From assembly GCA_028698875.1 (NCBI GenBank), contig JAQVVR010000006.1, positions 46,924-110,923 on the forward strand: a DNA stretch of 64,000 bases. The letters are read 5' to 3'. The position numbers and the translations under genes were made by a program. Source of the DNA: Candidatus Izemoplasmatales bacterium (lineage in GTDB: Bacteria; Bacillota_I; Bacilli_A; Izemoplasmatales; Hujiaoplasmataceae). Each line of letters opens with the position of its first letter. Within the stretch, counting starts at the first letter, position 1. This document shows positions 1-64,000 of this stretch, one piece after another. Under the pieces are notes generated by a model, which was given only the letters and a program-made list of their open reading frames with translations, did no database searches and was not told the DNA's origin.

Positions 1-1034
1 AACGCTTCTTCGGCATTAGCAATGGTGAATTTATAATCAAAAGCAGTACAATAAAATAAAACTCGTTTTAATGCTCCTTCAAGTTCGCGAACATTATTAT
101 CAAAAATACTGGCAATATATTCTAAAACTTCATGGGGGATTAATTCAGGATCCGATGTTTCTGCCTGTAATTTCTTTTTTAAAATCAAAATACGGTGATC
201 AAGACTTGGACGATTAATGTCAACAGATAAGCCCCATTCAAACCGACTTGTCAGTCGCGACATGATGTCATAGAGTTCTGAAGCTGGACGATCAGAAGTA
301 ATGACAATCTGTTTGTTATTATCCTTGAGACGTTCGAAGATTTTGAAAAACTCCAATTGTGATTGCGTTTTACCAGCTAAGAATTGAATATCATCAGCTA
401 ATAAAATATCAACATTTTCATATTTCTTAGCAAAATCATCAAAAGTTTTTTTGGCGCTAGCTCTTCCGTAATCCTCAATAAATTGATCAGTCTTTAGATA
501 CAAGACCTTCATGTTAACATCGTTTTCAAGAATATAGTTTCCAACGCACTGCATTAAATGGGTTTTGCCCAAACCGACCTCTCCGAAAATGTATAACGGA
601 TTAGCGAATACCCCAGGTTGATCTGCCACTTTGGTTGCAGAGGTATACGCAAGGCGATTACTTGCTCCAACAACGAAATTGTCGAACGTATATAAATTGT
701 TCAACCCAGTTTTGTATTTGTTTTCCAAACCCTGTTCGGGAACATTAATTGCATAGGAAGCCTTCGATAATTCTTCAGCGGCCTGCTCTTTGGAGATAAT
801 TTTGAACATATGTTTAACATCAAGATATTCGTTTAACATGGCATTTAGACGATTGAGATAAAAAGCGTCGATTTTGCCTTTGACGAACGAATTCGGAGCT
901 ATCAAATATACATAATTGTTTACAACCTTGAAAACGTTGGTAATTGCGGCGAAAGTTTCATTGAAAACGTCTTCTTCCAAAGTCATCTGCAATTTGTACT
1001 TGATTTTTTCCCAAATTTTTTCGAAATCTTCCAT
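1..1034 (-). CDS. dnaA: Chromosomal replication initiator DnaA (3'-truncated by window edge; N-terminus and AAA+ core present)
   Basis: Minus-strand translation from ATG (complement of 1032-1034) gives MEDFEKIWEKIKYKL..., a Walker A GEVGLGKTHL, DDIQFLAGK, and the DnaA-type VRELEGAL sensor motif. GAGGT RBS lies 8 nt upstream. Absent from the ORF track because the frame runs off the window. Confidence 0.9.
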   Translation of the reverse strand, partial: MEDFEKIWEKIKYKLQMTLEEDVFNETFAAITNVFKVVNNYVYLIAPNSFVKGKIDAFYLNRLNAMLNEYLDVKHMFKIISKEQAAEELSKASYAINVPEQGLENKYKTGLNNLYTFDNFVVGASNRLAYTSATKVADQPGVFANPLYIFGEVGLGKTHLMQCVGNYILENDVNMKVLYLKTDQFIEDYGRASAKKTFDDFAKKYENVDILLADDIQFLAGKTQSQLEFFKIFERLKDNNKQIVITSDRPASELYDIMSRLTSRFEWGLSVDINRPSLDHRILILKKKLQAETSDPELIPHEVLEYIASIFDNNVRELEGALKRVLFYCTAFDYKFTIANAEEA

Positions 1035-1417
1035 GCGTCAGTACCTCATATTATAATATCACTATATCATATTGATTTGAAAATTGGAGAAATAGTTTTC
1101 CACAAAAAATGTGGATAAAAATGAAAAGATTGGCCGGTTTTTAACAGGAAATGTGGAAAAAAAAACTCAAAGAATAGCGGTGAAATCGGGTTTTCCACCA
1201 CTATGGAAAAAGCCGTTATAAACATCTTTGTGGAAAGATTAAATATTTAGCCAAACGGCTAAATCGAGAGAAAAATTTACTGTGGAATTAATCTTTATGA
1301 AAAGAAGATGAAAAGACCAAGCAATTTAAATAATGTTTGACATCGATATAAAAATTAAGTATAATGATGGAGCATAGTTTTTGGAAGGAAAGCAAGGAGG
1401 TGTTGATAGTGGCAAAA
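1035..1417. other. oriC: Chromosomal replication origin (oriC): DnaA-box cluster plus AT-rich DNA-unwinding element
   Basis: One perfect TGTGGATAA box at 1110-1118. 1-2-mismatch boxes at 1096-1104 (TTTTCCACA), 1152-1160 (TGTGGAAAA), 1191-1199, 1229-1237 and 1281-1289. AT-rich stretch 1323-1366. Location is between divergent dnaA and rpmH. Confidence 0.8.
1337..1365 (+). promoter_or_regulatory. Sigma-A type promoter for rpmH-rnpA-yidC-jag-pth (TTGACA-17 nt-TATAAT, perfect consensus)
   Basis: TTGACA at 1337-1342, a 17-nt spacer, TATAAT at 1360-1365, about 50 nt upstream of the rpmH start. Confidence 0.7.
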
Positions 1418-1555
1418 ATGACATATCAACCAAGCAAAATCAAACGAGTTAGAACCCATGGGTTTCTATCAAAAATGGCAACCGCGAACGGTCGTAAAGT
1501 TCTAGCTAGACGCCGTGCTGCCGGACGTAAATCGTTGACGGTTTCTGATCGTTAA
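1418..1555 (+). CDS. rpmH: 50S ribosomal protein L34
   Basis: [42 protein letters not shown] is the canonical L34 sequence. The true start is an internal ATG of the 1364 ORF, preceded by AAGGAGGTG. Confidence 0.93.
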
Positions 1556-1657
1556 CACCAATCGCTGATTAATAGCATTTACCAAAACACCTGAAGCCAC
1601 CCGAATATAAGTATCATTTATTGGGATGGCTTTTTGTTTATTCAGCGGGGGATGCGG

Positions 1658-1993
1658 ATGAAGAAAGATTATCGCGTCAAACGAAACACAGAAATAGTGA
1701 AAATTATCAACAAAAGAGATAGCGTCGGTGACGGTTTTTTTGTGGTTTACAAAGCCAATAATCTTCATACCGGACATTTTCGCTATGCAATAAGCGTCTC
1801 AAAAAAATTTGGAATTGCAGTTCAACGAAATTTAGTTAAACGGCGCGTCCGTGAAGTTGTGGATGCGACAAAATTCAATGACATTGTTGATTTTCTAATC
1901 GTCATCAAACCGGCATCGAATAAATTATCTTTTGCCGAAATAACTACCGATTTGCATAAACTATTCGCTCGCGCGAAAATAATTGAGGGATAA
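1658..1993 (+). CDS. rnpA: Ribonuclease P protein component
   Basis: Basic ~110-aa protein MKKDYRVKRNTEIVKIINKRDSV... directly after rpmH. Start chosen at the third ATG, behind GGGGGA. Confidence 0.85.
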   Translation: MKKDYRVKRNTEIVKIINKRDSVGDGFFVVYKANNLHTGHFRYAISVSKKFGIAVQRNLVKRRVREVVDATKFNDIVDFLIVIKPASNKLSFAEITTDLHKLFARAKIIEG

Positions 1994-1994
1994 C

Positions 1995-3125
1995 ATGAAG
2001 AAAACCAAAATCTTAGGAATTATTTTATTAGCAATTGTCGGTCTTTTTACTCTTACTGCTTGTGGAAACAAAGAGGGGGTTGCAAACTACACCAACTTTA
2101 CCAATATTGTTGTGACGGATCCATTAGACGCCACCGTTATTCCGTCAACGTACATTGATGTCACCAACACGCTTGTTGGTCCAGCCACCGATACGAGTTT
2201 ATTTGACTCCACAACCGGAAACGGTATTCTCCGATGGAGTTCGGAGTCAGAAGGCTATGATTTTACGGTTACCTTTACCAATTGGGTTGCGTCGGATAAA
2301 ACTCCGATTGAAGAAACAAACCTATATGCAAGTGACAATTTAACCCCGCTTGGGATTAAAACCGCTTGGACCGAATGGATTCTTTTACAAATCGGCACTT
2401 TCACTTACCACGCAAGCAATCTCTTCGGATTACTTGGTGATACGTACCTTTATTGGCTTGGCTTGCTGCTCATGACATTGTTGATTAGGACATTGGCTTG
2501 GCCGGTTTATGCTAAAAGCAATGATATGACATTAAAGATGCAATTAGCACAACCGGAATTAAACCGAATTCAAGAAAAGTACAAAGGCCGGACGGATCAA
2601 GCTTCGCAACAACGAATGCAAATGGAAACAATGGAAGCATACAAAAAATATAAAATCAATCTATGGGGCTGTTTAATGCCATTATTACAGATGCCGATTT
2701 TTATTGCCATGTATAGTGTTGTTCAAAGATTCCCCCACACCCCAGAATCGACATTTGGAGGGGTTGACGGAATTATGAATACTAGTTTCTTATGGACGCA
2801 TCTTGGTAATGTAGAAATGTTACCAAATTTACCTTTAGCACTCATTGTAGGGGGAACAATGTTCCTTAGTCAATGGCTGATGCAAAGACGGCAAGCGGCA
2901 GCACAAAAAAATAATCGCTCACCTCAGAGCGCTCAAGCAAAACAAACAGCTAAGACCATGAAATTCATGATGTATTTCATGGTTGTTATGATGGCATACA
3001 TTGCCATTGGTAATGCAGGTATCGCATTTTATTGGATCATCGGCAACTGCTACCAATTATTACAAAGCGAGCTCAATTATCGACGTCTGGATGCTAAAAA
3101 AGCCAAATTGGCTGCGCGAATGTAA
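1995..3125 (+). CDS. yidC: Membrane protein insertase YidC/Oxa1, lipoprotein form
   Basis: Signal peptide with lipobox LTAC|GN, multi-TM core, basic C-tail. Conserved rpmH-rnpA-yidC-jag synteny. Start taken at MKKTKILG after GAGGGA. Confidence 0.88.
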   Translation: MKKTKILGIILLAIVGLFTLTACGNKEGVANYTNFTNIVVTDPLDATVIPSTYIDVTNTLVGPATDTSLFDSTTGNGILRWSSESEGYDFTVTFTNWVASDKTPIEETNLYASDNLTPLGIKTAWTEWILLQIGTFTYHASNLFGLLGDTYLYWLGLLLMTLLIRTLAWPVYAKSNDMTLKMQLAQPELNRIQEKYKGRTDQASQQRMQMETMEAYKKYKINLWGCLMPLLQMPIFIAMYSVVQRFPHTPESTFGGVDGIMNTSFLWTHLGNVEMLPNLPLALIVGGTMFLSQWLMQRRQAAAQKNNRSPQSAQAKQTAKTMKFMMYFMVVMMAYIAIGNAGIAFYWIIGNCYQLLQSELNYRRLDAKKAKLAARM

Positions 3126-3137
3126 GGGGGAATAAAT

Positions 3138-3758
3138 ATGAAAACATTTCGATTTGAAACAAAAGTTTTAAATGATGCAACACTTAAGTTTGCTGCGGAT
3201 GAAATGAAAGTTAATCAAGAATATGTTTCTTTAAAAGTTGTTGAGGAAAAACATGGATTACTAGGATTAAATAAAAACTATGTTGTCGAGGCCGTTGTAA
3301 ATTTTGATCCAATAAATGATTCAATCCGCTTTTTGCAAATGATTTTAACGGATATGGAAATTAAAGCGATTGTGGAAGCTCACCAAGGTGAAGAAAACAA
3401 CTTTACATTTACCATTGACGCTGAAGAAAACCCAATTTTGATTGGTCGTAATGGTAAAACGCTTGACGCTATTCAAACCCTTCTAAAAAATTATATTAAC
3501 ATCTTTACCGATGAGCACTATATGGTTTTAGTAGATATCGGCGGATATAAAGAACAACGAAAAAAACAATTGGAAATATTAGCAACCAAAACAGCCAAAG
3601 AAGTCGCTAAAAGTCGGATTAGTGTTTGTTTGAACAAAATGAACGCTTATGAACGTCGAGTTATCCATACTAAACTTTCTGATTGGCGAGATGTCACAAC
3701 GGAGTCCGAGGGCGAAGAGCCGAATCGGTATGTCGTTATTCGTCCGAAAGCTAAATAA
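3138..3758 (+). CDS. khpB: Jag/KhpB RNA-binding protein (KH + R3H domains)
   Basis: C-terminal R3H motif ERRVIHTKL...NRYVVIRPK. Sits downstream of yidC as in Firmicutes. Confidence 0.85.
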   Translation: MKTFRFETKVLNDATLKFAADEMKVNQEYVSLKVVEEKHGLLGLNKNYVVEAVVNFDPINDSIRFLQMILTDMEIKAIVEAHQGEENNFTFTIDAEENPILIGRNGKTLDAIQTLLKNYINIFTDEHYMVLVDIGGYKEQRKKQLEILATKTAKEVAKSRISVCLNKMNAYERRVIHTKLSDWRDVTTESEGEEPNRYVVIRPKAK

Positions 3759-3759
3759 T

Positions 3760-4332
3760 ATGCGGTTGGTTGTTGGTCTCGGTAACCCGGGAAAAGAATA
3801 CGAAAAATCGAAGCATAATATAGGCTATATCTGCTTGGATGCGTTTGCAAAAGCCAATAATATCAAGTTTTCACGATCAATCAAATTTCATGGTGAAATC
3901 ATCCAACTTAAAACCGCGATTTTGTTAAAACCGCGAACATTTATGAATAATTCTGGGCTCGCAGTTTTGGCTGTTGCTGATTATTTTCACATCGAACCAG
4001 AGAATATTTTGGTTTTCTCAGACGATCTTGATTTGCCATTTGCAAAACTAAGACTACGAGAAAAAGGTGGAGCCGGGGGACATAACGGTCTGCGATCGAT
4101 AATTGAATATCTTAATACCGGCGATTTTCGAAGGTGCCGAATTGGAATCGATCGCGACGAAAACCAAGATGTCATCAATTATGTTTTAGGCAAGTTTTCC
4201 AAAGCACAAAGCCAAGAAATTGCTTCATTGACAATCGTAACAAACGATATCATCACTCAATACATCAATGAAATTGATTTCGATACAATTATGAACAATC
4301 ATAACGGTCAAAACACAGTTAAAAACACATAA
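3760..4332 (+). CDS. pth: Peptidyl-tRNA hydrolase
   Basis: MRLVVGLGNPGKEY...HNGLRS Pth signature. The true start is an internal ATG at 3760, 1 nt after the jag stop. The upstream part of ORF 3649 overlaps jag and is not coding. Confidence 0.9.
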   Translation: MRLVVGLGNPGKEYEKSKHNIGYICLDAFAKANNIKFSRSIKFHGEIIQLKTAILLKPRTFMNNSGLAVLAVADYFHIEPENILVFSDDLDLPFAKLRLREKGGAGGHNGLRSIIEYLNTGDFRRCRIGIDRDENQDVINYVLGKFSKAQSQEIASLTIVTNDIITQYINEIDFDTIMNNHNGQNTVKNT

Positions 4333-4483
4333 GAATGACTGTGTTTTTTCTTTGGATCACGTAAATAAAGCGTTATTATGCCAAAAAAACCATTTCATGA
4401 TTGAAATTTCCGCCACGCATAATGACGCGGGTATATAGACAGTGATATAATAAATAAAACATATAATATACGGAGGTACTCAG

Positions 4484-5137
4484 ATGGAAAAAACAGTAAT
4501 TGCATTTAATAAAGAAGTATGGAGAATAACCTGGAAGGGAATTAAACAAAATTTTGTAATATACTTTGTATTACTATCAATTTCGCTCGTTGCTTTAGCT
4601 ACGATTATTTTGGCGCCGATGGCGATTAGAGTATTAGTTGGCATGCATGAGATGCTAATTGTTGAGGGGAAAATTGATTATCGAAAATTACTTTCTCAAG
4701 CAGATGATGACAAAAATTATTTTAAAGTACTTCTAGTCATTATCGTTGAATTGGTCGCCATCGCCGGCGGAACAATTATGTTTATTGTCCCAGGGATTGT
4801 CATCGCTTTATCGCTTGTGCCAGTTAATTACTTATTATATAAAAAGATGAATCCGTCAATAAGCGCCCTTGTTACCACTTCAGTGGAAACGATGCGCGGA
4901 CAAAAAACCCGATTATTTCTCTCATTACTAATTCCATCGCTTGGTTTTGGAATCATCTATGCTGTTTTAGGCGTCGGAATATACTTATTGAATCTAGTGT
5001 CAATCTTTTTAACAATACCATTGTTATTAGTTGTGATTGCGGTTTCGTTATTTGCCATGATGTATTTCTTTATTATGCTTGTGGCTTTTGCTCGTAATGT
5101 CTGTGAAAAACCCGCCCAACCAACATTGACGGCATAA
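4484..5137 (+). CDS. Hypothetical polytopic membrane protein (about 5-6 TM)
   Basis: Hydrophobic segments throughout; GGAGGT RBS. No recognisable family. Confidence 0.6.
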   Translation: MEKTVIAFNKEVWRITWKGIKQNFVIYFVLLSISLVALATIILAPMAIRVLVGMHEMLIVEGKIDYRKLLSQADDDKNYFKVLLVIIVELVAIAGGTIMFIVPGIVIALSLVPVNYLLYKKMNPSISALVTTSVETMRGQKTRLFLSLLIPSLGFGIIYAVLGVGIYLLNLVSIFLTIPLLLVVIAVSLFAMMYFFIMLVAFARNVCEKPAQPTLTA

Positions 5138-5160
5138 CTTTTTTTGAAAGGTCTGATTGG

Positions 5161-5922
5161 ATGAACGCTCTTGTGACTGGTGCCTCAAGTGGAATTGGCA
5201 AAGCAATCGCCGAAGAATTGGCGAAAAAAAAAATAAATCTATTCCTTGTTGCTCGCCGACAGGCAGAACTAGATGAAATCAAAGTATCACTTGAGTCACG
5301 ATACGGAATCAAGGTTTTTGTTAAAACCTTTGATTTATCTACCGAAGCAAACTGCTTTGCTCTTTTTGAAGCGTGTAAAAACGATCAGTTAGAAATTGTC
5401 ATCAATAATGCTGGGTTTGGATGCATTGGTTTGTTTGAAAATATTGAGCTTGACACGGAATTAAAAATGCTCCGACTTAACATTATGAGTGTTCATATCC
5501 TGACAAAACTGTTTGTGAGGTCAATGAAACAAGGCGTTATTTTAAATGTCGCAAGTATGGCCGGCTTCATTCCAACGCCAAACATGGCCGCTTATGCGGC
5601 TTCGAAAGCATACGTATATAACTTCAGCGAAGCAATTAATTATGAATTAAAACGAACTAAAAAGAAAGTTCGCGTTTTATCACTATGCCCAGGGCCAGTT
5701 AACACGAATTTTGCTAATGTTGCGGGGGCAAAAACGGAATTTAAAGGAATGAGCGCCGAAAAGTGTGCAAGAATCGCCGTCCGTGGCATTGAAAGACACA
5801 GACATCATATTATTCCCGGGTTAGGAATGAAACTGACAAAATTTTTTGTTCGCTTTCTTCCGTTGGGGATAATTTTACCGATGGCCTTTATGATTCAATC
5901 AAAAAAGGATGAGATTTCCTAA
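5161..5922 (+). CDS. Short-chain dehydrogenase/reductase (SDR) family oxidoreductase
   Basis: N-terminal TGASSGIGKA Rossmann motif, NNAG, and a YxxxK-type active-site region (AASKAY). Confidence 0.85.
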   Translation: MNALVTGASSGIGKAIAEELAKKKINLFLVARRQAELDEIKVSLESRYGIKVFVKTFDLSTEANCFALFEACKNDQLEIVINNAGFGCIGLFENIELDTELKMLRLNIMSVHILTKLFVRSMKQGVILNVASMAGFIPTPNMAAYAASKAYVYNFSEAINYELKRTKKKVRVLSLCPGPVNTNFANVAGAKTEFKGMSAEKCARIAVRGIERHRHHIIPGLGMKLTKFFVRFLPLGIILPMAFMIQSKKDEIS

Positions 5923-6015
5923 AAGCAATTGTTTTTGGGGAAATCGATTGTCAAAAAAACTGCAGATATCCCGGCGAGTCGCGTAGACTCGCCAAAAGTG
6001 CGTGAGGTGATTGCG

Positions 6016-9000
6016 ATGAAAACCATTATTAAGTATTTACACAAAATCAAACCATTTCAAGATTTAATCAGAAGCGTCAAAAACCCTGGATCAAAAACAA
6101 TAATTAAAGACAGTTCAGAAGAGACAGCTATTGTCATGATTTTGGATGTTTATTTTCATACGCAATCAGCATTAGTGGTTGCCACGCCAAACCTGTTCAA
6201 AGCGCAACAATTATATGACAAATTATCACTGATTCTTACTGATGATGAATTGACCTTTTTCCCACAGGATGAGTTTGTAACTAGCGAAATGTTAGTTAGT
6301 TCCAACGAATTCAAAATGGAAAGGATCAATGCAATCCAAGATATTTTGAATCGAAAAAGGCAAATAATAATAACACATACCGCCGGACTATTGAAACCAC
6401 AGATGCCCAAAGAAAAATGGAAAAATGCTGTTTTAGAAATAACTACTGGTCAAGATTATTCCTTAGAAATACTGACCAAAACGTTAGTTCAATACGGTTT
6501 TAAACGGGAATATACTGTCGAAAAACCGGGAGATTTTAGCTTAAGGGGCGGGATTCTCGATATTTTTCCATTGAATAAGCTAGAACCGTATCGTTTTGAT
6601 TTTTTCGGCGAAACGGTCGAAACAATCAAAACATTTGATATTGAATCGCAAAGATCGATAAAGCCAATATTATCAATCCAAATTTATCCAATGTTTGAGT
6701 TCTTTTATACGGAAGACGAGTTAGAAAAACTTATCACCAAGATTGAAGCGAAATGTAATACAGAGTGTTTTTCTCCCGAAGCTTTTTTGAAAATTGAACA
6801 CGATAAAGAATCGTTGAAACAGCACAGTGAGTTAGATAGGCTTGCTCGTTATATCCCCTTTGTAAGCGGAAAACAGACGACAATTCTTGACCTTCTCGAC
6901 AATAAGACGCTTTTCTTTGTGGATTACACACGCGTTTTAGAGCAATATGACATGATGAAAAACGAAGTATCTGATTGGTATATGTCAACGAACGACTACC
7001 CGAAAATGGGGTTTGAAATGATATATGACCTTCACGCTTTACATGCCGATAATACGGTATATTTTGATTTTCTTGATCATCAGTATGCACAAACATTTGA
7101 TTCTACCATTCAGATGTATCATCACGAATCCAATCGATACGACGGCGACTTCACAGCTCTAAAACGGGATTTGTTGAGTTATCTGGGCAAAATTACGGTT
7201 TTATTGGCGGTGAAATCCCTTAAAACAAGAACCAATCTCACAGAATGGCTTGAAAGCGAAGCTATAGCATATCAGTTAATTGGTTCCAAAGAGGCCCTTA
7301 TTGAAAATGCAATCAACATCGTTGTTTCGGAAGCGATTATTGATGTGAATTTTATTGAATATGGGCTTGTAGTTATTACTGAAAGAGGCTTGACAAAAAA
7401 GCAAAGTGCGCCAAGAAAAGGAAAGTACGTTTCTGTTTATCAAAATACAAAGCGTCTGTATTCGGTTAATGATTTAAAACCGGGTGATTTTGTTGTTCAT
7501 TATGATTATGGAATCGGTAAATTTATCGAAATAAAAACGATGGAACTCGGATCGACAAAAAACGACTACATTCACATCGAATACCGAGATAATGACAAAT
7601 TATATATCCCAATCGATGCCATCAATCAAATACAAAAATACGCCGGCAGCGAAGGGTTTGCGCCCCGACTAAGTAAATTGGGAGGAACAGATTGGGCCAA
7701 GACAAAGCAACGCGTTCGCTCAAAAGTTAAGGATATTGCGGACAAATTGATCAGTTTATATGCCAGCCGAGAAAAAAGCGTTGGGTATGCCTTTTTGCCA
7801 GACAGCAGCCTACAAGGTGAATTTGAGGGCGATTTCGAATATGAAGAAACACCCGATCAAATTAAAGCGGTTAATGACGTAAAACATGATATGGAATTGA
7901 ACCGGCCAATGGATCGACTACTATGTGGTGATGTCGGTTTTGGAAAAACAGAAGTTGCATTAAGGGCTGCTTTTAAAGCGGTAACAAGTAACAAACAAGT
8001 TGCCTATTTAGCACCTACTACCGTTCTTTCAAAACAACATTATCAGACTTTTTTGCGCCGGATGGAACAATATGGAATCAATGTTGCTATTTTGAATCGG
8101 TTTGTTACTAAAAGCGAACAAAAAAAGATATTGGAGCGCTTAAAAGTCGGGGCAATTGATGTATTAATTGGAACCCATCGGATATTAAGTGGTGATGTAA
8201 TTTTCAAAGATTTAGGATTACTCGTTATTGATGAAGAACAACGTTTTGGGGTTGAACACAAGGAGAAAATTAAGGAATTCAAAGTCAATATTGACGTTCT
8301 ATCATTATCAGCCACACCCATTCCTCGCACTTTGCAAATGGCGATTATGGGAGTGAAAAACATGTCACTTTTAGAAACGGCGCCGGAAAATCGTTATCCA
8401 ATTCAAACTTATGTTTTAGAACGAAACGAGACAATCATTAAGGATGCTATAGAGCGGGAATTGGCCAGAAAAGGCCAAGTGTTCTATATTTACAATCGTG
8501 TTGACGACATAGAACTAGTGGCGATAAAAATCAAAAAATTAGTTCCAGAGGCAAAAGTGAAAACCGCTCATGGACAGATGAACAAATTAGAATTAGAGAC
8601 AGTTGTAGATGATTTTATAAACCAAAAAATTGATGTTTTAATTTCCACAACAATCATCGAAACGGGAATCGATATTCCTAATGCAAACACACTTATAATT
8701 CATGAGGCGGATCGCTTGGGGTTGGCTCAACTTTATCAAATACGCGGTCGGGTCGGAAGATCAAATCGGATTGCGTATGCATATCTTATGTACACAAAAA
8801 ACAAGATATTGACGGAAGATGCAGAAAAAAGATTGAAAGTAATCAAAGAATTTACCGAACTAGGAAGCGGATTCAAAATAGCCATTCGGGATTTATCGAT
8901 ACGTGGTGCCGGTGATGTTTTAGGCAGTGAACAATCGGGTTTCATTGATTCTGTTGGGATCGAACTATACATGAAGATTTTAAAAGAAGAAATCGCCACA

Positions 9001-9474
9001 CGGCAAGGAAGTTCCGTTGAACCAGCGAAAACCGCAAAAGTCAAGGCTCAGGTCTCAAAGTATATTGATAATGAATATATCGGCGACGATTTTGTGAAGA
9101 TTGAAATGCACGATAAAATCACGGCCATTAATTCCATTGAGGATATTCACAACTTAGAAAACGAGTTTATTGATCGCTTTGGTAACTATACTGACGAATT
9201 GGAAATATACATGTACGAAAAATTATTTGAGAAGTTGTCCGCTAGGATTGATGTCGAAAAAATGATTGAGACAAAAACCAACGTGACGCTTATCATAACT
9301 ATGGAGGGATCAAAAAAATTAGCGGGAGATAAACTATTTATTACCGGCATAAAAATTTCAAAATTTCTCCGATTTGCATATAAATCAGAACGGATTAATA
9401 TCATCATAGATACGGTTGGACTTCATAAACATTGGCTATATACTGTCTGTGAATTTTTAGAAAGCATCGCTTAA
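6016..9474 (+). CDS. mfd: Transcription-repair coupling factor Mfd
   Basis: About 1150 aa. UvrB-homology N-terminal region, RNAP-interacting domain, DEAD-box-like helicase motifs (GDVGFGKTEVA, DEEQRFGV) and TRG/CarD-like regions. pth-mfd proximity is typical. Start taken at the internal ATG MKTIIKY. Confidence 0.9.
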   Translation: MKTIIKYLHKIKPFQDLIRSVKNPGSKTIIKDSSEETAIVMILDVYFHTQSALVVATPNLFKAQQLYDKLSLILTDDELTFFPQDEFVTSEMLVSSNEFKMERINAIQDILNRKRQIIITHTAGLLKPQMPKEKWKNAVLEITTGQDYSLEILTKTLVQYGFKREYTVEKPGDFSLRGGILDIFPLNKLEPYRFDFFGETVETIKTFDIESQRSIKPILSIQIYPMFEFFYTEDELEKLITKIEAKCNTECFSPEAFLKIEHDKESLKQHSELDRLARYIPFVSGKQTTILDLLDNKTLFFVDYTRVLEQYDMMKNEVSDWYMSTNDYPKMGFEMIYDLHALHADNTVYFDFLDHQYAQTFDSTIQMYHHESNRYDGDFTALKRDLLSYLGKITVLLAVKSLKTRTNLTEWLESEAIAYQLIGSKEALIENAINIVVSEAIIDVNFIEYGLVVITERGLTKKQSAPRKGKYVSVYQNTKRLYSVNDLKPGDFVVHYDYGIGKFIEIKTMELGSTKNDYIHIEYRDNDKLYIPIDAINQIQKYAGSEGFAPRLSKLGGTDWAKTKQRVRSKVKDIADKLISLYASREKSVGYAFLPDSSLQGEFEGDFEYEETPDQIKAVNDVKHDMELNRPMDRLLCGDVGFGKTEVALRAAFKAVTSNKQVAYLAPTTVLSKQHYQTFLRRMEQYGINVAILNRFVTKSEQKKILERLKVGAIDVLIGTHRILSGDVIFKDLGLLVIDEEQRFGVEHKEKIKEFKVNIDVLSLSATPIPRTLQMAIMGVKNMSLLETAPENRYPIQTYVLERNETIIKDAIERELARKGQVFYIYNRVDDIELVAIKIKKLVPEAKVKTAHGQMNKLELETVVDDFINQKIDVLISTTIIETGIDIPNANTLIIHEADRLGLAQLYQIRGRVGRSNRIAYAYLMYTKNKILTEDAEKRLKVIKEFTELGSGFKIAIRDLSIRGAGDVLGSEQSGFIDSVGIELYMKILKEEIATRQGSSVEPAKTAKVKAQVSKYIDNEYIGDDFVKIEMHDKITAINSIEDIHNLENEFIDRFGNYTDELEIYMYEKLFEKLSARIDVEKMIETKTNVTLIITMEGSKKLAGDKLFITGIKISKFLRFAYKSERINIIIDTVGLHKHWLYTVCEFLESIA

Positions 9475-9496
9475 TATTGTCTCTTATAAGAATTGG

Positions 9497-9530
9497 CGAA
9501 AACGCTAGAGAAAAATAGCGTTTTTCTTTT
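9497..9530 (+). terminator. Rho-independent terminator after mfd
   Basis: GAAAACGCTA...TAGCGTTTTT hairpin followed by a T-run. Confidence 0.7.
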
Positions 9531-9561
9531 TGTTTTCGTTTCTCAATCATGAAAATAAACA

Positions 9562-9590
9562 TTGAAAATTATATAATTATATTATATAAT
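9562..9590 (+). promoter_or_regulatory. Candidate sigma-A promoter for yaaA-recF-gyrB-gyrA (TTGAAA-17-TATAAT)
   Basis: TTGAAA at 9562-9567, 17-nt AT-rich spacer, TATAAT at 9585-9590. Confidence 0.5.
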
Positions 9591-9633
9591 ATAATAGACG
9601 AAAATATCTTCCAATATCTCCCCTACTACGGAG

Positions 9634-9857
9634 TTGATGAAAATGAAAGCCATAAAAATCACAAGCGAATATATTACCCTTGGACAATTACTTAAATTCG
9701 CTGATGTTATTCAAAGCGGAGGGGAAACAAAATTCTTTCTTTCCAAAAATAAAATTTGGGTTAATCACGAGTTAGAAGCTCGGCGTGGAAAAAAATTATA
9801 TCCAGGCGATCAAATCAAAATCAATGATGAAATCATGCTTGAAATCGTGAAGCAACA

Positions 9858-9861
<4 letters not shown>
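9634..9861 (+). CDS. yaaA: S4-domain RNA-binding protein YaaA
   Basis: 75-aa S4-like protein (ITLGQLLKFADVIQSGGE...) immediately upstream of recF as in the Bacillus dnaN-yaaA-recF-gyrB locus. Start may be 9634, 9637 or 9643. Confidence 0.8.
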
Positions 9862-12855
<2,994 letters not shown>

Positions 12856-12864
12856 GAGGGCAAA

Positions 12865-15525
12865 ATGGAAAATTTAAAACCGTTACTTGCACCAGAAATG
12901 CCCACTAATCGCGTTAATGATATTGATATCTCGCATGAAATGCGAACATCATTTCTAAGTTATGCAATGTCGGTAATTGTTTCACGGGCGCTCCCCGATG
13001 TTCGCGATGGCTTAAAACCGGTTCATCGACGGATATTATTTGGTATGGATGAGCTTGGAGTCTATCCAGACAAACAATTTAAAAAATCAGCGAGGATTGT
13101 TGGCGATGTTATGGGTAAATATCACCCCCATGGCGATTCCGCCATCTATGATTCAATGGTCCGAATGGCCCAGGATTTCAGTTATCGTTATCCACTTGTC
13201 AATGGTCACGGGAACTTTGGATCAGTAGACGGTGATGGCGCAGCCGCGATGCGTTATACTGAAGCTAAGATGCAAAAAATCACTTTAGAAATGATTCGTG
13301 ATTTACGCAAAAACACCGTTGACTTCACGGATAATTATGACGGAACGGAAAAAGAACCAAAAGTATTACCGTCCCGATTCCCCAATTTACTTGTTAATGG
13401 AGCCGATGGTATTGCCGTTGGTATGGCCACAAGAATTCCGCCACACAATATGAATGAAGTCATCGATGGCTATATCGCTTATATCAAAAACCGGGATATT
13501 GATGTTGAAGAATTAATGGAATATATTAAAGGACCGGATTTCCCGACGGGGGGAATTATTTTAGGCGAAGCCGGAATTCGAGCTGCCTATACAACCGGAC
13601 GAGGCGCAATCCGCGTAAAAGCCAGAACTGAGATTGTGGAGACGACTTCGGGAAAAAAACAAATAATTATAAAAGAAATTCCTTATCAAGTCAATAAAAC
13701 CACTTTGATTGAGCGCATTGCTGAACTGGCAAAAAATAAAATCATTGAAGGAATCACGGATTTGCGAGACGAATCTAATCGAAATGGCATGCGTGTTGTC
13801 ATGGAACTACGGCGCGATATTAATCCCGAAGTGTTGCTAAACAATTTATATAAGAATTCACAAATGCAAACCACTTTTGCGGTAAATATGTTAGCACTTG
13901 TCGACGATAAGCCAGAAACCTTGCCACTAAAGGATATTATTAGACACTATTTTGATCATCAAGTTAATGTTTTATTACGAAAAACTCAATTTGATTTAGA
14001 AAAAGCCACCCAAAGAGAACATTTATTACGTGGATTTATAATTGTACAAAATAATACAGAAGAAGTCATTAAAATAATTAAAGAGACCAATGAAGAGCCA
14101 GAAAAAGAATTAATGGCTAAGTTCAGTCTTTCCGAAGTGCAGGCAAAAGCCATCTTATCAATGCAACTACGTAAACTATCTGGCCTTGAACAAGCGAAAA
14201 TCCATGATGAATTAGGCGAAATTGAAAAGGCAATCACATTCTATAATCAAGTTATTGCCAGCGAAGCCATTCAACAGCAAATATTGATTAACGATGCCAT
14301 CGACATTAAGGAACGCTTTGGCGATGCCAGACGCACTGAAATTGATCCTTTTGGCGATTATGATATCGAGGACGAAGACCTTATTCCGGTAGAAGATGTG
14401 ATTATTGCGGTCACAACCAATGGCTATGTCAAACGGATGAATGCCGAAGTTTATAAATCGCAAAATCGCGGCGGCCGTGGCAAGTCCGGCATGAAAATGA
14501 ACGAAGATGACGTCATCGACTCAATCGTTTCAACATCAACGCATGATTACCTACTATTCTTTACTTCATTGGGTCGAGTGTACAAGATGAAGGGGTATAA
14601 AATACCATCATATGGCCGCAGTTCCAAGGGACTTCCAATCGTTAATTTACTTAATCTTGTCGATGGTGAAGAATTAGCCGCCATCATGAGTGTGAAAGAC
14701 TTCGAAACCGGTTATTTGTTCTTCACAACCAGCAAAGGCATTGTGAAGAGAACCGCTGTTGAGGATTTCAAAAATATTCGTACAAACGGAATAAGAGCCG
14801 TTTCGCTACGTGAAGGCGATTCACTACACAGTGTAAAATTGACCGACGGGTCTCGTCATATCTTAATAGGCGCATCCAACGGCAAGGCCATACGTTTTGA
14901 TGAAAACGATGTTCGGGATATGGGGCGAAATGCTGCTGGCGTAAAAGGAATTGATTTAAACAAAAACGAATCAGTAATTGGTGTCACCGTGGTTACTGAT
15001 GAACATAATGAAATTTTAGCCATAACCGAAAAAGGATATGGAAAACGAACAATTATTGAAGAATACCGTTTACAAGGCCGGGGCGGAAAAGGCGTTAAAA
15101 CAATCAATATTACTGAGAAAAACGGAGCACTAAAAAAATTAATCAGTGTTACCTTGGAAGAGGATTTACTTGTCGTCACAGATAAGGGTATGATAATTCG
15201 TGTTCCTATCGACCAAATCACCCAAACCAAACGCTCAACCCAAGGAGTTAGAATCATTAATCTCTTGGAGGGACATCAAGTCGCCACAATAGCAATTCTT
15301 CCTAAATCAGAAGTTGAGGACGAAATCAGTGAGACCGAAACAGAAGAAATTATTGCTCCAACGGAACCAATCATTAAGATTGTTGATGATTCCCAAGCGG
15401 AACAAGTAATCAAACAATACCAAAACTTCTTGGATTTAAAATCACCTGACGAAGATGACGATGAAGAAGAAACCGAAACCGAAGAAACCGAAGATGACGA
15501 TGACATTCTCAAAGATAGTTATTAA
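12865..15525 (+). CDS. gyrA: DNA gyrase subunit A
   Basis: [23 protein letters not shown], active-site Tyr region, QRDR-like [10 protein letters not shown], a C-terminal beta-pinwheel, and an acidic tail. Confidence 0.95.
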
Positions 15526-15540
15526 TAGGAGGGTTCAAAC

Positions 15541-16815
15541 ATGTTGGATATCAAATTAATCAGAGAAGAAACCGACCGAGTGTATGAACTTCTATCGCGA
15601 AGAAACGGGGATTATTCATATATTTATGACATTGTTAACAAAGACAAAACCCGTCGCGAAGCTATTCAAAACGTTGAAGCATTAAAAGCGAAGAAGAATG
15701 AAGCATCAAAAATGTTTGGAGCTTACAAAAAAGAAGGAAAAGACCCGTCTTCGATTCAGGCATCTGTACAAAAATATGCTTCTGAAATTGTGGAATTAGA
15801 CAGTTTAGTTACCAAGCTGGATGCCGAAATTAAAGATATGCTCTTAATGACGCCAAATTTACCCAATGAAAACATCGCTATCGGTAAAGACGATTCCCAA
15901 AACCGAGAATTATATAAATATTTAGAGCCAACGCGCTTTTCCTTTCCAATAAAACCACATTATGATCTGGGAGAAAAACTCGACATACTTGATTTTAATC
16001 GCGCCGCCAAGATTTCTGCTTCTCGCTTTGTGGTTTACAAAGGCCTTGGAGCTCGCTTGGAAAGATCGTTGATTATGTATATGATGGATTTGCATGCTAC
16101 CGAACACGGATACCGAGAAATCATGCCACCATATATTGTCAACGAAGCCTCAATGTATGCCACCGGTCAATTTCCAAAATTTAAAGATGAAGCATTCAAA
16201 CTCTATGATGACCGCAATCTTTATCTAAATCCAACGGCGGAAGTGCCAACGATTAATTTACATCGCGATGAAGTATTAGATGTCAATTCTCTGCCGATAA
16301 AATATGTTTCTTACACAACCGCTTTTCGTCAAGAGGCTGGGTCAGCGGGGAGAGACGTCCGCGGAATTCTGCGACAACATCAATTTAATAAAGTTGAATT
16401 AATCAAATTTACGAAACCAGAGGAATCATACATTGAACTCGATAAAATGCTTGCTGATTCCGAATCGGTGCTCCAAAAATTAGCAATCCCGTATCATGTA
16501 GTTGAGCTTTGTACCGGTGATTTAGGGTTCGCAATGCGAAAGACATATGATATTGAAGTTTGGATTCCTTCGGAGAATAAATATCGCGAAATCGGATCTA
16601 TTTCTAATGCCGAAGATTACCAAGCCAGACGAGCAAATATCAAATTTCGTCGGTCTCAGGATGCTAAACTAGAATATGTACATACTTTGAACGGATCAGG
16701 ATTGGCGGTTGGCCGAACAGTAATCGCAATTATGGAAAACTATCAACAAGAAGATGGCTCAATTATCGTTCCAACCGTTCTTCAACCATATATGGGTGTC
16801 GCTGTCATTCGTTGA
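15541..16815 (+). CDS. serS: Serine--tRNA ligase
   Basis: N-terminal coiled coil and class II aaRS motifs (FRQEAGSAGRDVRGILRQHQF, GSGLAVGR). Confidence 0.93.
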   Translation: MLDIKLIREETDRVYELLSRRNGDYSYIYDIVNKDKTRREAIQNVEALKAKKNEASKMFGAYKKEGKDPSSIQASVQKYASEIVELDSLVTKLDAEIKDMLLMTPNLPNENIAIGKDDSQNRELYKYLEPTRFSFPIKPHYDLGEKLDILDFNRAAKISASRFVVYKGLGARLERSLIMYMMDLHATEHGYREIMPPYIVNEASMYATGQFPKFKDEAFKLYDDRNLYLNPTAEVPTINLHRDEVLDVNSLPIKYVSYTTAFRQEAGSAGRDVRGILRQHQFNKVELIKFTKPEESYIELDKMLADSESVLQKLAIPYHVVELCTGDLGFAMRKTYDIEVWIPSENKYREIGSISNAEDYQARRANIKFRRSQDAKLEYVHTLNGSGLAVGRTVIAIMENYQQEDGSIIVPTVLQPYMGVAVIR

Positions 16816-16818
16816 AAT

Positions 16819-16856
16819 AAAAAAGCCGCTTCGATTTGAAGGCGGCTTCTTTTTTA
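16819..16856. terminator. Bidirectional rho-independent terminator between convergent serS and the HIT gene
   Basis: AAAAAGCCGCTTC...GAAGGCGGCTTCTTTTTT palindrome flanked by A and T runs. Confidence 0.7.
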
Positions 16857-17264
16857 GAAACAAGCTTTGATTTTTTCTTGAGTATCGAGATATTGTTGTT
16901 TCGATGTGTTTCCCATGTTATTTATAAAATCGATTTCCACGCCATCAGATGGGTAACGGGGAATCAAATGAATATGGAAATGGTATATCGTCTGTAAAGG
17001 TTTGTCAGTATTGATGAGAACAGTGAGTCCGATGGGGTTAAAAGCCTTCTTGATGGCGTTGGCAATTTTAGGAACAGTGGAAAAAACTTTACAAGCCACT
17101 TCCTCATCAATGTCATATAGATTTTGGAAATGTTGTTTGACTAAAACAATAGTATGTCCTTTTGTGGCTTGAGAAATATCGAGAATTGCTAAGACGTTTT
17201 CATCCTCGTACACCTTGTAAGCAGGAATTTCACCATTGATAATTTTGCAAAAAACACAACCCAT
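16854..17264 (-). CDS. HIT-family (histidine triad) nucleotide hydrolase
   Basis: MGCVFCKII...HFHIHLIP histidine-triad motif. Start chosen at the internal Met next to the HAD gene stop. Confidence 0.85.
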   Translation of the reverse strand: MGCVFCKIINGEIPAYKVYEDENVLAILDISQATKGHTIVLVKQHFQNLYDIDEEVACKVFSTVPKIANAIKKAFNPIGLTVLINTDKPLQTIYHFHIHLIPRYPSDGVEIDFINNMGNTSKQQYLDTQEKIKACF

Positions 17265-17266
17265 TT

Positions 17267-17920
17267 TTATGCCTCCATATTGTAATTTTGAATTGTTGGA
17301 ACCAGTTCGGAAAATGCATTTATCCAAAAAGTTGGATTGGTCTTTAACAGCAAATCACGCTTGTATGACCAATTGACGCCACAAGTCAGAATGCCGGCTT
17401 TTTGTCCGGCAATCAGATCGGAAGTGTTGTCACCAACCATAACGGCATTTTGACTGTGAAAAAAAGCAAGCGCCATTAAAACCGCCTCGGGATCGGGTTT
17501 TGGTTTGATAACATCTTCCAAACCGATTATTAAATCGAAATACTGATTGAGATTATAATTTGCTAAGCAAGGAGCCGCCGATGCTTTAAACTTAGTTGTG
17601 ATGATAGCAACATGAAAATGATTTTCATGAAAGTATCGTAATGATTCAATAACCCCAGGATAAAGTTTAACATAATCAAATTCGATTTGGCGATAGATTT
17701 GGCGATATGATTGAATCATGGCATCGATAATCGTTTTATCGTTGGTCAGTTTGGCAAAAGTTTCATATAATGGGGGACCAACCATATCAATCAAATCGTT
17801 ACGAGAAAAATGCTTGCGAGGAAAATATGATTTTAGTGTTAAATAAAACGTTTTTAAAATTAATTCGTTCGAATCAACAAGTGTTCCATCTAAATCGAAA
17901 AGGATTGTGTCAATCTTCAC
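17267..17920 (-). CDS. HAD-superfamily hydrolase (PpaX/phosphoglycolate phosphatase-like)
   Basis: N-terminal DxDGTL motif (ILFDLDGTLVDS) and downstream HAD motifs. Confidence 0.8.
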   Translation of the reverse strand: MKIDTILFDLDGTLVDSNELILKTFYLTLKSYFPRKHFSRNDLIDMVGPPLYETFAKLTNDKTIIDAMIQSYRQIYRQIEFDYVKLYPGVIESLRYFHENHFHVAIITTKFKASAAPCLANYNLNQYFDLIIGLEDVIKPKPDPEAVLMALAFFHSQNAVMVGDNTSDLIAGQKAGILTCGVNWSYKRDLLLKTNPTFWINAFSELVPTIQNYNMEA

Positions 17921-18042
17921 AAAACATCACCAAACAAATTATAACAGATTTTTACAGATTTGTGTCAACAATACCAGAAAAACAAGGGCTATAAAACTGG
18001 TTTTGGCTTTAGGGTTATGTTATAATGGGGCGGGTGATTCCA

Positions 18043-18954
18043 ATGGCCAAAACGTTTCTTATATATAATCCCAAAAGCGGGAGACAAGATTTTACCAACC
18101 GACTGCAGCACGTCATCGATCGTCTTATCGAAAACGGATATGAAGTAAAAGCTTTTGCGACCACATGTCCGGGCCAAGCGACGGAATTTGCACGCCTAGC
18201 ATGCCAAGAACAATGTAAGCTTTTAATCATAGTTGGTGGCGACGGAACATTCAACGAATGTGTTAATGGCATGATGGAATTTACTGATCAGCCTAAAATC
18301 GGCTATATTCCCGCCGGAACCTGTTGCGACATTGGCCATAGCTTGGGTTTGTCAAAAAACGTCGACTTGGCACTAGATAACATTTTTGCAAATCAGCACG
18401 TGAAAATGGATGTCGTTAAGTCAAATGATCGCTATTTTTGCTATGTAACCGGTAACGGGGCCTATATCGATATCAGTTACGTTACTGATTCACGTTTGAA
18501 GAAAAAAATCGGGTACCTGGCATATCTAATCAAAGGGGCAGAAGAATTATTCACGATTCCTAAAATCCGCATGCGAGTGATTCATGATGGAGTTGAATTT
18601 TTTGGTTCATATTCGCTTATTCTTATCATTAATTCGAAACGGGTTGCGGGAATTAATATGATATACAAACCATATCTTGATGATGGGCTTGTCAATGTGG
18701 TTATGTACCATTATCTATGGCCATTTAATAATATCATTTATTTTCTCTCCTTCATTTTGCCATTTTGGTCCACGCCGCTCATCAAGCGATTTAAAACCAG
18801 CAAAATGCAAGTTATAACCGAATCAAAATCACGATGGAATGTCGACGGTGAATCGGGCGGACAGGGACACCAAGAAATTGAAGTATGTAAACAAGCGATT
18901 TCGATAATTGTCCCAGAAAGAATCAAGATTAAATATTTTCCCAACCAAAAATAA
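18043..18954 (+). CDS. Diacylglycerol-kinase-family lipid kinase (DagK/YegS-like)
   Basis: LLIIVGGDGTFNECVNG DAGK catalytic motif. Start taken at MAKTFLIYNPKSG. Confidence 0.8.
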   Translation: MAKTFLIYNPKSGRQDFTNRLQHVIDRLIENGYEVKAFATTCPGQATEFARLACQEQCKLLIIVGGDGTFNECVNGMMEFTDQPKIGYIPAGTCCDIGHSLGLSKNVDLALDNIFANQHVKMDVVKSNDRYFCYVTGNGAYIDISYVTDSRLKKKIGYLAYLIKGAEELFTIPKIRMRVIHDGVEFFGSYSLILIINSKRVAGINMIYKPYLDDGLVNVVMYHYLWPFNNIIYFLSFILPFWSTPLIKRFKTSKMQVITESKSRWNVDGESGGQGHQEIEVCKQAISIIVPERIKIKYFPNQK

Positions 18955-19018
18955 AACAGATACATATCCGGTGGCATGACTCGATTGTCGCTGGCTTTAA
19001 TTTGAAGGTGGCAATAGT

Positions 19019-19552
19019 TTGATAAATGAAGTTGTGGTAGTAGAAGGCTTTCATGACCAACAAAAACTAAACAGCGTTTATCCTGATATTGAGTGCATCG
19101 TCACTAACGGCAGTGAAATTTCAGAAGCCACATTAACGTTAATCGCGCAAACTAACAAAACACGAGGCATTATTTTATTTATGGATCCGGATTTTCCCGG
19201 CAGACAAATCACAAACAAAATCCTAAGCCGAGTTCCGAATGTAAAAATTGCTTTTATAACTAAACAAGCAGCAATCAGTAAAAATCAGCGCAAAGTTGGG
19301 GTTGAGCATGCCAATGCCTCCGATATTCGAGAAGCATTAGATCACTTATTTATCATAAATAATCAGCGGCCAACTTTGATTACAACGTTGGATTTGATGA
19401 ATTTAAAACTTATAAATACACCATCGGCCGCAAAGCGAAGAATGATTGTTTGTAAAGCGTTACGAATCCCTTTTTGCAATGGAAAAACGTTTTTAAGATT
19501 TATAAATATGTTGGATATTTCTTTATCCAGGATTGTCGAAGTGATATCATGA
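19019..19552 (+). CDS. rnmV: Ribonuclease M5 (Toprim domain, 5S rRNA maturase)
   Basis: VVVVEGFHD...ILFMDPDFPG Toprim motifs. TTG start with GAAGGTGG RBS. Followed by ksgA as in Bacillus. Confidence 0.8.
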   Translation: MINEVVVVEGFHDQQKLNSVYPDIECIVTNGSEISEATLTLIAQTNKTRGIILFMDPDFPGRQITNKILSRVPNVKIAFITKQAAISKNQRKVGVEHANASDIREALDHLFIINNQRPTLITTLDLMNLKLINTPSAAKRRMIVCKALRIPFCNGKTFLRFINMLDISLSRIVEVIS

Positions 19553-20424
19553 AGAATATTGGATCGGTTCATATTACCAACGATATTTTGGCTAACGAAG
19601 AATTTCACATCAAAAAACGCTTCGGTCAAAATTTTTTGGTCGATAAAAACATTTTAGACAAAATCATCAAAGAAGCGCATATTTCTGAACAAACCGATGT
19701 TATTGAGATTGGTCCAGGATTTGGAGCGCTTACAGAAGGTTTAGTTAGTCAGGCAAGAAGGGTATTAGCTTATGAAATCGATCGAGATTTAATTCCCATT
19801 CTTGAAAAAAACTTTTCCGATGTTCACAATCTCATTCTTGTCAATCAAGACATCTTAGCATGTGATATCGATGCGGATATTGAACGATATTTACCCGGCT
19901 CAACGGAAACTATTGTTGTGGCCAATCTACCATATTATATTACAACCCCAATATTGATGCGATTTTTAGAAGATTCAAAACAAGTATCATCGCTTTTCTT
20001 AATGATGCAAGCTGAAGTTGCAGATCGGGTGACTTCGGCACCCAATACTAAAGCATATGGAGCGTTATCGGTTGTCATCAATTATCGAGCCATTACTAAA
20101 GTGTTGTTTTCGATTCCCAGAAGCGTGTTTATTCCTCGGCCCAACGTAGATTCGGCCGTTGTCATGTTTACAATAAGAAAAGAAATTGAAAAACGGCCTA
20201 CCGATGAAAAAAAGTTTTTAATGTTTGTCCATCAATGTTTTTCGCAACGGCGGAAGACATTGCTCAATAATTTGCGGCAGGCTTTTCCCAATCAAACAAG
20301 AGAAGCATTAGAAAACCACTTGATAAAATGCAATCTAGCGGTCAATATTCGGGCCGAATCGCTAACCACAGCCGCTTTTATTATGCTTTGGCAAAATCTG
20401 GTTTCAAATAACATAAAGGATTAA
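19549..20424 (+). CDS. rsmA: 16S rRNA (adenine1518/1519-N6)-dimethyltransferase RsmA/KsgA
   Basis: FGQNFLVD...IEIGPGFGALT SAM-binding motif. Overlaps the rnmV stop (ATGA). Confidence 0.9.
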   Translation: MKNIGSVHITNDILANEEFHIKKRFGQNFLVDKNILDKIIKEAHISEQTDVIEIGPGFGALTEGLVSQARRVLAYEIDRDLIPILEKNFSDVHNLILVNQDILACDIDADIERYLPGSTETIVVANLPYYITTPILMRFLEDSKQVSSLFLMMQAEVADRVTSAPNTKAYGALSVVINYRAITKVLFSIPRSVFIPRPNVDSAVVMFTIRKEIEKRPTDEKKFLMFVHQCFSQRRKTLLNNLRQAFPNQTREALENHLIKCNLAVNIRAESLTTAAFIMLWQNLVSNNIKD

Positions 20425-20426
20425 AA

Positions 20427-21359
20427 ATGAAAAAATTTGTCGGTTTGGTATCAATTATTTTGGCGGTGGTTTTCTGGGGAATTTCATTTATCAGCACCGC
20501 ACAAATATTACACGTTGTTGATCCAGTTATTTTGGGCTTTTTTCGTTATATTTTAGCGGTGATCTTTGTAGGAATCGTTGTTTTAGTTAGGCGGGTAAAT
20601 CTACGAATCACGAAAGCGGATTTGATTATCTTTTTTCTGGCGGGACTCTTGGGAATTTTCTTATATTCGGTGTTGGAAAATACCGCATTAACAATTATCC
20701 CATCTTCATCCGCGGCGATTATCACAGCGATTACACCGATGATGGTAGTGTTTGGGAATTTCTTGGTATTCCGCGAAAAAATCACGGTACGAGAAGTCTT
20801 TTTAATTATTTTGTCAATTATTGGCGTAGTATTAGTTATGTACGCGGATCTTATTATCGCTACTGGCTGGAACGAATTGATTGGATATTTGTTAATGCTG
20901 GCATCAATTGTATCATGGACGGTATACTCATTGTTAACCAAAAAGATTGGGCAAAAGTATAGCGGCATTAAGATAACTGCCATTCAATCATTTATGGCAC
21001 TGTTAATTTTTATCCCAACACTTTTCTTTTTTCCATTGCCGGATTTTTCAACTTTCGTTGTTAATGATTGGGCGAATTTATTGTTTTTGGGAGTTGTGTG
21101 TTCTGGGTTGTGTTATTTTCTTTACATCCACTCAGTCAACGTTTTGGGAGTCACCCTTCCCAACTTGTTTCTTAATTTTATTCCGATTATAACCATCTTA
21201 ACTAATTTGATTGTTTTTAAGGTGGCGGTGAATTGGTTACAAATCGTAGGGGCGGTTATTATTACCATTTCCATGAGCGTAATGACAATCATTAATTTTA
21301 AGAAAACCCCAACCAACAATGACGGTCTTGAAAATAAAAAAAATGATATAATATTATAG
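20427..21359 (+). CDS. EamA/DMT-family transporter (10 TM)
   Basis: Two EamA-like hydrophobic repeats. Confidence 0.75.
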   Translation: MKKFVGLVSIILAVVFWGISFISTAQILHVVDPVILGFFRYILAVIFVGIVVLVRRVNLRITKADLIIFFLAGLLGIFLYSVLENTALTIIPSSSAAIITAITPMMVVFGNFLVFREKITVREVFLIILSIIGVVLVMYADLIIATGWNELIGYLLMLASIVSWTVYSLLTKKIGQKYSGIKITAIQSFMALLIFIPTLFFFPLPDFSTFVVNDWANLLFLGVVCSGLCYFLYIHSVNVLGVTLPNLFLNFIPIITILTNLIVFKVAVNWLQIVGAVIITISMSVMTIINFKKTPTNNDGLENKKNDIIL

Positions 21360-21370
21360 AGGGGATAATT

Positions 21371-21880
21371 ATGCATTGTTTATTCGATTACGAAACCGTG
21401 TTAAAAACTTTACGGAGAATGACTCACGAGATTATCGAAAAAAACGATGATCTTGATGATATCATTCTGATTGGTATTATGAAAAAGGGATTGCCAATTG
21501 CTCAAATCATCCAAGAAAACATCAAATTATACAGTGGGAAACGCGTCGAAATCGTTGGCATAGATATATCAATGTATCGTGATGACAACAAGAAAAAAAG
21601 CGTTGAAATTCCCGCCATTCAGGTTAACAATAAGATTTGCATTCTTGTGGACGATGTCTTGTATACCGGAAGAACTGTCCGTGCCGCGATGGATGCGTTA
21701 ATTAGTCTTGGCCGTCCAAGGAAAATCCAATTAGCGGTCTTGGTTGACCGCGGCCATCGAGAGTTTCCGATTCGCGCCGACTATGTGGGCAAGAATATTC
21801 CCACCGGTCAAAATGAAACAGTATTAGTTCAATTAACAAAAGATAATCCGGGAGTATACTTGGAGAAAGAGGGAGAATAA
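21371..21880 (+). CDS. pyrR: Bifunctional pyrimidine regulatory protein / uracil phosphoribosyltransferase PyrR
   Basis: PRTase motif [20 protein letters not shown]; about 170 aa. Confidence 0.85.
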
Positions 21881-21882
21881 AC

Positions 21883-23124
21883 ATGGAAACCATCAAGAAT
21901 ACCGATTTAGAAATTGCTTTATTAATTCAACAGGAAACCGAAAGACAAAAGTCACACATTGAGCTGATTGCATCGGAGAATTTTGTTTCAAACGCCGTTC
22001 TTGAAGCTCAAGGCAGCGTTATGACGAACAAATATGCCGAAGGATATCCAAAAAAACGTTATTATGGCGGGTGTGAATTCGTCGATCAAGTTGAAGATTT
22101 AGCAAAAGAACGTTTAAAACAGATTTTCAATGTTAAATTTGTTAATGTTCAAGCACATTCTGGATCACAGGCCAACATGGCCGCATACCGAGCAATTTTG
22201 AACCCTCACGATATCGTCATGGGATTAGCTTTGGATCAAGGTGGGCACTTAACTCATGGACACCCACTTAATTTTTCCGGAGTTGATTATGAATTTCATC
22301 CTTATTATGTTTCTAAAGTTTCCGAAGCCATCGATTATGATCAATTACAAGCCGAAGTTTCAGAGATTAAACCGCGGTTAATTGTCGCTGGAGCATCAGC
22401 GTATCCACGGATACTTGACTTCGAACGTTTCCGGGCGATTGCCGATTCCGTAGGCGCCCTATTGATGGTTGATATGGCTCATATTGCGGGTTTGGTAGCG
22501 GCGGGATTGCATCCCAATCCCTGCGAATATGCCGACATTGTTACATCCACGACCCACAAAACGCTTCGAGGACCGCGAGGCGGGATTATACTTACTAATA
22601 ATGAAGAAATCGCTATTAAAGTTGATAAAATCATCTTTCCAGGAATTCAAGGCGGACCGTTGATGCATGTGATCGCCGCTAAAGCTGTAGCATTTAAAGA
22701 AGCTTTAGAGCCTAGTTTTAAGACATATCAAATTCAAGTCGTTGCCAATTCTAAAGCTTTCGCTGATGAATTTTTACGAATGAATTATCATGTTGTCAGT
22801 GGCGGAACCGATAATCACTTACTGCTGTTAGATGTATTATCCAAGACGGGGCTGACCGGTAAAAAAGCCGAAAACCTCCTTGATAAAGTCAATATAACCT
22901 GTAATAAAAACACAATTCCATATGATACACAAAAGCCATTCATTGCCAGCGGAGTTAGATTAGGAACGCCGGCCATGACCACAAGAGGGTTTAATGAAAA
23001 CGATTTTCGTTTAGTTGCCCGTTTGATTGATAAAACATTAAGTAACCCCAGCGATGAAGCAATTTTAACTGAGGTTAAAACCAGTGTCAAGGAATTGACC
23101 GATAAACATCCGCTTCCTTATTAA
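21883..23124 (+). CDS. glyA: Serine hydroxymethyltransferase
   Basis: PLP-lysine region [15 protein letters not shown] and an SHMT-typical N-terminus. Confidence 0.95.
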
Positions 23125-23274
23125 TCGCTTGCTAGATTTATTTAACACGAAATAAAGAATGGTTCAATAACATAAAAGTACATTCGCTGCCTTTGATTTA
23201 AATCAAGAGCAACGAGTGTTTTTTTAATTATTAAAAACACAAAAGAGAAATATAACGATAATTAGTATAAGTTA

Positions 23275-23303
23275 TTGAATTATTAGAACGATATGCTTAT
23301 AAT
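23275..23303 (+). promoter_or_regulatory. Candidate glnA promoter (TTGAAT-17-TATAAT)
   Basis: TTGAAT at 23275-23280 and TATAAT at 23298-23303. Predicts an ~85-nt structured leader. Confidence 0.45.
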
Positions 23304-23393
23304 GTACAGTAAAAATTCGGAAAATGACCGCCGTTAAACGTCATGGCATCGTCGGCAGACAAGCGTTACCGACTGATGAATTGAGGCTGACTT

Positions 23394-24734
23394 ATGGGAA
23401 AATATACCAAAGAAGAGATTTTACAGAACGCGAAAGCGGAAAATGTTCGGTACGTCCGCTTAATGTTTACCGATATCAACGGGGTCATAAAAAGTGTGGA
23501 AATCCCCGTGGGGAGATTAGAGACCGCTTTAGCGGGCAAAGTGATGTTTGACGGATCTTCGATTGAAGGATTTGTTCGGATTTTGGAAGCGGATATGTAT
23601 TTGCGCCCCGATTTTAATACATGGTTAATTTTGAATTGGGAGGAAACCGAATATGGGAAAGTGGCATGTCTTATATGCGATGTATATACCCCCGATGGGA
23701 AACCATTTGCTGGTGATCCCCGATCAAATTTAAAGCGTGTTGCTGCGGAAATGGAAAAACTGGGATTTTCGGCTTTGAATATCGGCTTCGAACCAGAGTT
23801 TTTCTTATTTGAAACTAATAACGAAGGCGAACCAATCCTAAAGTTCGCAGACAATGGTAGTTATTTTGATTTGTCACCAATTGACGGCGTTGGTGATTGT
23901 CGAAGAGATATTGTATTGGAACTGGAAAGAATCGGCTTCACGATTGAAGCATCCCATCACGAGGTTGCACCAGGACAAAACGAAATTAATTTTCATTTTT
24001 CCAACATTGTTGAAGCGTGCGATAATGTTCAAAAATTTAAACTAGTTGTTAAGAATATTGCCACAAGACACGGGTTGCATGCTACATTCATGCCAAAACC
24101 GGTCGCAAATATTAATGGTTCCGGCATGCATACCAATTGTTCTTTGGCCGACATGCAAGGAAATAATGTATTTTTTGACACCAAGGATTCAATGGGACTA
24201 TCACATATTTGCCGGCAGTGGTTAACGGGAATTTTGACCCATTCTAGGGGTTTTTGTGCAATTACCAATCCTTGTGTTAACTCATATAAACGACTCGTCC
24301 CAGGATATGAAGCCCCCTGCTATATATCCTGGTCAGAGCATAATCGATCCGTAATGGTTAGAATTCCCGCCGTAAGAGGAGCATCGACCAGAACCGAGAT
24401 TCGCAACGTTGATTGTGCGTGCAATCCATACTTGGGAATGGCAGTTATTCTTGCAAGTGGTTTAGATGGAATCAAAAATGATTTACCGCTTATTGGACCG
24501 GTAAATGAAAACTTATTTGCTTTAAGTCAAGATCAAAGAAACAAGCTGGGGGTGAAAAACCTTCCCAGCGATTTACAGGAAGCGATTCAAGCACTAACAG
24601 AAGATTCGGTCGTCAAATCGGCACTCGGAACGCATATACTAACAAAATTTGTTGAGTTAAAAAAACTAGAATGGCTCGAGTACCGAACAAACATATCCGA
24701 CTGGGAAATTCGCAAATACATAAAAGCAATGTAA
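23394..24734 (+). CDS. glnA: Glutamine synthetase type I
   Basis: GS-I beta-grasp and catalytic motifs (NGSGMHTNCS, adenylylation-loop region). Confidence 0.93.
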   Translation: MGKYTKEEILQNAKAENVRYVRLMFTDINGVIKSVEIPVGRLETALAGKVMFDGSSIEGFVRILEADMYLRPDFNTWLILNWEETEYGKVACLICDVYTPDGKPFAGDPRSNLKRVAAEMEKLGFSALNIGFEPEFFLFETNNEGEPILKFADNGSYFDLSPIDGVGDCRRDIVLELERIGFTIEASHHEVAPGQNEINFHFSNIVEACDNVQKFKLVVKNIATRHGLHATFMPKPVANINGSGMHTNCSLADMQGNNVFFDTKDSMGLSHICRQWLTGILTHSRGFCAITNPCVNSYKRLVPGYEAPCYISWSEHNRSVMVRIPAVRGASTRTEIRNVDCACNPYLGMAVILASGLDGIKNDLPLIGPVNENLFALSQDQRNKLGVKNLPSDLQEAIQALTEDSVVKSALGTHILTKFVELKKLEWLEYRTNISDWEIRKYIKAM

Positions 24735-24735
24735 A

Positions 24736-24770
24736 AAAGCGACAACCACGAAAAGGTTGTCGCTTTTAAA
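24736..24770. terminator. Bidirectional terminator between glnA and hslO
   Basis: AAGCGACAACC...GGTTGTCGCTTTT hairpin. Confidence 0.75.
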
Positions 24771-24809
24771 ACACGTGTAAATGGCCACGTATAGGCAATA
24801 ACATTGCGC

Positions 24810-25712
24810 TTACAATTTTGTTTTATCGGAGATTAGGGAACAATCATTGATAAAAGATTTTAGTTCATCAACTGAAAAGAGGTATTTTTTTTGACAGAAA
24901 TGACAGACGGTCTCTATCGGCTTGTTCTCGTCAATCATCAAATTAAGTTCATCTTTTCCAAGAGAGATCAAGCCTTTGGCAAATCGTTCTTTGGAACAAT
25001 CGCAAGCATATTCCAAGTCAAGATATTCTACGAATTCATGTTTTCCTTTAGTTATTTCATTTATTATCATTTCTGGTGTGTAGCCATCATGAATCATATC
25101 GCTGACTGGACGTAGCGTTTTAATGCGGGATTCTATTTCCTCAATAAGACCAGCTTTTGTTTGCGCTCCCGGAAGCAACTGGAGTATAAAGCCACCAGCC
25201 GCCAAAACACTATTATCATCATTGACCAAGACTCCCAGTCCGACCGATGAAGGAATTTGTTCACTGGAAGCAAAATAATAGGTGAAATCATCGCCGATTT
25301 CTCCGGTTTGCAAAGCAGAACTACTTGTATAAATATCTCTTACCTTCAAATTTTTGGTCACATGTAAAAAACCAGCGTTTCCAACAACGGCACCAACGGC
25401 TAGTTTATCGTTGGTTGTGGACATATGAACGTGAGGATTTCCTACATATCCCCGAACTTGACCCTTAGCGTTTGTGGTGGCAACAATGCCATTAATAGGG
25501 CCATTGCCATCAATTCGAATTGATAATTCCATATCACCCTTATACATTGCGCCCATAATAACGCTAGCGGTAAGAACGCGGCCAAGAGCCGCTGTCGCTG
25601 CTGGCCAAGTATCATGCATAATACGGGCTTCTTCGACTAAATCAGTGGTTTTGGCACCATAGACTCGTGCTAGTCCGTCAAACGCATAAGCTTTTACTAA
25701 ATAATCATGCAT
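24810..25712 (-). CDS. hslO: Redox-regulated chaperone Hsp33
   Basis: C-terminal zinc centre CDCS...CHFCQ with an Hsp33 N-domain. Confidence 0.88.
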   Translation of the reverse strand: MHDYLVKAYAFDGLARVYGAKTTDLVEEARIMHDTWPAATAALGRVLTASVIMGAMYKGDMELSIRIDGNGPINGIVATTNAKGQVRGYVGNPHVHMSTTNDKLAVGAVVGNAGFLHVTKNLKVRDIYTSSSALQTGEIGDDFTYYFASSEQIPSSVGLGVLVNDDNSVLAAGGFILQLLPGAQTKAGLIEEIESRIKTLRPVSDMIHDGYTPEMIINEITKGKHEFVEYLDLEYACDCSKERFAKGLISLGKDELNLMIDENKPIETVCHFCQKKYLFSVDELKSFINDCSLISDKTKL

Positions 25713-25817
25713 ATGATCACTTCCTAAGAGATATTATATCATGCCGAATTCGAAACCGATTTGTATTTGTTTTCTCATCGCTTTGCGATATAATCAATGT
25801 GAATGAGAGTGATATTC

Positions 25818-26798
25818 ATGAAATGGAAAATTAAAAACATTGAGATTGCCAATCAAATTGTTATGGCACCGATGGCGGGGGTAACCAACCAGGCTTTTCG
25901 TCATATTGCCAAACGCTTTGGGGCGGGGCTTTTATATTCGGAAATGGTTTCTGATAAAGGGCTTGATTATAAGAACAAAAAAACATTGGACATGCTTGAA
26001 ATTGATTCGACAGAACATCCAATCGCTATGCAAGTGTTTGGCAGCGACATCGTGACAATGGTTGAAGCTGCAAAGTGGATTGATCAACATACTACCGCCG
26101 ATATTATTGACATCAACATGGGGTGTCCGGTTAGCAAAGTAATTAAAAACGATGCTGGTTCGAAACTATTGCAACAACCAAAAAAAGTTTTTGAAATTGT
26201 TTATGCAATTGTTCATGCGGTAAAGAAGCCAGTAACAATAAAAATCAGAAGCGGCTGGGATAAGGATCACATTAACGCCGTTGAAATTGCTTTGCAAGCT
26301 GAAGCGGCGGGAGCGAGTGCAATTGCGGTCCATGGCCGAACACGAACGCAAATGTATTCTGGAAAAGCCGATTGGGAAATTATTCGTCAAGTAAAAAATG
26401 CAGTCAAAATTCCGGTGATTGGTAATGGAGATATCACCTCTCCTGAGTTAGCAAAACAAATGCTAGATAATACTGGATGTGACGCAGTAATGTTAGGAAG
26501 AGGCACGCTTGGCAATCCGTGGCTAATAAAACAATCAATCGATTATTTAGAAACTGGCACATATGAAAACGAGATTTTATTAGCGGAAAAACAAAGACAA
26601 ATTTTGGAACATTTACAAAACTTAGCCGAGCTTAAATGCGAGAAGATTGCAGTGTTAGAAATGCGAACTCATGCTTCGTGGTATATAAAAGGTTTGCACA
26701 ACTCTGGACAAATCAAAGACAAAATTAATCGGGCAAAAACCATAGAAGATTTGCGACAAATTATCAATGATTATTTTTATGAATTAGAAAAAAAATAA
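25818..26798 (+). CDS. dusB: tRNA-dihydrouridine synthase (DusB-like)
   Basis: TIM-barrel Dus motifs (MAPMAGVTN, catalytic C in NMGCP). Start taken at MKWKIKNIE. Confidence 0.88.
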   Translation: MKWKIKNIEIANQIVMAPMAGVTNQAFRHIAKRFGAGLLYSEMVSDKGLDYKNKKTLDMLEIDSTEHPIAMQVFGSDIVTMVEAAKWIDQHTTADIIDINMGCPVSKVIKNDAGSKLLQQPKKVFEIVYAIVHAVKKPVTIKIRSGWDKDHINAVEIALQAEAAGASAIAVHGRTRTQMYSGKADWEIIRQVKNAVKIPVIGNGDITSPELAKQMLDNTGCDAVMLGRGTLGNPWLIKQSIDYLETGTYENEILLAEKQRQILEHLQNLAELKCEKIAVLEMRTHASWYIKGLHNSGQIKDKINRAKTIEDLRQIINDYFYELEKK

Positions 26799-26894
26799 AA
26801 AAAGAAACGGTTACTATTCCAAATGCTAATTGGAAAAGATGACCGTTTTTTTAATACAAAATAAGAAAAAAATATTGAGAATTTTACCAAGAGT

Positions 26895-28139
26895 TTAAAC
26901 GATGTATTGCTTATATAGATTGAAGAAATGATCATTTAACTCAACGTCAACATGAATTCCATCATCTAAATATTCGGTAGAAAAAATATGCGCTTTGTCT
27001 TTTAAAAAACTGTAGATGTTTCCTTTCTCAAATGGGATAATCATTAGCACCCTGTGAAGCATATTATAAAGAAGACTATCGATAAGGTTAGTCAATTCCA
27101 TAAAGCCTTCTCCGGTAATTGAACTCACACAAACCATAGGTGAAAGTTGTGAGGTTATTGGACAAGAAAGCAAATCGGATTTGTTAAAGACATAGATAAC
27201 CGGGATGTTTTTTGCATCAAGACTTTTCAAAACTTCTTCAACAACTCCGACTTGATTTTTATATTGAGGATTGGCAGCATCAATGACATGAAGTATCACT
27301 GCGGCTTCTTTGATTTCTTCTAAGGTTGATTTGAAAGCTTCAATTAAATGATGAGGTAATTTAGAGATGAAACCAACAGTATCGGTGATTAAAAAGCGAT
27401 GATTATTTTTTAAAGTAATTGACCGGGTTGCGGTCTCAAGGGTTGCGAAAAGCATATTTTTTTCGAAGACATATTTCTCGGAATTTTCAAGCGAATATTC
27501 TAACATTTTATTGAGAAGTGTTGATTTGCCGGAGTTTGTATATCCCGTGATAGCGACAGTAAAAGTCTCTTCTTTTTTCCGTTTTTCCCGTTGGGTTCTT
27601 CGAATTGAAACTAACTCTTTTAAATCATCATGCAAGCGAGAAATTTGGTCTTTCAATAATCGACGGTCCAACTCTAATTGTTTTTCCCCGGGCCCTTTAG
27701 AGCCAGTGCCACTTCGTTGACGAGAAAAGGAAGAATTCATACCCACGATTACTCTTGGCAGCATGTACTCACATTGCGCCAATTCAACTTGTAACATTGC
27801 TTCTTTGGTTTTGGCACGACGAGCAAAAATATCCAAAATCAAAACGGTTCGATCTACAACTTTAATCGCAAGTGTTTTTTCTAAATTGCGGACTTGTGTT
27901 GGGGATAATTCGTCATCAAATACCACAATGTCAGCTTCAAGATTAAGGACGGCGGCCTTCAATTCTTCCGCCTTTCCAGGACCGATGTAAAGGTTGGCCG
28001 TTGGCTTTTCCATGTTTTGGATTATTGTATCTAAAACAACAATATCGCAGGCCATACATAAGTTTTTAAGCTCAGCCATCATATATTCGAAATTAACTGA
28101 ATCTTGTAACCGCACACCGACTAAAATCGCTTTTTCCAT
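26895..28139 (-). CDS. hflX: GTPase HflX
   Basis: HflX N-domain plus G-domain (GYTNSGKSTLLN, DTVGF). Confidence 0.88.
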   Translation of the reverse strand: MEKAILVGVRLQDSVNFEYMMAELKNLCMACDIVVLDTIIQNMEKPTANLYIGPGKAEELKAAVLNLEADIVVFDDELSPTQVRNLEKTLAIKVVDRTVLILDIFARRAKTKEAMLQVELAQCEYMLPRVIVGMNSSFSRQRSGTGSKGPGEKQLELDRRLLKDQISRLHDDLKELVSIRRTQREKRKKEETFTVAITGYTNSGKSTLLNKMLEYSLENSEKYVFEKNMLFATLETATRSITLKNNHRFLITDTVGFISKLPHHLIEAFKSTLEEIKEAAVILHVIDAANPQYKNQVGVVEEVLKSLDAKNIPVIYVFNKSDLLSCPITSQLSPMVCVSSITGEGFMELTNLIDSLLYNMLHRVLMIIPFEKGNIYSFLKDKAHIFSTEYLDDGIHVDVELNDHFFNLYKQYIV

Positions 28140-28292
28140 ATTAACACCTCTTGTGTCATTATTGTTATCTTCAAATGCATAATGATAGACTCTAATTATA
28201 TATTGTGTTCTCTGAAAAAGAAATACCCTTTGTATCGTTATCGAAATATGATATAATTAATTCACTAAATTACTACCTTGTGAGGGAATGGA

Positions 28293-31200
28293 ATGAAGTT
28301 GAATTTTGGGATTGCCAAACAAAAAATTCATCAATTCCGCGAAAAAGCATCCGCGTGGATCACGGATATTTTTTTAAGTCCTAAAAAAACCTTTTTGTTT
28401 TTAGGAATATTTGTCTTTACTATTTTGTTCTTGATTCAAATTACCATCATATTAATTAGTAACTCGTTTTATAACGGCGGGTCCGATGATGTTTGTCAGT
28501 ATTATCCGATTATGAATGACTTCATCCTGAAAATCAAAACCCAAACCTTATCTTTTTATAATCTTAATAATTATCTTGGAGCTTCCTTATTTTCAGATGC
28601 ATATTATGTGCCACTCGATATCTTTACTTTGATTACTTTTCTGCTAAGTTACTTGATGCCCATCGGCGTTGCCATCTCGTCAACGGAATTAATTAAAGCC
28701 TTAGCTGGGGTTATGGTTCTTGCCTACTATTTCTATTTAAAAGGCATGAAAAACCGGACTATTTTTTGGATGGGAGTTATATATCTTATCAGTGGTGGAT
28801 CGGGCTGCTTTATGGCCTTTCCCGCCTTTTTTTCACTGATATTCTATCTGCCAACCTCATTACTAGTTATTTATTGGTTTCAACACAAGAAAGCATGGGT
28901 TGTGCCACTATTTGTGGTTGTACTTGTTTTTTATAATTTTTATTGTGCCTATATGGCCATTGCGTTTATGTCAGTTCTTTATGTAATTGAGGCTTTGAAA
29001 AAACCAAATTCTAATATATGGGTTTTTCTTCGCGATGGACTTGCTTTTTTGGGTTTGATTCTCTTGGGTGTGGCGATGTCATGTGTTATGCTGGTTCCCA
29101 CAGTACAGTTTATCATGGAAAGCACCGAGCGATCGGCGGGAGCGGCATGGCAATGGGCTGTCACAATCGGGGAATGGAATTTGACTTTGTTTAAGCCAGA
29201 AATATATATCCGGATTTTGACCAAAGCTTTTACTGCGCAGCGATCAGTGGGTTTTTTGGGCTTCTTGGGACCGGGATATTATGGTTACGAGCATGTATCC
29301 TTATATATTTCTTTGGTTGGAATCACAATCATGTCATATGTTTTTTTCATGCGCGACAGAATCAGTTGGATTTATAAAACTGTCATTATTGCCTTTTCAA
29401 TTATGATGATTTTCCCCTTTTTTTCCTATATATTTTCAGGAACGGAATATTTAATTGATGTTCCTTATACGCGGTGGATTGATACACTCCCGTTGTTAGA
29501 AATTGTTATATTGGCCCATGTGTTTGACAAATATGGTTTTGAAAACCTCAAAATGAAATGGTTGACAATCCCAATTGGATTATCATTGGCTTTGCTTGGA
29601 TATTTAATTTATTACTACTACATAAAACTAACAACCACAACTTTGTATGCAAAAGAAGCTTTAACCGCTGACGCCGTTTTTCTTGGATTGGCGGCTTTAT
29701 ACTTAGTCTTAATTTTAATATTCGGCTGGGTTAAACGCTTAAAATGGATTCGGGTTATTTTTTGGGTTGAATTCATTGTTGCAATGGGATATATGTATGG
29801 CATTGCCTATTATGTTCCTGACAAAATCACAATGTTTAATGACATGGAATCAATCAACGAATTTTTAAATGAAAACCTAGATCAAGACCAATTCTATCGA
29901 GTATATGTTGACGTCGAAAGATTCAACGTTCAAGACGAGAACTTTAACCGCATGACAACCTTTTACACCAACACGTTAAAAATATTCCATTCGTGGTCAG
30001 ATTCTGAAAGCGATCAACTCGTCACCTTACTTTTTAGTAACGAAACATATAGCGGTGATATAACCAAAAAAATTGAAACTCAAGAAAAAACGGCATTAAA
30101 CATCTTCACCTTGTATTTAAATCACGTGCTAGGATACAAGTATTTGCTTGTTAACGCGGAATACGAATATAATTTACCAGAAGCTTATTTCACACTTATT
30201 GAGCCAATAGAAATAAGCAATCGATACAAACTATATGAAATTGTCGACTCAGAACCATTTCAAGTATATGAATCTTATATGACATATGAAGACTTTATAA
30301 CATATGCAAGCAAACAATACACGGAAACACATAATCATTTATACGACAATAAAATTGCCGCTCAGAAACTGATGTTAGACACTGTTTTAATTGATGCGGA
30401 ATTATATGATATGAATTCGTCATCGGCACCGAATTTAAACAACGTAGTTACAGAGGACAATATCAGCGAGAAAAAAACCGTCACATCATATAAGATAATT
30501 TCGGCAGCTACAGAAGCCAACGTTTTAGGAAAGACCTTTTATCGATACGCAATTAATGTTGGGTTTACTTCGGGCGGACTGTATTTAAAGTCGTCCCAAT
30601 TAGACGATGAGGATTACGGAGAGGTTTTCATGGAGTTTGCATCTGGACAGACGCAAGCGTGTGAACTAACCCCAAACGCTTTTCAAGAAGTCGAATGCGG
30701 GCAGTTCTTTTCCGAACCGGTTGCCGTTTATTTTGAGCAGACGGATGGCTTTAATTCACCTAAAAGTATTACTTATCGTTTGGAAAGAGCAATCGGTCAA
30801 ACTTCTTTTTTAGTTTATGATATGCCAGAAATTTCGACAACCGAAATCAATGGATTTTTACGACTTTCCTTCACAAAAACACTCGATCGCGTTTTTGTCG
30901 TGGATACCAACGGAAACGAATACGAGAGTTTGAAGGGCAGTTGCTTTATTGAAAGCCAACCAGCAAGAGCATATATTTTAAAAACAGCAGAAATGTATGG
31001 TTCCAGCGCAGATGTATTCTCGATGATTTTGACCTTTGATTATGTGGATTTGAGTTATTATGATGATTTTGCTGACTCACAACTATCCGAAAACGAACAA
31101 TTAACCATTGAAAATGGAATAATTGATTTTTCATATACTCGTACCAGCGAAACCGGATATGATCAAATTGTCATGATTCCAATTACTTACTCTGAAGAGT

Positions 31201-31478
31201 GGATTGTTACCTCAGAAGAACAATATCAAACGCTAAGTGTTTCGGGAGGATTATTAGGAATTATCATCCCCGCCGGCGTCGATGAGGTTCATGTCACAAT
31301 GAAGTTTGTTCCCAACGGAATCATCGATGGCGGCTGGGCAACACTTATTGCCGTTGGGATATATACCGCAATTTTTTTGCCAATTTATTTAGTAAGAATT
31401 AATAAAAAGAAAAAAGCATTATCAAACACGGAGGTAATCGAAAATGAAACAACTGACAATCATAATCCCAGCTTATAA
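28293..31478 (+). CDS. yfhO: YfhO-family polytopic membrane glycosyltransferase (GT-C-like) with a large extracytoplasmic C-terminal domain
   Basis: About 13 TM segments at the N-terminus, an ~450-aa soluble domain, and a C-terminal TM. Paired with csbB-like GT2 and gtrA-like genes as in the B. subtilis csbB-yfhO operon. Confidence 0.75.
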   Translation: MKLNFGIAKQKIHQFREKASAWITDIFLSPKKTFLFLGIFVFTILFLIQITIILISNSFYNGGSDDVCQYYPIMNDFILKIKTQTLSFYNLNNYLGASLFSDAYYVPLDIFTLITFLLSYLMPIGVAISSTELIKALAGVMVLAYYFYLKGMKNRTIFWMGVIYLISGGSGCFMAFPAFFSLIFYLPTSLLVIYWFQHKKAWVVPLFVVVLVFYNFYCAYMAIAFMSVLYVIEALKKPNSNIWVFLRDGLAFLGLILLGVAMSCVMLVPTVQFIMESTERSAGAAWQWAVTIGEWNLTLFKPEIYIRILTKAFTAQRSVGFLGFLGPGYYGYEHVSLYISLVGITIMSYVFFMRDRISWIYKTVIIAFSIMMIFPFFSYIFSGTEYLIDVPYTRWIDTLPLLEIVILAHVFDKYGFENLKMKWLTIPIGLSLALLGYLIYYYYIKLTTTTLYAKEALTADAVFLGLAALYLVLILIFGWVKRLKWIRVIFWVEFIVAMGYMYGIAYYVPDKITMFNDMESINEFLNENLDQDQFYRVYVDVERFNVQDENFNRMTTFYTNTLKIFHSWSDSESDQLVTLLFSNETYSGDITKKIETQEKTALNIFTLYLNHVLGYKYLLVNAEYEYNLPEAYFTLIEPIEISNRYKLYEIVDSEPFQVYESYMTYEDFITYASKQYTETHNHLYDNKIAAQKLMLDTVLIDAELYDMNSSSAPNLNNVVTEDNISEKKTVTSYKIISAATEANVLGKTFYRYAINVGFTSGGLYLKSSQLDDEDYGEVFMEFASGQTQACELTPNAFQEVECGQFFSEPVAVYFEQTDGFNSPKSITYRLERAIGQTSFLVYDMPEISTTEINGFLRLSFTKTLDRVFVVDTNGNEYESLKGSCFIESQPARAYILKTAEMYGSSADVFSMILTFDYVDLSYYDDFADSQLSENEQLTIENGIIDFSYTRTSETGYDQIVMIPITYSEEWIVTSEEQYQTLSVSGGLLGIIIPAGVDEVHVTMKFVPNGIIDGGWATLIAVGIYTAIFLPIYLVRINKKKKALSNTEVIENETTDNHNPSL

Positions 31479-32382
31479 CGAAGAAACTAACATTCGCCCT
31501 TTTTATGATGAAGCATGCAAATATCTTACTAATCCGGAATATGAATTCAAACTACTTTTTATCAATGATGGATCTCGTGATGATACACTTGCCGAGATAA
31601 AAAAAATTGCGGCCATTGATAAGCGGGTTATATTCCTAAGTTTTTCGCGGAATTTTGGAAAAGAATCAGCGATGCATGCAGGGTTGGAATATTCCCGCAA
31701 AGATGATGCGATTATCATCATTGATTGTGATTTGCAACAACCGCCGTCTTTGATTCCGGAAATGCTCAAATGGTATAGCGAAGGTTATAAAGTCGTGTAC
31801 ACGCGCGGAAAAACCAGAAAAGGAGAACCGAAAGTTAGAACGTTGTTCGCCAATCTATATTACGGATTGTATAATAAATACAGCGATCGTCCCCTTGATA
31901 ACGGAGCCAAAGACTTTCAATTGCTTGACAAACAAGTAGTTGAAGCGATTTTATCGATAAAAGACAATTTTCGGTTTATGAAAGGGCTGTTCTCCTGGGT
32001 TGGGTTCAAACGGAAAGTGTTAGAATACGATTTCATTGCTCGGAAAAATGGCAAAAGCAGTTGGAGTTTTAAATCGTTGTTTAAATATGGGTTTGATGGG
32101 ATGAATCAATTTTCGAATATTTTGATGGTTCTCCCAGTGGTTTCTTTTGTTATGGGTATAATCATGCTCGGAGTAAACATTGTTTTTCGGATTGTGTATA
32201 TCTTCTCGACAACATCATTTATGTTAGCCCTATTACTAAATTTGCTTTGGTTGATGATTTCAGTACTGGCATATGGAATGTTTTACTTGTTATATCAAAT
32301 TCGTCGGCAGACACTAAATAGACCTCTATATTTAATTGAAGAAACCTCTGAAGAGGTAAACTATGATGAATCTTTGGAATAG
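31444..32382 (+). CDS. csbB: Polyprenyl-phosphate glycosyltransferase, GT2 family (CsbB/GtrB-like)
   Basis: IIIPAYNEE...NDGSRDDT...DCDLQ GT-A motifs plus two C-terminal TMs. Overlaps the yfhO 3' end by 35 nt. Confidence 0.85.
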   Translation: MKQLTIIIPAYNEETNIRPFYDEACKYLTNPEYEFKLLFINDGSRDDTLAEIKKIAAIDKRVIFLSFSRNFGKESAMHAGLEYSRKDDAIIIIDCDLQQPPSLIPEMLKWYSEGYKVVYTRGKTRKGEPKVRTLFANLYYGLYNKYSDRPLDNGAKDFQLLDKQVVEAILSIKDNFRFMKGLFSWVGFKRKVLEYDFIARKNGKSSWSFKSLFKYGFDGMNQFSNILMVLPVVSFVMGIIMLGVNIVFRIVYIFSTTSFMLALLLNLLWLMISVLAYGMFYLLYQIRRQTLNRPLYLIEETSEEVNYDESLE

Positions 32383-32860
32383 AATCAGGCATTTTATAAA
32401 AGACAAATTTTTGACCAAAAAATTCCTCAGTTTTGGTATTATTGGCATTGTTAATACGGGAATGCACATGTTGGCGTATTGGATCTGTTATGATCTTGTC
32501 AACTTGGGAACACTTGCCCTTGGATGGGGGGCGTTTGTGTCGAATACGGTCGCTTTTTTAGTGGCATCAATCTTTTCGTATTTTGCCAACGTCATTTTTA
32601 CATTCAAGCCCACCGCGACATCAACCAAACAATTCTCGGTGGTAATGCTTATTTTTTTAATCCGGCTTTTATTAAGCAATTTATTGACTTCGGTATTTGA
32701 TATCATTGTTATCGATTGGTTTCACGCTGATTACAGTGTAAATCCTTGGATGACTATTATTGCCCCGTTTTTTGCATCGGCACTGTTGTTTCCAATCGCA
32801 TATTTAATTCTCGAATATGTTTTTAAAAAAACCGATTGTAAAAAAACCGAGACGAAATAG
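32363..32860 (+). CDS. gtrA: GtrA-family small membrane protein (putative lipid-linked sugar flippase component)
   Basis: About 165 aa, 4 TM, GtrA-like N-terminal pattern. Overlaps csbB by 20 nt. Confidence 0.7.
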   Translation: MMNLWNRIRHFIKDKFLTKKFLSFGIIGIVNTGMHMLAYWICYDLVNLGTLALGWGAFVSNTVAFLVASIFSYFANVIFTFKPTATSTKQFSVVMLIFLIRLLLSNLLTSVFDIIVIDWFHADYSVNPWMTIIAPFFASALLFPIAYLILEYVFKKTDCKKTETK

Positions 32861-32965
32861 CCTGTTCTTCTTCCATTCAAATGGAAAATATCGTACAATA
32901 TTGATGACTGTTTATTATAAATTCCCAGATTCATTTTGAATATAGACAGATTGGGTGGTGTGTAT

Positions 32966-33715
32966 ATGGGAAACTTTGAAATAATTGTTTTGGTCAGCTA
33001 CCTTTATGCAATATTTTTATTGGTACTTAGAGCAAAAGTCAGCCACAAAAACATTCGTTGGTTCAAAATTTTATTAGTGATGCTTTTTGTTGCCGCGTTT
33101 TATTATCTCATTGTCGACAGCACAACCTCTACCATAGCGTTAGCAGCTCGGATTATTGTTTTTATACCCCTTGGCTATGTAATCTTTGTTATGTTCATAA
33201 ATGAATTAACAACCATTTTTAAAAGAATGAAGTTCTTAAAAAAAAGATCGTTAAAAAATTGGAAAACCAATAATGATCTCGCTGCCAAATTAGGGGCCGC
33301 AATTGAATTTTTGGCGAGTCGGAAAATTGGCGCCCTTATTTCCATTGAACGCGATATAAAACTCTCTGGGTATGTAAACAAAGCCGTGATGATTGAAGCG
33401 CCCGTTTCCAGCGAGCTTTTAGCAACGATATTTGTGCCAACAACACCGCTCCATGATGGCGCTGTCATTATTCGGGATAACAGCATTTTATGTGCTAAAG
33501 CCTATTATCCATCGACAGCAAGAACTGATTTGCCATTGAAGTTTGGAACTAGGCATCGAGCGGCAATCGGTATTAGCGAGCAATCAGATGCCCTTACAAT
33601 TGTTGTTTCCGAAGAAACGGGATATGTCAGTGTAACAATTAATCGTCAAATAGATTACAATGTTAGTAAAGAAACTTTAAATTTGTACTTTGAAAAGTAC
33701 CTGAAGATTAAATAA
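32966..33715 (+). CDS. cdaA: Diadenylate cyclase CdaA (c-di-AMP synthase)
   Basis: Three N-terminal TMs plus a DAC domain (GALISIER, TPLHDGAVII, RHRAAIGISEQSDALTIVVSEETG). The 32936 ATG is also possible; 32966 has the better GGTGG spacing. Confidence 0.88.
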   Translation: MGNFEIIVLVSYLYAIFLLVLRAKVSHKNIRWFKILLVMLFVAAFYYLIVDSTTSTIALAARIIVFIPLGYVIFVMFINELTTIFKRMKFLKKRSLKNWKTNNDLAAKLGAAIEFLASRKIGALISIERDIKLSGYVNKAVMIEAPVSSELLATIFVPTTPLHDGAVIIRDNSILCAKAYYPSTARTDLPLKFGTRHRAAIGISEQSDALTIVVSEETGYVSVTINRQIDYNVSKETLNLYFEKYLKIK

Positions 33716-33740
33716 AGTGCGCAAGCACTTTTATTTTTCG
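33713..33740 (+). terminator. Rho-independent terminator after cdaA
   Basis: AAGTGCGCAAGCACTTTTATTTTT. Confidence 0.7.
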
Positions 33741-33809
33741 TGAGATGGTATTATTCAGGGGAATATGTTATAATTTATAAAGACAATCGCCCGAAAAGAG
33801 GTGCCAAAA

Positions 33810-36161
33810 ATGGAACATTATGACGTTGTAGTTGTCGGAAATGATATCGGTTCGTTATCGACCGCCTTGTTTTTGGCACGAAAAATGCGGAAGGTTGCCT
33901 TGTTTCACGATACCGCTTCATTGACATCGAAAAAAGCGGCGGACGATTTTATTGATGTTAATAATCAAAAATATACCTTCAAATATGGACCGGGCGCTTC
34001 TGTTCCTGGGCTTAAAGAAGGGGGATTGCTATATCGATACCTACAACTTTTTAACATGGAAAATGAGATCAAATCAATCAATAAATTTTCGGATACTGTC
34101 GTTGATCGTGATGGGTCGCTATATACCCGGTCTTGGACACCAGAACAATTGCTTGTTTATTTAGTTAGACACTATCCAAAACAACGTGATGAAATACATC
34201 GCTTTTTTAAAGATATGGACCGAATGTATCATAATTTTATCATTCAGCAAGAAAACATGCTACAAAACCGAGACTATACTTTAACATCGCTGATGATCGA
34301 ATGGGGCGATTATAGTTTAAAACAGGTGCTTGATAAGTATTTTAACAATCAAGAACTAATCAGCGAGTTTTCTTTGTTTGATGCGGTAAACGGCCTTGAT
34401 TTGTCACAAGTGAATTCATATAACTTTTTCATGAGTTTCTTCGTTGGCTTGAACAACGGAGTTTCATATCTGTATGCCAACGAACAAGAAATCATGAAGA
34501 TGTTACTTGCAAAAATAACGGTGATTAATCCGAAACTGGTTCAAAATCGAAAGATTAAAAAAATAACTACGGACGATACCGGAAAAATTATCAAATTAGT
34601 TGATACCATGGGTAAAGATATCGTTGCTAAACATTATGTTTTTGCCGCAAGCCCACAAGAATTTTATCCCAAGTATTTTCCCACGCGGACAGCAGAACTT
34701 GAGGAGATTTTAAAGTATTATCCCAGTCTTGACAGCAAACGGCGAATTCAGACAGCATATATTTGTCTTAACCAAAAACCGGCAACTTGCGGCATCAACG
34801 AGTTGACCTATTATTTTAAGCCGGATCCGGAAACTAAAGTTCAATTAACACGAATGCTGAATTATAAAGTTTATGATCCGGAATCATGCGGAGCGAAAAA
34901 CGGGATTTTGGCAATTGATTTTGTCTATGACGACGGAGAAACAATCGATCTCAAACCGCTTTTAGATAAAGTTGTCGAAGCATTTCCAAAACTTGCAAAA
35001 TGTATTGTTGGGTCTTCCCTTGGCAAACCGCGAAAGTTCCTATCGATGCTTGCGGTTCCCGAAGTAAGAAAACAACTCTCGATTAATGAGCAAATCGCTA
35101 TAGAAGCAGGAGAACATATCAAGATATTCGACAATCTGTATTTGATTGGTGAATGGTTTCGTCCGGAAGCGGGCTTGTTTGGTATGTTTCATGCGGGAAT
35201 TCTGGATGGTGACACCATTGAAGAGCGGTTGTATTATGGTGAAGATGATGATGAATTTTACTATTTGACCAATGACGAAATCATGATGATGATGCGCCAT
35301 AATTATGGAAAAAAACCGCTTGGACCGAAAGAAACCCACGTGAATTTTCATATTGGCAAAAGTCATTATTTCGTACGAACTAAAGCCAAAAACATTACTG
35401 TTCACCGGGGAGAATATGCCGATCCAGATTTGACAATCTATTCTACCAACGACAAATTATCGAATCTATTACTTAAAAAAACCACGTTTGACGAGGTTTT
35501 AAAGAGCGGCGGTTTCAAATACAAGGGTAAAGAAGAAGATCTCTATGCGGCTATTAATGCGTTTAACCTAGATGATTATCATGAAGACGATAATCCAAGT
35601 CAATCCAAAACTAAAATCAAGTTTTTGGGCGTAAAATTTCTTTTTATTTATATTTTGATATGGGGTGTCATGGCCTTTTTAAGCAACTACTTGCCATTAA
35701 TTTGGTTGGCGCCGTTTGCTTATGGTTTAATTTTAATCACGTTATTTTTTAAATTACGAACATTTAAAAAAATCTCTTGGTTTGAAATCTATTTACTGAC
35801 GGTTGGTTTGGCGGTTCTTTTAATGGCAATTTTCTGGCCAACATTCAATAATCTGCTTCGCGACGATTATTTACTTGGCGCCTTTGCGTCGGTGTTTCTG
35901 GTTTCTTGGATTATTGACAAACCAATTGTACATGACTTCCATCAGTTTGACTACCGAAAGGACTACGCACAAACAGCACTATTTAAGGTCATTAATAATG
36001 GATTGACCTTAGTCTGGGCGCTCATCTTTGGAACAATTCTAGCTTTCACATATGTTACCGGAGAACGATATGTTTCAGTTTTATACAATTTGATTTTCTT
36101 AGGGTTCTTTCTCACCTATTTTTACCCAGTATTATATATTACAGCTAATATTAAGAAGTAA
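33810..36161 (+). CDS. Fusion protein: N-terminal NAD(P)/FAD-dependent oxidoreductase (phytoene-desaturase/amine-oxidase-like), SCP2-like sterol/lipid-carrier domain, C-terminal about 6-TM membrane domain
   Basis: DVVVVGNDIGSLSTALFLA dinucleotide fold. SCP2-like segment (HVNFHIGKSHYFV...DPDLTIYSTNDKL...GGFKYKGKEEDL). Hydrophobic C-terminus from about residue 600. RBS AAGAGGTG. Confidence 0.6.
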   Translation: MEHYDVVVVGNDIGSLSTALFLARKMRKVALFHDTASLTSKKAADDFIDVNNQKYTFKYGPGASVPGLKEGGLLYRYLQLFNMENEIKSINKFSDTVVDRDGSLYTRSWTPEQLLVYLVRHYPKQRDEIHRFFKDMDRMYHNFIIQQENMLQNRDYTLTSLMIEWGDYSLKQVLDKYFNNQELISEFSLFDAVNGLDLSQVNSYNFFMSFFVGLNNGVSYLYANEQEIMKMLLAKITVINPKLVQNRKIKKITTDDTGKIIKLVDTMGKDIVAKHYVFAASPQEFYPKYFPTRTAELEEILKYYPSLDSKRRIQTAYICLNQKPATCGINELTYYFKPDPETKVQLTRMLNYKVYDPESCGAKNGILAIDFVYDDGETIDLKPLLDKVVEAFPKLAKCIVGSSLGKPRKFLSMLAVPEVRKQLSINEQIAIEAGEHIKIFDNLYLIGEWFRPEAGLFGMFHAGILDGDTIEERLYYGEDDDEFYYLTNDEIMMMMRHNYGKKPLGPKETHVNFHIGKSHYFVRTKAKNITVHRGEYADPDLTIYSTNDKLSNLLLKKTTFDEVLKSGGFKYKGKEEDLYAAINAFNLDDYHEDDNPSQSKTKIKFLGVKFLFIYILIWGVMAFLSNYLPLIWLAPFAYGLILITLFFKLRTFKKISWFEIYLLTVGLAVLLMAIFWPTFNNLLRDDYLLGAFASVFLVSWIIDKPIVHDFHQFDYRKDYAQTALFKVINNGLTLVWALIFGTILAFTYVTGERYVSVLYNLIFLGFFLTYFYPVLYITANIKK

Positions 36162-36190
36162 GAACCAGGATTGAAAAAGGAGGCGGTTAT

Positions 36191-37366
36191 ATGAGCGATA
36201 TCATGATTTACATCGCATTAGGAATGGGAATCGTTCTGATTGTGATGAGTACAGTCTTTTATCACAAGTTTCGAATTTGGAAATTGATATTGATTATACT
36301 TACCAGCGCTGCCTATGCATTTTTACGGTTGTTTCCAGAGATTGTGGACGTTTATATTCCCATCGATATGACAATTGAATGGTATGGGTATTATTTATTC
36401 TTAGTCGTCATTATTTTAGCTATCAATTTTAAATCAAAAATAAAAATCACCCAAAATTTAACTGATTATGACTTTTTTGAGATGGAAAAGGAACTTGACG
36501 AACTAAAATCAACTTCGGAATTATTGCGGCTTCGATACATTTCCACAATCGAATTGTTAAATGAAGGGATGCTTTTTTATAACGATACACTTGATGGTTT
36601 CTTTGCTAGCGAACAATTCGGCAGAATTACCGGAATAACAAAAAGTGATATGACTATCGATGAATATGTGACGTTGATTCATCCTGATGATCAAAACCAA
36701 TATCTGTCGACCATCAAAAAAGCAAACCGGAAAACGCCATCATTTGATATCAAATATCGCATCAGCCGCGAGGGAATATATGTCTGGGTTGAGGAAAAAG
36801 GGCGAGTTTTTGATTATGAAAAGAAATTACAAATTTTGTCATCGATTAAGGGAATAGATATCAAGTTATTCCCAGAAACCCTAATTCACGAGATTGACTC
36901 ACTTCCGACGGAACAACAACTTTTCCAATATTTATCGCAAATATCTAAAGAACCGGAGTCGTTTTATCTGATTATGATTCAATTGACCAATATTCCCGAC
37001 ATCAATTCGCGTTTTGGTCGTGATGTTGGCAATTTAATGATTGCGGAATATATTAAAAAAATGCGATTCCATTTTGCCAAGGATATCAATAGTATTTTTA
37101 GAATTACTGGTATCCAGTTTGCTTTAATCATTCGCGAACAGCGCAAATATGACGTTATGAACAGGGCTTTGCAAAGTGGTGGCGATCTAATCAATTTAAT
37201 GATTAATATTGGTGGCATCCAACAGGTCGTTTATCCTAATCTTGGGATCATTAAACACGAACCATGGTCAACCTATTCATTGTCGGAGTATGTTGGTTTT
37301 GCCAACAAAGCAATGGAAGAAGCAATTCGCAATCAAAAAAAGAATTATTCCGTTTTTGGCGAATAA
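36191..37366 (+). CDS. Membrane sensor protein: 3 TM + PAS domain + degenerate GGDEF domain
   Basis: The PAS region is LNEGMLFYNDTLDGFFASEQFGRITG. The C-terminal GGDEF-like fold has the GG(D/E)EF motif replaced by TGIQF (RITGIQFALII), so it is probably not an active c-di-GMP cyclase. Confidence 0.6.
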   Translation: MSDIMIYIALGMGIVLIVMSTVFYHKFRIWKLILIILTSAAYAFLRLFPEIVDVYIPIDMTIEWYGYYLFLVVIILAINFKSKIKITQNLTDYDFFEMEKELDELKSTSELLRLRYISTIELLNEGMLFYNDTLDGFFASEQFGRITGITKSDMTIDEYVTLIHPDDQNQYLSTIKKANRKTPSFDIKYRISREGIYVWVEEKGRVFDYEKKLQILSSIKGIDIKLFPETLIHEIDSLPTEQQLFQYLSQISKEPESFYLIMIQLTNIPDINSRFGRDVGNLMIAEYIKKMRFHFAKDINSIFRITGIQFALIIREQRKYDVMNRALQSGGDLINLMINIGGIQQVVYPNLGIIKHEPWSTYSLSEYVGFANKAMEEAIRNQKKNYSVFGE

Positions 37367-37440
37367 TTATAGAACCAAAAGCCGTTCAGTAGATTACAAA
37401 TGATATACCCTCAAGTCATTACTCTCGACAAGGAGGAAAT

Positions 37441-38097
37441 ATGTATACTGCATTGATTGTTGCCGCAGGCAGCGGTTCCCGAACTAAATTACCATTTAAC
37501 AAGATGTTCTATGAAATTAAAAAGAAACCGCTGATTATGTATTCAGTCGATCGGTTTTTAGCTGATTCGGATTGCGAAGAGGTTGTTATTGTTCACGCAA
37601 ATGTCGACGCTTCGCGAATGACTACATTAACAAAAAATATGGTAAAAATCAAGTTGACCGTCGGGGGCACAACTCGACAAGGAAGCGTTTATGCGGGGTT
37701 AAAACTTGCGAAAAGCAAATATGTATTAATTCATGATGGGGCGCGGCCTAACATCAGTAAAGCAAGTATCGACAATTTAAAGCGAGCAATGCTTGATCAA
37801 GGCGCGGCGACGCTTGCGATCCCGATTAAAGATTCATTGGTTACTGTTGAGAACAATTTTGTGACAGAATTTATCAATCGCGATACAACATATTTGGTTC
37901 AAACGCCACAAGCATTCCTTACCGAAGACATTCTTAAGGCTCATCTTTTAGCCAATAATTCGGGAACAGTTCATACTGATGATGTGTCCGTATATTTGGA
38001 TAAATTTAATAAAGAAGTTAAAATCGTGCTTGGCGACGAAGATAACATTAAAGTCACAACAAAAACCGATCTGCAACTTATGGAGGCCTTATTATGA
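37441..38097 (+). CDS. ispD: 2-C-methyl-D-erythritol 4-phosphate cytidylyltransferase
   Basis: IVAAGSGSR...P motif and IspD length. Confidence 0.88.
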   Translation: MYTALIVAAGSGSRTKLPFNKMFYEIKKKPLIMYSVDRFLADSDCEEVVIVHANVDASRMTTLTKNMVKIKLTVGGTTRQGSVYAGLKLAKSKYVLIHDGARPNISKASIDNLKRAMLDQGAATLAIPIKDSLVTVENNFVTEFINRDTTYLVQTPQAFLTEDILKAHLLANNSGTVHTDDVSVYLDKFNKEVKIVLGDEDNIKVTTKTDLQLMEALL

Positions 38098-38585
38098 TTA
38101 AAATTGGTTTTTCTAAAGACATTCACCCCCTTCAAATAGGGAGGCCATTTATCCTCGGGGGAATCAAAATTGAACACGATAAGGGACCGATTGGACACTC
38201 TGACGCTGATTGCTTATTACATGCAATTTCGGAAGCGTTGCTTGGCGCTTTAGCTTTAGGAGATTTAGGAAAATTTTTCCCTGATACCGAACCCAAATAT
38301 AAGAATTATGATTCGGCTTTGATTCTTCAGGAAATCTTCAATTACGTTGAAAGCAAAGGATATATGATTGGCAATTTGGATTGCATGGTTTCGCTTGAAA
38401 AACCCTTACTAAGACCATATATTGATGATATGCGTCGTCGTATTGCCGATATTCTTCGTACCGATATTGCGAGAATATCGATTAAAGCGACGACGTTCGA
38501 AGGTCTAGGAATTGTTGGGGAAGAAAAAGCCATAATTTGTGAAGCTGTCGTCTTGCTGGAAAACGATCTGATTTGGGGAATATAA
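38094..38585 (+). CDS. ispF: 2-C-methyl-D-erythritol 2,4-cyclodiphosphate synthase
   Basis: IGHSDADCLLHAISEALLGA metal-binding motif. 4-nt overlap with ispD. Confidence 0.9.
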   Translation: MIKIGFSKDIHPLQIGRPFILGGIKIEHDKGPIGHSDADCLLHAISEALLGALALGDLGKFFPDTEPKYKNYDSALILQEIFNYVESKGYMIGNLDCMVSLEKPLLRPYIDDMRRRIADILRTDIARISIKATTFEGLGIVGEEKAIICEAVVLLENDLIWGI

Positions 38586-38587
38586 CC

Positions 38588-38617
38588 GGCAGGACGAAAT
38601 TCGTCCTGTTTCTTTTA
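38588..38617 (+). terminator. Rho-independent terminator after ispF
   Basis: CAGGACGAAATTCGTCCTGTTTCTTTT. Confidence 0.75.
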
Positions 38618-38689
38618 TACAACAAGTCATTTTTGTTATGATATTTGCGAAGATATGATAAAATAGTAGTGCATCGGAGTTGATAAAAC

Positions 38690-38974
38690 ATGATTGAAAC
38701 CGAATTTGGAGAATTTGAACTAATAAAAAATCATCGAGACGCTTTCATTCTGGATGATTTTAACAAACGCTATATAGATGTATTTGATATATATCCATAT
38801 ATCGTTGGCGATTATTCGGCGGGAATTTTACGATTAAAGGGATTCACGAAGAACGGAAAAACGAGTAACTTCCGAATGATACCAGATTATTTAATGGAAT
38901 CATGTGCCCTCAACTGTCCTTATTACATCTTAAAAAATCCGAATTTTAATCCTAGCAAAAAACGCGATTCGTGA
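38690..38974 (+). CDS. yutD: YutD-family protein (DUF1027)
   Basis: FELIKNHRDAF...YIVGDYSAGILRLKGF pattern of the Firmicute YutD family. Confidence 0.6.
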   Translation: MIETEFGEFELIKNHRDAFILDDFNKRYIDVFDIYPYIVGDYSAGILRLKGFTKNGKTSNFRMIPDYLMESCALNCPYYILKNPNFNPSKKRDS

Positions 38975-38987
38975 ACCGGGTGAGATT

Positions 38988-39221
38988 GTGACTTACGAAG
39001 AGATAATTGAAGAAATCCAAGCCGTACTCAGTCTTGTGCGTCCGTACCTACAAAGAGACGGCGGCGATGTTAAATACATTAAATTTGAAGACGGAATCGT
39101 TTATGTTGAATTAACCGGAGCTTGTGTTGGCTGCGGTGGTTTTGAAGACACGATGCGAGAAATGATTGAAGAAACATTACTTGAACGAGTTCCTGGTGTA
39201 ATCGGTGTCGAACATATATAG
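38988..39221 (+). CDS. NifU-like Fe-S cluster assembly domain protein (Nfu C-terminal domain)
   Basis: LVRPYLQRDGGDV...ELTGACVGCG motif. GTG start. Confidence 0.8.
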   Translation: MTYEEIIEEIQAVLSLVRPYLQRDGGDVKYIKFEDGIVYVELTGACVGCGGFEDTMREMIEETLLERVPGVIGVEHI

Positions 39222-39265
39222 CAAAACAATTATCAACCCACACTTTTTGTAAAAGGGGGATCATC

Positions 39266-39595
39266 ATGAAGAAAGGCGATCTTGTCAAAGGCCGAGTAAT
39301 GAGTATTAAATCATACGGAGCGTTTGTAAAAATCAATGATGAATTTGATGGATTGGTCCACATTTCTGAGATTAGTGATGGCTTTGTTCGTAGCATTAGC
39401 GATTTCATTAATGTTGGCGATGTTGTCGATTTGGTTGTCCTAAGCGTTAACAAAGACAATAAAATTAGTCTTAGTTTTAAGCGGGCACAACTAAATCACA
39501 AAAAGAAATATCAACAAATTGAATTAAAAAGCGGGTTTCAACCGCTGGGTGATAAATTGCCAGAGTGGATTGCGGAATATTCAAAAGAAGAATAA
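39266..39595 (+). CDS. S1 RNA-binding domain protein (YugI/GSP13-like)
   Basis: GDLVKGRVMSIKSYGAFVKIND...GLVHISEI S1 motif. Confidence 0.8.
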   Translation: MKKGDLVKGRVMSIKSYGAFVKINDEFDGLVHISEISDGFVRSISDFINVGDVVDLVVLSVNKDNKISLSFKRAQLNHKKKYQQIELKSGFQPLGDKLPEWIAEYSKEE

Positions 39596-39661
39596 ACAAC
39601 ACAAGGTAAAGCAATTTTTAAGTATTGAGCGTTAGTAAGAATTGATATCAGCAAATAGACC

Positions 39662-39689
39662 TTTACATCCATAATCAATGTGCTATAAT
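39662..39689 (+). promoter_or_regulatory. Promoter of the T-box leader (TTTACA-16-TGcTATAAT, extended -10)
   Basis: TTTACA at 39662-39667 and TGCTATAAT at 39681-39689. Confidence 0.55.
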
Positions 39690-39694
39690 ATAAC

Positions 39695-39918
39695 CAAATC
39701 AATGAACGGAGAAGTACGATGCTCGTTTGATCATAGCGAATGGGGAGATGGTGAAAGCCCCACGATCAGATCCATCGAAATAACACCGGGAGAGACGGAA
39801 GAACAAAGTAGAACCGTCCGCACATCTGCGTTAAAGATGCTGAGTGCCGAATATTATTTCGGAACAAAGGTGGTACCACGGTTGATAATCGTCCTTTTTT
39901 TGGACGATTTTTTATTTT
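39695..39918 (+). promoter_or_regulatory. T-box riboswitch leader, probable Asn (AAC) specificity, upstream of alkD-like + asnS
   Basis: Conserved T-box sequence AACAAAGGTGGTACCACGG (39862-39880) lies immediately 5' of terminator hairpin AATCGTCC-TTTTTTT-GGACGATT plus T-run (39885-39914). Upstream are GGTGAAAGC and GGGAGAG stem-I-like elements and a candidate specifier AAC in ...GAAATAACACC... ORF-track item 39678-39920 is this leader, not a gene. Confidence 0.65.
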
Positions 39919-39932
39919 AAGGAGGTGGAATA

Positions 39933-40634
39933 ATGTTGATTCTTGAAGAACTAAAAGCAGATCAACGGGTCAATAATGCAAACCCGCTGTCAAAATTTCA
40001 CAAAACCGGAGTTGGTGAATATCAACATGGGGATGTATTTTGGGATATTCCGATACCAAAGATTCGCCGCGTTGTCAAAAATCATTATCAGGATGTTTCG
40101 TATGACGATATCGATATTTTGCTGGCCTCGAATGTTCATGAAGTCCGTCTTTGTGGATTATTGATACTTACGGAACTGATGAAAACCATTAGCGACTCGC
40201 AAAAACCAAGACTAGTAAATTATTATCTTGAACACCTAGATCAGATTAATGGGTGGGATCTGGTTGATCTCTCGGCACCCGCCATCTTAGGGACATATAT
40301 TTATGAAGTCAAAGACAGCGGTATTCTTGATGTGCTTGCCAAGTCGGATAATCTTTGGCATCGACGCATAGCCATAGTTGCAACTTTGAAATTAATTAAA
40401 CATAATGAACTTAATCCAACGTATCGAATTGTTAAAAAACTCATTAATGATCAAGAAGATTTGATTCACAAGGCATGTGGATGGATGCTTCGGGAGGCCG
40501 GCAAGCAAAATCGACCACGATTGGATCACTTTTTACGAGACAATTATTCCCAACTCTCACGCACCACATTGAGATATGCAATCGAAAAACACGATGAATC
40601 AGAACGGAAAGCATTTTTGAAAGGGAACTTTTAG
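39933..40634 (+). CDS. DNA alkylation repair enzyme, AlkD/AlkC-like HEAT-repeat DNA glycosylase family
   Basis: About 230-aa all-helical protein with pfam DNA_alkylation-like spacing (WDLVDLSAP...[11 protein letters not shown]...ACGWMLRE). RBS AAGGAGGTGG. Confidence 0.7.
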
Positions 40635-40645
40635 GAGGGGTAAAG

Positions 40646-42034
40646 ATGGATATTACCATTAAAGAATTATATCAAAAATATTTAGAATCAGCGGGGAAAC
40701 ACGTTACAATCTCTGGCTGGATTCGTAACAGTCGAGCCCAAAAAGAGTTTGGATTTATTGATTTAAACGACGGATCGTTTTTTGAAACGATTCAAGTTGT
40801 ATATGAAGAAAACGAGGTATCAAATTTTAAGGACATTCAGAAATTTAGGGTTGGTTCCTCAATTACTGTCGAAGGAATTCTTTCCGTCACGCCCAACATG
40901 AAACAGCCATTTGAAATTAAAGCGACAATGATTACTTTGGTGGGAGACAGTCCAGAGAATTATCCGATTCAACCGAAACGACATTCTCGTGAATTTTTAA
41001 GAGAGAATGCGCATTTGCGGATGCGGACGAACCTATTTTCGGCTGTTTTTCGCGTCAGATCGGAAGTGTCTTATGCCATTCATAGTTTTTTCCATGACCG
41101 GAACTTTGTTTATGTACACACGCCAATTGTTACCGGCTCAGATGCAGAAGGCGCAGGCGAAATGTTTAAAGTGACTACGCTTGATATTGAGAAAATACTA
41201 CAAAGCGATGCCAAAGCCATTGATTATTCGAAAGACTTTTTTGGTAAGGCGACTAATCTAACGGTGTCGGGACAACTTCAAGTAGAAACATATGCGATGG
41301 CATTTCGCAATGTGTATACTTTTGGACCGACTTTTCGAGCGGAAAATTCAAATACGCAGCGCCATGCATCGGAATTTTGGATGATTGAGCCCGAAATCGC
41401 TTTTGCTGATTTACATGATGACATGCGGTTAGCTGAAGAAATGGTCAAATATGTTATTAGGTATATATTGGAACATTGTTCCAAAGAAGTCGATTTTTTC
41501 AATGATTTTGTCGAGAAAGGGCTGCGCTCTAAACTTGAGAAAGTAGTCAATTCTGATTTTCAAGTTGTCACTCATCATGATGCGATATCTATTTTGAAGG
41601 CAGCCAAGGAACAATTTGAAAATCAACCCGAATACGGAGAAGATTTAGCTACTGAACACGAAAAATACCTAACTAAATATTTCGATGGACCGGTGTTCGT
41701 CATAGACTGGCCAAAAGAAATTAAAGCATTTTATATGCGCGTTAACCCCGATGGAAAAACTGTCGCGGCGATGGATTTGCTTGTCCCCGGATCAGGTGAA
41801 TTGATTGGCGGATCACAACGCGAAGAACGACTTGATGTTTTAGAGAAAAAGATGCAAAACTTACATATCGACAAAAGTAATTATTGGTGGTATCTTGATT
41901 TGCGCAAGTATGGCGGATGCCCACATGCCGGATTCGGATTAGGACTGGAACGAATGATTATGTATGTTACTGGTATTGATAATATCCGTGATGTGATTCC
42001 GTTCCCAAGAACACCAAAGAATTGCGAGTTTTAA
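40646..42034 (+). CDS. asnS: Asparagine--tRNA ligase
   Basis: N-terminal OB anticodon-binding domain plus class IIb core ([38 protein letters not shown]). Confidence 0.9.
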
Positions 42035-42039
42035 TTATC

Positions 42040-42075
42040 ATGGCAACCAGAGCCTAAAACCGGTTGCCTTTTTTC
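42040..42075 (+). terminator. Rho-independent terminator after asnS
   Basis: GGCAACCAGAGCCTAAAACCGGTTGCCTTTTTT. Confidence 0.75.
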
Positions 42076-42105
42076 ACAAGGTATAAGAATTAAGGGGGAA
42101 TAATA

Positions 42106-43548
42106 GTGAAGAAAGCTATGCTTCTTATGATTGGATTGGCATTAAGTATGATATTTATTGGCTGTACTCCTGGAGAACAAACAACGGCATCGGAATTGTC
42201 GGTTACGGAACGGGTTCAGGCGCTTCAAAACCCATATATGATTATGCTATTTATCACCGAAGACGCGACAACATCAGTTGGGATTAATTTTGAGTTGCCG
42301 ACAAATTCGGATGGTTACGTCGAGTATCGCTTATTAGGAAATTTAGAATTTGTTCGTCTCTCGGCAACGAAAAAGGCGACAACTGTTGGATCAAATTTGG
42401 TATATTTGTATGAAAAAAAGATATCTAATTTACTGCCCGATTCAATATATGAATATCGCATCGGTGGGGGAAATGATTTATATGAAAGCAACACTTATCA
42501 GTTTAAAACCGCCCAAACCAATGAAACGGAAACGGTTTTTATGTTGTTATCAGATCCACAAGGTAGCGACTCAATTGATTATATGACGTATGCAAACAAC
42601 GTGATAAGAATCAGCGAACAAGCACAAAAAAATGTCGATTTTGTGATGTTTACCGGTGACGTTGTCAACGATGATGATAGCCGGTCCCAGTGGAACCTGT
42701 TGTTCAAATACTCCTCAATATTTTCGTATAATATTCCGGTTGCCGCAACAGCAGGAAACCACGAAACGGGATCAATATTTGAGTCACAAGTTCAAAACAT
42801 CGAACTTGATGGTTACTACAATTTGCCAAATAACGGACCGACTTATAACGATTTCGATGAATTGGAAAATGACCAGCGCACCTCAACGTTTGATCAAGGT
42901 AAAACGTATAGTTTTGATTATGGATACGGTCATTTTGTCGCCATTGATACCGAATTGTTTTACGGCGACACGGGTATTAATGGTGTTGTTGATGAAGAAA
43001 ATATTGCTCTATTCAATTCTTGGTTGGTCGCTGATTTAGGGGCAAATGCAGACAAATGGATTATTGTTTATCTCCATCGCGGACCATACGCATTAACTTA
43101 TGATTCGTATAATGTCCGGCAACGGTTGACACCAATTTTTGATCAATATGGCGTTGATTTGGTCATCTCTGGACACGATCATCGTTACTCACGAGCGGTT
43201 ATCTCACAAGGGACAATGATCGATTTTACAACTGCGGACACCTATTTAAATGGTAATATTAGTTTGATATTGGATGGCGATTTCACAAGAAACTTTAATG
43301 ATTATAGTAGCGGGCTTGGAGTCACGTACTTTGTCGGAAACTCTTCGGGGACAAAGTTTTATGGTGACACAGCCGAGCCGGAAATGGCTGTCACTTATTT
43401 ATACTATGGTGAAAACGCAGTGATCCCGTTTTTTACAGTCACGGAAACCGCGATTGAAGTGGTTTCTTATCTGATTGAAAAATCAGGAAACACGGCGATT
43501 TTCCCGGATTCAATATCAATACTTGAATCGTTCATAATACGCAAATAA
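42106..43548 (+). CDS. Purple-acid-phosphatase-like metallophosphoesterase lipoprotein (extracellular phosphoesterase)
   Basis: Lipobox FIGC|TP. A PAP N-terminal Fn3-like region (YEYRIGGGN...YQFKTA). Calcineurin-like motifs GDVVND, AGNHE and GHDHRY. GTG start behind AAGGGGGAA. Confidence 0.75.
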   Translation: MKKAMLLMIGLALSMIFIGCTPGEQTTASELSVTERVQALQNPYMIMLFITEDATTSVGINFELPTNSDGYVEYRLLGNLEFVRLSATKKATTVGSNLVYLYEKKISNLLPDSIYEYRIGGGNDLYESNTYQFKTAQTNETETVFMLLSDPQGSDSIDYMTYANNVIRISEQAQKNVDFVMFTGDVVNDDDSRSQWNLLFKYSSIFSYNIPVAATAGNHETGSIFESQVQNIELDGYYNLPNNGPTYNDFDELENDQRTSTFDQGKTYSFDYGYGHFVAIDTELFYGDTGINGVVDEENIALFNSWLVADLGANADKWIIVYLHRGPYALTYDSYNVRQRLTPIFDQYGVDLVISGHDHRYSRAVISQGTMIDFTTADTYLNGNISLILDGDFTRNFNDYSSGLGVTYFVGNSSGTKFYGDTAEPEMAVTYLYYGENAVIPFFTVTETAIEVVSYLIEKSGNTAIFPDSISILESFIIRK

Positions 43549-43588
43549 AAAGGACCGATCGGGAATTTGCCGATCGGTCTCTTTTTTA
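43549..43588. terminator. Bidirectional terminator between the PAP-like gene and the SPFH gene
   Basis: GACCGATCGGGAATTTGCCGATCGGTC palindrome flanked by A and T runs. Confidence 0.75.
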
Positions 43589-43595
43589 ATGATTT

Positions 43596-44558
43596 TTATT
43601 TTTTCTCAGAGGTTTTTACTGCTTCGAGAACGCCAGCAGCTAAGCCAACGATTCCTTGCATCTCGGAAGGAATAATGATTTTTGTTGCCGTTCCATTGGC
43701 AATTTTTTCCATTGCCTTATATGCTTCTATTGTCAAAACAGCATGATCTGGTTTTGCTTCACGAATCAAAGTAAGACCTTGAGCGGTTGCTTCTTGGACT
43801 TTCAGAATGGCGATTGCTTGTCCTTCAGCTTCGCGGATGCTTTGTTCTTTCTTAGCCTCGGCACGAAGAATAGCAGACATTTTTTCACCTTCGGCTTCCA
43901 AAATAGCAGAAGCTTTTTTACCTTCGGCAATCAAAATCGATTCCCGACGTTCACGTTCAGCGCGCATCTGTTTTTCCATAGCTTCCCGAATTTCTTTTGG
44001 AGGAACGATGTTTTTAACTTCAACACGATTGATTTTGATGCCCCACGGATCGGTCGCTTCATCAAGGATGTTCCGCATTTTTTCATTGATCAAATCACGG
44101 CTTGTTAAAGTTTGATCGAGTTCGAGTTCACCAATGATGTTACGTAAGGTGGTTGCTGTGAGATGCTCAATCAAGAGACCGGGATTTTCAGCACCATAAA
44201 CATACAATTTAGAATCAGTAATTTGTAAAAAAACGACGGTATCAATTTGCATTGTGACGTTATCTTTAGTAATAACGGCTTGAGGAGCGAAATCTAAGAC
44301 CTGTTCTTTTAAAGAAATAATTTCATCTGGTTGACCGTTGGGACGATAGGTTTTTCTGATTCGGTCGACAAACGGCCATAAGAAATGCAAACCAGAAATC
44401 CAAGTTGTGTAGTATTTGCCAAGTCGTTCAACAACATACTGTGTTGATTGAGAAACGACTCTGACGCGTGAGCCAAGGTACACAATAATGACAAACAGTA
44501 GAGCAATGACAATAATCCAGGGCCACGGATCTGCGGCCAATGTAACGAATGTGAACAT
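43596..44558 (-). CDS. SPFH/band-7 (stomatin/prohibitin-like) membrane protein
   Basis: N-terminal TM plus SPFH core and a C-terminal coiled-coil (EAEGQAIAILKVQEA). Partnered with nfeD. Confidence 0.85.
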   Translation of the reverse strand: MFTFVTLAADPWPWIIVIALLFVIIVYLGSRVRVVSQSTQYVVERLGKYYTTWISGLHFLWPFVDRIRKTYRPNGQPDEIISLKEQVLDFAPQAVITKDNVTMQIDTVVFLQITDSKLYVYGAENPGLLIEHLTATTLRNIIGELELDQTLTSRDLINEKMRNILDEATDPWGIKINRVEVKNIVPPKEIREAMEKQMRAERERRESILIAEGKKASAILEAEGEKMSAILRAEAKKEQSIREAEGQAIAILKVQEATAQGLTLIREAKPDHAVLTIEAYKAMEKIANGTATKIIIPSEMQGIVGLAAGVLEAVKTSEKK

Positions 44559-44595
44559 TTTAATCCTCCTATTAATTTTCTATATTTTTGTTGTT

Positions 44596-45267
44596 TTAGT
44601 AACCATATCCAGCTTTTACTACGAACAGTTTTAAGAGAACGTCGCGTAAAGCGGCTTTTTTGGGGGTGAAACCAATCAAAATCGTATCAATAACGAATGT
44701 TAACACCAAGAGAACAAGGCCGGCCACAAGGCTAACCGATAAAACCAAAACGATGAAAAAGTATTTAAAGATAATATCGTGAAAAAATACTGACAAAGGA
44801 TTAAGCGATGGTCCTTCTAAACGAATTTGCATTAATTTTCTACCAAGTGTTTTCCCACTTAATATGACGGTATAGACAGACATAAGGATTATGAAGCCGA
44901 TTGCAAAGTAAAAAACACAATCAAGAAAGTAAGATGTCATTGGTTCGTCATAAGGAGCAAGATCAATGGTGTTCTGCTGATCGATAATGGCTCGTGCAGT
45001 AGCGTAATTCGCTTCCGCCGCATCCTCAAGACTTGTGTCGCCATCAGCAGCAGTCATGGCGGCATTGTATTGCGCAATTAATGAGTTGATGTTATCGTTG
45101 TAAACATCAACAATTTCGGTATAGGCCGAATTGATTTGTTCAAAATTTTCAATTTGGCTTTGTAAAATGGGACGACCACCAATTAAAAAAGTCAAATATG
45201 TAATTAATATTATTATTGCGATGTCAATGACCGAGGAAAACATGCGTTTAAAAAACCCGGCATTCAT
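44596..45267 (-). CDS. Hypothetical polytopic membrane protein (possibly RDD-family-like)
   Basis: About 4 TM. Lies in an operon between nfeD and the SPFH gene. Family assignment is tentative. Confidence 0.5.
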   Translation of the reverse strand: MNAGFFKRMFSSVIDIAIIILITYLTFLIGGRPILQSQIENFEQINSAYTEIVDVYNDNINSLIAQYNAAMTAADGDTSLEDAAEANYATARAIIDQQNTIDLAPYDEPMTSYFLDCVFYFAIGFIILMSVYTVILSGKTLGRKLMQIRLEGPSLNPLSVFFHDIIFKYFFIVLVLSVSLVAGLVLLVLTFVIDTILIGFTPKKAALRDVLLKLFVVKAGYGY

Positions 45268-45719
45268 TCTACTTTTTTGACCACAAGTTTCACGCCTTCA
45301 ATACCTAAAACTTCCACTTTCTCACCGACGACGATGTCCTCGTTGGAGATTGATGTCCAAATCTTTCCGTCGATTTTTACTTCACCGCGTTGGCCATCAG
45401 TAATGGCTTTTGTACAAACAGCGATCTTACCAATCAAGCGGTCAGCGTTGGTTTTAATGTCATTCTTTTTTAAGTAGCGGGTGAAAATTGGGCGCAAACT
45501 TAGCAATAATGCGGCCGAAATAACCACAAAAACGATTACCTGGACGATTAAGTCGGGAACAAATAATGAAACGATTAAAGCCACTAAAGCGCCAGCTGCA
45601 AACCAAATACTAGTAAGGTCCATCGTGGAAGCTTCAATTATTCCCGCAAAAATGACAATAGCAAACCAAATAATTGTGGCGGTGACTCCGATATCAATTG
45701 TAAGAAGCATGTTAATCAC
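45264..45719 (-). CDS. nfeD: NfeD-family membrane protein (C-terminal OB-fold)
   Basis: Hydrophobic N-terminus plus C-terminal GQRGEVKIDGKIWTSIS...VKLVVKKV typical of NfeD short form. Overlapping stop/start with neighbours. Confidence 0.75.
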   Translation of the reverse strand: MINMLLTIDIGVTATIIWFAIVIFAGIIEASTMDLTSIWFAAGALVALIVSLFVPDLIVQVIVFVVISAALLLSLRPIFTRYLKKNDIKTNADRLIGKIAVCTKAITDGQRGEVKIDGKIWTSISNEDIVVGEKVEVLGIEGVKLVVKKVE

Positions 45720-46099
45720 TCCTCCTCATTCTTTAAATCAATTATTAGTGCGTCTTCCTTTTGGCTCCAGGCAGCTTTGAATTTGTAAGAATTGTTATTT
45801 TCAAACGACAAATTCATTAAGTCAGCTACTTCTTTCATAAAAGCTTTGTTACAAATCCGCGAGTAACTGGATTTGACAGTGATGTTGTGCCACTGATCTT
45901 CGGGAATGTAACTGTTGATGGCATCTTCTTTTTTCATTGGTTTGATGGCTATCTGCATTGTTTCCGCATTCAAACCAACCAAAACAATATACGCATCTTC
46001 GAAATATGAACTTGCGGACTTGTTTAAAGTAATGTTAGAACCGTACAGAGTCGCGACGTCATCAAGCGTCTTTTTTGATGCCCAAGTGAAATTTGGCAT
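45716..46099 (-). CDS. Hypothetical cytoplasmic protein (128 aa), first gene of the nfeD-SPFH operon
   Basis: Start at the second ATG, which has GGAGGT 7 nt upstream. No recognisable family. Confidence 0.5.
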   Translation of the reverse strand: MPNFTWASKKTLDDVATLYGSNITLNKSASSYFEDAYIVLVGLNAETMQIAIKPMKKEDAINSYIPEDQWHNITVKSSYSRICNKAFMKEVADLMNLSFENNNSYKFKAAWSQKEDALIIDLKNEEE

Positions 46100-46267
46100 A
46101 TTTGCAACCTCCATTATAATACCATTTTTTTCTATTTTATATTATATCATGTTATTTTGTGATTATCAATAATTATTTGAAATTATTTGAAATTATTTTG
46201 ATTTTTGTTGTGGTTTACAAAGCGAGCGACATCAGATATAATAGATTCATAATCTTGAGGTGAAACG

Positions 46268-47083
46268 ATGATAATGCCAAACAATCAAGAATCGGTTGAA
46301 AGAAGTCTTACAAAAAAATTTAAAGGTCCAATCTACTCGCAATTTCTAAAAGCAATCACTGATTTTAAATTAATCTCCGATGGCGATCGAATTGCCGTCG
46401 CTTTGTCGGGGGGGAAAGACAGTTTGGTTTTAGCTAAATTGTTTCAAGAATTCAAAAGGCATGGCCAAGTTCAATTTGAACTTTTGTTTGTGACAATGGA
46501 CCCAGGGTTCAAAGAACTATATCTTGCCCATCACCTAGAAAACTGTCATAATCTTGGTGTTGATGTTATTGTGCAAAAATCTAATATTTTCAATGTCGCA
46601 GAACTGTTGGCTAAAGAAAGTCCTTGTTTTCTGTGCGCCCGCATGCGCAGAGGGTTTTTATATAAGGTTGCTCAAGAACACGGATGCAATAAGTTGGCGC
46701 TTGGACATCATTTTGATGATGTTATCGAAACAACGCTATTAAATATTTTTTACGCTGGATGTTACAAAACAATGCTTCCTAAAGTAAGGGCGGCAAATTA
46801 TGAGGGAATGGAAATGATTCGACCGATGTATTATGTGAAAGAAAACGACATAACCAGGTTTATGAATTATAATCATTTGACAACGTACGATTGTGGGTGT
46901 CGGATCTCTGATGGAATCGTTGATTCCAAGCGCAAGGAAATAAAAAAGCTGATTAGTCAATTGCGGAAAAATGATATTAATATTGACATAAACATCTTTC
47001 GCTCGGCGCAGAATGTGAATTTAAAAGCAATTCTTGGCTACCACGACGATGAGAAAACCACTTCGTTTTTAGATGAGTACTGA
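46268..47083 (+). CDS. ttcA: tRNA 2-thiocytidine(32) synthetase TtcA-family PP-loop ATPase
   Basis: SGGKDS PP-loop, CFLC and CGC cysteine motifs, TtcA-like length. Confidence 0.8.
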   Translation: MIMPNNQESVERSLTKKFKGPIYSQFLKAITDFKLISDGDRIAVALSGGKDSLVLAKLFQEFKRHGQVQFELLFVTMDPGFKELYLAHHLENCHNLGVDVIVQKSNIFNVAELLAKESPCFLCARMRRGFLYKVAQEHGCNKLALGHHFDDVIETTLLNIFYAGCYKTMLPKVRAANYEGMEMIRPMYYVKENDITRFMNYNHLTTYDCGCRISDGIVDSKRKEIKKLISQLRKNDINIDINIFRSAQNVNLKAILGYHDDEKTTSFLDEY

Positions 47084-47184
47084 TAGTTTACAGTAATTAT
47101 GTGATGATATTGTATGAAAACAGTCACTTGCAGAGAATTTTTCTGCCAGCGACTGTTTTTTAAATTTAAGTTTCACGTGAAACC

Positions 47185-48543
47185 TTATTTACCCAAACAA
47201 AACCGCGAAAACAAAGCGTGAATTAAAACTTCATTCCCAGTTTCTCCCGTAATTTCTCCCAAAACTTCCCAAGCTTTTCGAATATCGATTTCGATAATAT
47301 CGACAGGAAAGTGATTTTCACAAGCCTTTAATGCGTCTTCTAGTGCCGTTTTGGCTTCGCCGATTTTGCCAATGTGACGAGCGTTTGCCAACATTAGTTG
47401 GTTTTCTTTCAATAAAGATTCGTCAATAAATAAGCGTTTCACTTCAGCTTCCAACTGATCTAATCCAGTACTATTTTTAGCGGAAACATCGATGGTTTTT
47501 TCTAACTTGATATCAATATGTTTTCCAAGATCGATTTTGTTACCAACAATAATTCTTGGTTTGTTTTTGGTCAAAGTCAACAAATCGATGTCTTCGGTGG
47601 TTAAAGATCGACTTTGATCGAGAACTAAGAGAACCAAATCGGCTTCAGACAAGGCTTTTTTGGCTTTAATGATACCGATTTTTTCGACAGCATCATCGGT
47701 GTTTCTTATGCCCGCTGTATCTACAAGATTCAAGATAACGCCCCCAAGATTCCAATCTCCTTCCACAAGGTCTCGTGTGGTCCCAGAAATTTCGGTAACG
47801 ATGGCTTTATCTTCTTTCAAAAGTGAGTTTAAAAGGCTTGATTTTCCCACGTTTGGTTTTCCTAAAATCACGGTTTTTATTCCTTCGCGGATTACTTTAC
47901 CGGTTTCTGAATTATGTAAGATAACCGATAAACGCGATACTATTTTTTTAATATCGGGACGCAATATGTTGTCTGTCATTACCGTGGCATCATCGTACTC
48001 GGGGTAATCAATATTGACTTCGATTTTGGCGATAATATCTAAGATGGTGGTTTGCAATTCGCCAACGAGAGCTTTGACGTCGCCATGAAGGCCGCGATTA
48101 GCCAAACGCAGTTGCGTTTCGGTTTGAGCGGAAATCACATCCATAATGCTTTCAGCTTGGGATAAATCAATGCGGCCGTTAAGAAATGCGCGTTTCGAAA
48201 ACTCTCCGTTTTCCGCTATACGACACCCGTTTTTAACCAAAAGTTCAACAATTTTATTGGGAATTAAATAACCGCCGTGAGTACTAATTTCAACAACGTT
48301 TTCGCCGGTAAAGGTTTTGGGCTCGAAAAAAACCGAAACCAAAACTTCATCGATTATAGTATTTCCATCAATGATATGACCATAATGAACGGTGTGAGAG
48401 GATACAGTCGATAAATCTTTTCCTTTAAAAATTTTGTTTACGATCGCAATCGCATCAATACCAGAAATACGAACCACATTTATGGCGCTCATTCCTTGCA
48501 AGGTGGCGATTCCGACTATTGTATCGTATAACATAGACATCAC
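47185..48543 (-). CDS. mnmE: tRNA modification GTPase MnmE/TrmE
   Basis: N-terminal THF-binding domain, G-domain (GKPNVGKSSLLN, DTAGIR) and the C-terminal ...CLGK motif. Confidence 0.92.
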   Translation of the reverse strand: MMSMLYDTIVGIATLQGMSAINVVRISGIDAIAIVNKIFKGKDLSTVSSHTVHYGHIIDGNTIIDEVLVSVFFEPKTFTGENVVEISTHGGYLIPNKIVELLVKNGCRIAENGEFSKRAFLNGRIDLSQAESIMDVISAQTETQLRLANRGLHGDVKALVGELQTTILDIIAKIEVNIDYPEYDDATVMTDNILRPDIKKIVSRLSVILHNSETGKVIREGIKTVILGKPNVGKSSLLNSLLKEDKAIVTEISGTTRDLVEGDWNLGGVILNLVDTAGIRNTDDAVEKIGIIKAKKALSEADLVLLVLDQSRSLTTEDIDLLTLTKNKPRIIVGNKIDLGKHIDIKLEKTIDVSAKNSTGLDQLEAEVKRLFIDESLLKENQLMLANARHIGKIGEAKTALEDALKACENHFPVDIIEIDIRKAWEVLGEITGETGNEVLIHALFSRFCLGK

Positions 48544-48601
48544 CGTAAATATTCTAACATATATCTCAAAAAATATTGTATAATACTTTTGGGTGAGTTA
48601 A

Positions 48602-49081
48602 ATGAAGCAATATAAAAAATCGATTAAGTTTTATATTATGTTATTTGTGGTTACCTTCGCGATTCTTGGGGCGTATACCATATTCAAACTGATAAGTGGC
48701 ACTGTCGTAACAACGGATTACTTGAATTTGGGATTGTTGCCAATCATTTTCACAGTTGTCTACTGGGGTGGAGACACCATTTTACAAAAAGTCGCTAATC
48801 GAAAAAAGAAAGTCGATTATGAAGGCAAATTTTTGGATGCAATTGGGGAAAAAATGCGCGCAACCGACGAGTTTTTAATTGAAGATTATCGTCGCCTGCA
48901 AAATAACGTTAAATTCCAAGATGCTTTGAAAGTTGCTTTTTTCATTTATCAAAATGGCGAAAACGACAATATCAATTTAGATAAATTGGAACGAAAATTC
49001 GAGCGACGTACTATCGAACATAAAGCGATGACATATGCGATTGCTTTTGTGAAAGATAAACTCGAAGGAATAACGAAATAA
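48602..49081 (+). CDS. Hypothetical protein with two N-terminal TM segments
   Basis: ORF with coding-like composition; no family recognised. Confidence 0.5.
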   Translation: MKQYKKSIKFYIMLFVVTFAILGAYTIFKLISGTVVTTDYLNLGLLPIIFTVVYWGGDTILQKVANRKKKVDYEGKFLDAIGEKMRATDEFLIEDYRRLQNNVKFQDALKVAFFIYQNGENDNINLDKLERKFERRTIEHKAMTYAIAFVKDKLEGITK

Positions 49082-49269
49082 ACCTATAAATATACCTTAA
49101 AATAAGGTATAATAATAGATATCAAGCATATGAAATCCGGAAGACACTCGGATTCTGATGGCTTAAAAGAACAACAAGAAAATCTGGCATAAATAAAGAA
49201 AGACGTTAATACATTTGCTAATAAAGTGTGACCTGCATATTAGTTGCTAGAAAGAAAGCCGGTGAGTCA

Positions 49270-51114
49270 ATGAGTTATACTGCCCTATATCGCACATATC
49301 GACCGACGGATTTTAATGAGGTGGCCGGTCAAGAACATATCACCACAACCTTAAAGAATGCCCTAAAAAACAACAAAGTTGCGCACGCATATTTGTTTAC
49401 CGGACCACGAGGCACGGGAAAAACATCCATTGCCAGAATTTTTGCAAAGGCCGTTAATTGTGAACACGCCCCCATTGAAAACCCATGCAATGATTGTCCA
49501 AATTGTTTGGGCATTCAAGACGGTTCAATCAGTGATATCATTGAAATTGATGCCGCTAGTAATACCGGAGTTGAAGAAATCCGCGAGCTTCGTGACAAGG
49601 TAAAATACTTGCCCGGTTATGTAAAATATAAAGTATACATAATTGATGAAGTCCACATGTTATCGACGAATGCTTTTAACGCCTTACTAAAAACATTAGA
49701 AGAACCACCGGCGCATGTTATTTTCATCTTGTGTACAACCGAACCACAAAAGGTTCCTTTAACCATTATTTCTCGTTGCCAACGCTTTGATTTTAAAGCA
49801 ATTACCGTCAAAGAGATTGTTGAAAAATTAGAAGAAATAGTAGAAAAAGAGCATATTGAAATTGATAAAGATGCCATTGAACAAATCGCCTTATACGCTG
49901 AAGGCGGGTTACGTGATGCAATCGGGTTACTGGATCAAGCGTACGCTTACGATCCTGACGTAATCACAATTGAAGATATTAATCAAATATGCGGCGCCGT
50001 ATCATTTCACAGGCAATTAGAAATCGTTTCTGCGATTCGACAGTTTGACGCTTCTGCCGCAATCAAAGCGATGGATGAACTGATTGTATCAGGAAAAGAA
50101 GTATCCAAAATATGTCAAAACCTGATTCAATTCTTCCGGGACGTTTTAATTTATAAAAACGTTGGGACAACCAGCAATACGTCTAGTCTATATCAAAACG
50201 ACGATTTCATCAATTTAACAAGCACCATGAGTAATCAACGATTATTCTTTTATCTGGATATACTAAACAAAGCACAAAACGATTTGAAATGGAGTAATTC
50301 ACCTCGTTTATATCTGGAATTGGCATTTATCAAGATGACCGACAAAGAACCGGCAAGCGAGTCACATTTGCTTGAGGCAATTGCGGAATTGCAAACCCGA
50401 GTATCTGAACTGGAAAAGATGCCAATAGCGATTGAAACTCCGATTTCTATACCGGCGGCGGCACAATCGGAAAGCTTGGAAAACGAGGTTAAGTCAGAAC
50501 CGTTATCCGAAGAACAAAACCAGGAAAAAACGATTATTCCCAAGTTGGAAAACCAAACAACTGAAGATGGAAAAATCGCTGAAATCGATGAGAAAATAAC
50601 ATGTGAGGATATTTCAAAATCATATTCGATTGAGTTTGTCGAAGAAGTGCTTAATCGTGGCAATCGTGAAGATAAAAACGATCTTATTGAACGCTGGAAT
50701 TTGATTCGCAAGAACAACACTTCGGGAAATCTAACTCAATATGCCAGCATTTTGGAATCAGGAACTTTGGTTGCTAGTTCCAAGGACAAAGTTATTATCA
50801 CCTTTGCTTCGGCGGGCGTCTGCAATCGTCTGATGAAGCCATCGGTAAAAGCCATTGGAAAAGAAATACTTACCAATGCATTTAAACGCGAAATTGACTA
50901 TATAGCTTTACCCGCCAACGTTTTCCAAATGATATCAGATGAGTTTATTAATGCCTGGAAATTGGGAAAGCGGCACATCAAATTATCACCTATTACTTGT
51001 CCTGATCTTCGGGATGTATCGGAAAATGATGAAGAAAGTGTTACTCAAACCGAACAAAAGGTCGTTACTGATGCTTATTCATTGTTTGGGGATTTAGTGA
51101 AAGTAAAAAAATAA
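49270..51114 (+). CDS. dnaX: DNA polymerase III subunit gamma/tau
   Basis: MSYTALYRTYRP...GPRGTGKTS Walker A, zinc module CEHAPIENPCNDCPNC, SRC motif. Start at the internal ATG of ORF 49228. Confidence 0.92.
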   Translation: MSYTALYRTYRPTDFNEVAGQEHITTTLKNALKNNKVAHAYLFTGPRGTGKTSIARIFAKAVNCEHAPIENPCNDCPNCLGIQDGSISDIIEIDAASNTGVEEIRELRDKVKYLPGYVKYKVYIIDEVHMLSTNAFNALLKTLEEPPAHVIFILCTTEPQKVPLTIISRCQRFDFKAITVKEIVEKLEEIVEKEHIEIDKDAIEQIALYAEGGLRDAIGLLDQAYAYDPDVITIEDINQICGAVSFHRQLEIVSAIRQFDASAAIKAMDELIVSGKEVSKICQNLIQFFRDVLIYKNVGTTSNTSSLYQNDDFINLTSTMSNQRLFFYLDILNKAQNDLKWSNSPRLYLELAFIKMTDKEPASESHLLEAIAELQTRVSELEKMPIAIETPISIPAAAQSESLENEVKSEPLSEEQNQEKTIIPKLENQTTEDGKIAEIDEKITCEDISKSYSIEFVEEVLNRGNREDKNDLIERWNLIRKNNTSGNLTQYASILESGTLVASSKDKVIITFASAGVCNRLMKPSVKAIGKEILTNAFKREIDYIALPANVFQMISDEFINAWKLGKRHIKLSPITCPDLRDVSENDEESVTQTEQKVVTDAYSLFGDLVKVKK

Positions 51115-51134
51115 CTAGAAAGGCGGCGGAGCAA

Positions 51135-51443
51135 ATGTTTAATCCGCAGATGCTAAAAAAACTTCAGAAAATGCAAGAAGACCTCAAAAAAGTCCAAGCT
51201 GAAATCAATGCTTCGACTTTTTATGGTCAAGCAGGAGGTTCAGTAGTCAAAGTCAGTGTTAAAGGCACCAAAGAAGTCATGTCAATTGATATTAAAACCG
51301 AAGAAATAGACATCAATGATACGAAAATGGTTGAAGAACTAATTATTGCCGCCCTTAACGATGCTTTTCGAAAGGTCGATAAGGAAATTGAAGAGTCAGT
51401 GGGCTCGCTTAGTCGCGGAATCAATATGGCTGGGATGATATGA
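51135..51443 (+). CDS. ybaB: Nucleoid-associated protein YbaB/EbfC
   Basis: About 100 aa with a conserved YbaB core. dnaX-ybaB-recR synteny. Confidence 0.88.
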   Translation: MFNPQMLKKLQKMQEDLKKVQAEINASTFYGQAGGSVVKVSVKGTKEVMSIDIKTEEIDINDTKMVEELIIAALNDAFRKVDKEIEESVGSLSRGINMAGMI

Positions 51444-52042
51444 TGAATTACCCACAACCATTAGAAGATTTAATCAATGAATTCATGAAATATCCGGGAA
51501 TCGGACGAAAAACCGCAGAAAGATATGCTTTATATACCGTTAATAAATTTGATATAGCAGCCGCGCATGATTTTGCTTCGACAATCATAGCGGCCAAAGA
51601 AAAAATCATTCAGTGTCCTATTTGCGGCCATCTAACTGAAACCAATCCTTGTTCAATTTGTGCTGATACCAATCGCAATCAAACTATTATTTTGATTGTC
51701 GAATCGCCAAAAGATGTTTTTACAATTGAAAAATCCGGCAAATATCATGGTCTATACCACGTTTTAAATGGTAACCTTTCGCCACTTAATGGCATCGGTC
51801 CAGAGGAGCTTAACCTTAAAACCCTTTGGAGCCGAGTGCAAAACGAAATCATCAAAGAAGTGATTATCGCCACTTCGGCAACGCAAGAGGGCGAAGCAAC
51901 CGCAATGTACATCAAAAGAGTTTTGAAAGATATTGACCTTGTAGTCTCCCGCATTGCTTACGGTGTTCCCGTGGGGGCAAATCTCGAATACACAGATGAT
52001 CTCACGCTAAACTTAGCCATCGAAAACCGCCATAAATTTTAG
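51440..52042 (+). CDS. recR: Recombination protein RecR
   Basis: HhH (YPGIGRKTAER), C4 zinc finger (CPICGHL...CSIC), Toprim. Confidence 0.92.
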   Translation: MMNYPQPLEDLINEFMKYPGIGRKTAERYALYTVNKFDIAAAHDFASTIIAAKEKIIQCPICGHLTETNPCSICADTNRNQTIILIVESPKDVFTIEKSGKYHGLYHVLNGNLSPLNGIGPEELNLKTLWSRVQNEIIKEVIIATSATQEGEATAMYIKRVLKDIDLVVSRIAYGVPVGANLEYTDDLTLNLAIENRHKF

Positions 52043-52143
52043 AAAAAAACCCAAAAACAGTATTTGCGTTTTGTAATTGTATGATATAATATTACTACAA
52101 ATAGAAAACTATATTTATAATAGACATAATTGAGGTGAAAAAA

Positions 52144-52461
52144 ATGCTTTTAACAAGATTATTGGCTTTTGGTGCTGCGGATATCTTACAAACAATTCAA
52201 GATTATGTTACACAATACAAAGACATTGCCATTGGATTCCTTGGATCACAAAACATTTGGATTCAAGCCGCTATTTTAGTTGGATTGGCATTGTTTGCAA
52301 TTATCGGGTTATTTGTCTTCATTAAGAAGTTTTTTAAATTATTCATTGTACTAGGAATACTTGGAGCGGTTGGTTGGTATTTGTATACCCAAACCGACAT
52401 TATTACTAATTTACTAGACGGAATTACCGGCGCAATCCCTATTTTCTTACTAACACTATAA
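52144..52461 (+). CDS. Small hypothetical membrane protein (about 105 aa, 3 TM)
   Basis: GAGGTG RBS 6 nt before the ATG at 52144; the ORF-track start at 52135 is GTG within the RBS. Confidence 0.5.
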   Translation: MLLTRLLAFGAADILQTIQDYVTQYKDIAIGFLGSQNIWIQAAILVGLALFAIIGLFVFIKKFFKLFIVLGILGAVGWYLYTQTDIITNLLDGITGAIPIFLLTL

Positions 52462-52462
52462 A

Positions 52463-52502
52463 GAGAGTGTTGCCTTTTTTCTTAGGCAAACCTCTTTTTT
52501 TT
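52463..52502 (+). terminator. Rho-independent terminator after the small membrane protein gene
   Basis: GAGTGTTGCC-TTTTTTCTTA-GGCAAACCTC followed by a T-run. Confidence 0.6.
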
Positions 52503-52569
52503 ATCTTTACAAATCGAATTTGAGAAAGTCATTACAAAACACTGAGTTTATATCAAATATATTATGTTC

Positions 52570-52603
52570 CTTTTGAAATTTGTATGATATAATATACCGT
52601 TAT
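52570..52603 (+). promoter_or_regulatory. Extended -10 promoter (TTGAAATTTGTATGATATAAT) for the ABC-importer/nuclease operon
   Basis: TGATATAAT at about 52584-52593. Near-identical copy at 52063-52095 upstream of the small membrane gene. Confidence 0.5.
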
Positions 52604-52628
52604 CGTGATCGAATAGGAGATGTGTAAA

Positions 52629-53708
52629 ATGGAAATAAAAATGGCCAATTTGACCAAGATTTTTATTAGTAAAGACAAAAAAGAAGTTCATGCTGTGGAT
52701 CATGTCGACTTGGTAATCCCCTCAGGAAAATTGATTGGACTGCTCGGACCTTCTGGCTGTGGCAAATCCACGACTTTGTATTTGATCGCTGGATTATTGA
52801 GGCAAACCGAAGGTGAAATCTATTTCGGAGAAGAAGAAATGTCAGAAACGCCGCCGGAAAAACGCGGTATAGGACTTGTCTTCCAAAATTATGCACTTTA
52901 TCCGCATATGACAGTCCGAGAAAATATTCTTTTTCCGTTAGAAAATTTAAAAGTGGAAAAAGAAGAGGCCAAAAAACGAACCTTTGAAATGGCAAAGTTA
53001 GTCGGCCTTGAAGAAATGCTTGACCGTAAGCCAAAAGAATTATCTGGCGGCCAGCAACAACGAGTTGCAATTGCTAGAGCTCTTGTTAAAACGCCACGAG
53101 TATTATTGTTAGATGAACCACTCTCTAATCTTGATGCACGGTTGCGATTACAAACTCGCGAAGAAATCAAACGAATTCAACGAGAAACAAAAATTACCAC
53201 GGTATTTGTGACGCACGATCAGGAAGAAGCTATGTCGATTTCTGATGAAATCGTCGTCATGAAGGACGGTATAATTCAACAAATGGGTGAGCCACAAGAG
53301 GTTTATGATAAGCCAACCAATTTATTTGTTGCCAAATTTCTTGGAAACCCACAAATCAATGTTTTTGATGGCGAAATCAAAAACAAAGAAATATTGATTG
53401 AAAACATGTTCGTTGGCAAGCGAGATTTACCGGACCAAAAAGTCTTTATCGGTGTTAGACCAGAAGGATTTATCATTGATCAAGAAAATAAATCATCATT
53501 TCATTTTAAAGTGGACCTTGTCGAGACTATCGGGCGCGATACGACTTTGATTTTTGATATGCAAGATGACTCCATAAATATCTTGGATAAAAAAACATTC
53601 AAAGCCATCATTGATGCTGGATTCCGGATTAAAGCTGGCGATGTCGTTCATTTCAATATCAAGCCAGAAAAGATGCATTTATTTGATATAAACGGAACCA
53701 TTTTGTAG
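52629..53708 (+). CDS. ABC transporter ATP-binding protein, CUT1 (MalK/UgpC-like) family with C-terminal regulatory (TOBE-like) domain
   Basis: Walker A GPSGCGKST, signature LSGGQQQRVA, Walker B LLLDEPLS, H-loop VTHD. AGGAGA RBS precedes the ATG at 52629. Confidence 0.9.
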   Translation: MEIKMANLTKIFISKDKKEVHAVDHVDLVIPSGKLIGLLGPSGCGKSTTLYLIAGLLRQTEGEIYFGEEEMSETPPEKRGIGLVFQNYALYPHMTVRENILFPLENLKVEKEEAKKRTFEMAKLVGLEEMLDRKPKELSGGQQQRVAIARALVKTPRVLLLDEPLSNLDARLRLQTREEIKRIQRETKITTVFVTHDQEEAMSISDEIVVMKDGIIQQMGEPQEVYDKPTNLFVAKFLGNPQINVFDGEIKNKEILIENMFVGKRDLPDQKVFIGVRPEGFIIDQENKSSFHFKVDLVETIGRDTTLIFDMQDDSINILDKKTFKAIIDAGFRIKAGDVVHFNIKPEKMHLFDINGTIL

Positions 53709-53717
53709 GCCATTATT

Positions 53718-54623
53718 ATGGAGAAAAAAAATAATCTAAGGGCATGGCTCTATCTGGCACCATTGCTCATTCTAATGGCGGTCTTCACTTTTTATCCGTT
53801 AATTAATGCTTTTATAGTCTCTTCATACAAAGGATATCTGCCTTTGAGCGGAACGGCCGATGAAATTGATTTCTTTTATAATTTTGGTGTAATTTTAAAA
53901 AATCCACTCTTCAAAAAGGCTGTTATTAATACCTTTATCATTGCTGGAGTATCGGTACCGGTTTCAATTCTATTATCATTACTTATTGCTGTATCACTTA
54001 AATCAATTCCAAAATTAAAAGGGTTCTTTCAAACGATCTATTTTTTGCCATATGTGACTAATACGATCGCTATCGGTATGGCATTTGCCTTTATGTTTCA
54101 CGAGGATTATGGGGTTATTAACCTGATTCTTGGCTGGTTTGGGATAAGTCCAGTCAACTGGCTGGGCGGGACAGCATCGTATGCCGCTCAAATGATTGCC
54201 TTACTAATCCTGACGATTTGGAATGGATTGGCTTTTAAAATCTTAGTATTCACAAGCGGACTAGAAAATATTGATAAGCAGTATTACGATGCGGCAAAAA
54301 TCGATTCGGCATCGAAATGGACGGTTTTCAAACGCATTACCGTTCCTTTGTTATCTCCGCTTATTCTTTACATCTCAATCACATCAGTTATCGGAGCCTT
54401 AAAAGCATATAACTCCGTTGTTGGCTTATTCGGCGATGTAAAATTGGGAGCACAAAACAACTCAATGATTACCATTGTTGCTTTTGTATATCAATATAAA
54501 GACGGATACACCGATAAAGGCTATATCAGTTACGCCGCCGCTGCATCAATTATCCTTTTCTTCATAACGGCTGTCATTTCCATTCTTCAAACAGTCGTAA
54601 GTAAGAAAAGGGTCCACTATTAG
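53718..54623 (+). CDS. ABC transporter permease (UgpA/MalF-like, 6 TM)
   Basis: EAA-loop region (YYDAAKIDSASKWTVFKRITVPL) and 6 TM. Confidence 0.85.
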   Translation: MEKKNNLRAWLYLAPLLILMAVFTFYPLINAFIVSSYKGYLPLSGTADEIDFFYNFGVILKNPLFKKAVINTFIIAGVSVPVSILLSLLIAVSLKSIPKLKGFFQTIYFLPYVTNTIAIGMAFAFMFHEDYGVINLILGWFGISPVNWLGGTASYAAQMIALLILTIWNGLAFKILVFTSGLENIDKQYYDAAKIDSASKWTVFKRITVPLLSPLILYISITSVIGALKAYNSVVGLFGDVKLGAQNNSMITIVAFVYQYKDGYTDKGYISYAAAASIILFFITAVISILQTVVSKKRVHY

Positions 54624-54632
54624 GGGGTGATG

Positions 54633-55568
54633 ACAATGGCAGACATTTATGTATCAAATGTAAAAGCGTATAAAGCCAAAAAAATTGCTTCCAATGTTTT
54701 ACTCTACGCTTTTTTAGTAATAGTAGCGCTTACTATTTTACTCCCTTTCTATTGGATGATTCTTTCATCATTGAAATCAACAGTTCAAATTGAACAGGTT
54801 CCACCGATTCTGCTAATGGCACCATCGGATTGGAAAATTACAAATTACACTGATTTGTTTGTTTTGGTTCAATCGGGACAACGAGCCGGTGAACCATTGT
54901 TTCCTTTCTTCACCTATATGAAAAACACCGTTGTGGTTTCAATTATCACAACAATTGGAACGACAATCACAACGGTTTTGGCAGCTTTCGCTTTTGCAAG
55001 ATTGAACTTCAAAGGGCGGGACATATTATTTGCAATTCTACTAGGCACGATGATGGTTCCGGGAGAGATTTTCATTCTTACAAACTTTGTGACAGTTTAT
55101 CGGCTTGGGTGGTACAGTATTTCAAACCAAACATATTTAGACGTGCTGTTGGCAATGACCATCCCCTTTATGACCAGCGTCTTTTATATTTTCTATTTGC
55201 GGCAGACCTTTAAACAAATTCCCAACGAATTATATTATGCCGCTAAAGTCGATGGAACAACAGACTTTAAATATCTTTTAAAAGTCATGATTCCAATTGC
55301 TTTACCAACCATTATCACGATTATCATTTTAAATTCCATGGGCGCGTGGAGCGCATATATCTGGCCGGCATTGATTTCTTGTAAAGACGAATACCGTCTT
55401 GTCAGCAACGGGTTGCGCGGCGCCTTCACCGACACTTCAACGGGGCGGACTGACTATGGTCAACAAATGGCCGCTTCGGTTCTGGTCACGCTGCCACTTC
55501 TTATTTTATTTTTTGCGTTTAGAAAACAGATTATGCGCGGGGTATCCCGTAGCGGCATCAAGGGATAA
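54633..55568 (+). CDS. ABC transporter permease (UgpE/MalG-like, 6 TM)
   Basis: EAA-like loop (YYAAKVDGTTDFKYLLKVMIPIALP). Start chosen at the second ATG after GGGGGTG. Confidence 0.85.
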   Translation, partial: TMADIYVSNVKAYKAKKIASNVLLYAFLVIVALTILLPFYWMILSSLKSTVQIEQVPPILLMAPSDWKITNYTDLFVLVQSGQRAGEPLFPFFTYMKNTVVVSIITTIGTTITTVLAAFAFARLNFKGRDILFAILLGTMMVPGEIFILTNFVTVYRLGWYSISNQTYLDVLLAMTIPFMTSVFYIFYLRQTFKQIPNELYYAAKVDGTTDFKYLLKVMIPIALPTIITIIILNSMGAWSAYIWPALISCKDEYRLVSNGLRGAFTDTSTGRTDYGQQMAASVLVTLPLLILFFAFRKQIMRGVSRSGIKG

Positions 55569-55620
55569 TTCATTCATTTTGAGTATAAAATAAAATTAAT
55601 AGATATTTTAGGAGGAAAAA

Positions 55621-57249
55621 ATGAAAAAATTGCTTTTGAGTTTTGTCACGTTGTTTTTAACATTTGGTATTCTTGGATGCGTCACGGTCGGGACGACCGG
55701 AGAGTATGTTTATGTACCTGAAGTTATGCTTACTGAACTGCCTACCGAAGATGTTGAAGTTACTTTTTGGCATATTTATGGGGAAGGAAAAACCGCTGTT
55801 TTGGATACATTGATTGCTGAGTTTGAAGCGATGTTTCCTAATGTTACTATTACGGGCACTTCCCAAAGCGACTATACAACATTAAGATCTAAAATCAATG
55901 TTGGCGTTTCTGTTGGCGAAGTCCCAACGATGGCGCTTGGTTATCCCGATCATTATGCGGGTTATGTCAACGCTCACGCGGCCGTTGGACTAGATCCTTA
56001 TATTAACAACACCATTGAATACACCGTGGATAATCCTTTGTCTTCAATTAATGGACAAACGATTACAACATCAATTGACTTAACGGACTTTGTTCCATCA
56101 TATCTTGCCGAAAACAATCAATATGTTGGCGGATATTATTTCTCGGTCCCATTCTCTAAGTCAACTGAAGTAATGGCCGTTAACCGTACGGTATTGAAAC
56201 AACACATTACTGAAATTCGGGCTTTAGGAATTACGATTTCTGATAACGGCTTTTTATCACACACGGTCCCGCTAACATACGCACAATTGGAAGCTTTGAC
56301 CGCAATTCTTGTCAACACTAGCGGAACCGATGTGGCTGCGTACAAATGCCAATTCTTGATGAATTATGATTCCAATGCCAATTTGTTCATCAATATGAGC
56401 CGCCAATGGAACGCGCCTTATACTAACTCGGCTGGTGATATTTTGATTGACAACGATATCAGCAGAAACATGCTAAAGTACATCAACGGTTTGTTCGGAA
56501 CCAACACATTAGTTTTACCAACCGAATGGACCCAATCATATGGATCAACCAATTTCATATATGGCGATGTTTGTATGACCGTTGGATCATCTGCTGGTTA
56601 TAGCTACAACGTTCCTACTTCAGAATATAAAGCCAACCTATTAAAATTTGGAATTTTTGATGTTGACTTTGTTCAAGTTCCACAAATGGTTTTAACCGAT
56701 GCAACAGACGTTGCTGTTACCGTTGACAATGCGGCTGTAACTGTAAATGGCGACTTATCAGCTGTTCAACAAGGACCAAACATCGGAATTTTTGCGAATG
56801 CAACGAGGGCCGAAAAACTGTATGCTTGGCTTTTCATAAAATATTTAATCGAAGCTGACAACACGGCATGGTGGGCTATGAGTACTGGTTATCTGCCGGC
56901 AAGACTATCAGCATTTACATCGGATGTTCCTATCGCAATGACAGGTACATACTCAGTAACTTATTCTAATTTCTTGCAAATCGCTCAAGACTATTGGGCT
57001 GCTGATGGCGACGTTGATTGGCTTACTACCGATGAAAGATGGGATTATCTATACTCATCAATGGCGGCTAATATTGCCAAAAATCAAAACGATTTCTATG
57101 AATATGATCCCGCTTTCTCTGCTGGAGACAATAGTGCAGGATCAGCTACGGCTCGTGAAGAAGCAGGAAACTGTTTAGATGATATTTATAATGGTACGTT
57201 TTCACCAACTGATTCTTTAAATAATATGAAGAGTCTATTAACCTGGTAG
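55621..57249 (+). CDS. ABC transporter substrate-binding lipoprotein (solute-binding family 1, unusually long at 542 aa)
   Basis: Lipobox ILGC|VT, Trp/Tyr-rich periplasmic-binding-protein-like sequence. Directly follows the permeases. Confidence 0.8.
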   Translation: MKKLLLSFVTLFLTFGILGCVTVGTTGEYVYVPEVMLTELPTEDVEVTFWHIYGEGKTAVLDTLIAEFEAMFPNVTITGTSQSDYTTLRSKINVGVSVGEVPTMALGYPDHYAGYVNAHAAVGLDPYINNTIEYTVDNPLSSINGQTITTSIDLTDFVPSYLAENNQYVGGYYFSVPFSKSTEVMAVNRTVLKQHITEIRALGITISDNGFLSHTVPLTYAQLEALTAILVNTSGTDVAAYKCQFLMNYDSNANLFINMSRQWNAPYTNSAGDILIDNDISRNMLKYINGLFGTNTLVLPTEWTQSYGSTNFIYGDVCMTVGSSAGYSYNVPTSEYKANLLKFGIFDVDFVQVPQMVLTDATDVAVTVDNAAVTVNGDLSAVQQGPNIGIFANATRAEKLYAWLFIKYLIEADNTAWWAMSTGYLPARLSAFTSDVPIAMTGTYSVTYSNFLQIAQDYWAADGDVDWLTTDERWDYLYSSMAANIAKNQNDFYEYDPAFSAGDNSAGSATAREEAGNCLDDIYNGTFSPTDSLNNMKSLLTW

Positions 57250-57271
57250 TTTTTCAAAGGAAGGGTTATTC

Positions 57272-58711
57272 ATGCTAAAAAAAATCTTTAGTGCAATGCT
57301 TGGCTTCTTGTTGGTTTTTGTGCTTATCGGCTGTCAGCCAACAGAGGTGGCCTTGCCAGATTTAACCGGGAAGTCACGTGCGCAAATTACGGAAACGCTC
57401 GAAGGACTTAATTTATCAATCAAATATTACTTTGATCTTTCAGTAATTTACGACGAAGAATCCGATTATGATAAATTTGTCCGTTATGGAAAAGACGAAA
57501 ATTCAGTGCAATTGGCTGTTGGTGATATTGTCGCTACCAAAACGGAAATCAAAGTATATACTACGCCACTTAATATAACAATTAACTATCTTTATTCGTT
57601 AAGCGATGCACTATCTTTACACGAAAGTGATTATACAGGGAAAGAATTCATCGCTGATGGTATCGGTGAAGTCACAATTTCCAAACTGGTTGATGGTGAT
57701 ACCACTTTTTTCCAAAGCGACGGGCAATCATATTCGGTCCGCTATCTAGGTATTGACACGCCAGAATCAACCGCTTTGTATCAAGCTTGGGGTAAAGCGG
57801 CCGCCACATATACCGCTGAAAAATTACAATCAGCCGAGAAAATCGTGTTGGAAGCCGAAGGCGATCGTCAAGACGGTAATGACCGTTATCTCGCTTGGGT
57901 TTGGTACCTTCCTGAGGGCGGCGATAAGTTCTTGTTATTGAATTTAGAACTTGTCGAATTAGCTTATTCAAAAAACAAAGTCTCAACTGGTAGTGTTTAT
58001 TCAGATGTTTTAACTTTGGCTGACTGGAATGCTTCCGCAACTAAACGGCGAGTGTGGGGAGAAATTGATCCTAATTACGATTATAGTAAAGAGGGCACCC
58101 AGATGACGATTGCGTTTTTAATGGAAAACTTCGCCGATTATATGGGCTTAAAGGTTGCCATTTCGGGAATTGTCACGGCCAAAATTGGCAATAGTGTTTA
58201 TCTTCAAGATGAATCAGGAGCGGGAATTTACATGTATGCCGGATATACCTCTTCATCCCAACTGCAGATAGGGGCGCATGTGGCAATTGATGGATTAACG
58301 CCAACAGTTTATAGTGGGAGTCCGCAACTAACCAATTTCAACCGGCTTAACCTATCTTTGGTGACCGAATCTTTGATAATTACACCGGAAGTAATCACTT
58401 ACGACGATTTTATTTTCACTAATATTGGCAAATATGTGACGATGAACCAGTTAACCGTCACTGGTGTCAATACTGCGAGAACAAGCATCTATGTTACCGA
58501 TATCGAAGACCATGAGTTTGTTATTAGAATTGATGACAGCACTGGTTTTGATGCGGACGATTTAGGCGTTACCGTTGGTCAAGTGTTAACTGTTACTGGT
58601 CCTCTCGGATATTATGACTATGATTACAATAATGTATTTGAGGGATATAATCACGCACCAAGTAAATTTCAGTTAATGCTCACAGCTAGCGACAACATAA
58701 TTATTGAGTAA
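57272..58711 (+). CDS. Thermonuclease (staphylococcal-nuclease-like, SNase) lipoprotein with C-terminal OB-like domain
   Basis: Lipobox LIGC|QP. SNase core VRYLGIDTPE...DRYLAWVWY retaining Ca-binding and catalytic Arg/Glu positions. The C-terminal VYLQDESGAGIYMY...GAHVAIDG module is shared with the next gene. Confidence 0.8.
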   Translation: MLKKIFSAMLGFLLVFVLIGCQPTEVALPDLTGKSRAQITETLEGLNLSIKYYFDLSVIYDEESDYDKFVRYGKDENSVQLAVGDIVATKTEIKVYTTPLNITINYLYSLSDALSLHESDYTGKEFIADGIGEVTISKLVDGDTTFFQSDGQSYSVRYLGIDTPESTALYQAWGKAAATYTAEKLQSAEKIVLEAEGDRQDGNDRYLAWVWYLPEGGDKFLLLNLELVELAYSKNKVSTGSVYSDVLTLADWNASATKRRVWGEIDPNYDYSKEGTQMTIAFLMENFADYMGLKVAISGIVTAKIGNSVYLQDESGAGIYMYAGYTSSSQLQIGAHVAIDGLTPTVYSGSPQLTNFNRLNLSLVTESLIITPEVITYDDFIFTNIGKYVTMNQLTVTGVNTARTSIYVTDIEDHEFVIRIDDSTGFDADDLGVTVGQVLTVTGPLGYYDYDYNNVFEGYNHAPSKFQLMLTASDNIIIE

Positions 58712-58737
58712 TAAAATTATTAAATAGGAGGAAATGT

Positions 58738-61700
58738 ATGAAACTGATTTTAAAGAAATTTGCTTTACTGGGTCTTCTTTTAACAGCAATCTTTACGGTC
58801 GTAGCTTGTACGCCCGAAGATACATCCGAACAGATGATCTTACTTAACAATGCGTCGGCAGCTATCATTATTGATGGTCAAGACAACATTCAAGGTAATT
58901 TCACTCTACCTGGAACTGTCGGAGGTGCAACAATAACATGGGTGGCGGCAAATCCGACCATTATTGTTATCCCTGCAACCACAAACGCTAACGGATTCTA
59001 TGAAGTCGTTGTCAATCGGCCACAAATAGCTGATGGCGGCGTCGACACATCTGTCGTTTTGACCGCAACACTAACTTATGACGAAGTTTCAATTACCGCC
59101 ACAAGAACAGTCCGAGTCAAAGCTCAAGAACCATCAGAAACTTACACCTCTTTTGCTCTTTTATATGCTGGAGCAACATCTGGTGATACTGTTGAAGTCC
59201 AAGGAATCGTCTATGCAAAATATGCAGCGGGCTATTTCATTATGGATACAGCAGGAATCGGATTAGGTATTTTTACAACCACAGCCAACGCCGCTTTAGT
59301 CGACTATGGTGACATGGTTACGCTCACTGGTGAATATTCGTATTACAACTCATTATTCCAAGTCAAAAATCTTACTTCTCAAGTTATTGACAGCAGTGAT
59401 AATGACTATACAGTCACACCAACGGTTTTGACAGATCCTGCCGATTTGATTGACGTTGACTCAACTGTCAAAGCCAATCACGGCAAAATCTATACCATTA
59501 CTGTAACGCCAACATTGGTTGCATCGGGTGCTTATTTTAATCTTTATTTATACGATGGAACCACGATGATCGCTCGGGTTTATTATAATTCGACCGCCTC
59601 ATCATTAGCAGCATTAACGGAAATGGTAGGAAAACTTGTTACGATTGATGTTGTCTACTATTGTTGGTACAGTGGCAAAGAAGTCTTAGTTGCTTTCGAT
59701 GGCACAGCTGATGATATTCACGAAATCATTTTGACGGAAACGGAAAAACAGACAGCCGATATGAATAATATTTCGGTTATGTTAACCGCTTTGTCAGAAG
59801 GAACCGCAACCCTTCCAGCCGCAGGCGCATATGGATCAACGATTACATGGTCGGTTATTTCCGGGGGGGCAACAATTGCCGATGGAGTTGTCACATATCC
59901 CACTGTTGGTGCCGGTGCTGAGCCAGTTGATGTTGTGTTAGAAGCAACAATTTCCCGCACTGGTTTGACCGATGTGACCAAACAATTTACCATTGAAGTC
60001 AGTCCAATTGATCCAATTACCGTTGGAGCAGTTATGGATTTAATTCAAGCACTGGGAACCGCTTCAAACTCAATTAATGGCGAAGCTGTCTTGATGCAAG
60101 GTACAATCATCGGATTTAAATGGAAATATGAATTTGCTAAATATCAAGGTATGTACGTTACCGACGGAACCGATGTCGTCTTTGTATACATGGAATTTGA
60201 TATAGATGATTATGCTATTGGCGATGTCGTTATGCTTAACGGAACATACTGCACTTATTATTACTTGCCAGAATTCAAAGATGTTACTTTCCAAGCAAAA
60301 GTCGCAGATGCTACGGCAGACGAATTTACTCCACTTGAATTAACGATTGCTGAGATTTATGATTATACCAATATTACTACTCCATATTATAATCAACAAA
60401 TCACAGTAACAGGAACTTTAGTCATTGGAACAAAAGATTCTGAATCCTGGATTATTGATGGCGAAGGAAACAAACTTGTCTTCTCATATCTAGTTCCAAA
60501 CTATACAACAACTGATCTGTTGGATCTAAACGGTATGCAAGTTACCTTCACCGGATTCTTGAATGATTACCATTCAACATATGGGTGGAGAATCACTGGT
60601 GCTAACGCTGTTTTCGAGAATGCACCATTATCAGGACAAGAAGCTCTTGATGCTGATTATGCAAGTTTGTTGATTCCGCTAGAGGCTTTGTCGGAAACAA
60701 CGTATACACTCCCTGTTATCGGTGGATATGATACTGTTATTACCTGGGCGGTTATTTCTGGCGGCGCGACACTAAATGTTGCTGGAAACGTTGTAACTTA
60801 TCCGGCAGTTGCAGAAGGCGTAGATCCAGTTAATGTTGTTCTTGAAGCAACTTTGACATTAGGCGAACTGACACCGATGACAAAACAATTTACTGTAGTT
60901 GTCAGCCCAATTGTTACTATTACTGTTGGCGATGTTATCGATTTGGTTCACGAATTAGGAACAGCATCAAATAGCATTACTGGCGAAATCGTTATCGTTG
61001 AAGGCACCATTGTTGGGCTTAAATGGAAATCGGGCTTCACACAATATCAAGGCATTTATCTATCTGATGGAACCGATGTAATTTTTGTCTATTATGTATT
61101 CAATCCTGGCGATTTTGAAGTCGGTGATTTCATCAATGTGAGAGGTACATATTGCACGTATTATTACTTGCCGGAACTCTCCTCAGTTACTTTCATTGAG
61201 GTAGATGAAAGCGGTACACCAGCAACATATACCCCACAAGAATTGACAATTGAAGAAATTTACAATTACACTAATATTACTACCCCGTATTACAATCAAC
61301 AAATCACTGTTACCGGAACCTTAGTTATTGGTACCAGCGATTCAACTTCATGGATTATTGATGGAGACGGAAACAAACTTGTCTTCTCATATATCGAATC
61401 TGACTATACTACAACTGATTTGCTAGCTTTGAATGGTAAAGAAGTAATTGCCACATTCTTCCTAAATGATTTTCATTCCACACTGGGATGGAGAGTCACT
61501 GGTGATGGCGCAACATTTGTTAGAACACCAGAACAATTGATTATCGATGATATCGCCGAACTTCTTGCTTTAATCAATACTTCCGTTGTCGGCGGCGATA
61601 CACAATTGTTACCAACTGTTGGAACCAATGGCACGACTGTCATTTGGACCGAAGTTAGTGATTATGCTAATATCGCTGATGGCACGATTACCTATTCTGA

Positions 61701-63741
61701 AGTCGCTGAAAGCACCAATGTTGTCTTAACGGGTGAATTTGGCTTCTTAGTTGGTGGCGAAGCCGCAAGAACTTATCGGACTATCACCGTTGTCGTCTCC
61801 ACTTGGGAACAAAAATTAACTGCTGACTTAGCAGAAATCGTTGATCTTGAAGCGGATGAATTTGATGTTATCAATCTTCCAACCGAAGGTACCAATGGTT
61901 CAGCTATCACTTGGGCATTCACTGCCGAGACAGTCAATACCGACGCAACATTAGTTGACAACGTTTTGACTCTGAAGTACAAAGGTGAAGCCTATACCAT
62001 TCATCTGACAGCAACTCTGACAGTTAGTGTGTTAGATCCAGTTACCAAAGACATCGTTGTTAATGTTACGGCCTTAACATTGGTCTTTAACGACATCGCT
62101 GATGGTAATATGAAAACTGATGGCGTTTGGAATGTTCCGAACGGAACAGTAGTTACTTACCGTGGCGTTGTTACTGGATTCTATTATACAAGCGGAACCT
62201 TCATTCAGGATTCCAATGGCAACGGAATGTACTGCTATCATCTTTATAATGCTGAACTAGCAGTCGGCGATGAAATCATCGTTACCGGTACTCTCAAAGA
62301 ATACAATGGTGTTAGAGAACTTGATCCTGTAACCCTAGTTGGCGTCATTAGTTCAGAAAATGAACTATCATATATTACTATGACTCCAGCAGAAGTTGCG
62401 GCGATGGTTTCAACTTATTACGAATATCAAGGACAACTTACAACAGTTACCGGATTAATTGTTGATCACTATTCTGGAACCTATATTTATGTGGATTGGG
62501 CTACTGTTGGAGAAACCCCATATTATCTCTCCTTTAAGTTCCCGACATGGTGGACGGAAGTATATGAGGCTGGAGACACATTACCAGAACTATCGTTTGT
62601 CTTCTATAACATTTTTAATGTAACGACATACAATCTTTGGAACGTTACTTATCCAGCAATGACTGATGAACAAAAATTAGCGGTTGATGTGGATCAATTA
62701 CCGATTACATCAGTTGAAAATCCACTTGAATTGAGTGCTGATTATATTTTACCATTACCAAAATATTGCACATATGATACAATTTCCCCAGCAGTATCGG
62801 AAGGATTAGAAGTTTACGTTACTGGTTATGACACACTCACTCGTACCTTCTTTGTTACTCTTCCGGATGCAGCCGATTTCACAGGAGAGATTACAATTAC
62901 GGTCACTCTAAACGAAACGTTATCACAAGAAGTCATCATTTATGTTAAAATCAAAATGTTGACGGAACAACAAAAACTTGACGCTGCTTTAGCAAAACTT
63001 CCTAGCAATATGTCATTAACCTCTGGATACACACTATCTGCGTTAGATTACAGTGCTGTATACGGAACTGTTGATTACTCGGCAGGACTGGACACTTATT
63101 TATCTAACGTAGCGAACGCTTTCACAGTTCTATCTCGGCCTATAATTGGAGCTGCGGATGTAACAGGTACCATCACTGTTCATGCAACCCTTGGTGAGGC
63201 GACAGGAAGTGTCGTTATTAATGTAATTATTCGAGCATATGCAGCCGATTTAATCATTTCTGAATATATTGAAGGTTCTTCAAATAACAAAGCAATTGAA
63301 ATTTATAACGGAACTAACGCAACGATCATTCTTACAGGATATAAACTTGTTCTTTTCACAAATGGCAGTTCCACAGCAGGAAATACCTATAACTTTGCTG
63401 AAGGAACAACGTTAGCTCCAGGTGAATGCTTCGTTATTGCAAATTCAAGTGCAAATGCAACTATTCTTGCGGCTGCCGATGCTACTAGTACCGTATGTTA
63501 CTTTAATGGTGATGATGCTGTTGTCTTATATAATGGGGACACAGTAATTGACAGTTTTGGAGATGTTGGTTTTGACCCGGGAACTGAATGGGATGGCTCG
63601 ACAGCTGACAATACTCTTGTAAAAATTGGAATTGCATCTGATACAACAGTAGATGATGATTTTATACCTACCGCTTTATGGACGGTATATCCAGTTGATA
63701 CACTAACATATCTTGGTTGGCACGAAAATTATGCTTGGTAG
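58738..63741 (+). CDS. Giant surface lipoprotein (1667 aa): multiple Ig-like and OB-like repeat modules and a C-terminal lamin-tail domain (LTD)
   Basis: Lipobox VVAC|TP. At least 5 Ig-like units with G..ITW...ISGGA...VTYP...V.LTAT motifs. Four or more copies of the a-x-D-x-x-G-x-G-a-Y...GD.V.V.GT..EY.G..EL OB-like motif. An ~0.9-kb internal tandem duplication. C-terminal LTD signature ISEYIEGSSNNKAIEIYNGT...LTGYKL. Confidence 0.85.
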   Translation: MKLILKKFALLGLLLTAIFTVVACTPEDTSEQMILLNNASAAIIIDGQDNIQGNFTLPGTVGGATITWVAANPTIIVIPATTNANGFYEVVVNRPQIADGGVDTSVVLTATLTYDEVSITATRTVRVKAQEPSETYTSFALLYAGATSGDTVEVQGIVYAKYAAGYFIMDTAGIGLGIFTTTANAALVDYGDMVTLTGEYSYYNSLFQVKNLTSQVIDSSDNDYTVTPTVLTDPADLIDVDSTVKANHGKIYTITVTPTLVASGAYFNLYLYDGTTMIARVYYNSTASSLAALTEMVGKLVTIDVVYYCWYSGKEVLVAFDGTADDIHEIILTETEKQTADMNNISVMLTALSEGTATLPAAGAYGSTITWSVISGGATIADGVVTYPTVGAGAEPVDVVLEATISRTGLTDVTKQFTIEVSPIDPITVGAVMDLIQALGTASNSINGEAVLMQGTIIGFKWKYEFAKYQGMYVTDGTDVVFVYMEFDIDDYAIGDVVMLNGTYCTYYYLPEFKDVTFQAKVADATADEFTPLELTIAEIYDYTNITTPYYNQQITVTGTLVIGTKDSESWIIDGEGNKLVFSYLVPNYTTTDLLDLNGMQVTFTGFLNDYHSTYGWRITGANAVFENAPLSGQEALDADYASLLIPLEALSETTYTLPVIGGYDTVITWAVISGGATLNVAGNVVTYPAVAEGVDPVNVVLEATLTLGELTPMTKQFTVVVSPIVTITVGDVIDLVHELGTASNSITGEIVIVEGTIVGLKWKSGFTQYQGIYLSDGTDVIFVYYVFNPGDFEVGDFINVRGTYCTYYYLPELSSVTFIEVDESGTPATYTPQELTIEEIYNYTNITTPYYNQQITVTGTLVIGTSDSTSWIIDGDGNKLVFSYIESDYTTTDLLALNGKEVIATFFLNDFHSTLGWRVTGDGATFVRTPEQLIIDDIAELLALINTSVVGGDTQLLPTVGTNGTTVIWTEVSDYANIADGTITYSEVAESTNVVLTGEFGFLVGGEAARTYRTITVVVSTWEQKLTADLAEIVDLEADEFDVINLPTEGTNGSAITWAFTAETVNTDATLVDNVLTLKYKGEAYTIHLTATLTVSVLDPVTKDIVVNVTALTLVFNDIADGNMKTDGVWNVPNGTVVTYRGVVTGFYYTSGTFIQDSNGNGMYCYHLYNAELAVGDEIIVTGTLKEYNGVRELDPVTLVGVISSENELSYITMTPAEVAAMVSTYYEYQGQLTTVTGLIVDHYSGTYIYVDWATVGETPYYLSFKFPTWWTEVYEAGDTLPELSFVFYNIFNVTTYNLWNVTYPAMTDEQKLAVDVDQLPITSVENPLELSADYILPLPKYCTYDTISPAVSEGLEVYVTGYDTLTRTFFVTLPDAADFTGEITITVTLNETLSQEVIIYVKIKMLTEQQKLDAALAKLPSNMSLTSGYTLSALDYSAVYGTVDYSAGLDTYLSNVANAFTVLSRPIIGAADVTGTITVHATLGEATGSVVINVIIRAYAADLIISEYIEGSSNNKAIEIYNGTNATIILTGYKLVLFTNGSSTAGNTYNFAEGTTLAPGECFVIANSSANATILAAADATSTVCYFNGDDAVVLYNGDTVIDSFGDVGFDPGTEWDGSTADNTLVKIGIASDTTVDDDFIPTALWTVYPVDTLTYLGWHENYAW

Positions 63742-63773
63742 CATTTGCATTATTACAGAATTGCTATAAAACA

Positions 63774-63803
63774 GCAAAAGGCACGGGAAACTGTGCCTTT
63801 TCA
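63774..63803 (+). terminator. Rho-independent terminator after the giant lipoprotein gene
   Basis: AAAGGCACGGGAAACTGTGCCTTTTC. Confidence 0.75.
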
Positions 63804-63962
63804 TATTTGTGAAACCAATTATTATAATCTGATGGCCCCATATAAGCCTTAAATGAGCCTTGATAGATAAAATACCCCCCATTTGTAATGTTGCGTATAA
63901 AAAAATATTAGCATATGTTATAATAATACATAATGCAAATATATAACTAGATGAGGTATATT

Positions 63963-64000
63963 ATGAGAATAAAGAAATTATTAGTTTTAGCTTTGAGTTT
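63963..64000 (+). CDS. 5' end of a further secreted/lipoprotein gene (signal peptide MRIKKLLVLALS..., truncated by window)
   Basis: ATG at 63963 preceded by an AT-rich promoter-like region; only 12 codons are visible. Confidence 0.3.
   Translation, partial: MRIKKLLVLALS

What the first reader, a model, noticed from the sequence alone, without database searches (positions are those of the whole stretch)
33810..36161. Novel domain architecture: FAD-dependent oxidoreductase + SCP2 lipid-carrier domain + polytopic membrane domain in one 786-aa protein
The N-terminus has a GxGxxG dinucleotide fold typical of phytoene-desaturase/amine-oxidase enzymes. The middle has an SCP2-like segment. The C-terminal 190 aa form about 6 TM helices. 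The gene sits 1.3 kb upstream of MEP-pathway genes ispD-ispF. In Acholeplasma-like organisms carotenoids are made via the MEP pathway and inserted into the membrane. This fusion could couple desaturation or oxidation of a lipidic isoprenoid or sterol to membrane delivery.
Basis: inference. Interest (0 to 1): 0.6.

Follow-up and report, generated by a model that had tools for sequence, protein, structure and literature searches.

The report
Membrane lipid-handling protein, decayed flavin site
This is a real three-part membrane protein (oxidase-like domain, lipid-carrier domain, six-helix anchor) conserved across the wall-less Izemoplasmatales bacteria; it descends from an uncharacterised family of clostridial flavoenzymes but has lost the hallmarks of flavin binding, so it probably binds rather than oxidises a membrane lipid.

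Summary
The ORF is real: ATG 33810 to stop 36161, 783 aa (not 786). It is full-length in more than 180 homologues, so it is not a frameshift artefact. A confident AlphaFold model and profile searches confirm three parts: a CrtD/CrtI/amine-oxidase-like domain (residues 1-476), an SCP2-type domain (488-586) and six TM helices (605-783).

Two claims fail. The "GxGxxG" reads G-N-D-I-G-S, and the architecture is not unique. Profile-profile comparison (probability 100%, E 6e-67, 744 columns) ties it end to end to about 55 clostridial clusters with the same three domains and canonical Amino_oxidase and SCP2 domains.

All Izemoplasmatales homologues lack the GG motif and have P-E-A-G where the canonical family has P-G-G-G. 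The window's clade also replaces the second fingerprint glycine with Asp/Asn. Only 5 of 26 canonical-invariant positions survive in the N-terminal FAD segment, against 11 of 20 in the TM domain.

The gene appears co-transcribed with a degenerate PAS-GGDEF gene and ispD-ispF. The adjacency to cdaA looks like a synteny remnant. No carotenoid genes were seen.

Most likely function: a cofactor-less handler or sensor of a membrane lipid, possibly an isoprenoid. The function is untested. The TM domain matches no Pfam family or solved structure.

The parts
33810..36161 (+). Complete gene: 783-aa three-domain membrane protein (stop codon included)
   Evidence: ORF; identical NCBI protein and more than 120 full-length homologue clusters; SD AAGAGGTG 6 nt upstream of the ATG
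33810..35237 (+). Residues 1-476: amine-oxidase / phytoene-desaturase (CrtD/CrtI/MAO)-like two-lobed domain with a remodelled cofactor site
   Evidence: AF2 model; Foldseek PDB top hits 4rep, 1o5w, 5mog, 4dgk; hhalign to the canonical clostridial family
33837..33854 (+). Residues 10-15, G-N-D-I-G-S: degenerate dinucleotide-binding fingerprint (second Gly replaced by Asp)
   Evidence: Alignment A1; census of 183 sequences: D 128, N 21, G 29, Q 1
34140..34457 (+). Residues 111-216: helical lobe of the substrate domain; holds the most conserved stretch of the protein (DYTLTSLMIEWGDYSL)
   Evidence: Per-region conservation in the major clade: 35% of columns at least 90% conserved
35133..35183 (+). 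Residues 442-458, N-L-Y-L-I-G-E-W-F-R-P-E-A-G-L-F-G: altered C-terminal flavin motif (canonical W-T-x-P-G-G-G becomes W-x-R-P-E-A-G)
   Evidence: Alignment A3; P452 and E453 invariant in the family; canonical-invariant comparison
35271..35567 (+). Residues 488-586: SCP2-type (Alkyl_sulf_C-like) alpha/beta lipid-binding domain
   Evidence: Pfam Alkyl_sulf_C E 5.5e-5 and SCP2 0.13, both below threshold; 37/44 relatives hit; homologues above threshold; clade profile vs 4nur E 5.7e-4; AF2 secondary structure
35622..36158 (+). Residues 605-783: six-helix membrane domain not described in Pfam; conserved cytoplasmic TM4-5 loop (D714, D718-Y719, LFK, NGLT, W736) and Y-Y-P near the C-terminus
   Evidence: Hydropathy; AF2 pLDDT 89.8; only 43 hits among 1.84 billion representatives; no PDB fold or sequence match and no Pfam family
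33714..33731 (+). Terminator-like hairpin plus T-run directly after the cdaA stop
   Evidence: Scan; fold -8.7 kcal/mol, z -2.4
33766..33774 (+). TGTTATAAT: extended -10 promoter-like element upstream of the gene
   Evidence: Read directly from the sequence; not reported by the two-hexamer scanner because the -35 region is poor
32936..33715 (+). cdaA (diadenylate cyclase), the conserved upstream neighbour
   Evidence: Pfam DAC 5e-38, TIGR00159 CdaA 2.5e-52; synteny
36191..37366 (+). Membrane PAS + degenerate GGDEF-like protein, 29 nt downstream; probably in the same transcript
   Evidence: Pfam PAS_3 and GGDEF; motif R-I-T-G-I-Q-F instead of GG[DE]EF, degenerate across the order
37441..38585 (+). 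ispD (37441-38097) and ispF (38094-38585), the end of the putative operon
   Evidence: Pfam IspD 3e-54, YgbB 3e-57; synteny
38588..38610 (+). Strong terminator-like hairpin (10 pairs) closing the target-GGDEF-ispD-ispF unit

Best explanation
The gene encodes an integral-membrane, three-domain protein that is a core gene of Izemoplasmatales.

Shown: it is the end-to-end homologue of a clostridial family built as [CrtI/CrtISO/RetSat-like FAD oxidoreductase]-[SCP2]-[six-helix membrane domain]. In the Izemoplasmatales lineage the flavin site has been remodelled, and in the window's clade the dinucleotide fingerprint itself is destroyed (G-x-D-x-x-S).

Inferred: the protein no longer carries out FAD-dependent redox chemistry. 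It is a pseudo-enzyme that keeps the lipid-handling parts of its ancestor. The six-helix domain anchors it with the bulk of the protein in the cytoplasm. The conserved cytoplasmic TM4-5 loop and TM5-6, together with the SCP2 domain, take a hydrophobic lipid out of the inner leaflet. The strongly conserved helical lobe of the former substrate tunnel holds that lipid.

Inferred, weaker: the ligand is an isoprenoid lipid, such as a polyprenyl phosphate or another MEP-derived lipid. The protein acts as a carrier, presenter or sensor in membrane-lipid homeostasis, expressed from one transcript with a non-catalytic PAS-GGDEF membrane protein and IspD/IspF.
For: Reality and conservation: and 16 (103 species representatives, including complete genomes).

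Fold.

End-to-end homology to the canonical tri-domain family: hhalign probability 100%, E 6.3e-67, 744 columns. The clostridial members score Amino_oxidase up to 3.6e-23 and SCP2 up to 1.6e-10, both above threshold.

Cofactor-site decay. The second fingerprint Gly is D/N/Q in about 150 of 183 sequences. The GG motif is absent and P-G-G-G is P-E-[AS]-G in all Izemoplasmatales. Only 5/26 canonical-invariant positions are retained in the N-terminal FAD segment, against 11/20 in the TM domain and 5/8 in the C-motif. The T-M-x-R-Y-T-N-N-x-G block is lost. The fingerprint Gly was lost at least 3-4 times independently inside the Izemoplasmatales superclade and never in the clostridial one, which is the pattern expected once the cofactor is dispensable. 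Only 9/44 family members hit any Rossmann/FAD Pfam model.

Where constraint lies in the major clade: helical lobe 35%, SCP2 34%, TM4-5 loop plus TM5-6 30% of columns at least 90% conserved.

Modularity of the lipid-handling part: SCP2+TM recurs with FMN_red, with a second SCP2, alone, and TM recurs with an alpha/beta-hydrolase.

Isoprenoid lead: the closest solved folds and annotated relatives act on carotenoids or retinoids. There is apparent co-transcription and order-wide linkage with ispD-ispF. In the major clade a polyprenyl-phosphate-dependent YfhO-GT2-GtrA trio lies just upstream.
Against: No experiment exists, and loss of FAD binding is inferred from motifs only. The βαβ region is itself well conserved: 28% of columns are at least 90% conserved and Asp12 is fixed. 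It could therefore bind something else or bind FAD non-canonically. The HR1-type clade keeps GGGLGS plus F-E-E.

The ispDF linkage sits inside a long housekeeping synteny block (yutD, nifU, S1, pgi) shared by the whole order, so it may reflect inheritance rather than function. The clostridial homologues have no isoprenoid neighbours; their contexts are TetR, ArsR, LytTR or HAD genes. The ligand is unknown. The model coordinates could not be inspected for a tunnel.
Confidence: 0.5

Rival explanations
1. It is still an active flavoenzyme: a membrane-anchored desaturase, isomerase or saturase of the CrtI/CrtISO/RetSat type. It would bind FAD in a non-canonical way and modify an MEP-derived isoprenoid (carotenoid, squalene-type or polyprenyl lipid), with SCP2 feeding substrate from the membrane.
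For: The fold is intact and confidently predicted. The ancestral family is a canonical Amino_oxidase-type protein. The HR1-type clade retains GGGLGS and an acidic β2 end. The βαβ and C-terminal motif regions are still constrained, with invariant N442, P452 and G458. It appears co-transcribed with ispD-ispF.
Against: An Asp or Asn side chain sits where the fingerprint's second glycine must contact the pyrophosphate (established βαβ rule). The GG motif, E33 and R47 equivalents and the PGGG motif are lost. The fingerprint decayed repeatedly and independently. The window protein reaches no FAD or Amino_oxidase Pfam threshold. No phytoene or squalene synthase or other crt genes lie in the window or the inspected flanks. 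The Izemoplasma papers checked report no pigments or carotenoids.
Confidence: 0.25
2. It is a signalling component tied to cyclic-dinucleotide control. It would be a lineage-specific partner or regulator of the membrane diadenylate cyclase CdaA, taking the place of CdaR/GlmM in a wall-less lineage, and/or would work with the degenerate PAS-GGDEF protein. The lipid-binding domains would report membrane state.
For: cdaA lies upstream in essentially every Izemoplasmatales locus that reaches far enough, immediately so in most, and the PAS-GGDEF gene is always immediately downstream. All three are membrane proteins. cdaR/glmM are not next to cdaA here.
Against: In the sister ~770-aa clade the order is cdaA-glmM-glmS-target, so the adjacency is best explained by loss of glmMS from an inherited block. 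A terminator-like hairpin and a promoter-like element separate cdaA from the gene. Several HR1-type loci have about 0.7 kb of ORF-free DNA in between. The clostridial homologues are not near cdaA. There is no YbbR or other known CdaA-regulator domain.
Confidence: 0.08
3. It handles a non-isoprenoid hydrophobic molecule (fatty-acyl lipid, quinone-like or xenobiotic compound), and the link to ispDF is purely positional.
For: The clostridial homologues sit next to TetR- or ArsR-type regulators, typical of accessory or detoxification genes. The SCP2/Alkyl_sulf_C domains of the nearest solved relative bind alkyl chains. The Izemoplasmatales synteny block is largely housekeeping.
Against: The nearest sequence and fold relatives of the N-terminal domain are isoprenoid-polyene enzymes. 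Linkage with ispDF is kept down to 31-34% identity and across an insertion of MGS.
Confidence: 0.15
4. It is an artefact: a frameshifted or chimeric ORF joining separate genes.
For: None found.
Against: The same ~780-aa architecture occurs in more than 180 independent assemblies, including complete genomes. AF2 pTM of 0.83 for the whole chain.
Confidence: 0.01

Closest known systems
Clostridial 'FAD-dependent oxidoreductase' tri-domain family (e.g. [Clostridium] colinum P0212, uncultured Clostridium sp. 'Dehydrosqualene desaturase' P0185, P0147, P0203); uncharacterised
   Same: Same three domains in the same order and about the same length (780-819 aa). Homologous over 744 columns (hhalign probability 100%, E 6.3e-67). 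The TM-domain signature (E/D-Y...T-x-L-F...W...Y-P) is shared.
   Different: Only 18-20% identity. The clostridial proteins have canonical GxGxxG, β2 Glu, GGY and PGGG motifs and pass the Pfam Amino_oxidase and SCP2 thresholds; the window protein has none of these. The genomic contexts are unrelated.
Carotenoid desaturases and isomerases of the amine-oxidase superfamily (CrtD 4rep, CrtI 4dgk, plant PDS 5mog; CrtISO/RetSat-like COG1233 proteins)
   Same: Two-lobed fold of residues 1-476 (Foldseek E 1e-12 to 3e-14). The nearest stand-alone sequence relatives of the canonical clade are annotated phytoene desaturase family or all-trans-retinol 13,14-reductase.
   Different: 10-15% identity. No FAD fingerprint. 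Extra SCP2 and six-helix membrane domains. No neighbouring crt genes. No evidence of catalysis.
RabGDI / Rab escort protein (own knowledge; a lead, not tested)
   Same: Proteins with an FAD-oxidoreductase-type fold that do not use FAD and instead bind a prenyl lipid and extract it from membranes. This is the same kind of evolutionary repurposing proposed here. Faint PF00996 GDI hits occur on the clostridial homologues.
   Different: Eukaryotic, soluble, and bind prenylated proteins. No SCP2 or TM domain. No specific sequence relationship was shown.
SCP2-domain lipid presenters working with flavoenzymes or fused to lipid enzymes (UbiJ/UbiT in ubiquinone synthesis, MFE-2, SCPx; alkylsulfatase SdsA1/PSdsA C-terminal domain)
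   Same: An SCP2-type domain that shields a hydrophobic chain next to a catalytic domain. The clade profile hits the PSdsA SCP2-like domain (4nur, E 5.7e-4).
   Different: Here SCP2 is covalently sandwiched between an oxidase-like domain and a dedicated membrane domain. The role of UbiJ/UbiT is recalled from the literature, not tested here.

Membership tests
Amine-oxidase / phytoene-desaturase flavoenzymes (Pfam PF01593, CrtI/CrtD/CrtISO/RetSat) | Two-lobed FAD-binding plus substrate-binding fold | tested here: met
   AF2 pLDDT 88.7; Foldseek 4rep E 2.8e-14, plus MAO, PDS, CrtI, PPO; hhalign to canonical relatives
Amine-oxidase / phytoene-desaturase flavoenzymes (Pfam PF01593, CrtI/CrtD/CrtISO/RetSat) | Sequence match above the curated Pfam/NCBIfam thresholds | tested here: not met
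   Window protein: no Amino_oxidase hit; Pyr_redox_2 E 0.11; CrtD 16 bits against a cutoff of 550. Only 3/44 family members hit Amino_oxidase.
Amine-oxidase / phytoene-desaturase flavoenzymes (Pfam PF01593, CrtI/CrtD/CrtISO/RetSat) | N-terminal βαβ G-x-G-x-x-G/A/S dinucleotide fingerprint | tested here: not met
   G-N-D-I-G-S; position 12 is D/N/Q in about 150 of 183 sequences
Amine-oxidase / phytoene-desaturase flavoenzymes (Pfam PF01593, CrtI/CrtD/CrtISO/RetSat) | Acidic residue ending β2 (binds the ribose) | tested here: inconclusive
   The canonical E aligns with His34; Asp35 follows one position later
Amine-oxidase / phytoene-desaturase flavoenzymes (Pfam PF01593, CrtI/CrtD/CrtISO/RetSat) | GG motif after β2 and the C-terminal P-G-G-G flavin motif | tested here: not met
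   GGY is absent; the motif reads R-P-E-A-G instead of x-P-G-G-G
Amine-oxidase / phytoene-desaturase flavoenzymes (Pfam PF01593, CrtI/CrtD/CrtISO/RetSat) | Bound FAD and redox activity on a substrate | not testable with these tools
   Needs purified protein
SCP2 superfamily (PF02036 SCP2 / PF14864 Alkyl_sulf_C) | Sequence match above the Pfam gathering score | tested here: not met
   Window protein: Alkyl_sulf_C 23.8 bits (cutoff 27), SCP2 13.1 bits (cutoff 21.3). Met in homologues P0133, P0140, P0147, P0154 and P0160, which align over this region.
SCP2 superfamily (PF02036 SCP2 / PF14864 Alkyl_sulf_C) | Alpha/beta SCP2 fold and similarity to a solved SCP2-type domain | tested here: met
   AF2: helix, five strands and helices at 488-584. 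Clade profile hits 4nur residues 548-620 at E 5.7e-4, with 7tl5 and SCP2-like 2 next. 37/44 members hit Alkyl_sulf_C.
SCP2 superfamily (PF02036 SCP2 / PF14864 Alkyl_sulf_C) | Binds a lipid in a hydrophobic tunnel | not testable with these tools
Carotenoid biosynthesis gene cluster (crtM/crtN or crtB/crtI type) | Neighbouring phytoene/dehydrosqualene synthase or other crt genes | tested here: not met
   None in the 64-kb window or in the ±6 kb flanks of L001-L004 and L088. A genome-wide check was not possible.
Known CdaA partners (CdaR/YbbR, GlmM) | YbbR or phosphoglucosamine-mutase domains; dedicated operon with cdaA | tested here: not met
   No such domains. A terminator-like site and a promoter-like element lie between cdaA and the gene. 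glmM-glmS intervene in the sister clade.
Any described membrane-domain family for residues 605-783 | Match to a Pfam model or to a solved membrane-protein fold | tested here: not met

The most novel reading that the evidence does not exclude
An order-wide pseudo-flavoenzyme. A CrtI-like domain has lost its flavin and, together with SCP2 and a previously undescribed six-helix membrane domain, acts as a sensor or carrier of polyprenyl or other isoprenoid lipid. With the co-transcribed non-catalytic PAS-GGDEF membrane protein, it would couple membrane isoprenoid status to MEP-pathway expression or flux (ispD-ispF), or to c-di-AMP signalling, in wall-less bacteria. This would be a bacterial counterpart of the GDI/REP repurposing of an FAD fold for prenyl binding.
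Probability: 0.12. Interest if true: 0.7.

Novelty: new variant of a known kind. Interest (0 to 1): 0.42.

Why it matters
If the inference holds, this would be a clear bacterial case of a flavoenzyme fold turned into a cofactor-less lipid-binding module. [quoted passage not shown] It also defines a recurrent, unnamed SCP2 + six-helix membrane module that is combined with different redox or hydrolase domains. That module points to a general way of presenting membrane lipids to cytoplasmic domains. Neither family has a known substrate, so the practical value today is a well-delimited target for biochemistry, not a solved function.

Tried and rejected
(1) Frameshift or chimera: rejected, because the architecture is full length in more than 180 sequences.

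(2) Direct Pfam/NCBIfam assignment of the window protein: only sub-threshold hits. Sequence search of PDB with the protein or the whole-family profile gave only weak βαβ and SCP2 hits.

(4) A dedicated cdaA partnership: considered because of the universal adjacency. It was downgraded after finding cdaA-glmM-glmS-target in the sister clade and a terminator and promoter between the genes.

(5) An RNA element in the 0.7-kb ORF-free gap of HR1-type loci: no credible Rfam hit.

(6) Functional clues from clostridial contexts: variable and uninformative.

(7) Literature: nothing on this fusion, and nothing on carotenoids in Izemoplasma.

Full report
OBSERVATION. The ORF is real. The ORF listing gives 33801..36161 on the + strand, 786 aa from a GTG. 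That GTG lies inside a Shine-Dalgarno sequence (AAGAGGTG, 33796-33803) that sits 6 nt before the ATG at 33810, and all homologues begin at the corresponding Met. The protein is therefore 783 aa. An identical sequence is deposited as a hypothetical protein of a Candidatus Izemoplasmatales MAG. A further ~120 clusters of 777-800 aa align over 100% of the length at 33-88% identity. A scan of one genome per species found it in 103 species representatives. Essentially all of these are labelled Izemoplasmatales, Izimaplasma, Mycoplasmatota or 'Tenericutes', and they include complete genomes (B36, zrk2, WC30, HR2). A frameshift or chimera is excluded.

ANATOMY. AlphaFold2 run on a 44-sequence alignment gives a confident model of the whole chain (pLDDT 88.7, pTM 0.83). 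It has three parts.
- Residues 1-476 are a two-lobed alpha/beta domain. Foldseek against PDB places this domain in the amine-oxidase/phytoene-desaturase superfamily. The best hit is the gamma-carotenoid desaturase CrtD (4rep, E 2.8e-14), followed by MAO-A/B, putrescine oxidase, NicA2, plant PDS, CrtI and PPO, at 10-15% identity.
- Residues 488-584 are a small helix/five-strand/helix domain. It is an SCP2-type domain. Alkyl_sulf_C scores E 5.5e-5 in the window protein, just below threshold, and hits 37 of 44 relatives. A profile of the window's clade finds the SCP2-like C-terminal domain of alkylsulfatase PSdsA (4nur, E 5.7e-4).
- Residues 606-779 are six long helices, and hydropathy agrees with this.

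With no signal peptide and with basic residues after TM2 and at the C-terminus, the soluble domains and the conserved TM4-5 loop should face the cytoplasm (inference).

- Amino_oxidase + SCP2 + TM (P0140, P0147, P0154, P0160)
- FMN_red + SCP2 + TM (P0139)
- two SCP2 domains + TM (P0148)
- SCP2 + TM (P0143)
- TM + alpha/beta-hydrolase (P0145)
- stand-alone ~180-200-aa forms

SCP2 plus this membrane domain is therefore a recurring module with exchangeable enzyme-like partners.

NOT A UNIQUE ARCHITECTURE. Searching with P0147 recovered about 55 full-length clusters of 780-819 aa with precomputed Amino_oxidase and SCP2 domains. They come mostly from Clostridia and other Firmicutes, for example [Clostridium] colinum ('FAD-dependent oxidoreductase') and an uncultured Clostridium sp. 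('Dehydrosqualene desaturase'). Their nearest stand-alone relatives are ~495-aa 'phytoene desaturase family' proteins and, further out, RetSat-like proteins. A profile-profile comparison of the Izemoplasmatales alignment with a 15-sequence clostridial alignment gives probability 100%, E 6.3e-67, over 744 columns covering all three domains. The window protein is thus a divergent member (18-20% identity) of an existing but uncharacterised tri-domain superfamily. I found no paper describing it.

THE COFACTOR SITE HAS DECAYED. Those 29 form the clade that is 31-35% identical to the window protein and includes Izimaplasma HR1; they also keep F-E-E at the end of β2. Alignment with the canonical family shows that every Izemoplasmatales protein lacks the G-G-Y motif after β2 and has [RK]-P-E-[AS]-G where the canonical proteins have x-P-G-G-G.

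Of 133 positions at least 95% conserved among 56 canonical proteins, the window protein retains the following:
- 5 of 26 in the N-terminal FAD segment (the losses include G12, E33, G39-G40-Y41 and R47)
- 8 of 31 in the substrate sheet (the T-M-x-R-Y-T-N-N-x-G block is gone)
- 11 of 20 in the TM domain
- 5 of 8 in the C-terminal motif

A rough neighbour-joining tree indicates that the fingerprint glycine was lost at least three or four times independently within the Izemoplasmatales superclade: D/N in the major clade, T in P0157, N in P0130, and a scrambled motif in P0133. It was never lost in the clostridial superclade. By the established rule for βαβ dinucleotide folds, any side chain at this glycine obstructs the pyrophosphate, and an acidic one especially so. 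I infer that canonical FAD binding is lost in the window's clade and is probably dispensable in the whole order.

In the major clade the strongest constraint lies on the helical lobe (residues 111-216, 35% of columns at least 90% conserved), SCP2 (34%), the TM4-5 loop plus TM5-6 (30%) and the altered βαβ itself (28%). These are the ligand- and membrane-facing parts, not the parts that would carry out redox chemistry.

GENOMIC CONTEXT. The order cdaA - target - PAS/GGDEF - ispD - ispF holds in essentially every one of ~80 loci that extend far enough. This includes the 31-35% identity clade, where the upstream YfhO-GT2-GtrA trio is replaced by other genes. In the window, a terminator-like hairpin follows cdaA (33714-33731; -8.7 kcal/mol, z -2.4). 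An extended -10 element (TGTTATAAT, 33766-33774) precedes the gene. No terminator-like site lies at the gene junctions until a strong one after ispF (38588-38610). The likely transcription unit is therefore target-PAS/GGDEF-ispD-ispF.

The GGDEF neighbour is not an active cyclase. Its signature is [TSG]-G-I-x-F across the order. The cdaA adjacency is probably inherited, not functional. In a sister ~770-aa clade the order is cdaA-glmM-glmS-target-MGS-GGDEF-ispD-ispF-yutD-nifU-...-pgi. That is the classical cdaA-glmM block followed by a long housekeeping block, and the wall-less lineages appear to have lost glmMS from it. The clostridial homologues sit in unrelated, accessory-type contexts: a divergent TetR, an upstream ArsR-type regulator, a downstream LytTR protein plus a small ORF, or a HAD hydrolase. 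No crt or squalene-synthase gene occurs in the 64-kb window, which is otherwise housekeeping DNA near the origin (yidC, jag, mfd, recF, gyrBA and others). None occurs in the inspected flanks either. The Izemoplasma papers checked do not mention carotenoids or pigments.

INTERPRETATION. Three things are shown: a real, order-wide, three-domain membrane protein; its homology to a canonical flavoenzyme-SCP2-TM family; and its remodelled cofactor site. My preferred mechanism (confidence about 0.5) is that it is a cofactor-less derivative that keeps the ancestral lipid-handling apparatus. In this reading the membrane domain and SCP2 extract a hydrophobic lipid from the inner leaflet, and the former substrate lobe holds it, for transfer, presentation or sensing. 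An isoprenoid ligand is suggested by three lines of evidence: the substrates of the nearest relatives, the apparent co-transcription with ispDF, and (in the major clade) the nearby polyprenyl-phosphate-dependent glycosylation genes. This step is weak, because the linkage sits within inherited synteny and is absent in Clostridia.

Other rivals are handling of a non-isoprenoid lipid (about 0.15) and a CdaA- or cyclic-dinucleotide-linked regulator (about 0.08).

VERDICT. The 'novel architecture' claim is overstated, but the family is uncharacterised, its membrane domain is unnamed, and the decay of the flavin site in a core gene of a whole order is a real and testable oddity. Novelty: a new variant of a known kind. 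Interest: 0.42.

Noticed in passing
window 36191-37366 (+): Membrane-anchored PAS_3 + GGDEF-like protein whose GG[DE]EF signature is R-I-T-G-I-Q-F. The motif is degenerate ([TSG]-G-I-x-F) in every Izemoplasmatales locus examined, so it is not an active diguanylate cyclase. It is always immediately downstream of the target gene.
   Followed up: partly
window 39693-39899 (+), with genes 39933-40634 and 40646-42034: A T-box leader (RF00230, 106.9 bits) is followed first by a DNA-alkylation-repair-family gene and only then by a class II aminoacyl-tRNA synthetase. This is an unusual gene order behind a T-box.
   Followed up: no
window 28293-32860 (+): A YfhO - GT2 - GtrA trio, the polyprenyl-phosphate-sugar glycosylation machinery known from teichoic-acid decoration, occurs in a wall-less lineage. 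It lies directly upstream of cdaA in the major clade only.
   Followed up: partly
L088 1982-11478: A sister ~770-aa clade keeps cdaA-glmM-glmS directly upstream of the target homologue and has a methylglyoxal-synthase gene inserted before a longer (544-aa) GGDEF protein. This suggests the window's cdaA-target adjacency arose by loss of glmMS.
   Followed up: partly
L062 4278-5000 (also L061, L064, L067, L072, L079, L084): In HR1-type loci, about 0.7 kb (more in some loci) separates cdaA from the target. In L062, the one locus inspected, this stretch has no ORF of 50 aa or more and no credible Rfam match. It could be a decayed gene or an unknown regulatory region.
   Followed up: partly
proteins P0139, P0143, P0145, P0148: The unnamed six-helix domain also occurs as FMN_red+SCP2+TM, SCP2+TM, 2xSCP2+TM and TM+alpha/beta-hydrolase, and as stand-alone ~180-200-aa proteins. 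It behaves as a mobile SCP2/TM module.
   Followed up: partly
L085 2741-3633 and L094 9399-10273: Two clostridial homologues are each followed immediately by a small LytTR-domain protein (148 aa) and a ~145-aa ORF, a pair that resembles LytTR regulator/membrane-inhibitor systems.
   Followed up: no
window 57272-63741 (+): An SNase-domain protein is followed by a 1667-aa protein with aBig_2 and Lamin-tail domains. This may be a surface nuclease module, which would fit the DNA-degrading lifestyle reported for Izemoplasma (PMC8397711, PMC8289736).
   Followed up: no
window 32936-33715 (+): The mechanical cdaA ORF starts at a TTG and is 259 aa, whereas the called orthologues are 243-246 aa. The real start is probably the internal ATG about 10 codons downstream.
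   Followed up: no

Follow-up and report, generated by a model that had tools for sequence, protein, structure and literature searches.

Why would an asparagine-type T-box leader be followed by a gene for a DNA repair glycosylase homologue? The question is raised by a stretch of 64,000 nucleotides (the window), in which an earlier reading made from the letters alone (the sequence-only reading) had placed a T-box in front of an alkD-like gene and asnS. This DNA belongs to a Candidatus Izemoplasmatales MAG. The promoter, the leader, both genes and their terminators lie on its + strand.

A complete asparagine-type T-box leader

Using cmscan, we identified the segment 39693-39899 as a T-box leader (RF00230), with 106.9 bits (gathering score 93) and an E-value of 1.3e-22. 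It was the sole Rfam match in the 64-kb window. All model positions (1-219) were aligned, so that the leader is complete, and related leaders scored 86-119 bits. Stem I, Stem II, IIA/B, Stem III and the antiterminator were delineated with cmscan and RNAalifold. RNAalifold recovered the same helices from 27 related leaders, with compensatory changes in 24 of the 37 pairs, and the Stem I helices were backed by such changes. Stem I carried a basal GA/K-turn, a specifier internal loop (AGUA...GAA S-turn), an AG bulge and a distal GGUGNRA loop, and the motifs UGA...GA, AGUA, AGCGA and GGUGAAA were found at their consensus positions in the cmscan alignment. Thermodynamic folding of the whole leader (z -0.96) did not reproduce Stem I, and the structure was therefore judged from the covariance model and the RNAalifold analysis of 27 leaders. 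Such folding commonly misses Stem I in T-boxes with non-canonical motifs. An 80-aa ORF (39678-39920) overlapping the leader was rejected as a gene; we take it to be incidental to the RNA element.

The specifier, located by its position in the cmscan alignment, was AAC (Asn) at 39782-39784; the conserved purine A39785 comes next, and then the closing helix CCGG. The AAC was unchanged in all 27 leaders. The TBDB rule counts from the 3' end of the specifier bulge and takes bases 2-4 as the specifier; for Asn, AAC is preferred (PMC7778990). The triplet at 39782-39784 obeys this rule and suits a downstream asnS or asnA.

The T-box sequence AACAAAGGTGGTACCACGG was found at 39863-39881, both by reading the sequence and with cmscan. 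The antiterminator AAAGGUGGUACCAC carries a UGGU bulge (39871-39874; UGGU or UGGC in relatives) and is mutually exclusive with an intrinsic terminator that has a U-run after it. The NCCA at the 3' end of the tRNA should pair with this bulge. The usual discriminator of bacterial tRNA-Asn is G73, and U or C at the variable position of UGGN could both suit pairing with it; neither the window nor 11 related loci yielded a tRNA gene when searched for the discriminator base. The terminator, located by pattern scan and folding at 39887-39918, consists of AATCGTCC-T7-GGACGATT and a T-run (8-bp stem, 7-nt loop), and is kept in relatives in the 27-leader alignment. Its hairpin was present in both the MFE and the centroid folds (-13.9 kcal/mol), while the antiterminator segment alone folded weakly (-3.8 kcal/mol). 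The segment AAUCGUCC is common to the 3' arm of the antiterminator and the 5' arm of the terminator.

The sequence-only reading had called a canonical T-box sequence with an overlapping terminator/antiterminator and a candidate AAC specifier. Both calls held up: the RF00230 match lies above the gathering score, the two structures share an arm, and the covariance model and the 27-leader alignment place AAC in the specifier loop. Its spacing was wrong, since the T-box sequence had been put 8 nt upstream of the ribosome-binding site; it is the terminator T-run that adjoins this site, which lies about 37 nt downstream of the end of the T-box sequence.

The leader is followed by two genes in one predicted transcript

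A sigma-70-type promoter (TTTACA, 16 nt, extended -10 TGcTATAAT; 11/12 consensus plus the TG extension) precedes the leader at 39662-39689. The same promoter was found in 8 of the 9 related leaders examined, GC-rich genomes included. The start codon of the alkD-like gene (ATG at 39933) lies 33 nt downstream of the leader end and 7 nt after a Shine-Dalgarno sequence, AAGGAGG, read from the sequence at 39919-39925. The Shine-Dalgarno sequence of asnS, AGGAGGGG (40633-40640), overlaps the stop codon of the alkD-like gene (TAG, 40632-40634), and in relatives it lies inside the last alkD codons, with alkD-asnS gaps of 1-11 nt. Translation of asnS is probably coupled to that of the alkD-like gene.

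In the window, 11 nt separate the alkD-like stop codon from the asnS ATG. We found no terminator in this gap and no convincing one inside alkD, and scans of the window and orthologous loci revealed no conserved promoter between the two genes. Downstream of asnS, a terminator-like hairpin (GGCAACC-13 nt-GGTTGCC plus T6) was found at 42042-42074, with a folding energy of -11.1 kcal/mol; it had been absent from the pattern scan because its loop is longer than 8 nt. Comparable terminators follow asnS in two GC-rich relatives, L002 and L092. With both genes on the same strand, a minimal gap, one upstream promoter and one downstream terminator, leader, alkD and asnS appear to form a bicistronic operon, for which one spanning transcript is predicted.

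We considered that asnS might be transcribed mainly from its own promoter inside alkD, in which case the T-box would regulate the glycosylase gene alone. Weak promoter matches do exist inside alkD in the AT-rich window, e.g. TTGCAA-17-CATAAT at 40378-40406 (9/12), but such matches occur at chance rate (14 promoter-like matches seen in the window region vs 10.1 +/- 3.2 expected). In L002 and L092 the promoter before the leader was the single + strand promoter-like site through to the end of asnS. Taken with the overlap of the asnS Shine-Dalgarno sequence and the alkD 3' end, and with the sister lineages in which the same leader controls asnS directly, this makes it very improbable that asnS is mainly transcribed from within alkD, although a weak internal promoter may exist in AT-rich genomes.

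The anatomy is that of an attenuation switch. Transcription would start at the strong extended -10 promoter and by default be ended by the hairpin at 39887-39909 and its U-run. In Stem I the AAC specifier would bind the anticodon (GUU) of uncharged tRNA-Asn, while the free NCCA end of this tRNA would bind the UGGU bulge, and the antiterminator would be stabilised. RNA polymerase would then read through into the alkD-like gene and asnS and stop at the terminator after asnS. It can soundly be inferred from this arrangement that a DNA repair glycosylase would be co-induced by uncharged tRNA-Asn.

An AlkD homologue and an asparagine--tRNA ligase

The first gene (39933-40634, 233 aa) belongs, as the sequence-only reading had it, to the alkD family and does not encode an aaRS. 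Its product, a homologue of HEAT-like-repeat DNA glycosylases, matched PF08713 (DNA_alkylation) with 184.2 bits (gathering score 21) over profile positions 1-212 of 213. The AF2 model (pLDDT 91.9, pTM 0.88) is an all-helical HEAT-like (ALK) repeat solenoid of 14 helices, and its best 8 Foldseek PDB matches were all Bacillus cereus AlkD. This non-base-flipping alkylpurine DNA glycosylase (PDB 3BVS, 3JX7, 5CL3 and others), to which we liken the product by sequence and predicted fold, shares with it PF08713 and the HEAT-like fold (TM 0.72-0.77); the catalytic Trp-Asp-Trp residues W109/D113/W187 align with W108/D112/W184. Overall identity to B. cereus AlkD is only about 25% (39 bits, phmmer), and the product falls in a distinct and very widespread AlkD subfamily, with members in archaea, CPR bacteria, Gammaproteobacteria and Bacteroidota. 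The W-D-W residues and R145 were invariant in 18 clade members (17 asnS-linked AlkDs and one unlinked, L008), and likewise in 80 unlinked homologues from archaea, CPR bacteria and Proteobacteria. Since synonymous sites were saturated between most pairs, column invariance was used instead of dN/dS, and about 55 invariant AlkD columns were taken as a sign of constraint. These features suggest that the product acts as a DNA repair glycosylase.

The second gene (40646-42034, 462 aa) is asnS, encoding asparagine--tRNA ligase. It matched NF003037 (672.9 bits, cut-off 414), TIGR00457 (620.7 bits, cut-off 342.6), PF00152 and PF01336, and the AspRS, LysRS and AsnA models all scored under their cut-offs on this ORF.

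An AlkD-like HEAT-repeat protein could also have left DNA repair and been recruited to a role with tRNA-Asn or AsnRS, acting on a modified tRNA base or as an RNA- or aaRS-binding partner. Its conserved first place in a tRNA-Asn-sensing operon fits such a role, and so does the fact that the linked AlkDs (35-86% identity) have diverged faster than AsnRS (67-89%). However, the invariant W-D-W and R145 are those of the unlinked homologues, the predicted fold is that of AlkD, and among the matches listed the subfamily occurs overwhelmingly without asnS or a T-box. We regard a retargeted protein as barely credible. A literature search for AlkD tied to T-boxes, and for alkylation or asnS with a T-box, returned nothing relevant. 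A link to queuosine salvage (Qng1-AlkD) was rejected as unsupported, a literature search for it having found nothing relevant.

The arrangement is conserved in part of the Izemoplasmatales

The layout leader(AAC)-alkD-asnS was found in about 17 related Izemoplasmatales-type loci (L001, L002/L003, L004, L005-7, L089 and L092 among them), across which asnS is 67-89% identical and genome GC ranges from 38 to 57%. L089 belongs to the complete genome OW818673.1. A DNA motif taken from the leader only was used to find 29 metagenome loci: 15 had leader-alkD-asnS, 10 had the leader directly before asnS, 2 had it before asnA (L105, L115), and 2 were too short to read. In L090, L091 and L093 the leader directly precedes asnS with no alkD between; L091 has the accession PPCM01000001.1. 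The distance from the T-box end to the first start codon was 33-44 nt whether alkD or asnS came first. The arrangement is thus conserved across part of this uncultured order and is not a one-off.

As background we used 80 AlkD loci from other phyla, obtained by scanning GTDB genomes with an AlkD alignment, with no Izemoplasmatales among the matches listed. Among those matches, none of the 80 loci had asnS at a distance of up to 4 kb, and none showed the core motif of a T-box. L008 carries an AlkD of the asnS-linked clade that is neither beside asnS nor behind a T-box.

These comparisons bear out the two-gene operon of the sequence-only reading and the lack of a terminator between the genes, with a gap of 11 nt and not 12; neither a terminator nor a conserved promoter separates them. 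That reading had also called the operon unusual, which is true of the repair-gene passenger; the layout recurs in about 17 related loci. As for its question whether orthologous asnS genes carry the same insert, those loci do and sister lineages do not.

Probable origin of the alkD insertion

In bootstrapped NJ trees (Kimura distances; not maximum likelihood), all asnS-linked AlkDs formed one clade against 80 outgroups with moderate support (bootstrap 66-67%). The internal AlkD topology mirrors that of the asnS tree, the AlkD and AsnRS trees being congruent, and in every genome alkD GC3 follows that of asnS, over a range of 0.35 to 0.87, indicating full amelioration. The congruent trees and ameliorated GC3 favour a single old capture with vertical inheritance and losses. 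From the ancestral layout, leader then asnS, an alkD-type gene would have been inserted early in an Izemoplasmatales sub-lineage; one such capture, followed by vertical inheritance, is most likely, and the favoured reading of the plain layouts is that at least two lineages later lost alkD from the operon while keeping leader and asnS.

Two independent captures, one in each alkD+ clade, are possible, because clade A and clade B AlkDs are no more similar to each other (mean identity 39%) than to the outgroups (40-41%) and the NJ support is moderate. By pairwise scores, which cannot settle orthology, the L089 AlkD is about equally similar to Thioglobus/Woesearchaeota AlkDs and to other linked AlkDs; the NJ tree places it weakly with clade A.

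Placed behind the leader, alkD would be expressed in step with the charging of tRNA-Asn. On the simplest reading, a gene with no promoter of its own was carried along by an essential operon whose expression is dependable, rather than serving an Asn-related function. We consider it very probable that the locus is a canonical attenuation T-box for tRNA-Asn driving alkD-asnS, with alkD captured most likely once and probably as a hitch-hiking passenger.

Long retention could instead reflect selection, which hitch-hiking does not predict. Starvation for Asn or amino acids leads to growth arrest, in which alkylation damage would build up undiluted by replication, and the T-box could serve small, regulator-poor genomes as a starvation-inducible switch for the glycosylase. 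The layout has been kept over deep divergence in asnS identity and GC, with AlkD active-site residues invariant. E. coli increases alkylation-repair expression in stationary phase, which we count in favour of this adaptive coupling, and independent captures by the two alkD+ clades would amount to convergence, i.e. convergent evidence for selection. Against it, at least two lineages have lost alkD from the operon with leader and asnS retained, the L008 alkD is located elsewhere without a T-box, none of the 80 AlkD loci from other phyla shows linkage to asnS among the matches listed, and nothing singles out asparagine among the amino acids. On balance we find adaptive coupling unlikely. We are more doubtful still of the general proposition that AlkD is kept as first cistron for a functional tie to asparagine or tRNA-Asn status, whether as a riboswitch-wired starvation repair programme or as a glycosylase retargeted to RNA, tRNA or AsnRS. 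If such a tie were true, the repair or modification of nucleic acids would come within the reach of a T-box regulon.

Discussion

An Asn-specifier T-box lies beside BA4802, the asparaginyl-tRNA synthetase gene of Bacillus anthracis (Wels et al. 2008 supplement, PMC2494555). The leader described here shares with the Firmicutes asnS/asnA leaders the RNA family, architecture, AAC specifier, terminator/antiterminator logic and regulated aaRS, but has an amino-acid-unrelated gene between leader and asnS; the sister Izemoplasmatales L090, L091 and L093 keep the plain Firmicutes layout. In known T-box operons whose aaRS is not first, the first gene comes from the same amino-acid pathway, e.g. cysE before cysS, whereas in this operon a homologue of DNA repair glycosylases comes first. 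The second position of asnS in an Asn-T-box operon has precedent, since the genes for the cysteine and asparagine tRNA ligases often take second place in T-box-regulated operons (Wels et al. 2008, PMC2494555); neither the text nor the supplements of that paper contain an alkylation or glycosylase gene. Canonical T-boxes that drive functionally unrelated genes are also described there, mostly as singletons, in contrast to the alkD-asnS case, which is lineage-conserved and has the cognate aaRS in the same predicted transcript.

The switch itself is ordinary; only the repair-gene passenger is unusual. The finding leaves knowledge of how T-boxes or AlkD work unchanged. It is more than a one-genome annotation oddity, offering a clean case from nature in which a gene captured a promoter by settling between a riboswitch and the essential gene that it controls. 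As the first gene after this Asn T-box is not an Asn-metabolism gene, caution is needed when function is predicted from a T-box specifier. A T-box regulon can stably take in an amino-acid-unrelated gene, here across an Izemoplasmatales sub-lineage and through large shifts in base composition, and in these bacteria AlkD-type repair capacity is predicted to rise as tRNA-Asn charging falls.

The asparagine T-box leader

The sequence-only reading had placed an Asn T-box, with overlapping terminator and antiterminator, in front of an alkD-like gene and asnS. The Rfam scan bore out the T-box: its single match above gathering score in all 64 kb was a full-length leader (RF00230) on the + strand, spanning 39693-39899 and model positions 1-219, with 106.9 bits (threshold 93) and E 1.3e-22. 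The region 39,300-42,300 was also read directly. A near-consensus promoter, TTTACA-16 nt-TGcTATAAT (39662-39689), with 11/12 consensus matches and an extended -10 TG, lies immediately 5' of the leader. All class I transcriptional T-box landmarks were present in the cmscan alignment: the basal GA motif, a specifier loop with AGUA and GAA, the AG bulge, a distal loop of GGUGAAA, Stem II, Stem IIA/B with the conserved CGUUA, Stem III, and the T-box sequence AAAGGUGGUACCAC with its UGGU bulge at 39871-39874. An intrinsic terminator, AATCGTCC-T7-GGACGATT then TTTTATTTT, occupies 39887-39918, and AAUCGUCC is the 3' arm of the antiterminator and equally the 5' arm of the terminator. Folded alone, the 3' segment of the leader gave the terminator in both MFE and centroid structures (-13.9 kcal/mol). 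The antiterminator segment by itself was weak (-3.8 kcal/mol), as expected of a switch in which tRNA has to hold the antiterminator. RNAalifold on 27 distinct related leaders recovered the base, middle and upper helices of Stem I, Stem II, IIA/B, Stem III and the terminator, with compensatory double changes in 24 of 37 predicted pairs.

Aligned to the model, the specifier loop has G-A-A-A-U-A-A-C-A on its 3' side (39777-39785), and the closing helix CCGG comes next. By the TBDB rule the specifier is bases 2-4 from the loop 3' end, followed by a conserved purine, and the preferred Asn specifier is AAC (PMC7778990). AAC was found at exactly these bases (39782-39784) with the purine next to it, and was invariant across the 27 leaders, where it falls in unpaired sequence separating the middle helix of Stem I from the basal one; the AAC proposed earlier as a candidate specifier was upheld by both analyses. 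In the relatives the variable base of UGGN was either U or C, both of which are able to pair with G, the usual discriminator of bacterial tRNA-Asn. Neither the window nor any of 11 related loci yielded a tRNA gene. On two metagenome contigs, L105 (2051-3148, -) and L115 (2239-3336, +), the same leader family, as judged by a shared Stem I/II junction motif, precedes asnA, which independently confirms its Asn specificity. These asnA genes were identified by eye from sequence (aspartate-ammonia ligase-like, ~335 aa from the likely true start).

The alkD-asnS operon and its flanks

The alkD-like ORF (39933-40634, 233 aa) starts 33 nt past the Rfam match, with AAGGAGG upstream, and its TAG stop (40632-40634) lies inside the asnS Shine-Dalgarno AGGAGGGG. 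asnS (40646-42034, 462 aa) matched its equivalog models (NF003037, 673 bits against 414; TIGR00457, 621 bits), and is followed by a hairpin, GGCAACC...GGTTGCC plus T6 (42042-42074). The gap between the alkD stop and the asnS ATG is 11 nt, correcting the 12 nt first read. It was 1-11 nt in every alkD-asnS locus, and most relatives encode the asnS SD (GGAGG) within the final codons of alkD (...Phe-(Lys/Arg/Gln)-Glu-Glu-stop).

Promoter-like matches inside the window operon occurred at chance rate (14 observed vs 10.1 +/- 3.2 expected). We also scanned two GC-rich orthologous loci, L002 and L092, in which chance AT-rich matches are rare. In both, the conserved promoter before the leader was the sole promoter-like site on the + strand over the full length scanned, and the clear terminators were one in the leader and one after asnS; L002 had additional weak terminator-like matches at about chance rate.

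A small AU/GU-rich hairpin, UUUUUGAAAG-GGAA-CUUUUAGGAG (40614-40637, +), runs from the final alkD codons across the stop into the asnS Shine-Dalgarno, and the 61-nt junction folds with z -2.7. It could make asnS translation dependent on ribosomes finishing alkD, or it may simply result from the codons for the conserved C-terminal Leu-Lys-Gly-x-Phe.

Directly after the asnS terminator, 42106-43548 (+) encodes a 480-aa purple-acid-phosphatase-like metallophosphoesterase (PF16656 and PF00149) with a lipoprotein-type N-terminus (…LSMIFIGC). Its distribution is patchy like that of alkD (most alkD-plus loci and the alkD-minus L093; absent from L090, L091 and L004), and the gene appears to be a second lineage-specific insertion next to asnS. 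Upstream of the promoter (37441-39595, +) are genes for ispD, ispF, YutD-like, NifU-like and small S1-domain proteins. Only L001 shares this synteny with the window; in the other alkD-plus loci its place is taken by prs, a methyltransferase or an RDD protein. The right flank (Band_7, RDD, NfeD) is constant across loci, so the leader-alkD-asnS block moved or was rearranged relative to the left flank. In L089, L090 and L092 (first ~650-1200 nt) a Y-family polymerase (IMS) is paired with YolD 2.7-3.3 kb upstream of the leader, and in L091 RmuC (2507-3706) is immediately upstream of it; B. subtilis asnS likewise has dinG, dnaD and nth as neighbours. The proximity of DNA-damage genes in the relatives may be coincidence.

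The AlkD-like protein

The 233-aa protein matched the full PF08713 'DNA alkylation repair' profile (184 bits). Both it and the AsnRS have counterparts of 100% identity in a Candidatus Izemoplasmatales MAG. Its only solved relatives by sequence were B. cereus AlkD entries (39 bits). A confident AlphaFold model built from a 10-sequence alignment (pLDDT 91.9, pTM 0.88) returned AlkD as all top eight Foldseek matches in the PDB (TM 0.72-0.77), with the E. faecalis 2B6C protein and AlkD2 next. Sequence identity to B. cereus AlkD is about 25%. The modelled fold matches that of AlkD and the catalytic residues are kept: W108, D112 and W184 align with Trp109, Asp113 and Trp187. These three and R145 were invariant in 17 asnS-linked homologues, the unlinked L008 copy and 80 unlinked homologues. 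The strict conservation of the active site, together with the occurrence of the subfamily across bacteria and archaea with no asnS beside it, makes it likely that the protein has remained a DNA glycosylase and has not taken on an Asn-related role. Some close homologues in this subfamily (P0032, P0096) are 356 aa long and carry a fused PF01687 (riboflavin kinase/flavokinase) domain.

Conservation of the layout

Context look-ups from AlkD homologues recovered T-box(AAC)-alkD-asnS in the related loci L001 (AlkD 73% identical), L005-L007 (52%), L002/L003 (46%) and L004 (54%; the contig begins within the leader, T-box core at 14-25). Searching from AsnRS homologues added L089 (OW818673.1, a complete 2.0-Mb genome) and L092 with the same order, and L090, L091 and L093 with the same leader directly before asnS. 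To avoid protein-query bias, a metagenome collection was scanned for a DNA motif of the leader alone, drawn from its Stem I/Stem II junction. Among 29 loci, the leader was followed by alkD then asnS in 15, by asnS directly in 10 and by asnA, the other classical Asn T-box target, in 2; 2 were too short to read. The first start codon lay 33-44 nt past the end of the T-box in alkD-first and asnS-first layouts alike.

The AlkD subfamily itself is very widespread (GTDB scan: at least 80 loci, 41-49% identity, in archaea, Patescibacteria, Gammaproteobacteria, Bacteroidota and others). Neither asnS within 4 kb nor a T-box core motif was present at any of the 80 AlkD loci among the GTDB matches listed, so the linkage is not a property of the protein family.

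The public gene call in L001 starts a 299-aa AlkD at 5001, inside the leader (4954-5156), the real start being near 5190. Some public calls thus read through the T-box leader, and several AsnRS entries (483-527 aa) may carry similar false N-terminal extensions; the entries considered were L001 5001-5900 and proteins P0002, P0142, P0192 and P0237.

Evolutionary history of alkD in the operon

Genome GC ranged from 32% to 57% across the locus set and from 38% to 57% in alkD-carrying loci. In every alkD-carrying genome, alkD GC3 tracked asnS GC3 (for example 0.35/0.35 in the window and 0.87/0.90 in L002), which makes alkD a long-term resident and not a newcomer. When 26 AsnRS sequences were placed in an NJ tree, alkD-plus loci formed two clades, A (96% bootstrap; 12 sequences, that of the window among them) and B (67%; 5 sequences), with alkD-minus groups between them (92% and 82% bootstrap). 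In an AlkD NJ tree with 80 outgroups, all asnS-linked AlkDs and the unlinked L008 protein formed one clade (66-67% bootstrap), whose internal topology mirrored the AsnRS tree. Two independent captures are possible, as AlkD identity between clades A and B (39%) is no higher than to outgroups (40-41%). We favour one old capture between leader and asnS, after which alkD was inherited vertically with asnS, lost at least twice and relocated once (L008).

The L008 AlkD (2834-3541) is 53% identical to the window protein and lies away from asnS, between an RHS-repeat protein and a GGDEF/HD protein. No T-box was found at this locus. The protein still ends ...FREE, as do asnS-linked copies, and appears to be a relocated copy.

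A conventional switch with an unusual passenger

The leader anatomy supports the canonical T-box mechanism, with no feature that departs from known T-box biology. Uncharged tRNA-Asn would stabilise the antiterminator, and RNA polymerase would then read into alkD and asnS together. The unusual element is the cargo gene, not the switch. In an earlier survey, asnS and cysS frequently took second place in T-box operons, and for 17 T-box-preceded genes, within a remainder of 8% of the T-boxes, no connection with amino-acid metabolism was apparent; alkylation-repair and glycosylase genes are mentioned nowhere in its text or supplements (Wels et al. 2008, PMC2494555). No link between T-boxes and AlkD was found in the literature searched.

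Selection for starvation-coupled repair is possible but unsupported; alkD has been lost repeatedly from the operon, which argues that the coupling is dispensable. Hitch-hiking is most likely, a promoterless gene having been captured behind a reliably expressed, essential leader. The original observation is confirmed and its interpretation supported: the known part is a canonical Asn T-box, and the unusual part is a lineage-conserved passenger gene.

Follow-up and report, generated by a model that had tools for sequence, protein, structure and literature searches.

A putative nucleic-acid feeding operon of a Candidatus Izemoplasmatales bacterium combines surface nuclease machinery with a CUT1-type ABC importer

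The 'DNA-degradation loci' of Ca. Izemoplasmatales were described by Wasmund et al. (2021, Nat Microbiol; PMC8289736), and such a locus is also present in Xianfuyuplasma coldseepsis zrk13 (PMC8397711) and Hujiaoplasma nucleasis zrk29 (PMC10470597). Common to these systems is the idea of surface nucleases acting together with an importer, in which a large LTD/OB protein was proposed to hold DNA at the cell (PMC8289736 and its supplement). In cultured isolates of the Izemoplasma group, addition of nucleic acid raised the expression of genes of such loci (PMC8397711; PMC10470597); in a cultured relative, added genomic DNA induced genes belonging to a cluster of this type (PMC8397711), and in X. 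coldseepsis zrk13 a gene of the cluster, annotated 'DNA degradation protein EddB', rose approximately 20-fold with DNA (PMC8397711). The operons of mycoplasmas are similar in that surface SNase and predicted sugar-type solute-binding protein (SBP) lipoproteins adjoin UgpC/A/E-like ABC transporters, for which import of nucleic-acid precursors has been proposed. Examples are Mpn133 of M. pneumoniae with its adjacent ABC operon, Mhp379 of M. hyopneumoniae and MG186-189 of M. genitalium. In M. agalactiae, co-transcription links P80 (MAG_5030, a predicted sugar SBP) with the SNase MAG_5040 and the ABC genes MAG_5050-5070, and the nuclease was proposed to feed the importer (PMC3585158; PMC9740415), which documents for this species the Mollicutes parallel drawn in the original prediction for the locus analysed here.

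In the 64,000-nucleotide stretch of DNA analysed (the window), six genes, all on the + strand, occupy positions 52629-63741, with intergenic gaps of 9, 3, 52, 22 and 26 nt according to ORF analysis. Their products are a UgpC/MalK (CUT1) type ABC ATPase (52629-53708; ABC_tran 3.3e-37, top NCBIfam match UgpC), a UgpA/MalF-like permease (53718-54623; BPD_transp_1, top NCBIfam match UgpA), a UgpE/MalG-like permease (54627-55568; BPD_transp_1, top NCBIfam match UgpE) and three lipoproteins, namely an SBP (55621-57249; 542 aa, SBP_bac_8 9.4e-22), an SNase (57272-58711; 479 aa) and a 1667-aa protein (58738-63741), all three exported proteins displaying a lipobox (ILGC with C20, LIGC with C21 and VVAC with C24, respectively). 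The ATPase ORF opens at 52620 with its first ATG, but the spacing to the AGGAG ribosome-binding site is better for 52629, which is the preferred start; homologues align from residue 4. Gene positions, spacing and orientation agree with the original prediction, as do the Pfam and NCBIfam matches of the ATPase and permeases and the assignment of the SBP and the thermonuclease as lipoproteins.

Two terminator-like hairpins on the + strand bracket the six genes: the first (52470-52489) ends an upstream unit of small ORFs and forms the upstream boundary of the operon, and the second (63776-63801), with 11 pairs followed by a T-run 3' of the large gene, forms the downstream boundary of the six-gene unit, within which no convincing internal terminator-like hairpin was found. 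Approximately 30 nt upstream of the ATPase ribosome-binding site lies the promoter-like element TGTATGATATAAT (52581-52593, + strand), an extended -10 (TGnTATAAT) of presumed function; a second exact copy at 52078-52090 stands ahead of a small ORF at 52135, two exact copies being observed where 0.17 are expected by chance. The operon structure is backed by the tight spacing, the ribosome-binding sites, the flanking terminators and the lipoboxes, and the six genes are likely to be co-transcribed. Further downstream, an ORF on the + strand (63963-64000) with a signal-peptide-like N-terminus, MRIKKLLVLALS, runs off the end of the window; its place is taken in the closest relatives by a second LTD lipoprotein of approximately 650 aa, followed by two NrnA-like genes. 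The window also encodes, 9 kb upstream, a purple-acid-phosphatase-like phosphoesterase lipoprotein.

The six genes follow the order common to the Izemoplasmatales loci (dnaX-ybaB-recR, ATPase, two permeases, SBP, SNase, large OB/LTD protein), to which they are homologous. In Ca. I. acidinucleici (L058) the 'large protein' of Wasmund et al. is found at the same position, yet it comprises 1049 aa, against 1667 aa with four double-OB modules here; for the 1049-aa protein an 'endonuclease I' domain has been reported, which was not reproduced by Pfam at E <= 0.001. The order of the mycoplasma operons is different, being SBP-SNase-ATPase-permeases instead of ATPase-permeases-SBP-SNase, and a large OB/LTD protein has not been reported there. 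On the side of similarity, 37 of 40 SBP family members match the NCBIfam model 'P68 family surface lipoprotein' (best 2e-14). Among 80 related loci from Izemoplasmatales, Acholeplasma-like lineages and Haloplasma, all independently assembled and gathered via SNase, so that the conservation figures are conditional on this gene, the order ATPase-permease-permease-SBP-SNase is kept in 64. Since this order recurs even though SNase identity drops to 35-40% across the loci retaining it, the arrangement lies far beyond chance. In addition, a large or LTD protein directly follows the SNase in 54 of the 56 loci with enough sequence. The six genes stay together in several orders of wall-less Bacilli.

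Past the point at which this window ends, the cluster is followed in relatives by two cytoplasmic NrnA-like phosphoesterases of the DHH/DHHA1 type and by a Na/Pi-PhoU transporter. Of 37 loci whose sequence extends far enough, 34 have NrnA-like genes downstream, the products of which match NCBIfam NrnA (1e-60 to 1e-72) and are devoid of a signal peptide; the Na/Pi-PhoU transporter is present in many relatives, and in L058 a response regulator comes after it. RNA turnover in general may be the role of the NrnA-like genes, and their transcription may be separate from that of the six-gene unit.

The nuclease lipoprotein contains a PASTA-like N-terminal domain, an SNase catalytic domain (57662-58057, aa 131-262; PF00565, 32.2 bits, gathering score 21) and one double-OB module (58109-58636, aa 280-455; 90-109 bits against the module profiles and a weak DUF5689 match). 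Residues D143, R157, D162, T163, E165 and R205 correspond to D21, R35, D40, T41, E43 and R87 of staphylococcal nuclease, of which D21, R35, D40, E43 and R87 are invariant among 23 homologues and T41 is either Thr or Ala; judged by these residues, the active site is intact. The products of SNase (EC 3.1.31.1) are short and carry 3'-phosphate ends, mono- and dinucleotides included. In Bacillus subtilis, the surface protein YhcR likewise joins OB folds and an SNase domain, and additionally has a 5'-nucleotidase domain and is anchored to the cell wall (see also the supplement of PMC8289736). In contrast, the product of the gene at 57272 lacks a 5'-nucleotidase domain, has a lipid anchor in place of a sortase-dependent one, and is paired with an ABC importer.

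The 1667-aa lipoprotein is built from Ig-like spacers, four double-OB modules of approximately 190 aa each and a C-terminal LTD (63241-63561, aa 1502-1608), the latter well above threshold (PF00932, 68 bits, gathering score 34.3). The Ig-like domains are of the aBig_2 type and number approximately seven (aa 46-130, 357-422, 655-723, approximately 960-1030 and 1044-1111, plus two repeats at 1336-1496 that are aBig-like). The modules, all placed by local profiles, are X1 (59140-59727, aa 135-330), X2 (60064-60672, aa 443-645), X3 (60967-61557, aa 744-940) and X4 (62110-62718, aa 1125-1327). No catalytic domain was detected in this protein, in which no single unassigned stretch exceeds approximately 60 aa. 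The module profile is detected four times here and once in the SNase, whose double-OB module is homologous to these four, and it also matches the N-terminus of a solved EEP nuclease. In the structure model of aa 131-335 (X1; pLDDT 95.6) two OB barrels are visible, and the first half of X4 gives a match at the N-terminal end of the nuclease model for ExeM/NucH (NF033681, 2.1e-12, aa 1142-1217). Each module is thus taken to be a pair of OB folds, giving a predicted eight in the large protein. The original prediction of OB repeats and a lamin tail is borne out for the LTD and, through local profiles and the structure model, for the repeats, although the latter have no significant match in Pfam.

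The ExeM/NucH/Xds nucleases of Shewanella, Aeromonas and Vibrio share with the large protein an LTD and a YhcR-like OB pair, and its LTD plus C-terminal tail resemble the N-terminal LTD region of ExeM (NCBIfam ExeM model, 4.3e-28). Nevertheless, it has neither an EEP catalytic domain nor space for one, it carries four copies of the OB pair and has its LTD at the C-terminus instead of the N-terminus, and catalysis would be supplied by the separate SNase protein. Nuclease activity of ExeM depends on the corresponding two-OB region, while its LTD is dispensable for DNA degradation (PMC6085458). This dispensability, the many Ig-like spacers and the very fast evolution of the large protein, of which only 19 homologues were recovered by word-index search, would suit a protein acting mainly as an adhesin or matrix binder that anchors the cell to eDNA-rich biofilm or detritus. 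We regard this as very improbable, given that the repeated module is also fused to the SNase, that the protein stands directly after the SNase in nearly all loci, that the DNA-induced EddB gene of zrk13 is a candidate counterpart, and that the LTD is able to move within the gene cluster: in L082/L083 it is located on the SBP and was not found by Pfam on the large protein, a case of domain shuffling. The favored role is that of a partner of the nuclease and importer that would hold their substrate, with the OB modules and the LTD as putative nucleic-acid binders.

The pairing of a CUT1-type transporter with nucleases had been called functionally unexplained, and the SBP now offers a candidate explanation. 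This protein falls in the UgpB/U3GBP branch of CUT1 SBPs, and its family profile, searched against the PDB, ranks first the dinucleotide (U3G)-binding protein of Thermus thermophilus (PDB 7C0F series; 6e-47), followed by UgpB of E. coli (1e-38) and of M. tuberculosis (7e-29), with sugar binders at 1e-21 or weaker. Likewise, all 25 top Foldseek matches of the SBP model (pLDDT 91.8) are the Thermus protein (target-normalised TM 0.81-0.84), its closest solved relative, UgpB structures being second here too. Identity between the two is 18-19%, and the window SBP is a lipoprotein with approximately 140 extra residues. Candidate ligand residues Y85, Y108, D110, S181, Y307, S323, Y329 and Q384 are the counterparts of those mutated in the Thermus crystal series; five of them are unchanged and three conservatively replaced, and across the 68 SBPs of such clusters every position is retained in 65-68. 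The Thermus protein was reportedly described by Chandravanshi et al. (2021, FEBS J; PMID 33599038); U3G is said to be an endogenous ligand acquired during expression, and the physiological role of the protein is reportedly unsettled, the title of the paper mentioning a moonlighting function. We know of no nuclease context for the Thermus protein, and the 3'-phosphates of SNase products contrast with U3G. Taken together, by sequence and model the SBP looks built for dinucleotides.

A conventional importer of the Ugp type for sn-glycerol-3-phosphate or glycerophosphodiesters, with nuclease neighbors merely sharing a phosphate-scavenging island, would agree with the UgpC, UgpA and UgpE names of the three transporter subunits, with the second rank of UgpB, with the match of 37 of 40 SBP family members to the NCBIfam UgpB model, and with the Na/Pi-PhoU transporter downstream in many relatives and the response regulator of L058. 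Nevertheless, all scores are far under the curated UgpB/A/C/E cut-offs, the dinucleotide binder outranks UgpB in both profile and fold searches, and the SBP gene keeps its SNase neighbor even in highly divergent genomes. Moreover, the glycerol-clamping Trp pair of E. coli UgpB aligns to D250/A253, which is a lead only. This explanation is accordingly considered quite unlikely.

Wasmund et al. favored 'probable nucleoside or nucleobase transporters' from neighborhood evidence, charged nucleotides being unable to pass membranes unaided (PMC8289736); the same surface machinery would then be followed by complete extracellular dephosphorylation, for which the purple-acid-phosphatase-like lipoprotein could be invoked. 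Against this, the nearest relatives of the SBP in sequence and fold bind phosphate esters (U3G, G3P, GPC), the U3GBP contact residues are conserved, and the conserved cluster contains no 5'-nucleotidase but two cytoplasmic nanoRNase-like genes. Nucleoside binders of the P48 kind are BMP-family proteins. P48 itself, the characterised mycoplasma nucleoside SBP, is a different lipoprotein (PMC12892991). Import of nucleosides or nucleobases is therefore judged unlikely; the dinucleotide-like SBP and the NrnA-like and Na/Pi genes of the relatives argue for dinucleotides or short oligonucleotides instead.

We hypothesize that the operon probably serves extracellular nucleic-acid feeding at the surface of a wall-less cell. 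The eight OB folds on Ig-like spacers, together with the LTD, would keep polymeric DNA or RNA at the membrane, where the SNase lipoprotein would cut them into short 3'-phosphate products including mono- and dinucleotides; the SBP, from the phosphate-ester branch of CUT1 binders, may then capture dinucleotides or very short oligonucleotides for import by the UgpA/UgpE-like permeases and the UgpC-like ATPase, NrnA-like phosphoesterases would finish their breakdown to mononucleotides, and the Na/Pi-PhoU transporter would handle phosphate. We infer these biochemical steps, the SBP ligand included, from the features above. The capture and import reading is supported by domain content and conserved order, and it is not new, because the locus is homologous to the published one of Ca. 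I. acidinucleici: loci of this kind have been known in the Izemoplasmatales clade since 2021 (PMC8289736). What goes beyond the literature searched is the dinucleotide-type relationship of the SBP, and the presence of two NrnA-like nanoRNases and a Na/Pi transporter after the cluster in relatives.

The six genes at 52629-63741 look like a single operon, because the gaps between them are tight, Shine-Dalgarno-like motifs precede most of their starts, hairpins flank the unit and a -10-like element lies in front of it. The genes encoding the ATPase (52620/52629-53708), the two permeases (53718-54623 and 54627-55568), the solute-binding protein or SBP (55621-57249), the staphylococcal-type nuclease or SNase (57272-58711) and a 1667-aa protein (58738-63741) are all read from the + strand and separated by 9, 3, 52, 22 and 26 nt, as described in the original prediction of six co-directional, tightly spaced genes (gaps of 3-52 nt). 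The AGGAG motif upstream of the first gene is better placed for the ATG at 52629 than for that at 52620, which favors the ATPase start proposed there. A terminator-like hairpin at 52470-52489 (+) ends the preceding small ORF, a strong one at 63776-63801 (+) follows the last gene of the unit, and a hairpin scan of the + strand between the two detected no notable terminator-like hairpin. The extended -10-like element TGTATGATATAAT at 52581-52593 (+) has an exact twin 503 nt away, at 52078-52090 (+), ahead of the small ORF at 52135 (2 exact copies versus 0.17 expected by chance); a scan with a consensus promoter was uninformative (47 sites versus 42.7 expected). This small ORF (52135-52461, +), found between recR and the operon, encodes a hydrophobic 108-aa product with no Pfam match, and ORFs of similar size occupy the corresponding place in relatives (4818-5132 in locus L005 and 2171-2488 in locus L082). 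Upstream of the operon are the housekeeping genes mnmE, dnaX, ybaB and recR, and the remainder of the window, with a yidC-like gene, mfd, recF, gyrB, gyrA and serS, looks origin-proximal. It also holds a 786-aa ORF (33801-36161, +) that has no Pfam match at E <= 1e-5 and bears an N-terminal dinucleotide-binding-like motif, VVVVGNDIGS, and downstream of it a PAS-GGDEF protein, a putative diguanylate cyclase (36191-37366, +).

Profile searches are consistent with a CUT1-type ABC importer (TC 3.A.1.1) made up of a MalK/UgpC-type ATPase, two UgpA/E-like permeases and a family-1 SBP. The ATPase matches ABC_tran in Pfam (3.3e-37) and its best NCBIfam name is UgpC (6e-109), followed by GlcV, every NCBIfam match being below the curated cut-off; likewise, its matches to TOBE_2 and OB_MalK are weak and below their cut-offs. 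Both permeases match BPD_transp_1, with UgpA and UgpE as the nearest NCBIfam models, and the SBP matches SBP_bac_8 in Pfam and is a lipoprotein by its lipobox, ILGC. The SNase, also a lipoprotein (lipobox LIGC), reaches 32.2 bits against PF00565, for which the gathering score is 21, and its residues D143, R157, D162, T163, E165 and R205 correspond to D21, R35, D40, T41, E43 and R87 of staphylococcal nuclease. With the exception of T163, which is Thr or Ala, these active-site residues are invariant in 23 homologues, and by profile the protein belongs to the staphylococcal nuclease family, with its Ca2+-binding and catalytic residues intact. Its sequence shows 100% identity to that of a protein of a 'Candidatus Izemoplasmatales bacterium' MAG. 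The identities first proposed for these genes, namely a MalK/UgpC-type ATPase, two UgpA/UgpE-type permeases, a lipoprotein SBP and a thermonuclease lipoprotein, are borne out by these matches.

The system of the window is a further member of a published type of locus and not a new kind. The Izemoplasmatales DNA-degradation loci described by Wasmund et al. in 2021 encode several extracellular nucleases, ABC transporters, phosphohydrolases and phosphate transporters, together with a 1049-aa protein carrying OB (YhcR-like) and lamin-tail domains, which was proposed to keep DNA close to the cell (PMC8289736). The window shares with them a nuclease gene beside ABC genes and a large secreted protein with OB and lamin-tail domains. 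In locus L058, of Ca. Izemoplasma acidinucleici, dnaX-ybaB-recR, the ABC genes, the SBP and the SNase are followed by an ORF of 1049 aa (11941-15090), equal to the published length; by this ORF and by an order common to both, the window locus is a homologue of the published one. In Pfam, the 1049-aa protein displays aBig_2, a lamin-tail domain (LTD) and a weak S1-like match, but at E <= 0.001 no Endonuclease_1 or other nuclease domain, so the CDD-based assignment to endonuclease I in the 2021 supplement was not reproduced. Induction by, or growth on, extracellular DNA is documented for cultured relatives: in Xianfuyuplasma coldseepsis zrk13, genes of such a cluster are up-regulated on added genomic DNA, one of them, annotated 'EddB', approximately 20-fold (PMC8397711), an annotation quoted as published and implying no correspondence to any particular gene of the window. 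The parallel originally drawn with Mollicutes in which an SNase lipoprotein lies beside ugpC/A/E-like ABC genes is documented in M. agalactiae, where the SNase MAG_5040 and the ABC genes MAG_5050-5070 are transcribed together with P80, a predicted sugar SBP; this arrangement is conserved in the hominis group (PMC3585158). In the model proposed for mycoplasmas, the nuclease would supply the importer (PMC3585158; reviewed in PMC9740415). Compared by published description, the window likewise has SNase and SBP lipoproteins adjoining UgpC/A/E-like ABC genes. The reading of the locus as a surface module for nucleic-acid degradation and import, put forward in the original prediction, is supported, for a system already published as a locus type, and we consider it probable.

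An SNase alignment was used to scan one genome per species and yielded 80 loci, whose six-frame ORFs were compared with the six window proteins. The order permease, permease, SBP, SNase is that of the window in 64 of the 80, and a large or LTD protein directly follows the SNase in 54 of the 56 loci with enough sequence. The hosts are Izemoplasmatales (including Ca. Izimaplasma HR2 and ZiA1), Acholeplasma, Mariniplasma, Paracholeplasma, Liberiplasma, Haloplasma contractile and unclassified Mycoplasmatota, with SNase identity down to 35-40%. Eight loci from gut-derived Bacilli and 'Mollicutes' MAGs (L074-L081) have neither adjacent ABC genes nor a large OB/LTD protein, and their short proteins (~270 aa) match the query over its first ~270-310 residues only, which comprise the N-terminal domain and the SNase. 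On longer contigs of relatives the cluster is extended by either another LTD lipoprotein or another SNase, a tandem pair of DHH/DHHA1 genes lies downstream (34/37 loci with enough sequence) and, in many cases, a Na/Pi cotransporter-PhoU gene comes after this pair; the window ends 259 nt past the large gene, and the DHH and Na/Pi findings come from relatives. Their DHH proteins match the NCBIfam model of NrnA, the bifunctional oligoribonuclease/pAp phosphatase, at 1e-60 to 1e-72, below its cut-off, and no signal peptide was found at their N-termini. In M. bovis, a tandem NrnA-like pair is required for growth with host cells, and NMPs or nucleosides rescue the defect (PMC7373297). At the end of the window a further ORF, whose start (MRIKKLLVLALS) is signal-peptide-like, opens at 63963 (+) and is truncated at 64000; in the closest relatives its position is taken by a ~650-aa LTD lipoprotein similar to the N-terminal and the C-terminal part of the large protein, and two NrnA-like genes come next. 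In L082 a protein with an Endonuclease_1 (PF04231) and a Big_3 domain is encoded just downstream of the gene module (15794-16933, -), an example of the extra secreted nucleases gathering at these loci. Within the window, 9 kb upstream of the operon, a 480-aa lipoprotein (42106-43548, +; lipobox FIGC) with purple-acid-phosphatase N-terminal and calcineurin-like phosphoesterase domains may act on nuclease products outside the cell, as a phosphatase or phosphodiesterase.

What goes beyond the published picture concerns the SBP. A profile of its family, built from 40 sequences and run against all PDB sequences, placed the 7C0F series at the top (6e-47), followed by E. coli UgpB (1e-38), M. tuberculosis UgpB (7e-29) and sugar binders at 1e-21 or weaker. 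The titles of this series describe the Thermus thermophilus protein U3GBP as 'a dinucleotide-binding protein of ABC transporter endogenously bound to uridylyl-3'-5'-phospho-guanosine'. Likewise, in a Foldseek search with the AlphaFold model of the SBP (pLDDT 91.8) the top 25 matches are all the 7C0F-series protein, at a target-normalised TM of 0.81-0.84, and UgpB proteins that bind G3P and GPC come next. In the alignment, U3GBP residues Y56, F79, N81, S127, Y224, T240, Y246 and Q274, to which a contact role is ascribed from the mutant titles of PDB entries, correspond to Y85, Y108, D110, S181, Y307, S323, Y329 and Q384 of the SBP; five are identical and three conservative (F to Y, N to D and T to S), and each of these candidate ligand residues is retained in 65-68 of 68 SBPs from related loci. 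By sequence and modeled structure the SBP is thus nearest to 7C0F, with the putative ligand-contact residues kept, and fits the U3GBP type. U3GBP, UgpB and the GPC binder have been grouped in one phosphate-ester branch of CUT1 (PNAS 2025, PMC12718374). A Ugp-type importer of glycerophosphoesters inside a phosphate-scavenging island was also considered, for which the second-ranked UgpB matches and the Na/Pi cotransporter genes of relatives speak. The SBP, on the other hand, scores 16 bits against the UgpB family model, whose curated cut-off is 411, and we regard this alternative as quite improbable. In an hhalign alignment, to be taken as a lead only, the Trp pair that clamps the glycerol moiety in UgpB (PMC12718374) falls opposite D250/A253. 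A match to the NCBIfam model 'P68 family surface lipoprotein' (lipo_P68) in 37 of the 40 family members, the best at 2e-14 and below the cut-off of 200, may link the SBP family, indirectly, to mycoplasma lipoproteins. P48, the mycoplasma nucleoside-binding lipoprotein, was rejected as a homologue of the SBP: it is another lipoprotein, served by a transporter of its own, and P80 appears in the P48 paper solely as loading control (PMC12892991).

Digestion by SNase yields 3'-phosphomono- and dinucleotides. Taken together, a U3GBP-like SBP, these products and the NrnA-like pair of relatives lead us to predict, at close to even chances, that the cargo consists of dinucleotides or very short oligonucleotides and not of nucleosides. 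Import of nucleosides or nucleobases corresponds to the published guess for these systems, termed 'probable nucleoside or nucleobase transporters' (PMC8289736), and we consider it unlikely next to the resemblance of the SBP to a dinucleotide binder. Within a limited corpus, no paper was found that links U3GBP to nucleases or Mollicutes, or that proposes dinucleotide import for such SNase-linked transporters.

The large protein, a lipoprotein by its lipobox VVAC, contains aBig_2 Ig-like domains and a C-terminal LTD (PF00932, 68 bits, gathering score 34.3). Local profiles built from related loci reveal a module of ~190 aa present four times in it (aa 135-330, 443-645, 744-940 and 1125-1327) and a single time in the SNase, in its C-terminal half (aa 280-455), all copies at 90-215 bits, with aBig_2 domains between the modules and two aBig-like repeats ahead of the LTD. 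The structure model of the first module (pLDDT 95.6) consists of two five-stranded barrels, and its best Foldseek matches are the tandem-OB DNA binders POT1, HIN-200 and Oxytricha TEBP. The module profile matches the N-terminus of a solved EEP nuclease (1.4e-5), DUF5689 is matched by 11 of 37 module sequences, and the fourth module resembles the N-terminal part of the ExeM/NucH model. When the large protein was searched in Pfam as ten sub-segments, no OB match reached significance (tRNA_anti-like 0.34, tRNA_anti-codon 0.074), and for this reason the OB assignment is based on local profiles and the structure model; of the lipoprotein with OB repeats and a lamin-tail domain foreseen in the original prediction, the LTD is confirmed in Pfam and the repeats by profiles and model, but not at significance in Pfam. 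A phmmer search of the large protein against PDB sequences returned nothing, and BLAST self-comparison with default filters detected no internal repeats, although profile searches revealed them. Elsewhere in the window, no additional copy of the OB module, LTD, SNase or DHH genes is present. An LTD and a YhcR-like OB pair are common to the large protein and the extracellular nucleases ExeM/NucH, whereas the EEP catalytic domain is absent from it, with no EEP match and the whole protein tiled by other domains, and so it is not a member of that group. In ExeM the corresponding two-OB region is essential for activity and the LTD is dispensable, its role being unknown (PMC6085458). A hidden catalytic domain was considered and rejected, since aBig_2, OB-pair and LTD units cover the entire protein and Pfam detected no nuclease domain in its 1049-aa homologue. 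Given the OB modules, the likeness to ExeM and the lack of any stretch left for catalysis, it is a putative multivalent, non-catalytic nucleic-acid binder, resembling ExeM minus its nuclease domain and with the OB pair amplified; that this lipoprotein, Ig-like domains included, is mainly an adhesin seems very improbable. In L082 and L083 the 742-aa SBP (P0162; 5641-7869 and 4604-6832, respectively) bears an LTD at aa 544-645, and in their large neighbor protein (1375 aa) Pfam finds aBig_2 domains only and no LTD. The LTD has moved between proteins of the same gene module, a shuffling that ties it to the module as a whole.

In the model that we regard as best supported, the OB/LTD array of the large lipoprotein would capture nucleic acid, the OB-tagged SNase would cleave the captured polymer, and the SBP would bind products of dinucleotide size for ATP-driven import by the ABC system; relatives would finish the process with nanoRNases in the cytoplasm and a phosphate transporter. 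In its widest form, which we put forward tentatively and at somewhat less than even chances, the SNase-linked CUT1 system is a dedicated importer of dinucleotides or nano-oligonucleotides whose cargo is finished by a cytoplasmic NrnA-type pair, an ancestral nucleotide-acquisition chain of wall-less Bacilli that has persisted from the free-living lineages of Izemoplasma, Acholeplasma and Haloplasma to pathogenic mycoplasmas. What remains new is the dinucleotide-type SBP, the sharing of a double-OB module and the conservation of the nanoRNase pair, which together offer a directly testable answer to the cargo of the 'sugar-type' transporter beside Mollicutes nucleases. Extracellular DNA is a major pool of phosphorus, nitrogen and carbon in sediments, with Izemoplasmatales among its identified consumers, and related mycoplasmas, unable to make nucleotides, depend during infection on a nuclease-plus-ABC unit of this kind. 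Loci of this type were already published, but the form in which material crosses the membrane had stayed vague, and the link to a dinucleotide SBP and the conserved nanoRNase pair make it a simple bench question. If true, the chain of importer and nanoRNases would provide the first physiological context for U3G-type binding proteins and define in which chemical form nucleic-acid precursors enter Mollicutes, the transporter and the nanoRNases would become defined targets in pathogenic Mollicutes, and the model of DNA foraging would shift from degradation to nucleosides outside the cell to the import of short oligonucleotides.

Follow-up and report, generated by a model that had tools for sequence, protein, structure and literature searches.

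The last gene of a six-gene operon in the window (the 64,000-nt stretch of DNA analyzed here) encodes a 1,667-aa predicted lipoprotein of a wall-less Izemoplasmatales bacterium, which is probably a non-catalytic, lipid-anchored, polyvalent scaffold that captures DNA at the cell surface. After its lipobox, the protein carries seven Ig-like domains (five clear aBig_2 domains and two divergent ones), four double-OB modules of two consecutive OB-fold barrels each (eight barrels in total), and a C-terminal lamin tail domain (LTD). The position of its gene, last in an operon with a nuclease and an ABC importer, makes it most likely that the protein keeps extracellular DNA bound to the cell surface while it is digested; that the protein is surface-exposed, binds nucleic acids, and works together with the nuclease and transporter is inferred. 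A 0.9-kb repeat inside the gene goes back, judging from sequence comparison, to an ancient duplication, specific to the lineage, of a single Ig+OB+OB module; it is stable and under purifying selection, adds a binding module, and is not a device for variation.

A giant lipoprotein gene closes a nuclease and importer operon

The genes of the operon are separated by short gaps and followed by a terminal terminator:

52620-53708, + strand: UgpC-like ATPase of an ABC importer (52620-55568)
53718-54623 and 54627-55568, + strand: two UgpA/UgpE-like permeases of the same importer
55621-57249, + strand: solute-binding lipoprotein, 542 aa (SBP_bac_8; weak match to the mycoplasma P68 lipoprotein)
57272-58711, + strand: SNase lipoprotein with its own C-terminal double-OB (DUF5689-like) module (Pfam SNase, E 1.6e-7)
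58738-63741, + strand: giant lipoprotein gene, ATG start, 1,667 aa
63776-63801, either strand: strong bidirectional intrinsic terminator closing the operon (11-pair stem, then a T run)

The transporter is of the sugar/glycerol-3-phosphate (CUT1) type, its ATPase and permeases scoring best against the UgpC/UgpA/UgpE, MalK/F/G, and GlcV/T/U models. The SNase neighbor matches the NCBIfam thermonuclease NucI model, comes just under the cut-off for DUF5689 (E 7e-5), and is matched by our custom HMM for the OBa barrel at aa 279-358 (E 1.5e-12) and 394-450. Two antisense ORFs, at 59718-59993 within the giant gene and at 57672-58040 within the SNase gene, were treated as spurious.

A ribosome binding site (AGGAGG) lies 7 nt upstream of the giant gene, whose predicted signal peptide terminates in VVAC at Cys24, a lipobox judged by eye against the pattern [LVI][ASTVI][GAS]C. 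A cysteine occupies the equivalent place (...[GA]C) in the full-length homologues P0004-P0013. The description of the product as a giant lipoprotein in a first-pass annotation is thus borne out by its length, by the lipobox cysteine, and by the presence of that cysteine in all full-length homologues.

The gene order from the importer to the giant protein is the same in three other loci (L001, L005, and L006). The window stops 260 nt past the giant gene, and downstream genes were seen in L001, where the giant protein is 43% identical and is followed by another aBig_2 protein, a protein pairing an LTD with a metallo-beta-lactamase fold, two of the DHH/DHHA1 type, and a Na/Pi cotransporter.

Domain architecture and predicted folds

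The giant lipoprotein is divided into the following segments, all on the + strand:

58738-58809, + strand: signal peptide and lipobox MKLILKKFALLGLLLTAIFTVVAC with Cys24 (from the translation, with the ribosome binding site upstream and the cysteine found in homologues)
58849-59724, + strand: module 1 (type A), aBig_2 Ig aa 38-130, OBa ~131-231, OBb 233-329
59731-60627, + strand: repeat copy 1, module 2 (type B, 'FKWK'), Ig 340-424, OBa 425-535, OBb 536-628
60628-61530, + strand: repeat copy 2, module 3 (type B), Ig 639-725, OBa 726-836, OBb 837-929
61546-62076, + strand: two more aBig_2 Ig domains, aa 937-1023 and 1029-1113 (custom Ig HMM, E 2e-17 and 9e-19)
62077-62712, + strand: module 4 (type C), double OB, OBa 1114-1217 and a divergent second barrel 1218-1325
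62728-63240, + strand: two divergent Ig-like domains, aa 1331-1408 and 1415-1501 (custom Ig HMM, E 1e-4 and 4e-6)
63241-63738, + strand: C-terminal LTD (Pfam LTD aa 1502-1608) and tail (PF00932, 68.1 bits, E 1e-18)

Two Pfam families score above their gathering thresholds, aBig_2 (PF20578; 95 bits over four stretches, threshold 27 bits) and LTD (PF00932; threshold 34.3 bits, with profile positions 5-106 of 109 covered), and custom HMMs delimit seven Ig, four OBa, and three OBb domains. Module 1, recognized by the custom Ig, OBa, and OBb HMMs at E 1e-19, 6e-30, and 8e-33, is 25-28% identical to modules 2 and 3; together with a partial copy at aa 1029-1325, the segment at aa 38-329 represents an older, weaker copy of the Ig+OB+OB supermodule (25-33% identity). 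The divergent Ig-like pair shows internal similarity (aa 1331-1406 against 1426-1499), and the structure model of the second member, aa 1415-1501, is of low confidence.

An AlphaFold model of one repeat unit (pLDDT 92) consists of an Ig domain and two barrels, both predicted by the model to be five-stranded OB barrels. The modeled barrels match OB folds that bind single-stranded DNA or RNA (Ten1, Teb1, RPA14/32/70, Asn/Lys-tRNA synthetase, and MCM10-ssDNA) as well as 3f1z, a 'nucleic acid-binding lipoprotein', while for the Ig domain the closest structural counterpart is found in a GH43 arabinanase. The last region without an assignment, aa 1218-1325, was modeled as an all-beta barrel. These models and profile matches agree with the modular Ig-like/OB-like/LTD organization that the first-pass annotation had proposed.

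Sequence searches were less informative for the barrels. The sole match of the isolated OB domains to Pfam was a sub-threshold one for OBa4 (E 0.018, 15 bits vs 27); among homologues, P0006 and P0010 pass the threshold of a curated OB family (tRNA_anti-codon PF01336 or DUF5689). For the double-OB profile, searching sequences of solved structures in the PDB gave only marginal STN1/RPA32 OB matches; the LTD had no match there. Neither PF03372 nor any other Pfam nuclease family was found in the giant lipoprotein at E <= 0.1.

Homology to nuclease-associated OB and LTD regions

Both the OB and LTD parts have local matches in extracellular DNases. An OB module is matched by positions 2-90 of the NCBIfam ExeM/NucH DNase model, and aa 1502-1663, including the LTD, match positions 23-175 of the ExeM model (E 4e-28), with whole-protein scores (97.8 and 46.7 bits) that stay far under the respective ExeM/NucH cut-offs (NF033680/NF033681; 1300 and 300 bits). 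The OBa HMM also matches three proteins combining LTD with Endonuclease_1 (P0012, P0014, and P0015) and one combining LTD with EEP (P0016). In a sample of 36 double-OB relatives, seven carry the Pfam tRNA_anti-codon OB domain, three DUF5689, one SNase, and one a 5'-nucleotidase with Metallophos (5_nucleotid_C + Metallophos). Most close double-OB relatives have no catalytic domain, so the evidence from fusions comes from a minority of the family.

The family itself is large: the double-OB profile retrieves 8,172 cluster representatives at E <= 1e-3, and the number and order of modules vary among distant homologues. A profile built from the type-B alignment found only three distant loci in species-representative genomes, a set that does not include the window's own genome.

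An ancient tandem module duplication

Residues 332-~630 and 631-~931 are colinear, exactly tandem copies with a period of 301 aa (903 nt). Self-comparison of the DNA by blastn gives one off-diagonal alignment, 59842-60601 against 60739-61504, with 68.7% identity over 771 nt (E 9.5e-83); an ungapped 285-nt core (60324-60608 against 61227-61511, spacing 903) is 75% identical. At the protein level, segment-versus-masked-self searches give 57-66% identity per 150-aa segment (E down to 6e-65), and the copies are 60% identical over 308 aligned positions with four gap columns. Tandem Repeats Finder reported only a 12-nt micro-repeat, having missed the 0.9-kb repeat because its longest period is 500. 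The first-pass annotation was right about the coordinates and period of a colinear ~0.9-kb duplication, which gives the off-diagonal line of a self dot-plot, and both peptides it quoted occur in the translation; it had described the duplication as near-tandem, and 'near' can be dropped.

Several lines of evidence indicate that the duplication is old. In a codon alignment the copies are 64.5% identical, with third positions at 46%; synonymous sites are near saturation (pS 0.66, dS about 1.6), dN/dS is about 0.2, and the longest exact run common to both copies is 24 nt. Identical residues use the same codon in 94 of 181 cases, compared with 77 expected from codon usage alone. Windowed same-codon use gave no convincing sign of recent gene conversion between the copies, with only modest rises to 0.64 at aa 545-584 and 0.67 at aa 485-524 (0.52 overall, 0.43 expected). 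In a neighbor-joining tree copy 2 is the sister of copy 1 (bootstrap 190/200). The closest full-length homologue, P0004 (1,670 aa), has a type-D module where copy 2 stands; copy 2 is thus a replacement for a different module type and not an extra module.

Both copies are free of indels in two independent strain-level assemblies (L005 and L006; 99.74% and 99.77% identical), a comparison that comprises two extra strains whose contigs both stop inside the gene. Three other metagenomic contigs break off within the giant gene, and one strain has a cluster of 10 SNPs at 62092-62240. A scan of one metagenome recovered the known contig and one 82%-identical relative, on a contig ending at window position 59826, before the repeat. 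We rejected the repeat as the cause of the contig breaks because no exact run common to the copies exceeds 24 nt; a more likely, though unproven, cause is strain heterogeneity.

Proposed DNA capture and alternative explanations

In the mechanism we propose, the OB arrays, and possibly the LTD, would capture extracellular DNA or RNA polymers polyvalently and hold them at the membrane, where the neighboring SNase lipoprotein would cut them; the binding protein and ABC transporter would import the products, and DHH/NrnA-type phosphoesterases in the cytoplasm, whose genes lie directly downstream in the orthologous locus, would complete the degradation. The module duplication took the place of a different type of module and has since been under purifying selection, adding one binding module.

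The main caveat for DNA capture is extreme acidity: the protein has a net charge of -146 and a pI of about 4.05, and each OB domain falls at pI 4.0-4.4, values that argue against simple electrostatic DNA binding. With such acidity, the predicted binding would need aromatic stacking or Ca2+/Mg2+ bridges; the OB domains contain 12-19% F/W/Y. The SNase neighbor and the binding protein are just as acidic, so the acidity may reflect the surface proteome of the organism and not the choice of ligand.

This acidity would be unremarkable in a glycan binder and is awkward in a DNA binder, and one alternative is that the protein binds poly- or oligosaccharides at the surface for a sugar ABC importer, with the OB barrels acting as carbohydrate-binding modules and the nuclease as an unrelated passenger. 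The sugar-type model matches of the importer, its SBP_bac_8 binding protein, and the GH43 arabinanase match of the Ig domain all fit such a role, and aBig_2 domains are common in glycosidases; a glycosidase or CBM was found in none of the 36 sampled double-OB relatives. We regard glycan binding as improbable. A mainly structural coat, in which a long acidic Ig-rich fiber forms a protective or spacing layer around the wall-less cell and possibly organizes surface nucleases through LTD contacts with protein or membrane, without binding DNA, seems unlikely, although less so than glycan binding: it leaves unexplained the eight OB barrels under purifying selection, their homology to the essential substrate-binding region of ExeM, and the conserved operon linkage.

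The first-pass annotation had proposed that slipped-strand or recombinational events at the repeat vary the length of a surface antigen or adhesin. A size-variable antigen or adhesin whose 0.9-kb repeat gains and loses length through slipped-strand mispairing or homologous recombination, like the variable lipoproteins of mycoplasmas, would suit a large lipoprotein with a tandem intragenic repeat in a mollicute-like organism; module number and order do differ among distant homologues, and the three contigs ending in the gene and the 10-SNP cluster are compatible with some population heterogeneity. Set against this, the copies are only 64-69% identical in DNA, share no long exact run, are near saturation at synonymous sites, and show a low dN/dS; comparison among strains finds both copies gap-free in L005 and L006; and what is repeated is a whole module of three domains, not a short stretch of low complexity. 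The relatives of the organism are free-living sediment and digester bacteria, and the operon context is one of nutrient acquisition, pointing to nucleic acid scavenging and not to adhesion. We therefore consider length variation of an antigen very improbable.

Comparison with known systems

In the DNA-degradation loci described in Izemoplasmatales, nucleases, ABC transporters, and phosphate transporters occur with a large OB/LTD protein, which the authors proposed keeps DNA near the cell (Wasmund et al. 2021, PMC8289736). By its gene content, the locus in the window matches these in bringing together a predicted secreted nuclease, an ABC transporter, and a large OB/LTD protein. It comes from the same order of bacteria, and its orthologue adds phosphoesterases and a phosphate transporter. 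The two large proteins share YhcR-like OB folds, an LTD, and the proposed role of holding polymeric DNA close to the cell; by its description, however, the published protein has 1,049 aa and an endonuclease I domain, whereas the protein in the window has 1,667 aa, no recognizable catalytic domain, four double-OB modules, seven Ig domains, and a C-terminal LTD. In a cultured relative that also lacks a wall, DNA/RNA raises expression of a similar locus up to about 27-fold (PMC10470597).

Shewanella ExeM depends on a two-OB region for its activity and reaches full activity only with its LTD (PMC6085458). The protein in the window resembles ExeM/NucH in its LTD and YhcR-like OB region, but it has no EEP nuclease domain, carries its LTD last (the order is reversed) and its OB module four times, and is anchored by a lipid and not by a C-terminal hydrophobic or GlyGly-CTERM segment. 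In mycoplasmas, genes for SNase lipoproteins share a transcript with those of an ABC importer and a binding lipoprotein (mhp379, MAG_5040/P80; PMC3585158), an arrangement that likewise places an SNase lipoprotein beside a UgpCAE-like importer and a large binding lipoprotein; there, the nuclease is upstream of the transporter and a giant OB/LTD protein is not reported.

YhcR of Bacillus subtilis is a surface-anchored OB-fold + SNase + 5'-nucleotidase protein. It shares with our protein the surface anchoring and the association of tRNA_anti/YhcR-type OB folds with nucleic acid-degrading domains, but it is a sortase-anchored enzyme, whereas the protein in the window is lipid-anchored and has no catalytic domain. 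SusE/F-type proteins and cellulosomal scaffoldins may be functional analogues, in that each would place a polyvalent, non-catalytic, Ig-spaced binding array beside a hydrolase and an importer, encoded together in a locus for substrate utilization; the folds, ligands, and taxa are unrelated.

Implications

In sediments, extracellular DNA is a major source of phosphorus, nitrogen, and carbon, and members of Izemoplasmatales are seen as specialists in degrading it. The OB/LTD lipoprotein is a concrete candidate for keeping a large DNA polymer on a wall-less cell during digestion, and its conspicuous 0.9-kb repeat is an old module duplication and replacement, not a contingency locus. The double-OB family is large and uncharacterized. 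More tentatively, non-catalytic 'DNA scaffoldins' could form a large class with this protein as its prototype: lipid-anchored, polyvalent double-OB (+ LTD) arrays that would take polymeric extracellular DNA from the surroundings and present it to surface nucleases and an importer. If so, the operon would be the nucleic acid counterpart of polysaccharide-utilization loci.

An operon ending in a giant multidomain lipoprotein

The giant gene (58738..63741, + strand; ATG start with AGGAGG 7 nt 5' of it; 1,667 residues) is the last of a six-gene operon with gaps of 3-52 nt, lying downstream of YbaB and RecR and followed by a bidirectional terminator with an 11-bp stem (63776-63801). The preceding genes are:

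52620-53708: UgpC-like ATPase
53718-54623 and 54627-55568: UgpA-like and UgpE-like permeases
55621-57249: SBP_bac_8 lipoprotein, 542 aa, weak match to the mycoplasma P68 lipoprotein family
57272-58711: SNase lipoprotein, 479 aa, staphylococcal-nuclease domain and C-terminal DUF5689-like region

Pfam recognized aBig_2 (95 bits, four stretches) and a C-terminal lamin tail domain (LTD; aa 1502-1608, 68 bits) in the giant protein, and no other family at E <= 0.1. Custom HMMs, seeded on the repeat unit and iterated over homologues, delimited Ig domains and two OB barrels, OBa and OBb, and together with the Pfam matches bear out the Ig-like/OB-like/LTD architecture read from the sequence by the first-pass annotation. 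The OBa and OBb HMMs cross-match weakly, as expected of related barrels. The domains are:

aa 1-24: signal peptide and lipobox (…VVAC)
aa 38-130, ~131-231, 233-329: module 1 (Ig, OBa, OBb)
aa 340-424, 425-535, 536-628: module 2 (Ig, OBa, OBb)
aa 639-725, 726-836, 837-929: module 3 (Ig, OBa, OBb)
aa 937-1023, 1029-1113: two Ig domains
aa 1114-1217, 1218-1325: module 4 (OBa, divergent second barrel)
aa 1331-1408, 1415-1501: two divergent Ig-like domains
aa 1502-1667: LTD and tail

In the SNase lipoprotein, the nuclease domain is flanked by an N-terminal region and by a C-terminal region that the OBa HMM identifies as the same double-OB module (E 1.5e-12); the counterpart of the N-terminal region in L001, the orthologous locus, gives a weak PASTA match (E 8.5e-4). 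Gene order in L001 is identical to that of the operon; its giant gene is followed directly by another aBig_2 lipoprotein (1,154 aa), an aBig_2, LTD and metallo-beta-lactamase-fold protein (781 aa), and then two DHH/DHHA1 phosphoesterases and a Na/Pi cotransporter. The last 260 nt of the window lie beyond the giant gene; in them, after the terminator, a new signal-peptide ORF starts at 63963 (MRIKKLLVLALS…; GAGG upstream), occupies the position of the 1,154-aa lipoprotein and is cut at 64000.

Elsewhere in the window, a 480-aa protein (42106-43548) with purple-acid-phosphatase N-terminal and Metallophos domains could be another, putative phosphate-scavenging enzyme. A T-box leader (Rfam RF00230, 106.9 bits, 39693-39899) lies upstream of ORF 39933-40634 and a class II (D/K/N) aminoacyl-tRNA synthetase (40646-42034), and a 786-aa ORF (33801-36161) has no Pfam match at E <= 1e-5.

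The duplication is exactly tandem, old and stable

The first-pass annotation described a near-tandem intragenic duplication with a period of about 900 nt, quoting two peptides that are both present in the translation. Comparing the gene's DNA with itself yields just one off-diagonal alignment (59842-60601 vs 60739-61504; 771 nt aligned, 68.7% identity, E 9.5e-83), and a repeat finder places an ungapped core (60324-60608 / 61227-61511; 285 nt, 75% identical) at a spacing of 903. In the protein, aa 332-630 are colinear with 631-931 (per-segment identity 57-66%, E down to 6e-65), and the copies, modules 2 and 3, align at 60% identity over 308 positions with just four gap columns. The duplication and its period thus stand, but the copies are exactly tandem, 301 aa apart, and not merely near-tandem. 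TRF did not report the 0.9-kb repeat because it covered periods only up to 500.

The same annotation took the repeat as a substrate for slipped-strand or recombinational length variation of a surface antigen or adhesin. In codon alignment the copies are 64.5% identical (73%, 75% and 46% at codon positions 1, 2 and 3), with pS 0.66 (dS about 1.6, near saturation), dN 0.32 and dN/dS about 0.2; identical amino acids share the same codon at 94 of 181 sites, where the gene's codon usage alone predicts 77. These values mark an old duplication of which purifying selection has kept both copies. The longest in-register exact run that the copies share is 24 nt. For slippage such a repeat is a very poor substrate, and for homologous recombination it is marginal at most. 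Two further assemblies from the same species-level population, L005 (JGI sample 3300014204; 99.74% identical to the window) and L006 (GCA_041652035.1, labelled 'Candidatus Izemoplasmatales bacterium'; 99.77%), traverse both copies with zero gaps; copy number does not differ between these strains. Contradicted by both the divergence of the copies and the strain comparison, a variable antigen or adhesin is highly improbable.

Three independent metagenomic contigs end within the giant gene, at window 59826 (L008, from an 82%-identical relative), 61556 (L006) and 62265 (L005). Ten of the 32 differences between L005 and the window are crowded into the final 150 nt of the L005 contig, within OBa4 (SNP cluster at 62092-62240), and 8 of 15 within the giant gene are non-synonymous. 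The contig ends and SNP cluster suggest strain-level heterogeneity or a recombination boundary at ~61.5-62.3 kb, not in the repeat itself.

Module turnover in the family

Among full-length homologues P0004 (1,670 aa, 43% identity) is the closest, and it aligns colinearly with the giant protein over most of its length at 40-66% identity, the clearest exception being aa ~650-1050 (20-36%); nearer the C-terminus identity also declines, reaching 12-32% across the LTD region. In a neighbor-joining tree of the 'FKWK'-type (type B) units of all homologues, the window copies are sisters (bootstrap 190/200), and their mutual identity of 61% slightly exceeds their 51-57% identity with the orthologous P0004 and P0003 units.

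Module order in the window protein and its homologues, from clustering of OBa domains
Window protein: A-B-B-C
P0004: A-B-D-C
P0003: A-D-B-B
P0006: A-D-B
P0008: A-G-C
P0009: A-C

In the window lineage, then, a B copy has replaced a type-D module, leaving total length unchanged. Change in the family as a whole proceeds slowly, through duplication, loss and swapping of modules, as in ordinary domain shuffling and not by a contingency mechanism. Exchange seems to have affected the terminal LTD too, since the C-terminal regions of P0004 and the window protein are just about 20% identical. One LTD subtype, with …IIIYEVYGGGGNTG…, ends P0004 (L001 8531-13543) and P0006; another, with …LIISEYIEGSSNNKAIEIYN…, is found in the window protein (63241-63738), P0005, P0007, P0012 and P0013.

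A candidate nucleic-acid-capturing scaffold

Profile comparison shows the OB module to be a homologue of the part of secreted nucleases that binds substrate. Among NCBIfam models, ExeM/NucH DNase aligns with aa 1142-1217 and ExeM with the LTD region, both scoring far below family cut-off, and the OBa HMM matches LTD proteins carrying Endonuclease_1 (P0012, P0014, P0015) or EEP (P0016). A double-OB profile found 8,172 cluster representatives among 1.84 billion at E <= 1e-3, mostly large proteins with 2-13 module copies. In 36 sampled top matches we found aBig_2 (30/36), LTD (10/36), a Pfam nucleic-acid-binding OB family (7/36), DUF5689 (3/36), SNase (1/36) and 5'-nucleotidase with Metallophos (1/36), and no glycosidase or CBM (0/36). 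Shewanella ExeM is inactive without its two-OB region and depends on its LTD for full in-vitro activity (PMC6085458).

We lean toward the giant protein being a non-catalytic, lipid-anchored, polyvalent nucleic-acid-capturing scaffold serving the neighbouring SNase lipoprotein and importer. It would offer captured extracellular DNA/RNA to the nuclease, whose products would feed the ABC importer. In mycoplasmas, SNase lipoproteins are transcribed together with an importer of this type and a binding lipoprotein (PMC3585158), and Izemoplasmatales 'DNA-degradation loci' combine nucleases, ABC transporters and phosphate transporters (Wasmund et al., PMC8289736). The same study hypothesised that a large OB/endonuclease-I/LTD protein keeps polymeric DNA near the cell; the idea is the same, but the window protein has no catalytic domain. 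In the cultured, wall-less Hujiaoplasma nucleasis, a possibly orthologous locus with a comparable set of genes responds to DNA/RNA with an induction of up to about 27-fold (PMC10470597).

A sugar-binding role, for which the CUT1-type transporter and an Ig domain of glycosidase-associated kind could speak, is quite unlikely given the linkage to a nuclease gene and the domain-fusion data. A purely structural coat or organiser, possible but rather unlikely, would leave eight conserved OB barrels without explanation. The strongest counter-evidence to nucleic-acid capture comes from the protein's charge. In its mature form 53 K+R stand against 199 D+E (net -146, pI about 4.05), and each OB domain has a pI of 4.0-4.4, with 12-19% aromatic content. 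Any binding would have to go through divalent-cation bridges or aromatic stacking. Both the SNase lipoprotein, which must bind DNA, and the binding lipoprotein are as acidic as the giant protein, so acidity may be a general trait of this organism's surface proteins; the low pI may reflect cation-mediated binding or habitat adaptation. The operon's three surface lipoproteins are strongly acidic (pI 4.05, 4.34 and 4.19), which is uncommon among proteins with an expected role in DNA handling.

Earlier publications already contain the domains, this type of locus and even the notion of DNA tethering, and the conspicuous duplication is an ordinary, ancient module duplication/replacement. The window protein stands apart in having no catalytic domain, in its four double-OB modules interspersed with Ig spacers, and in belonging to a large, uncharacterised family known at NCBI simply as 'immunoglobulin-like domain-containing protein'.
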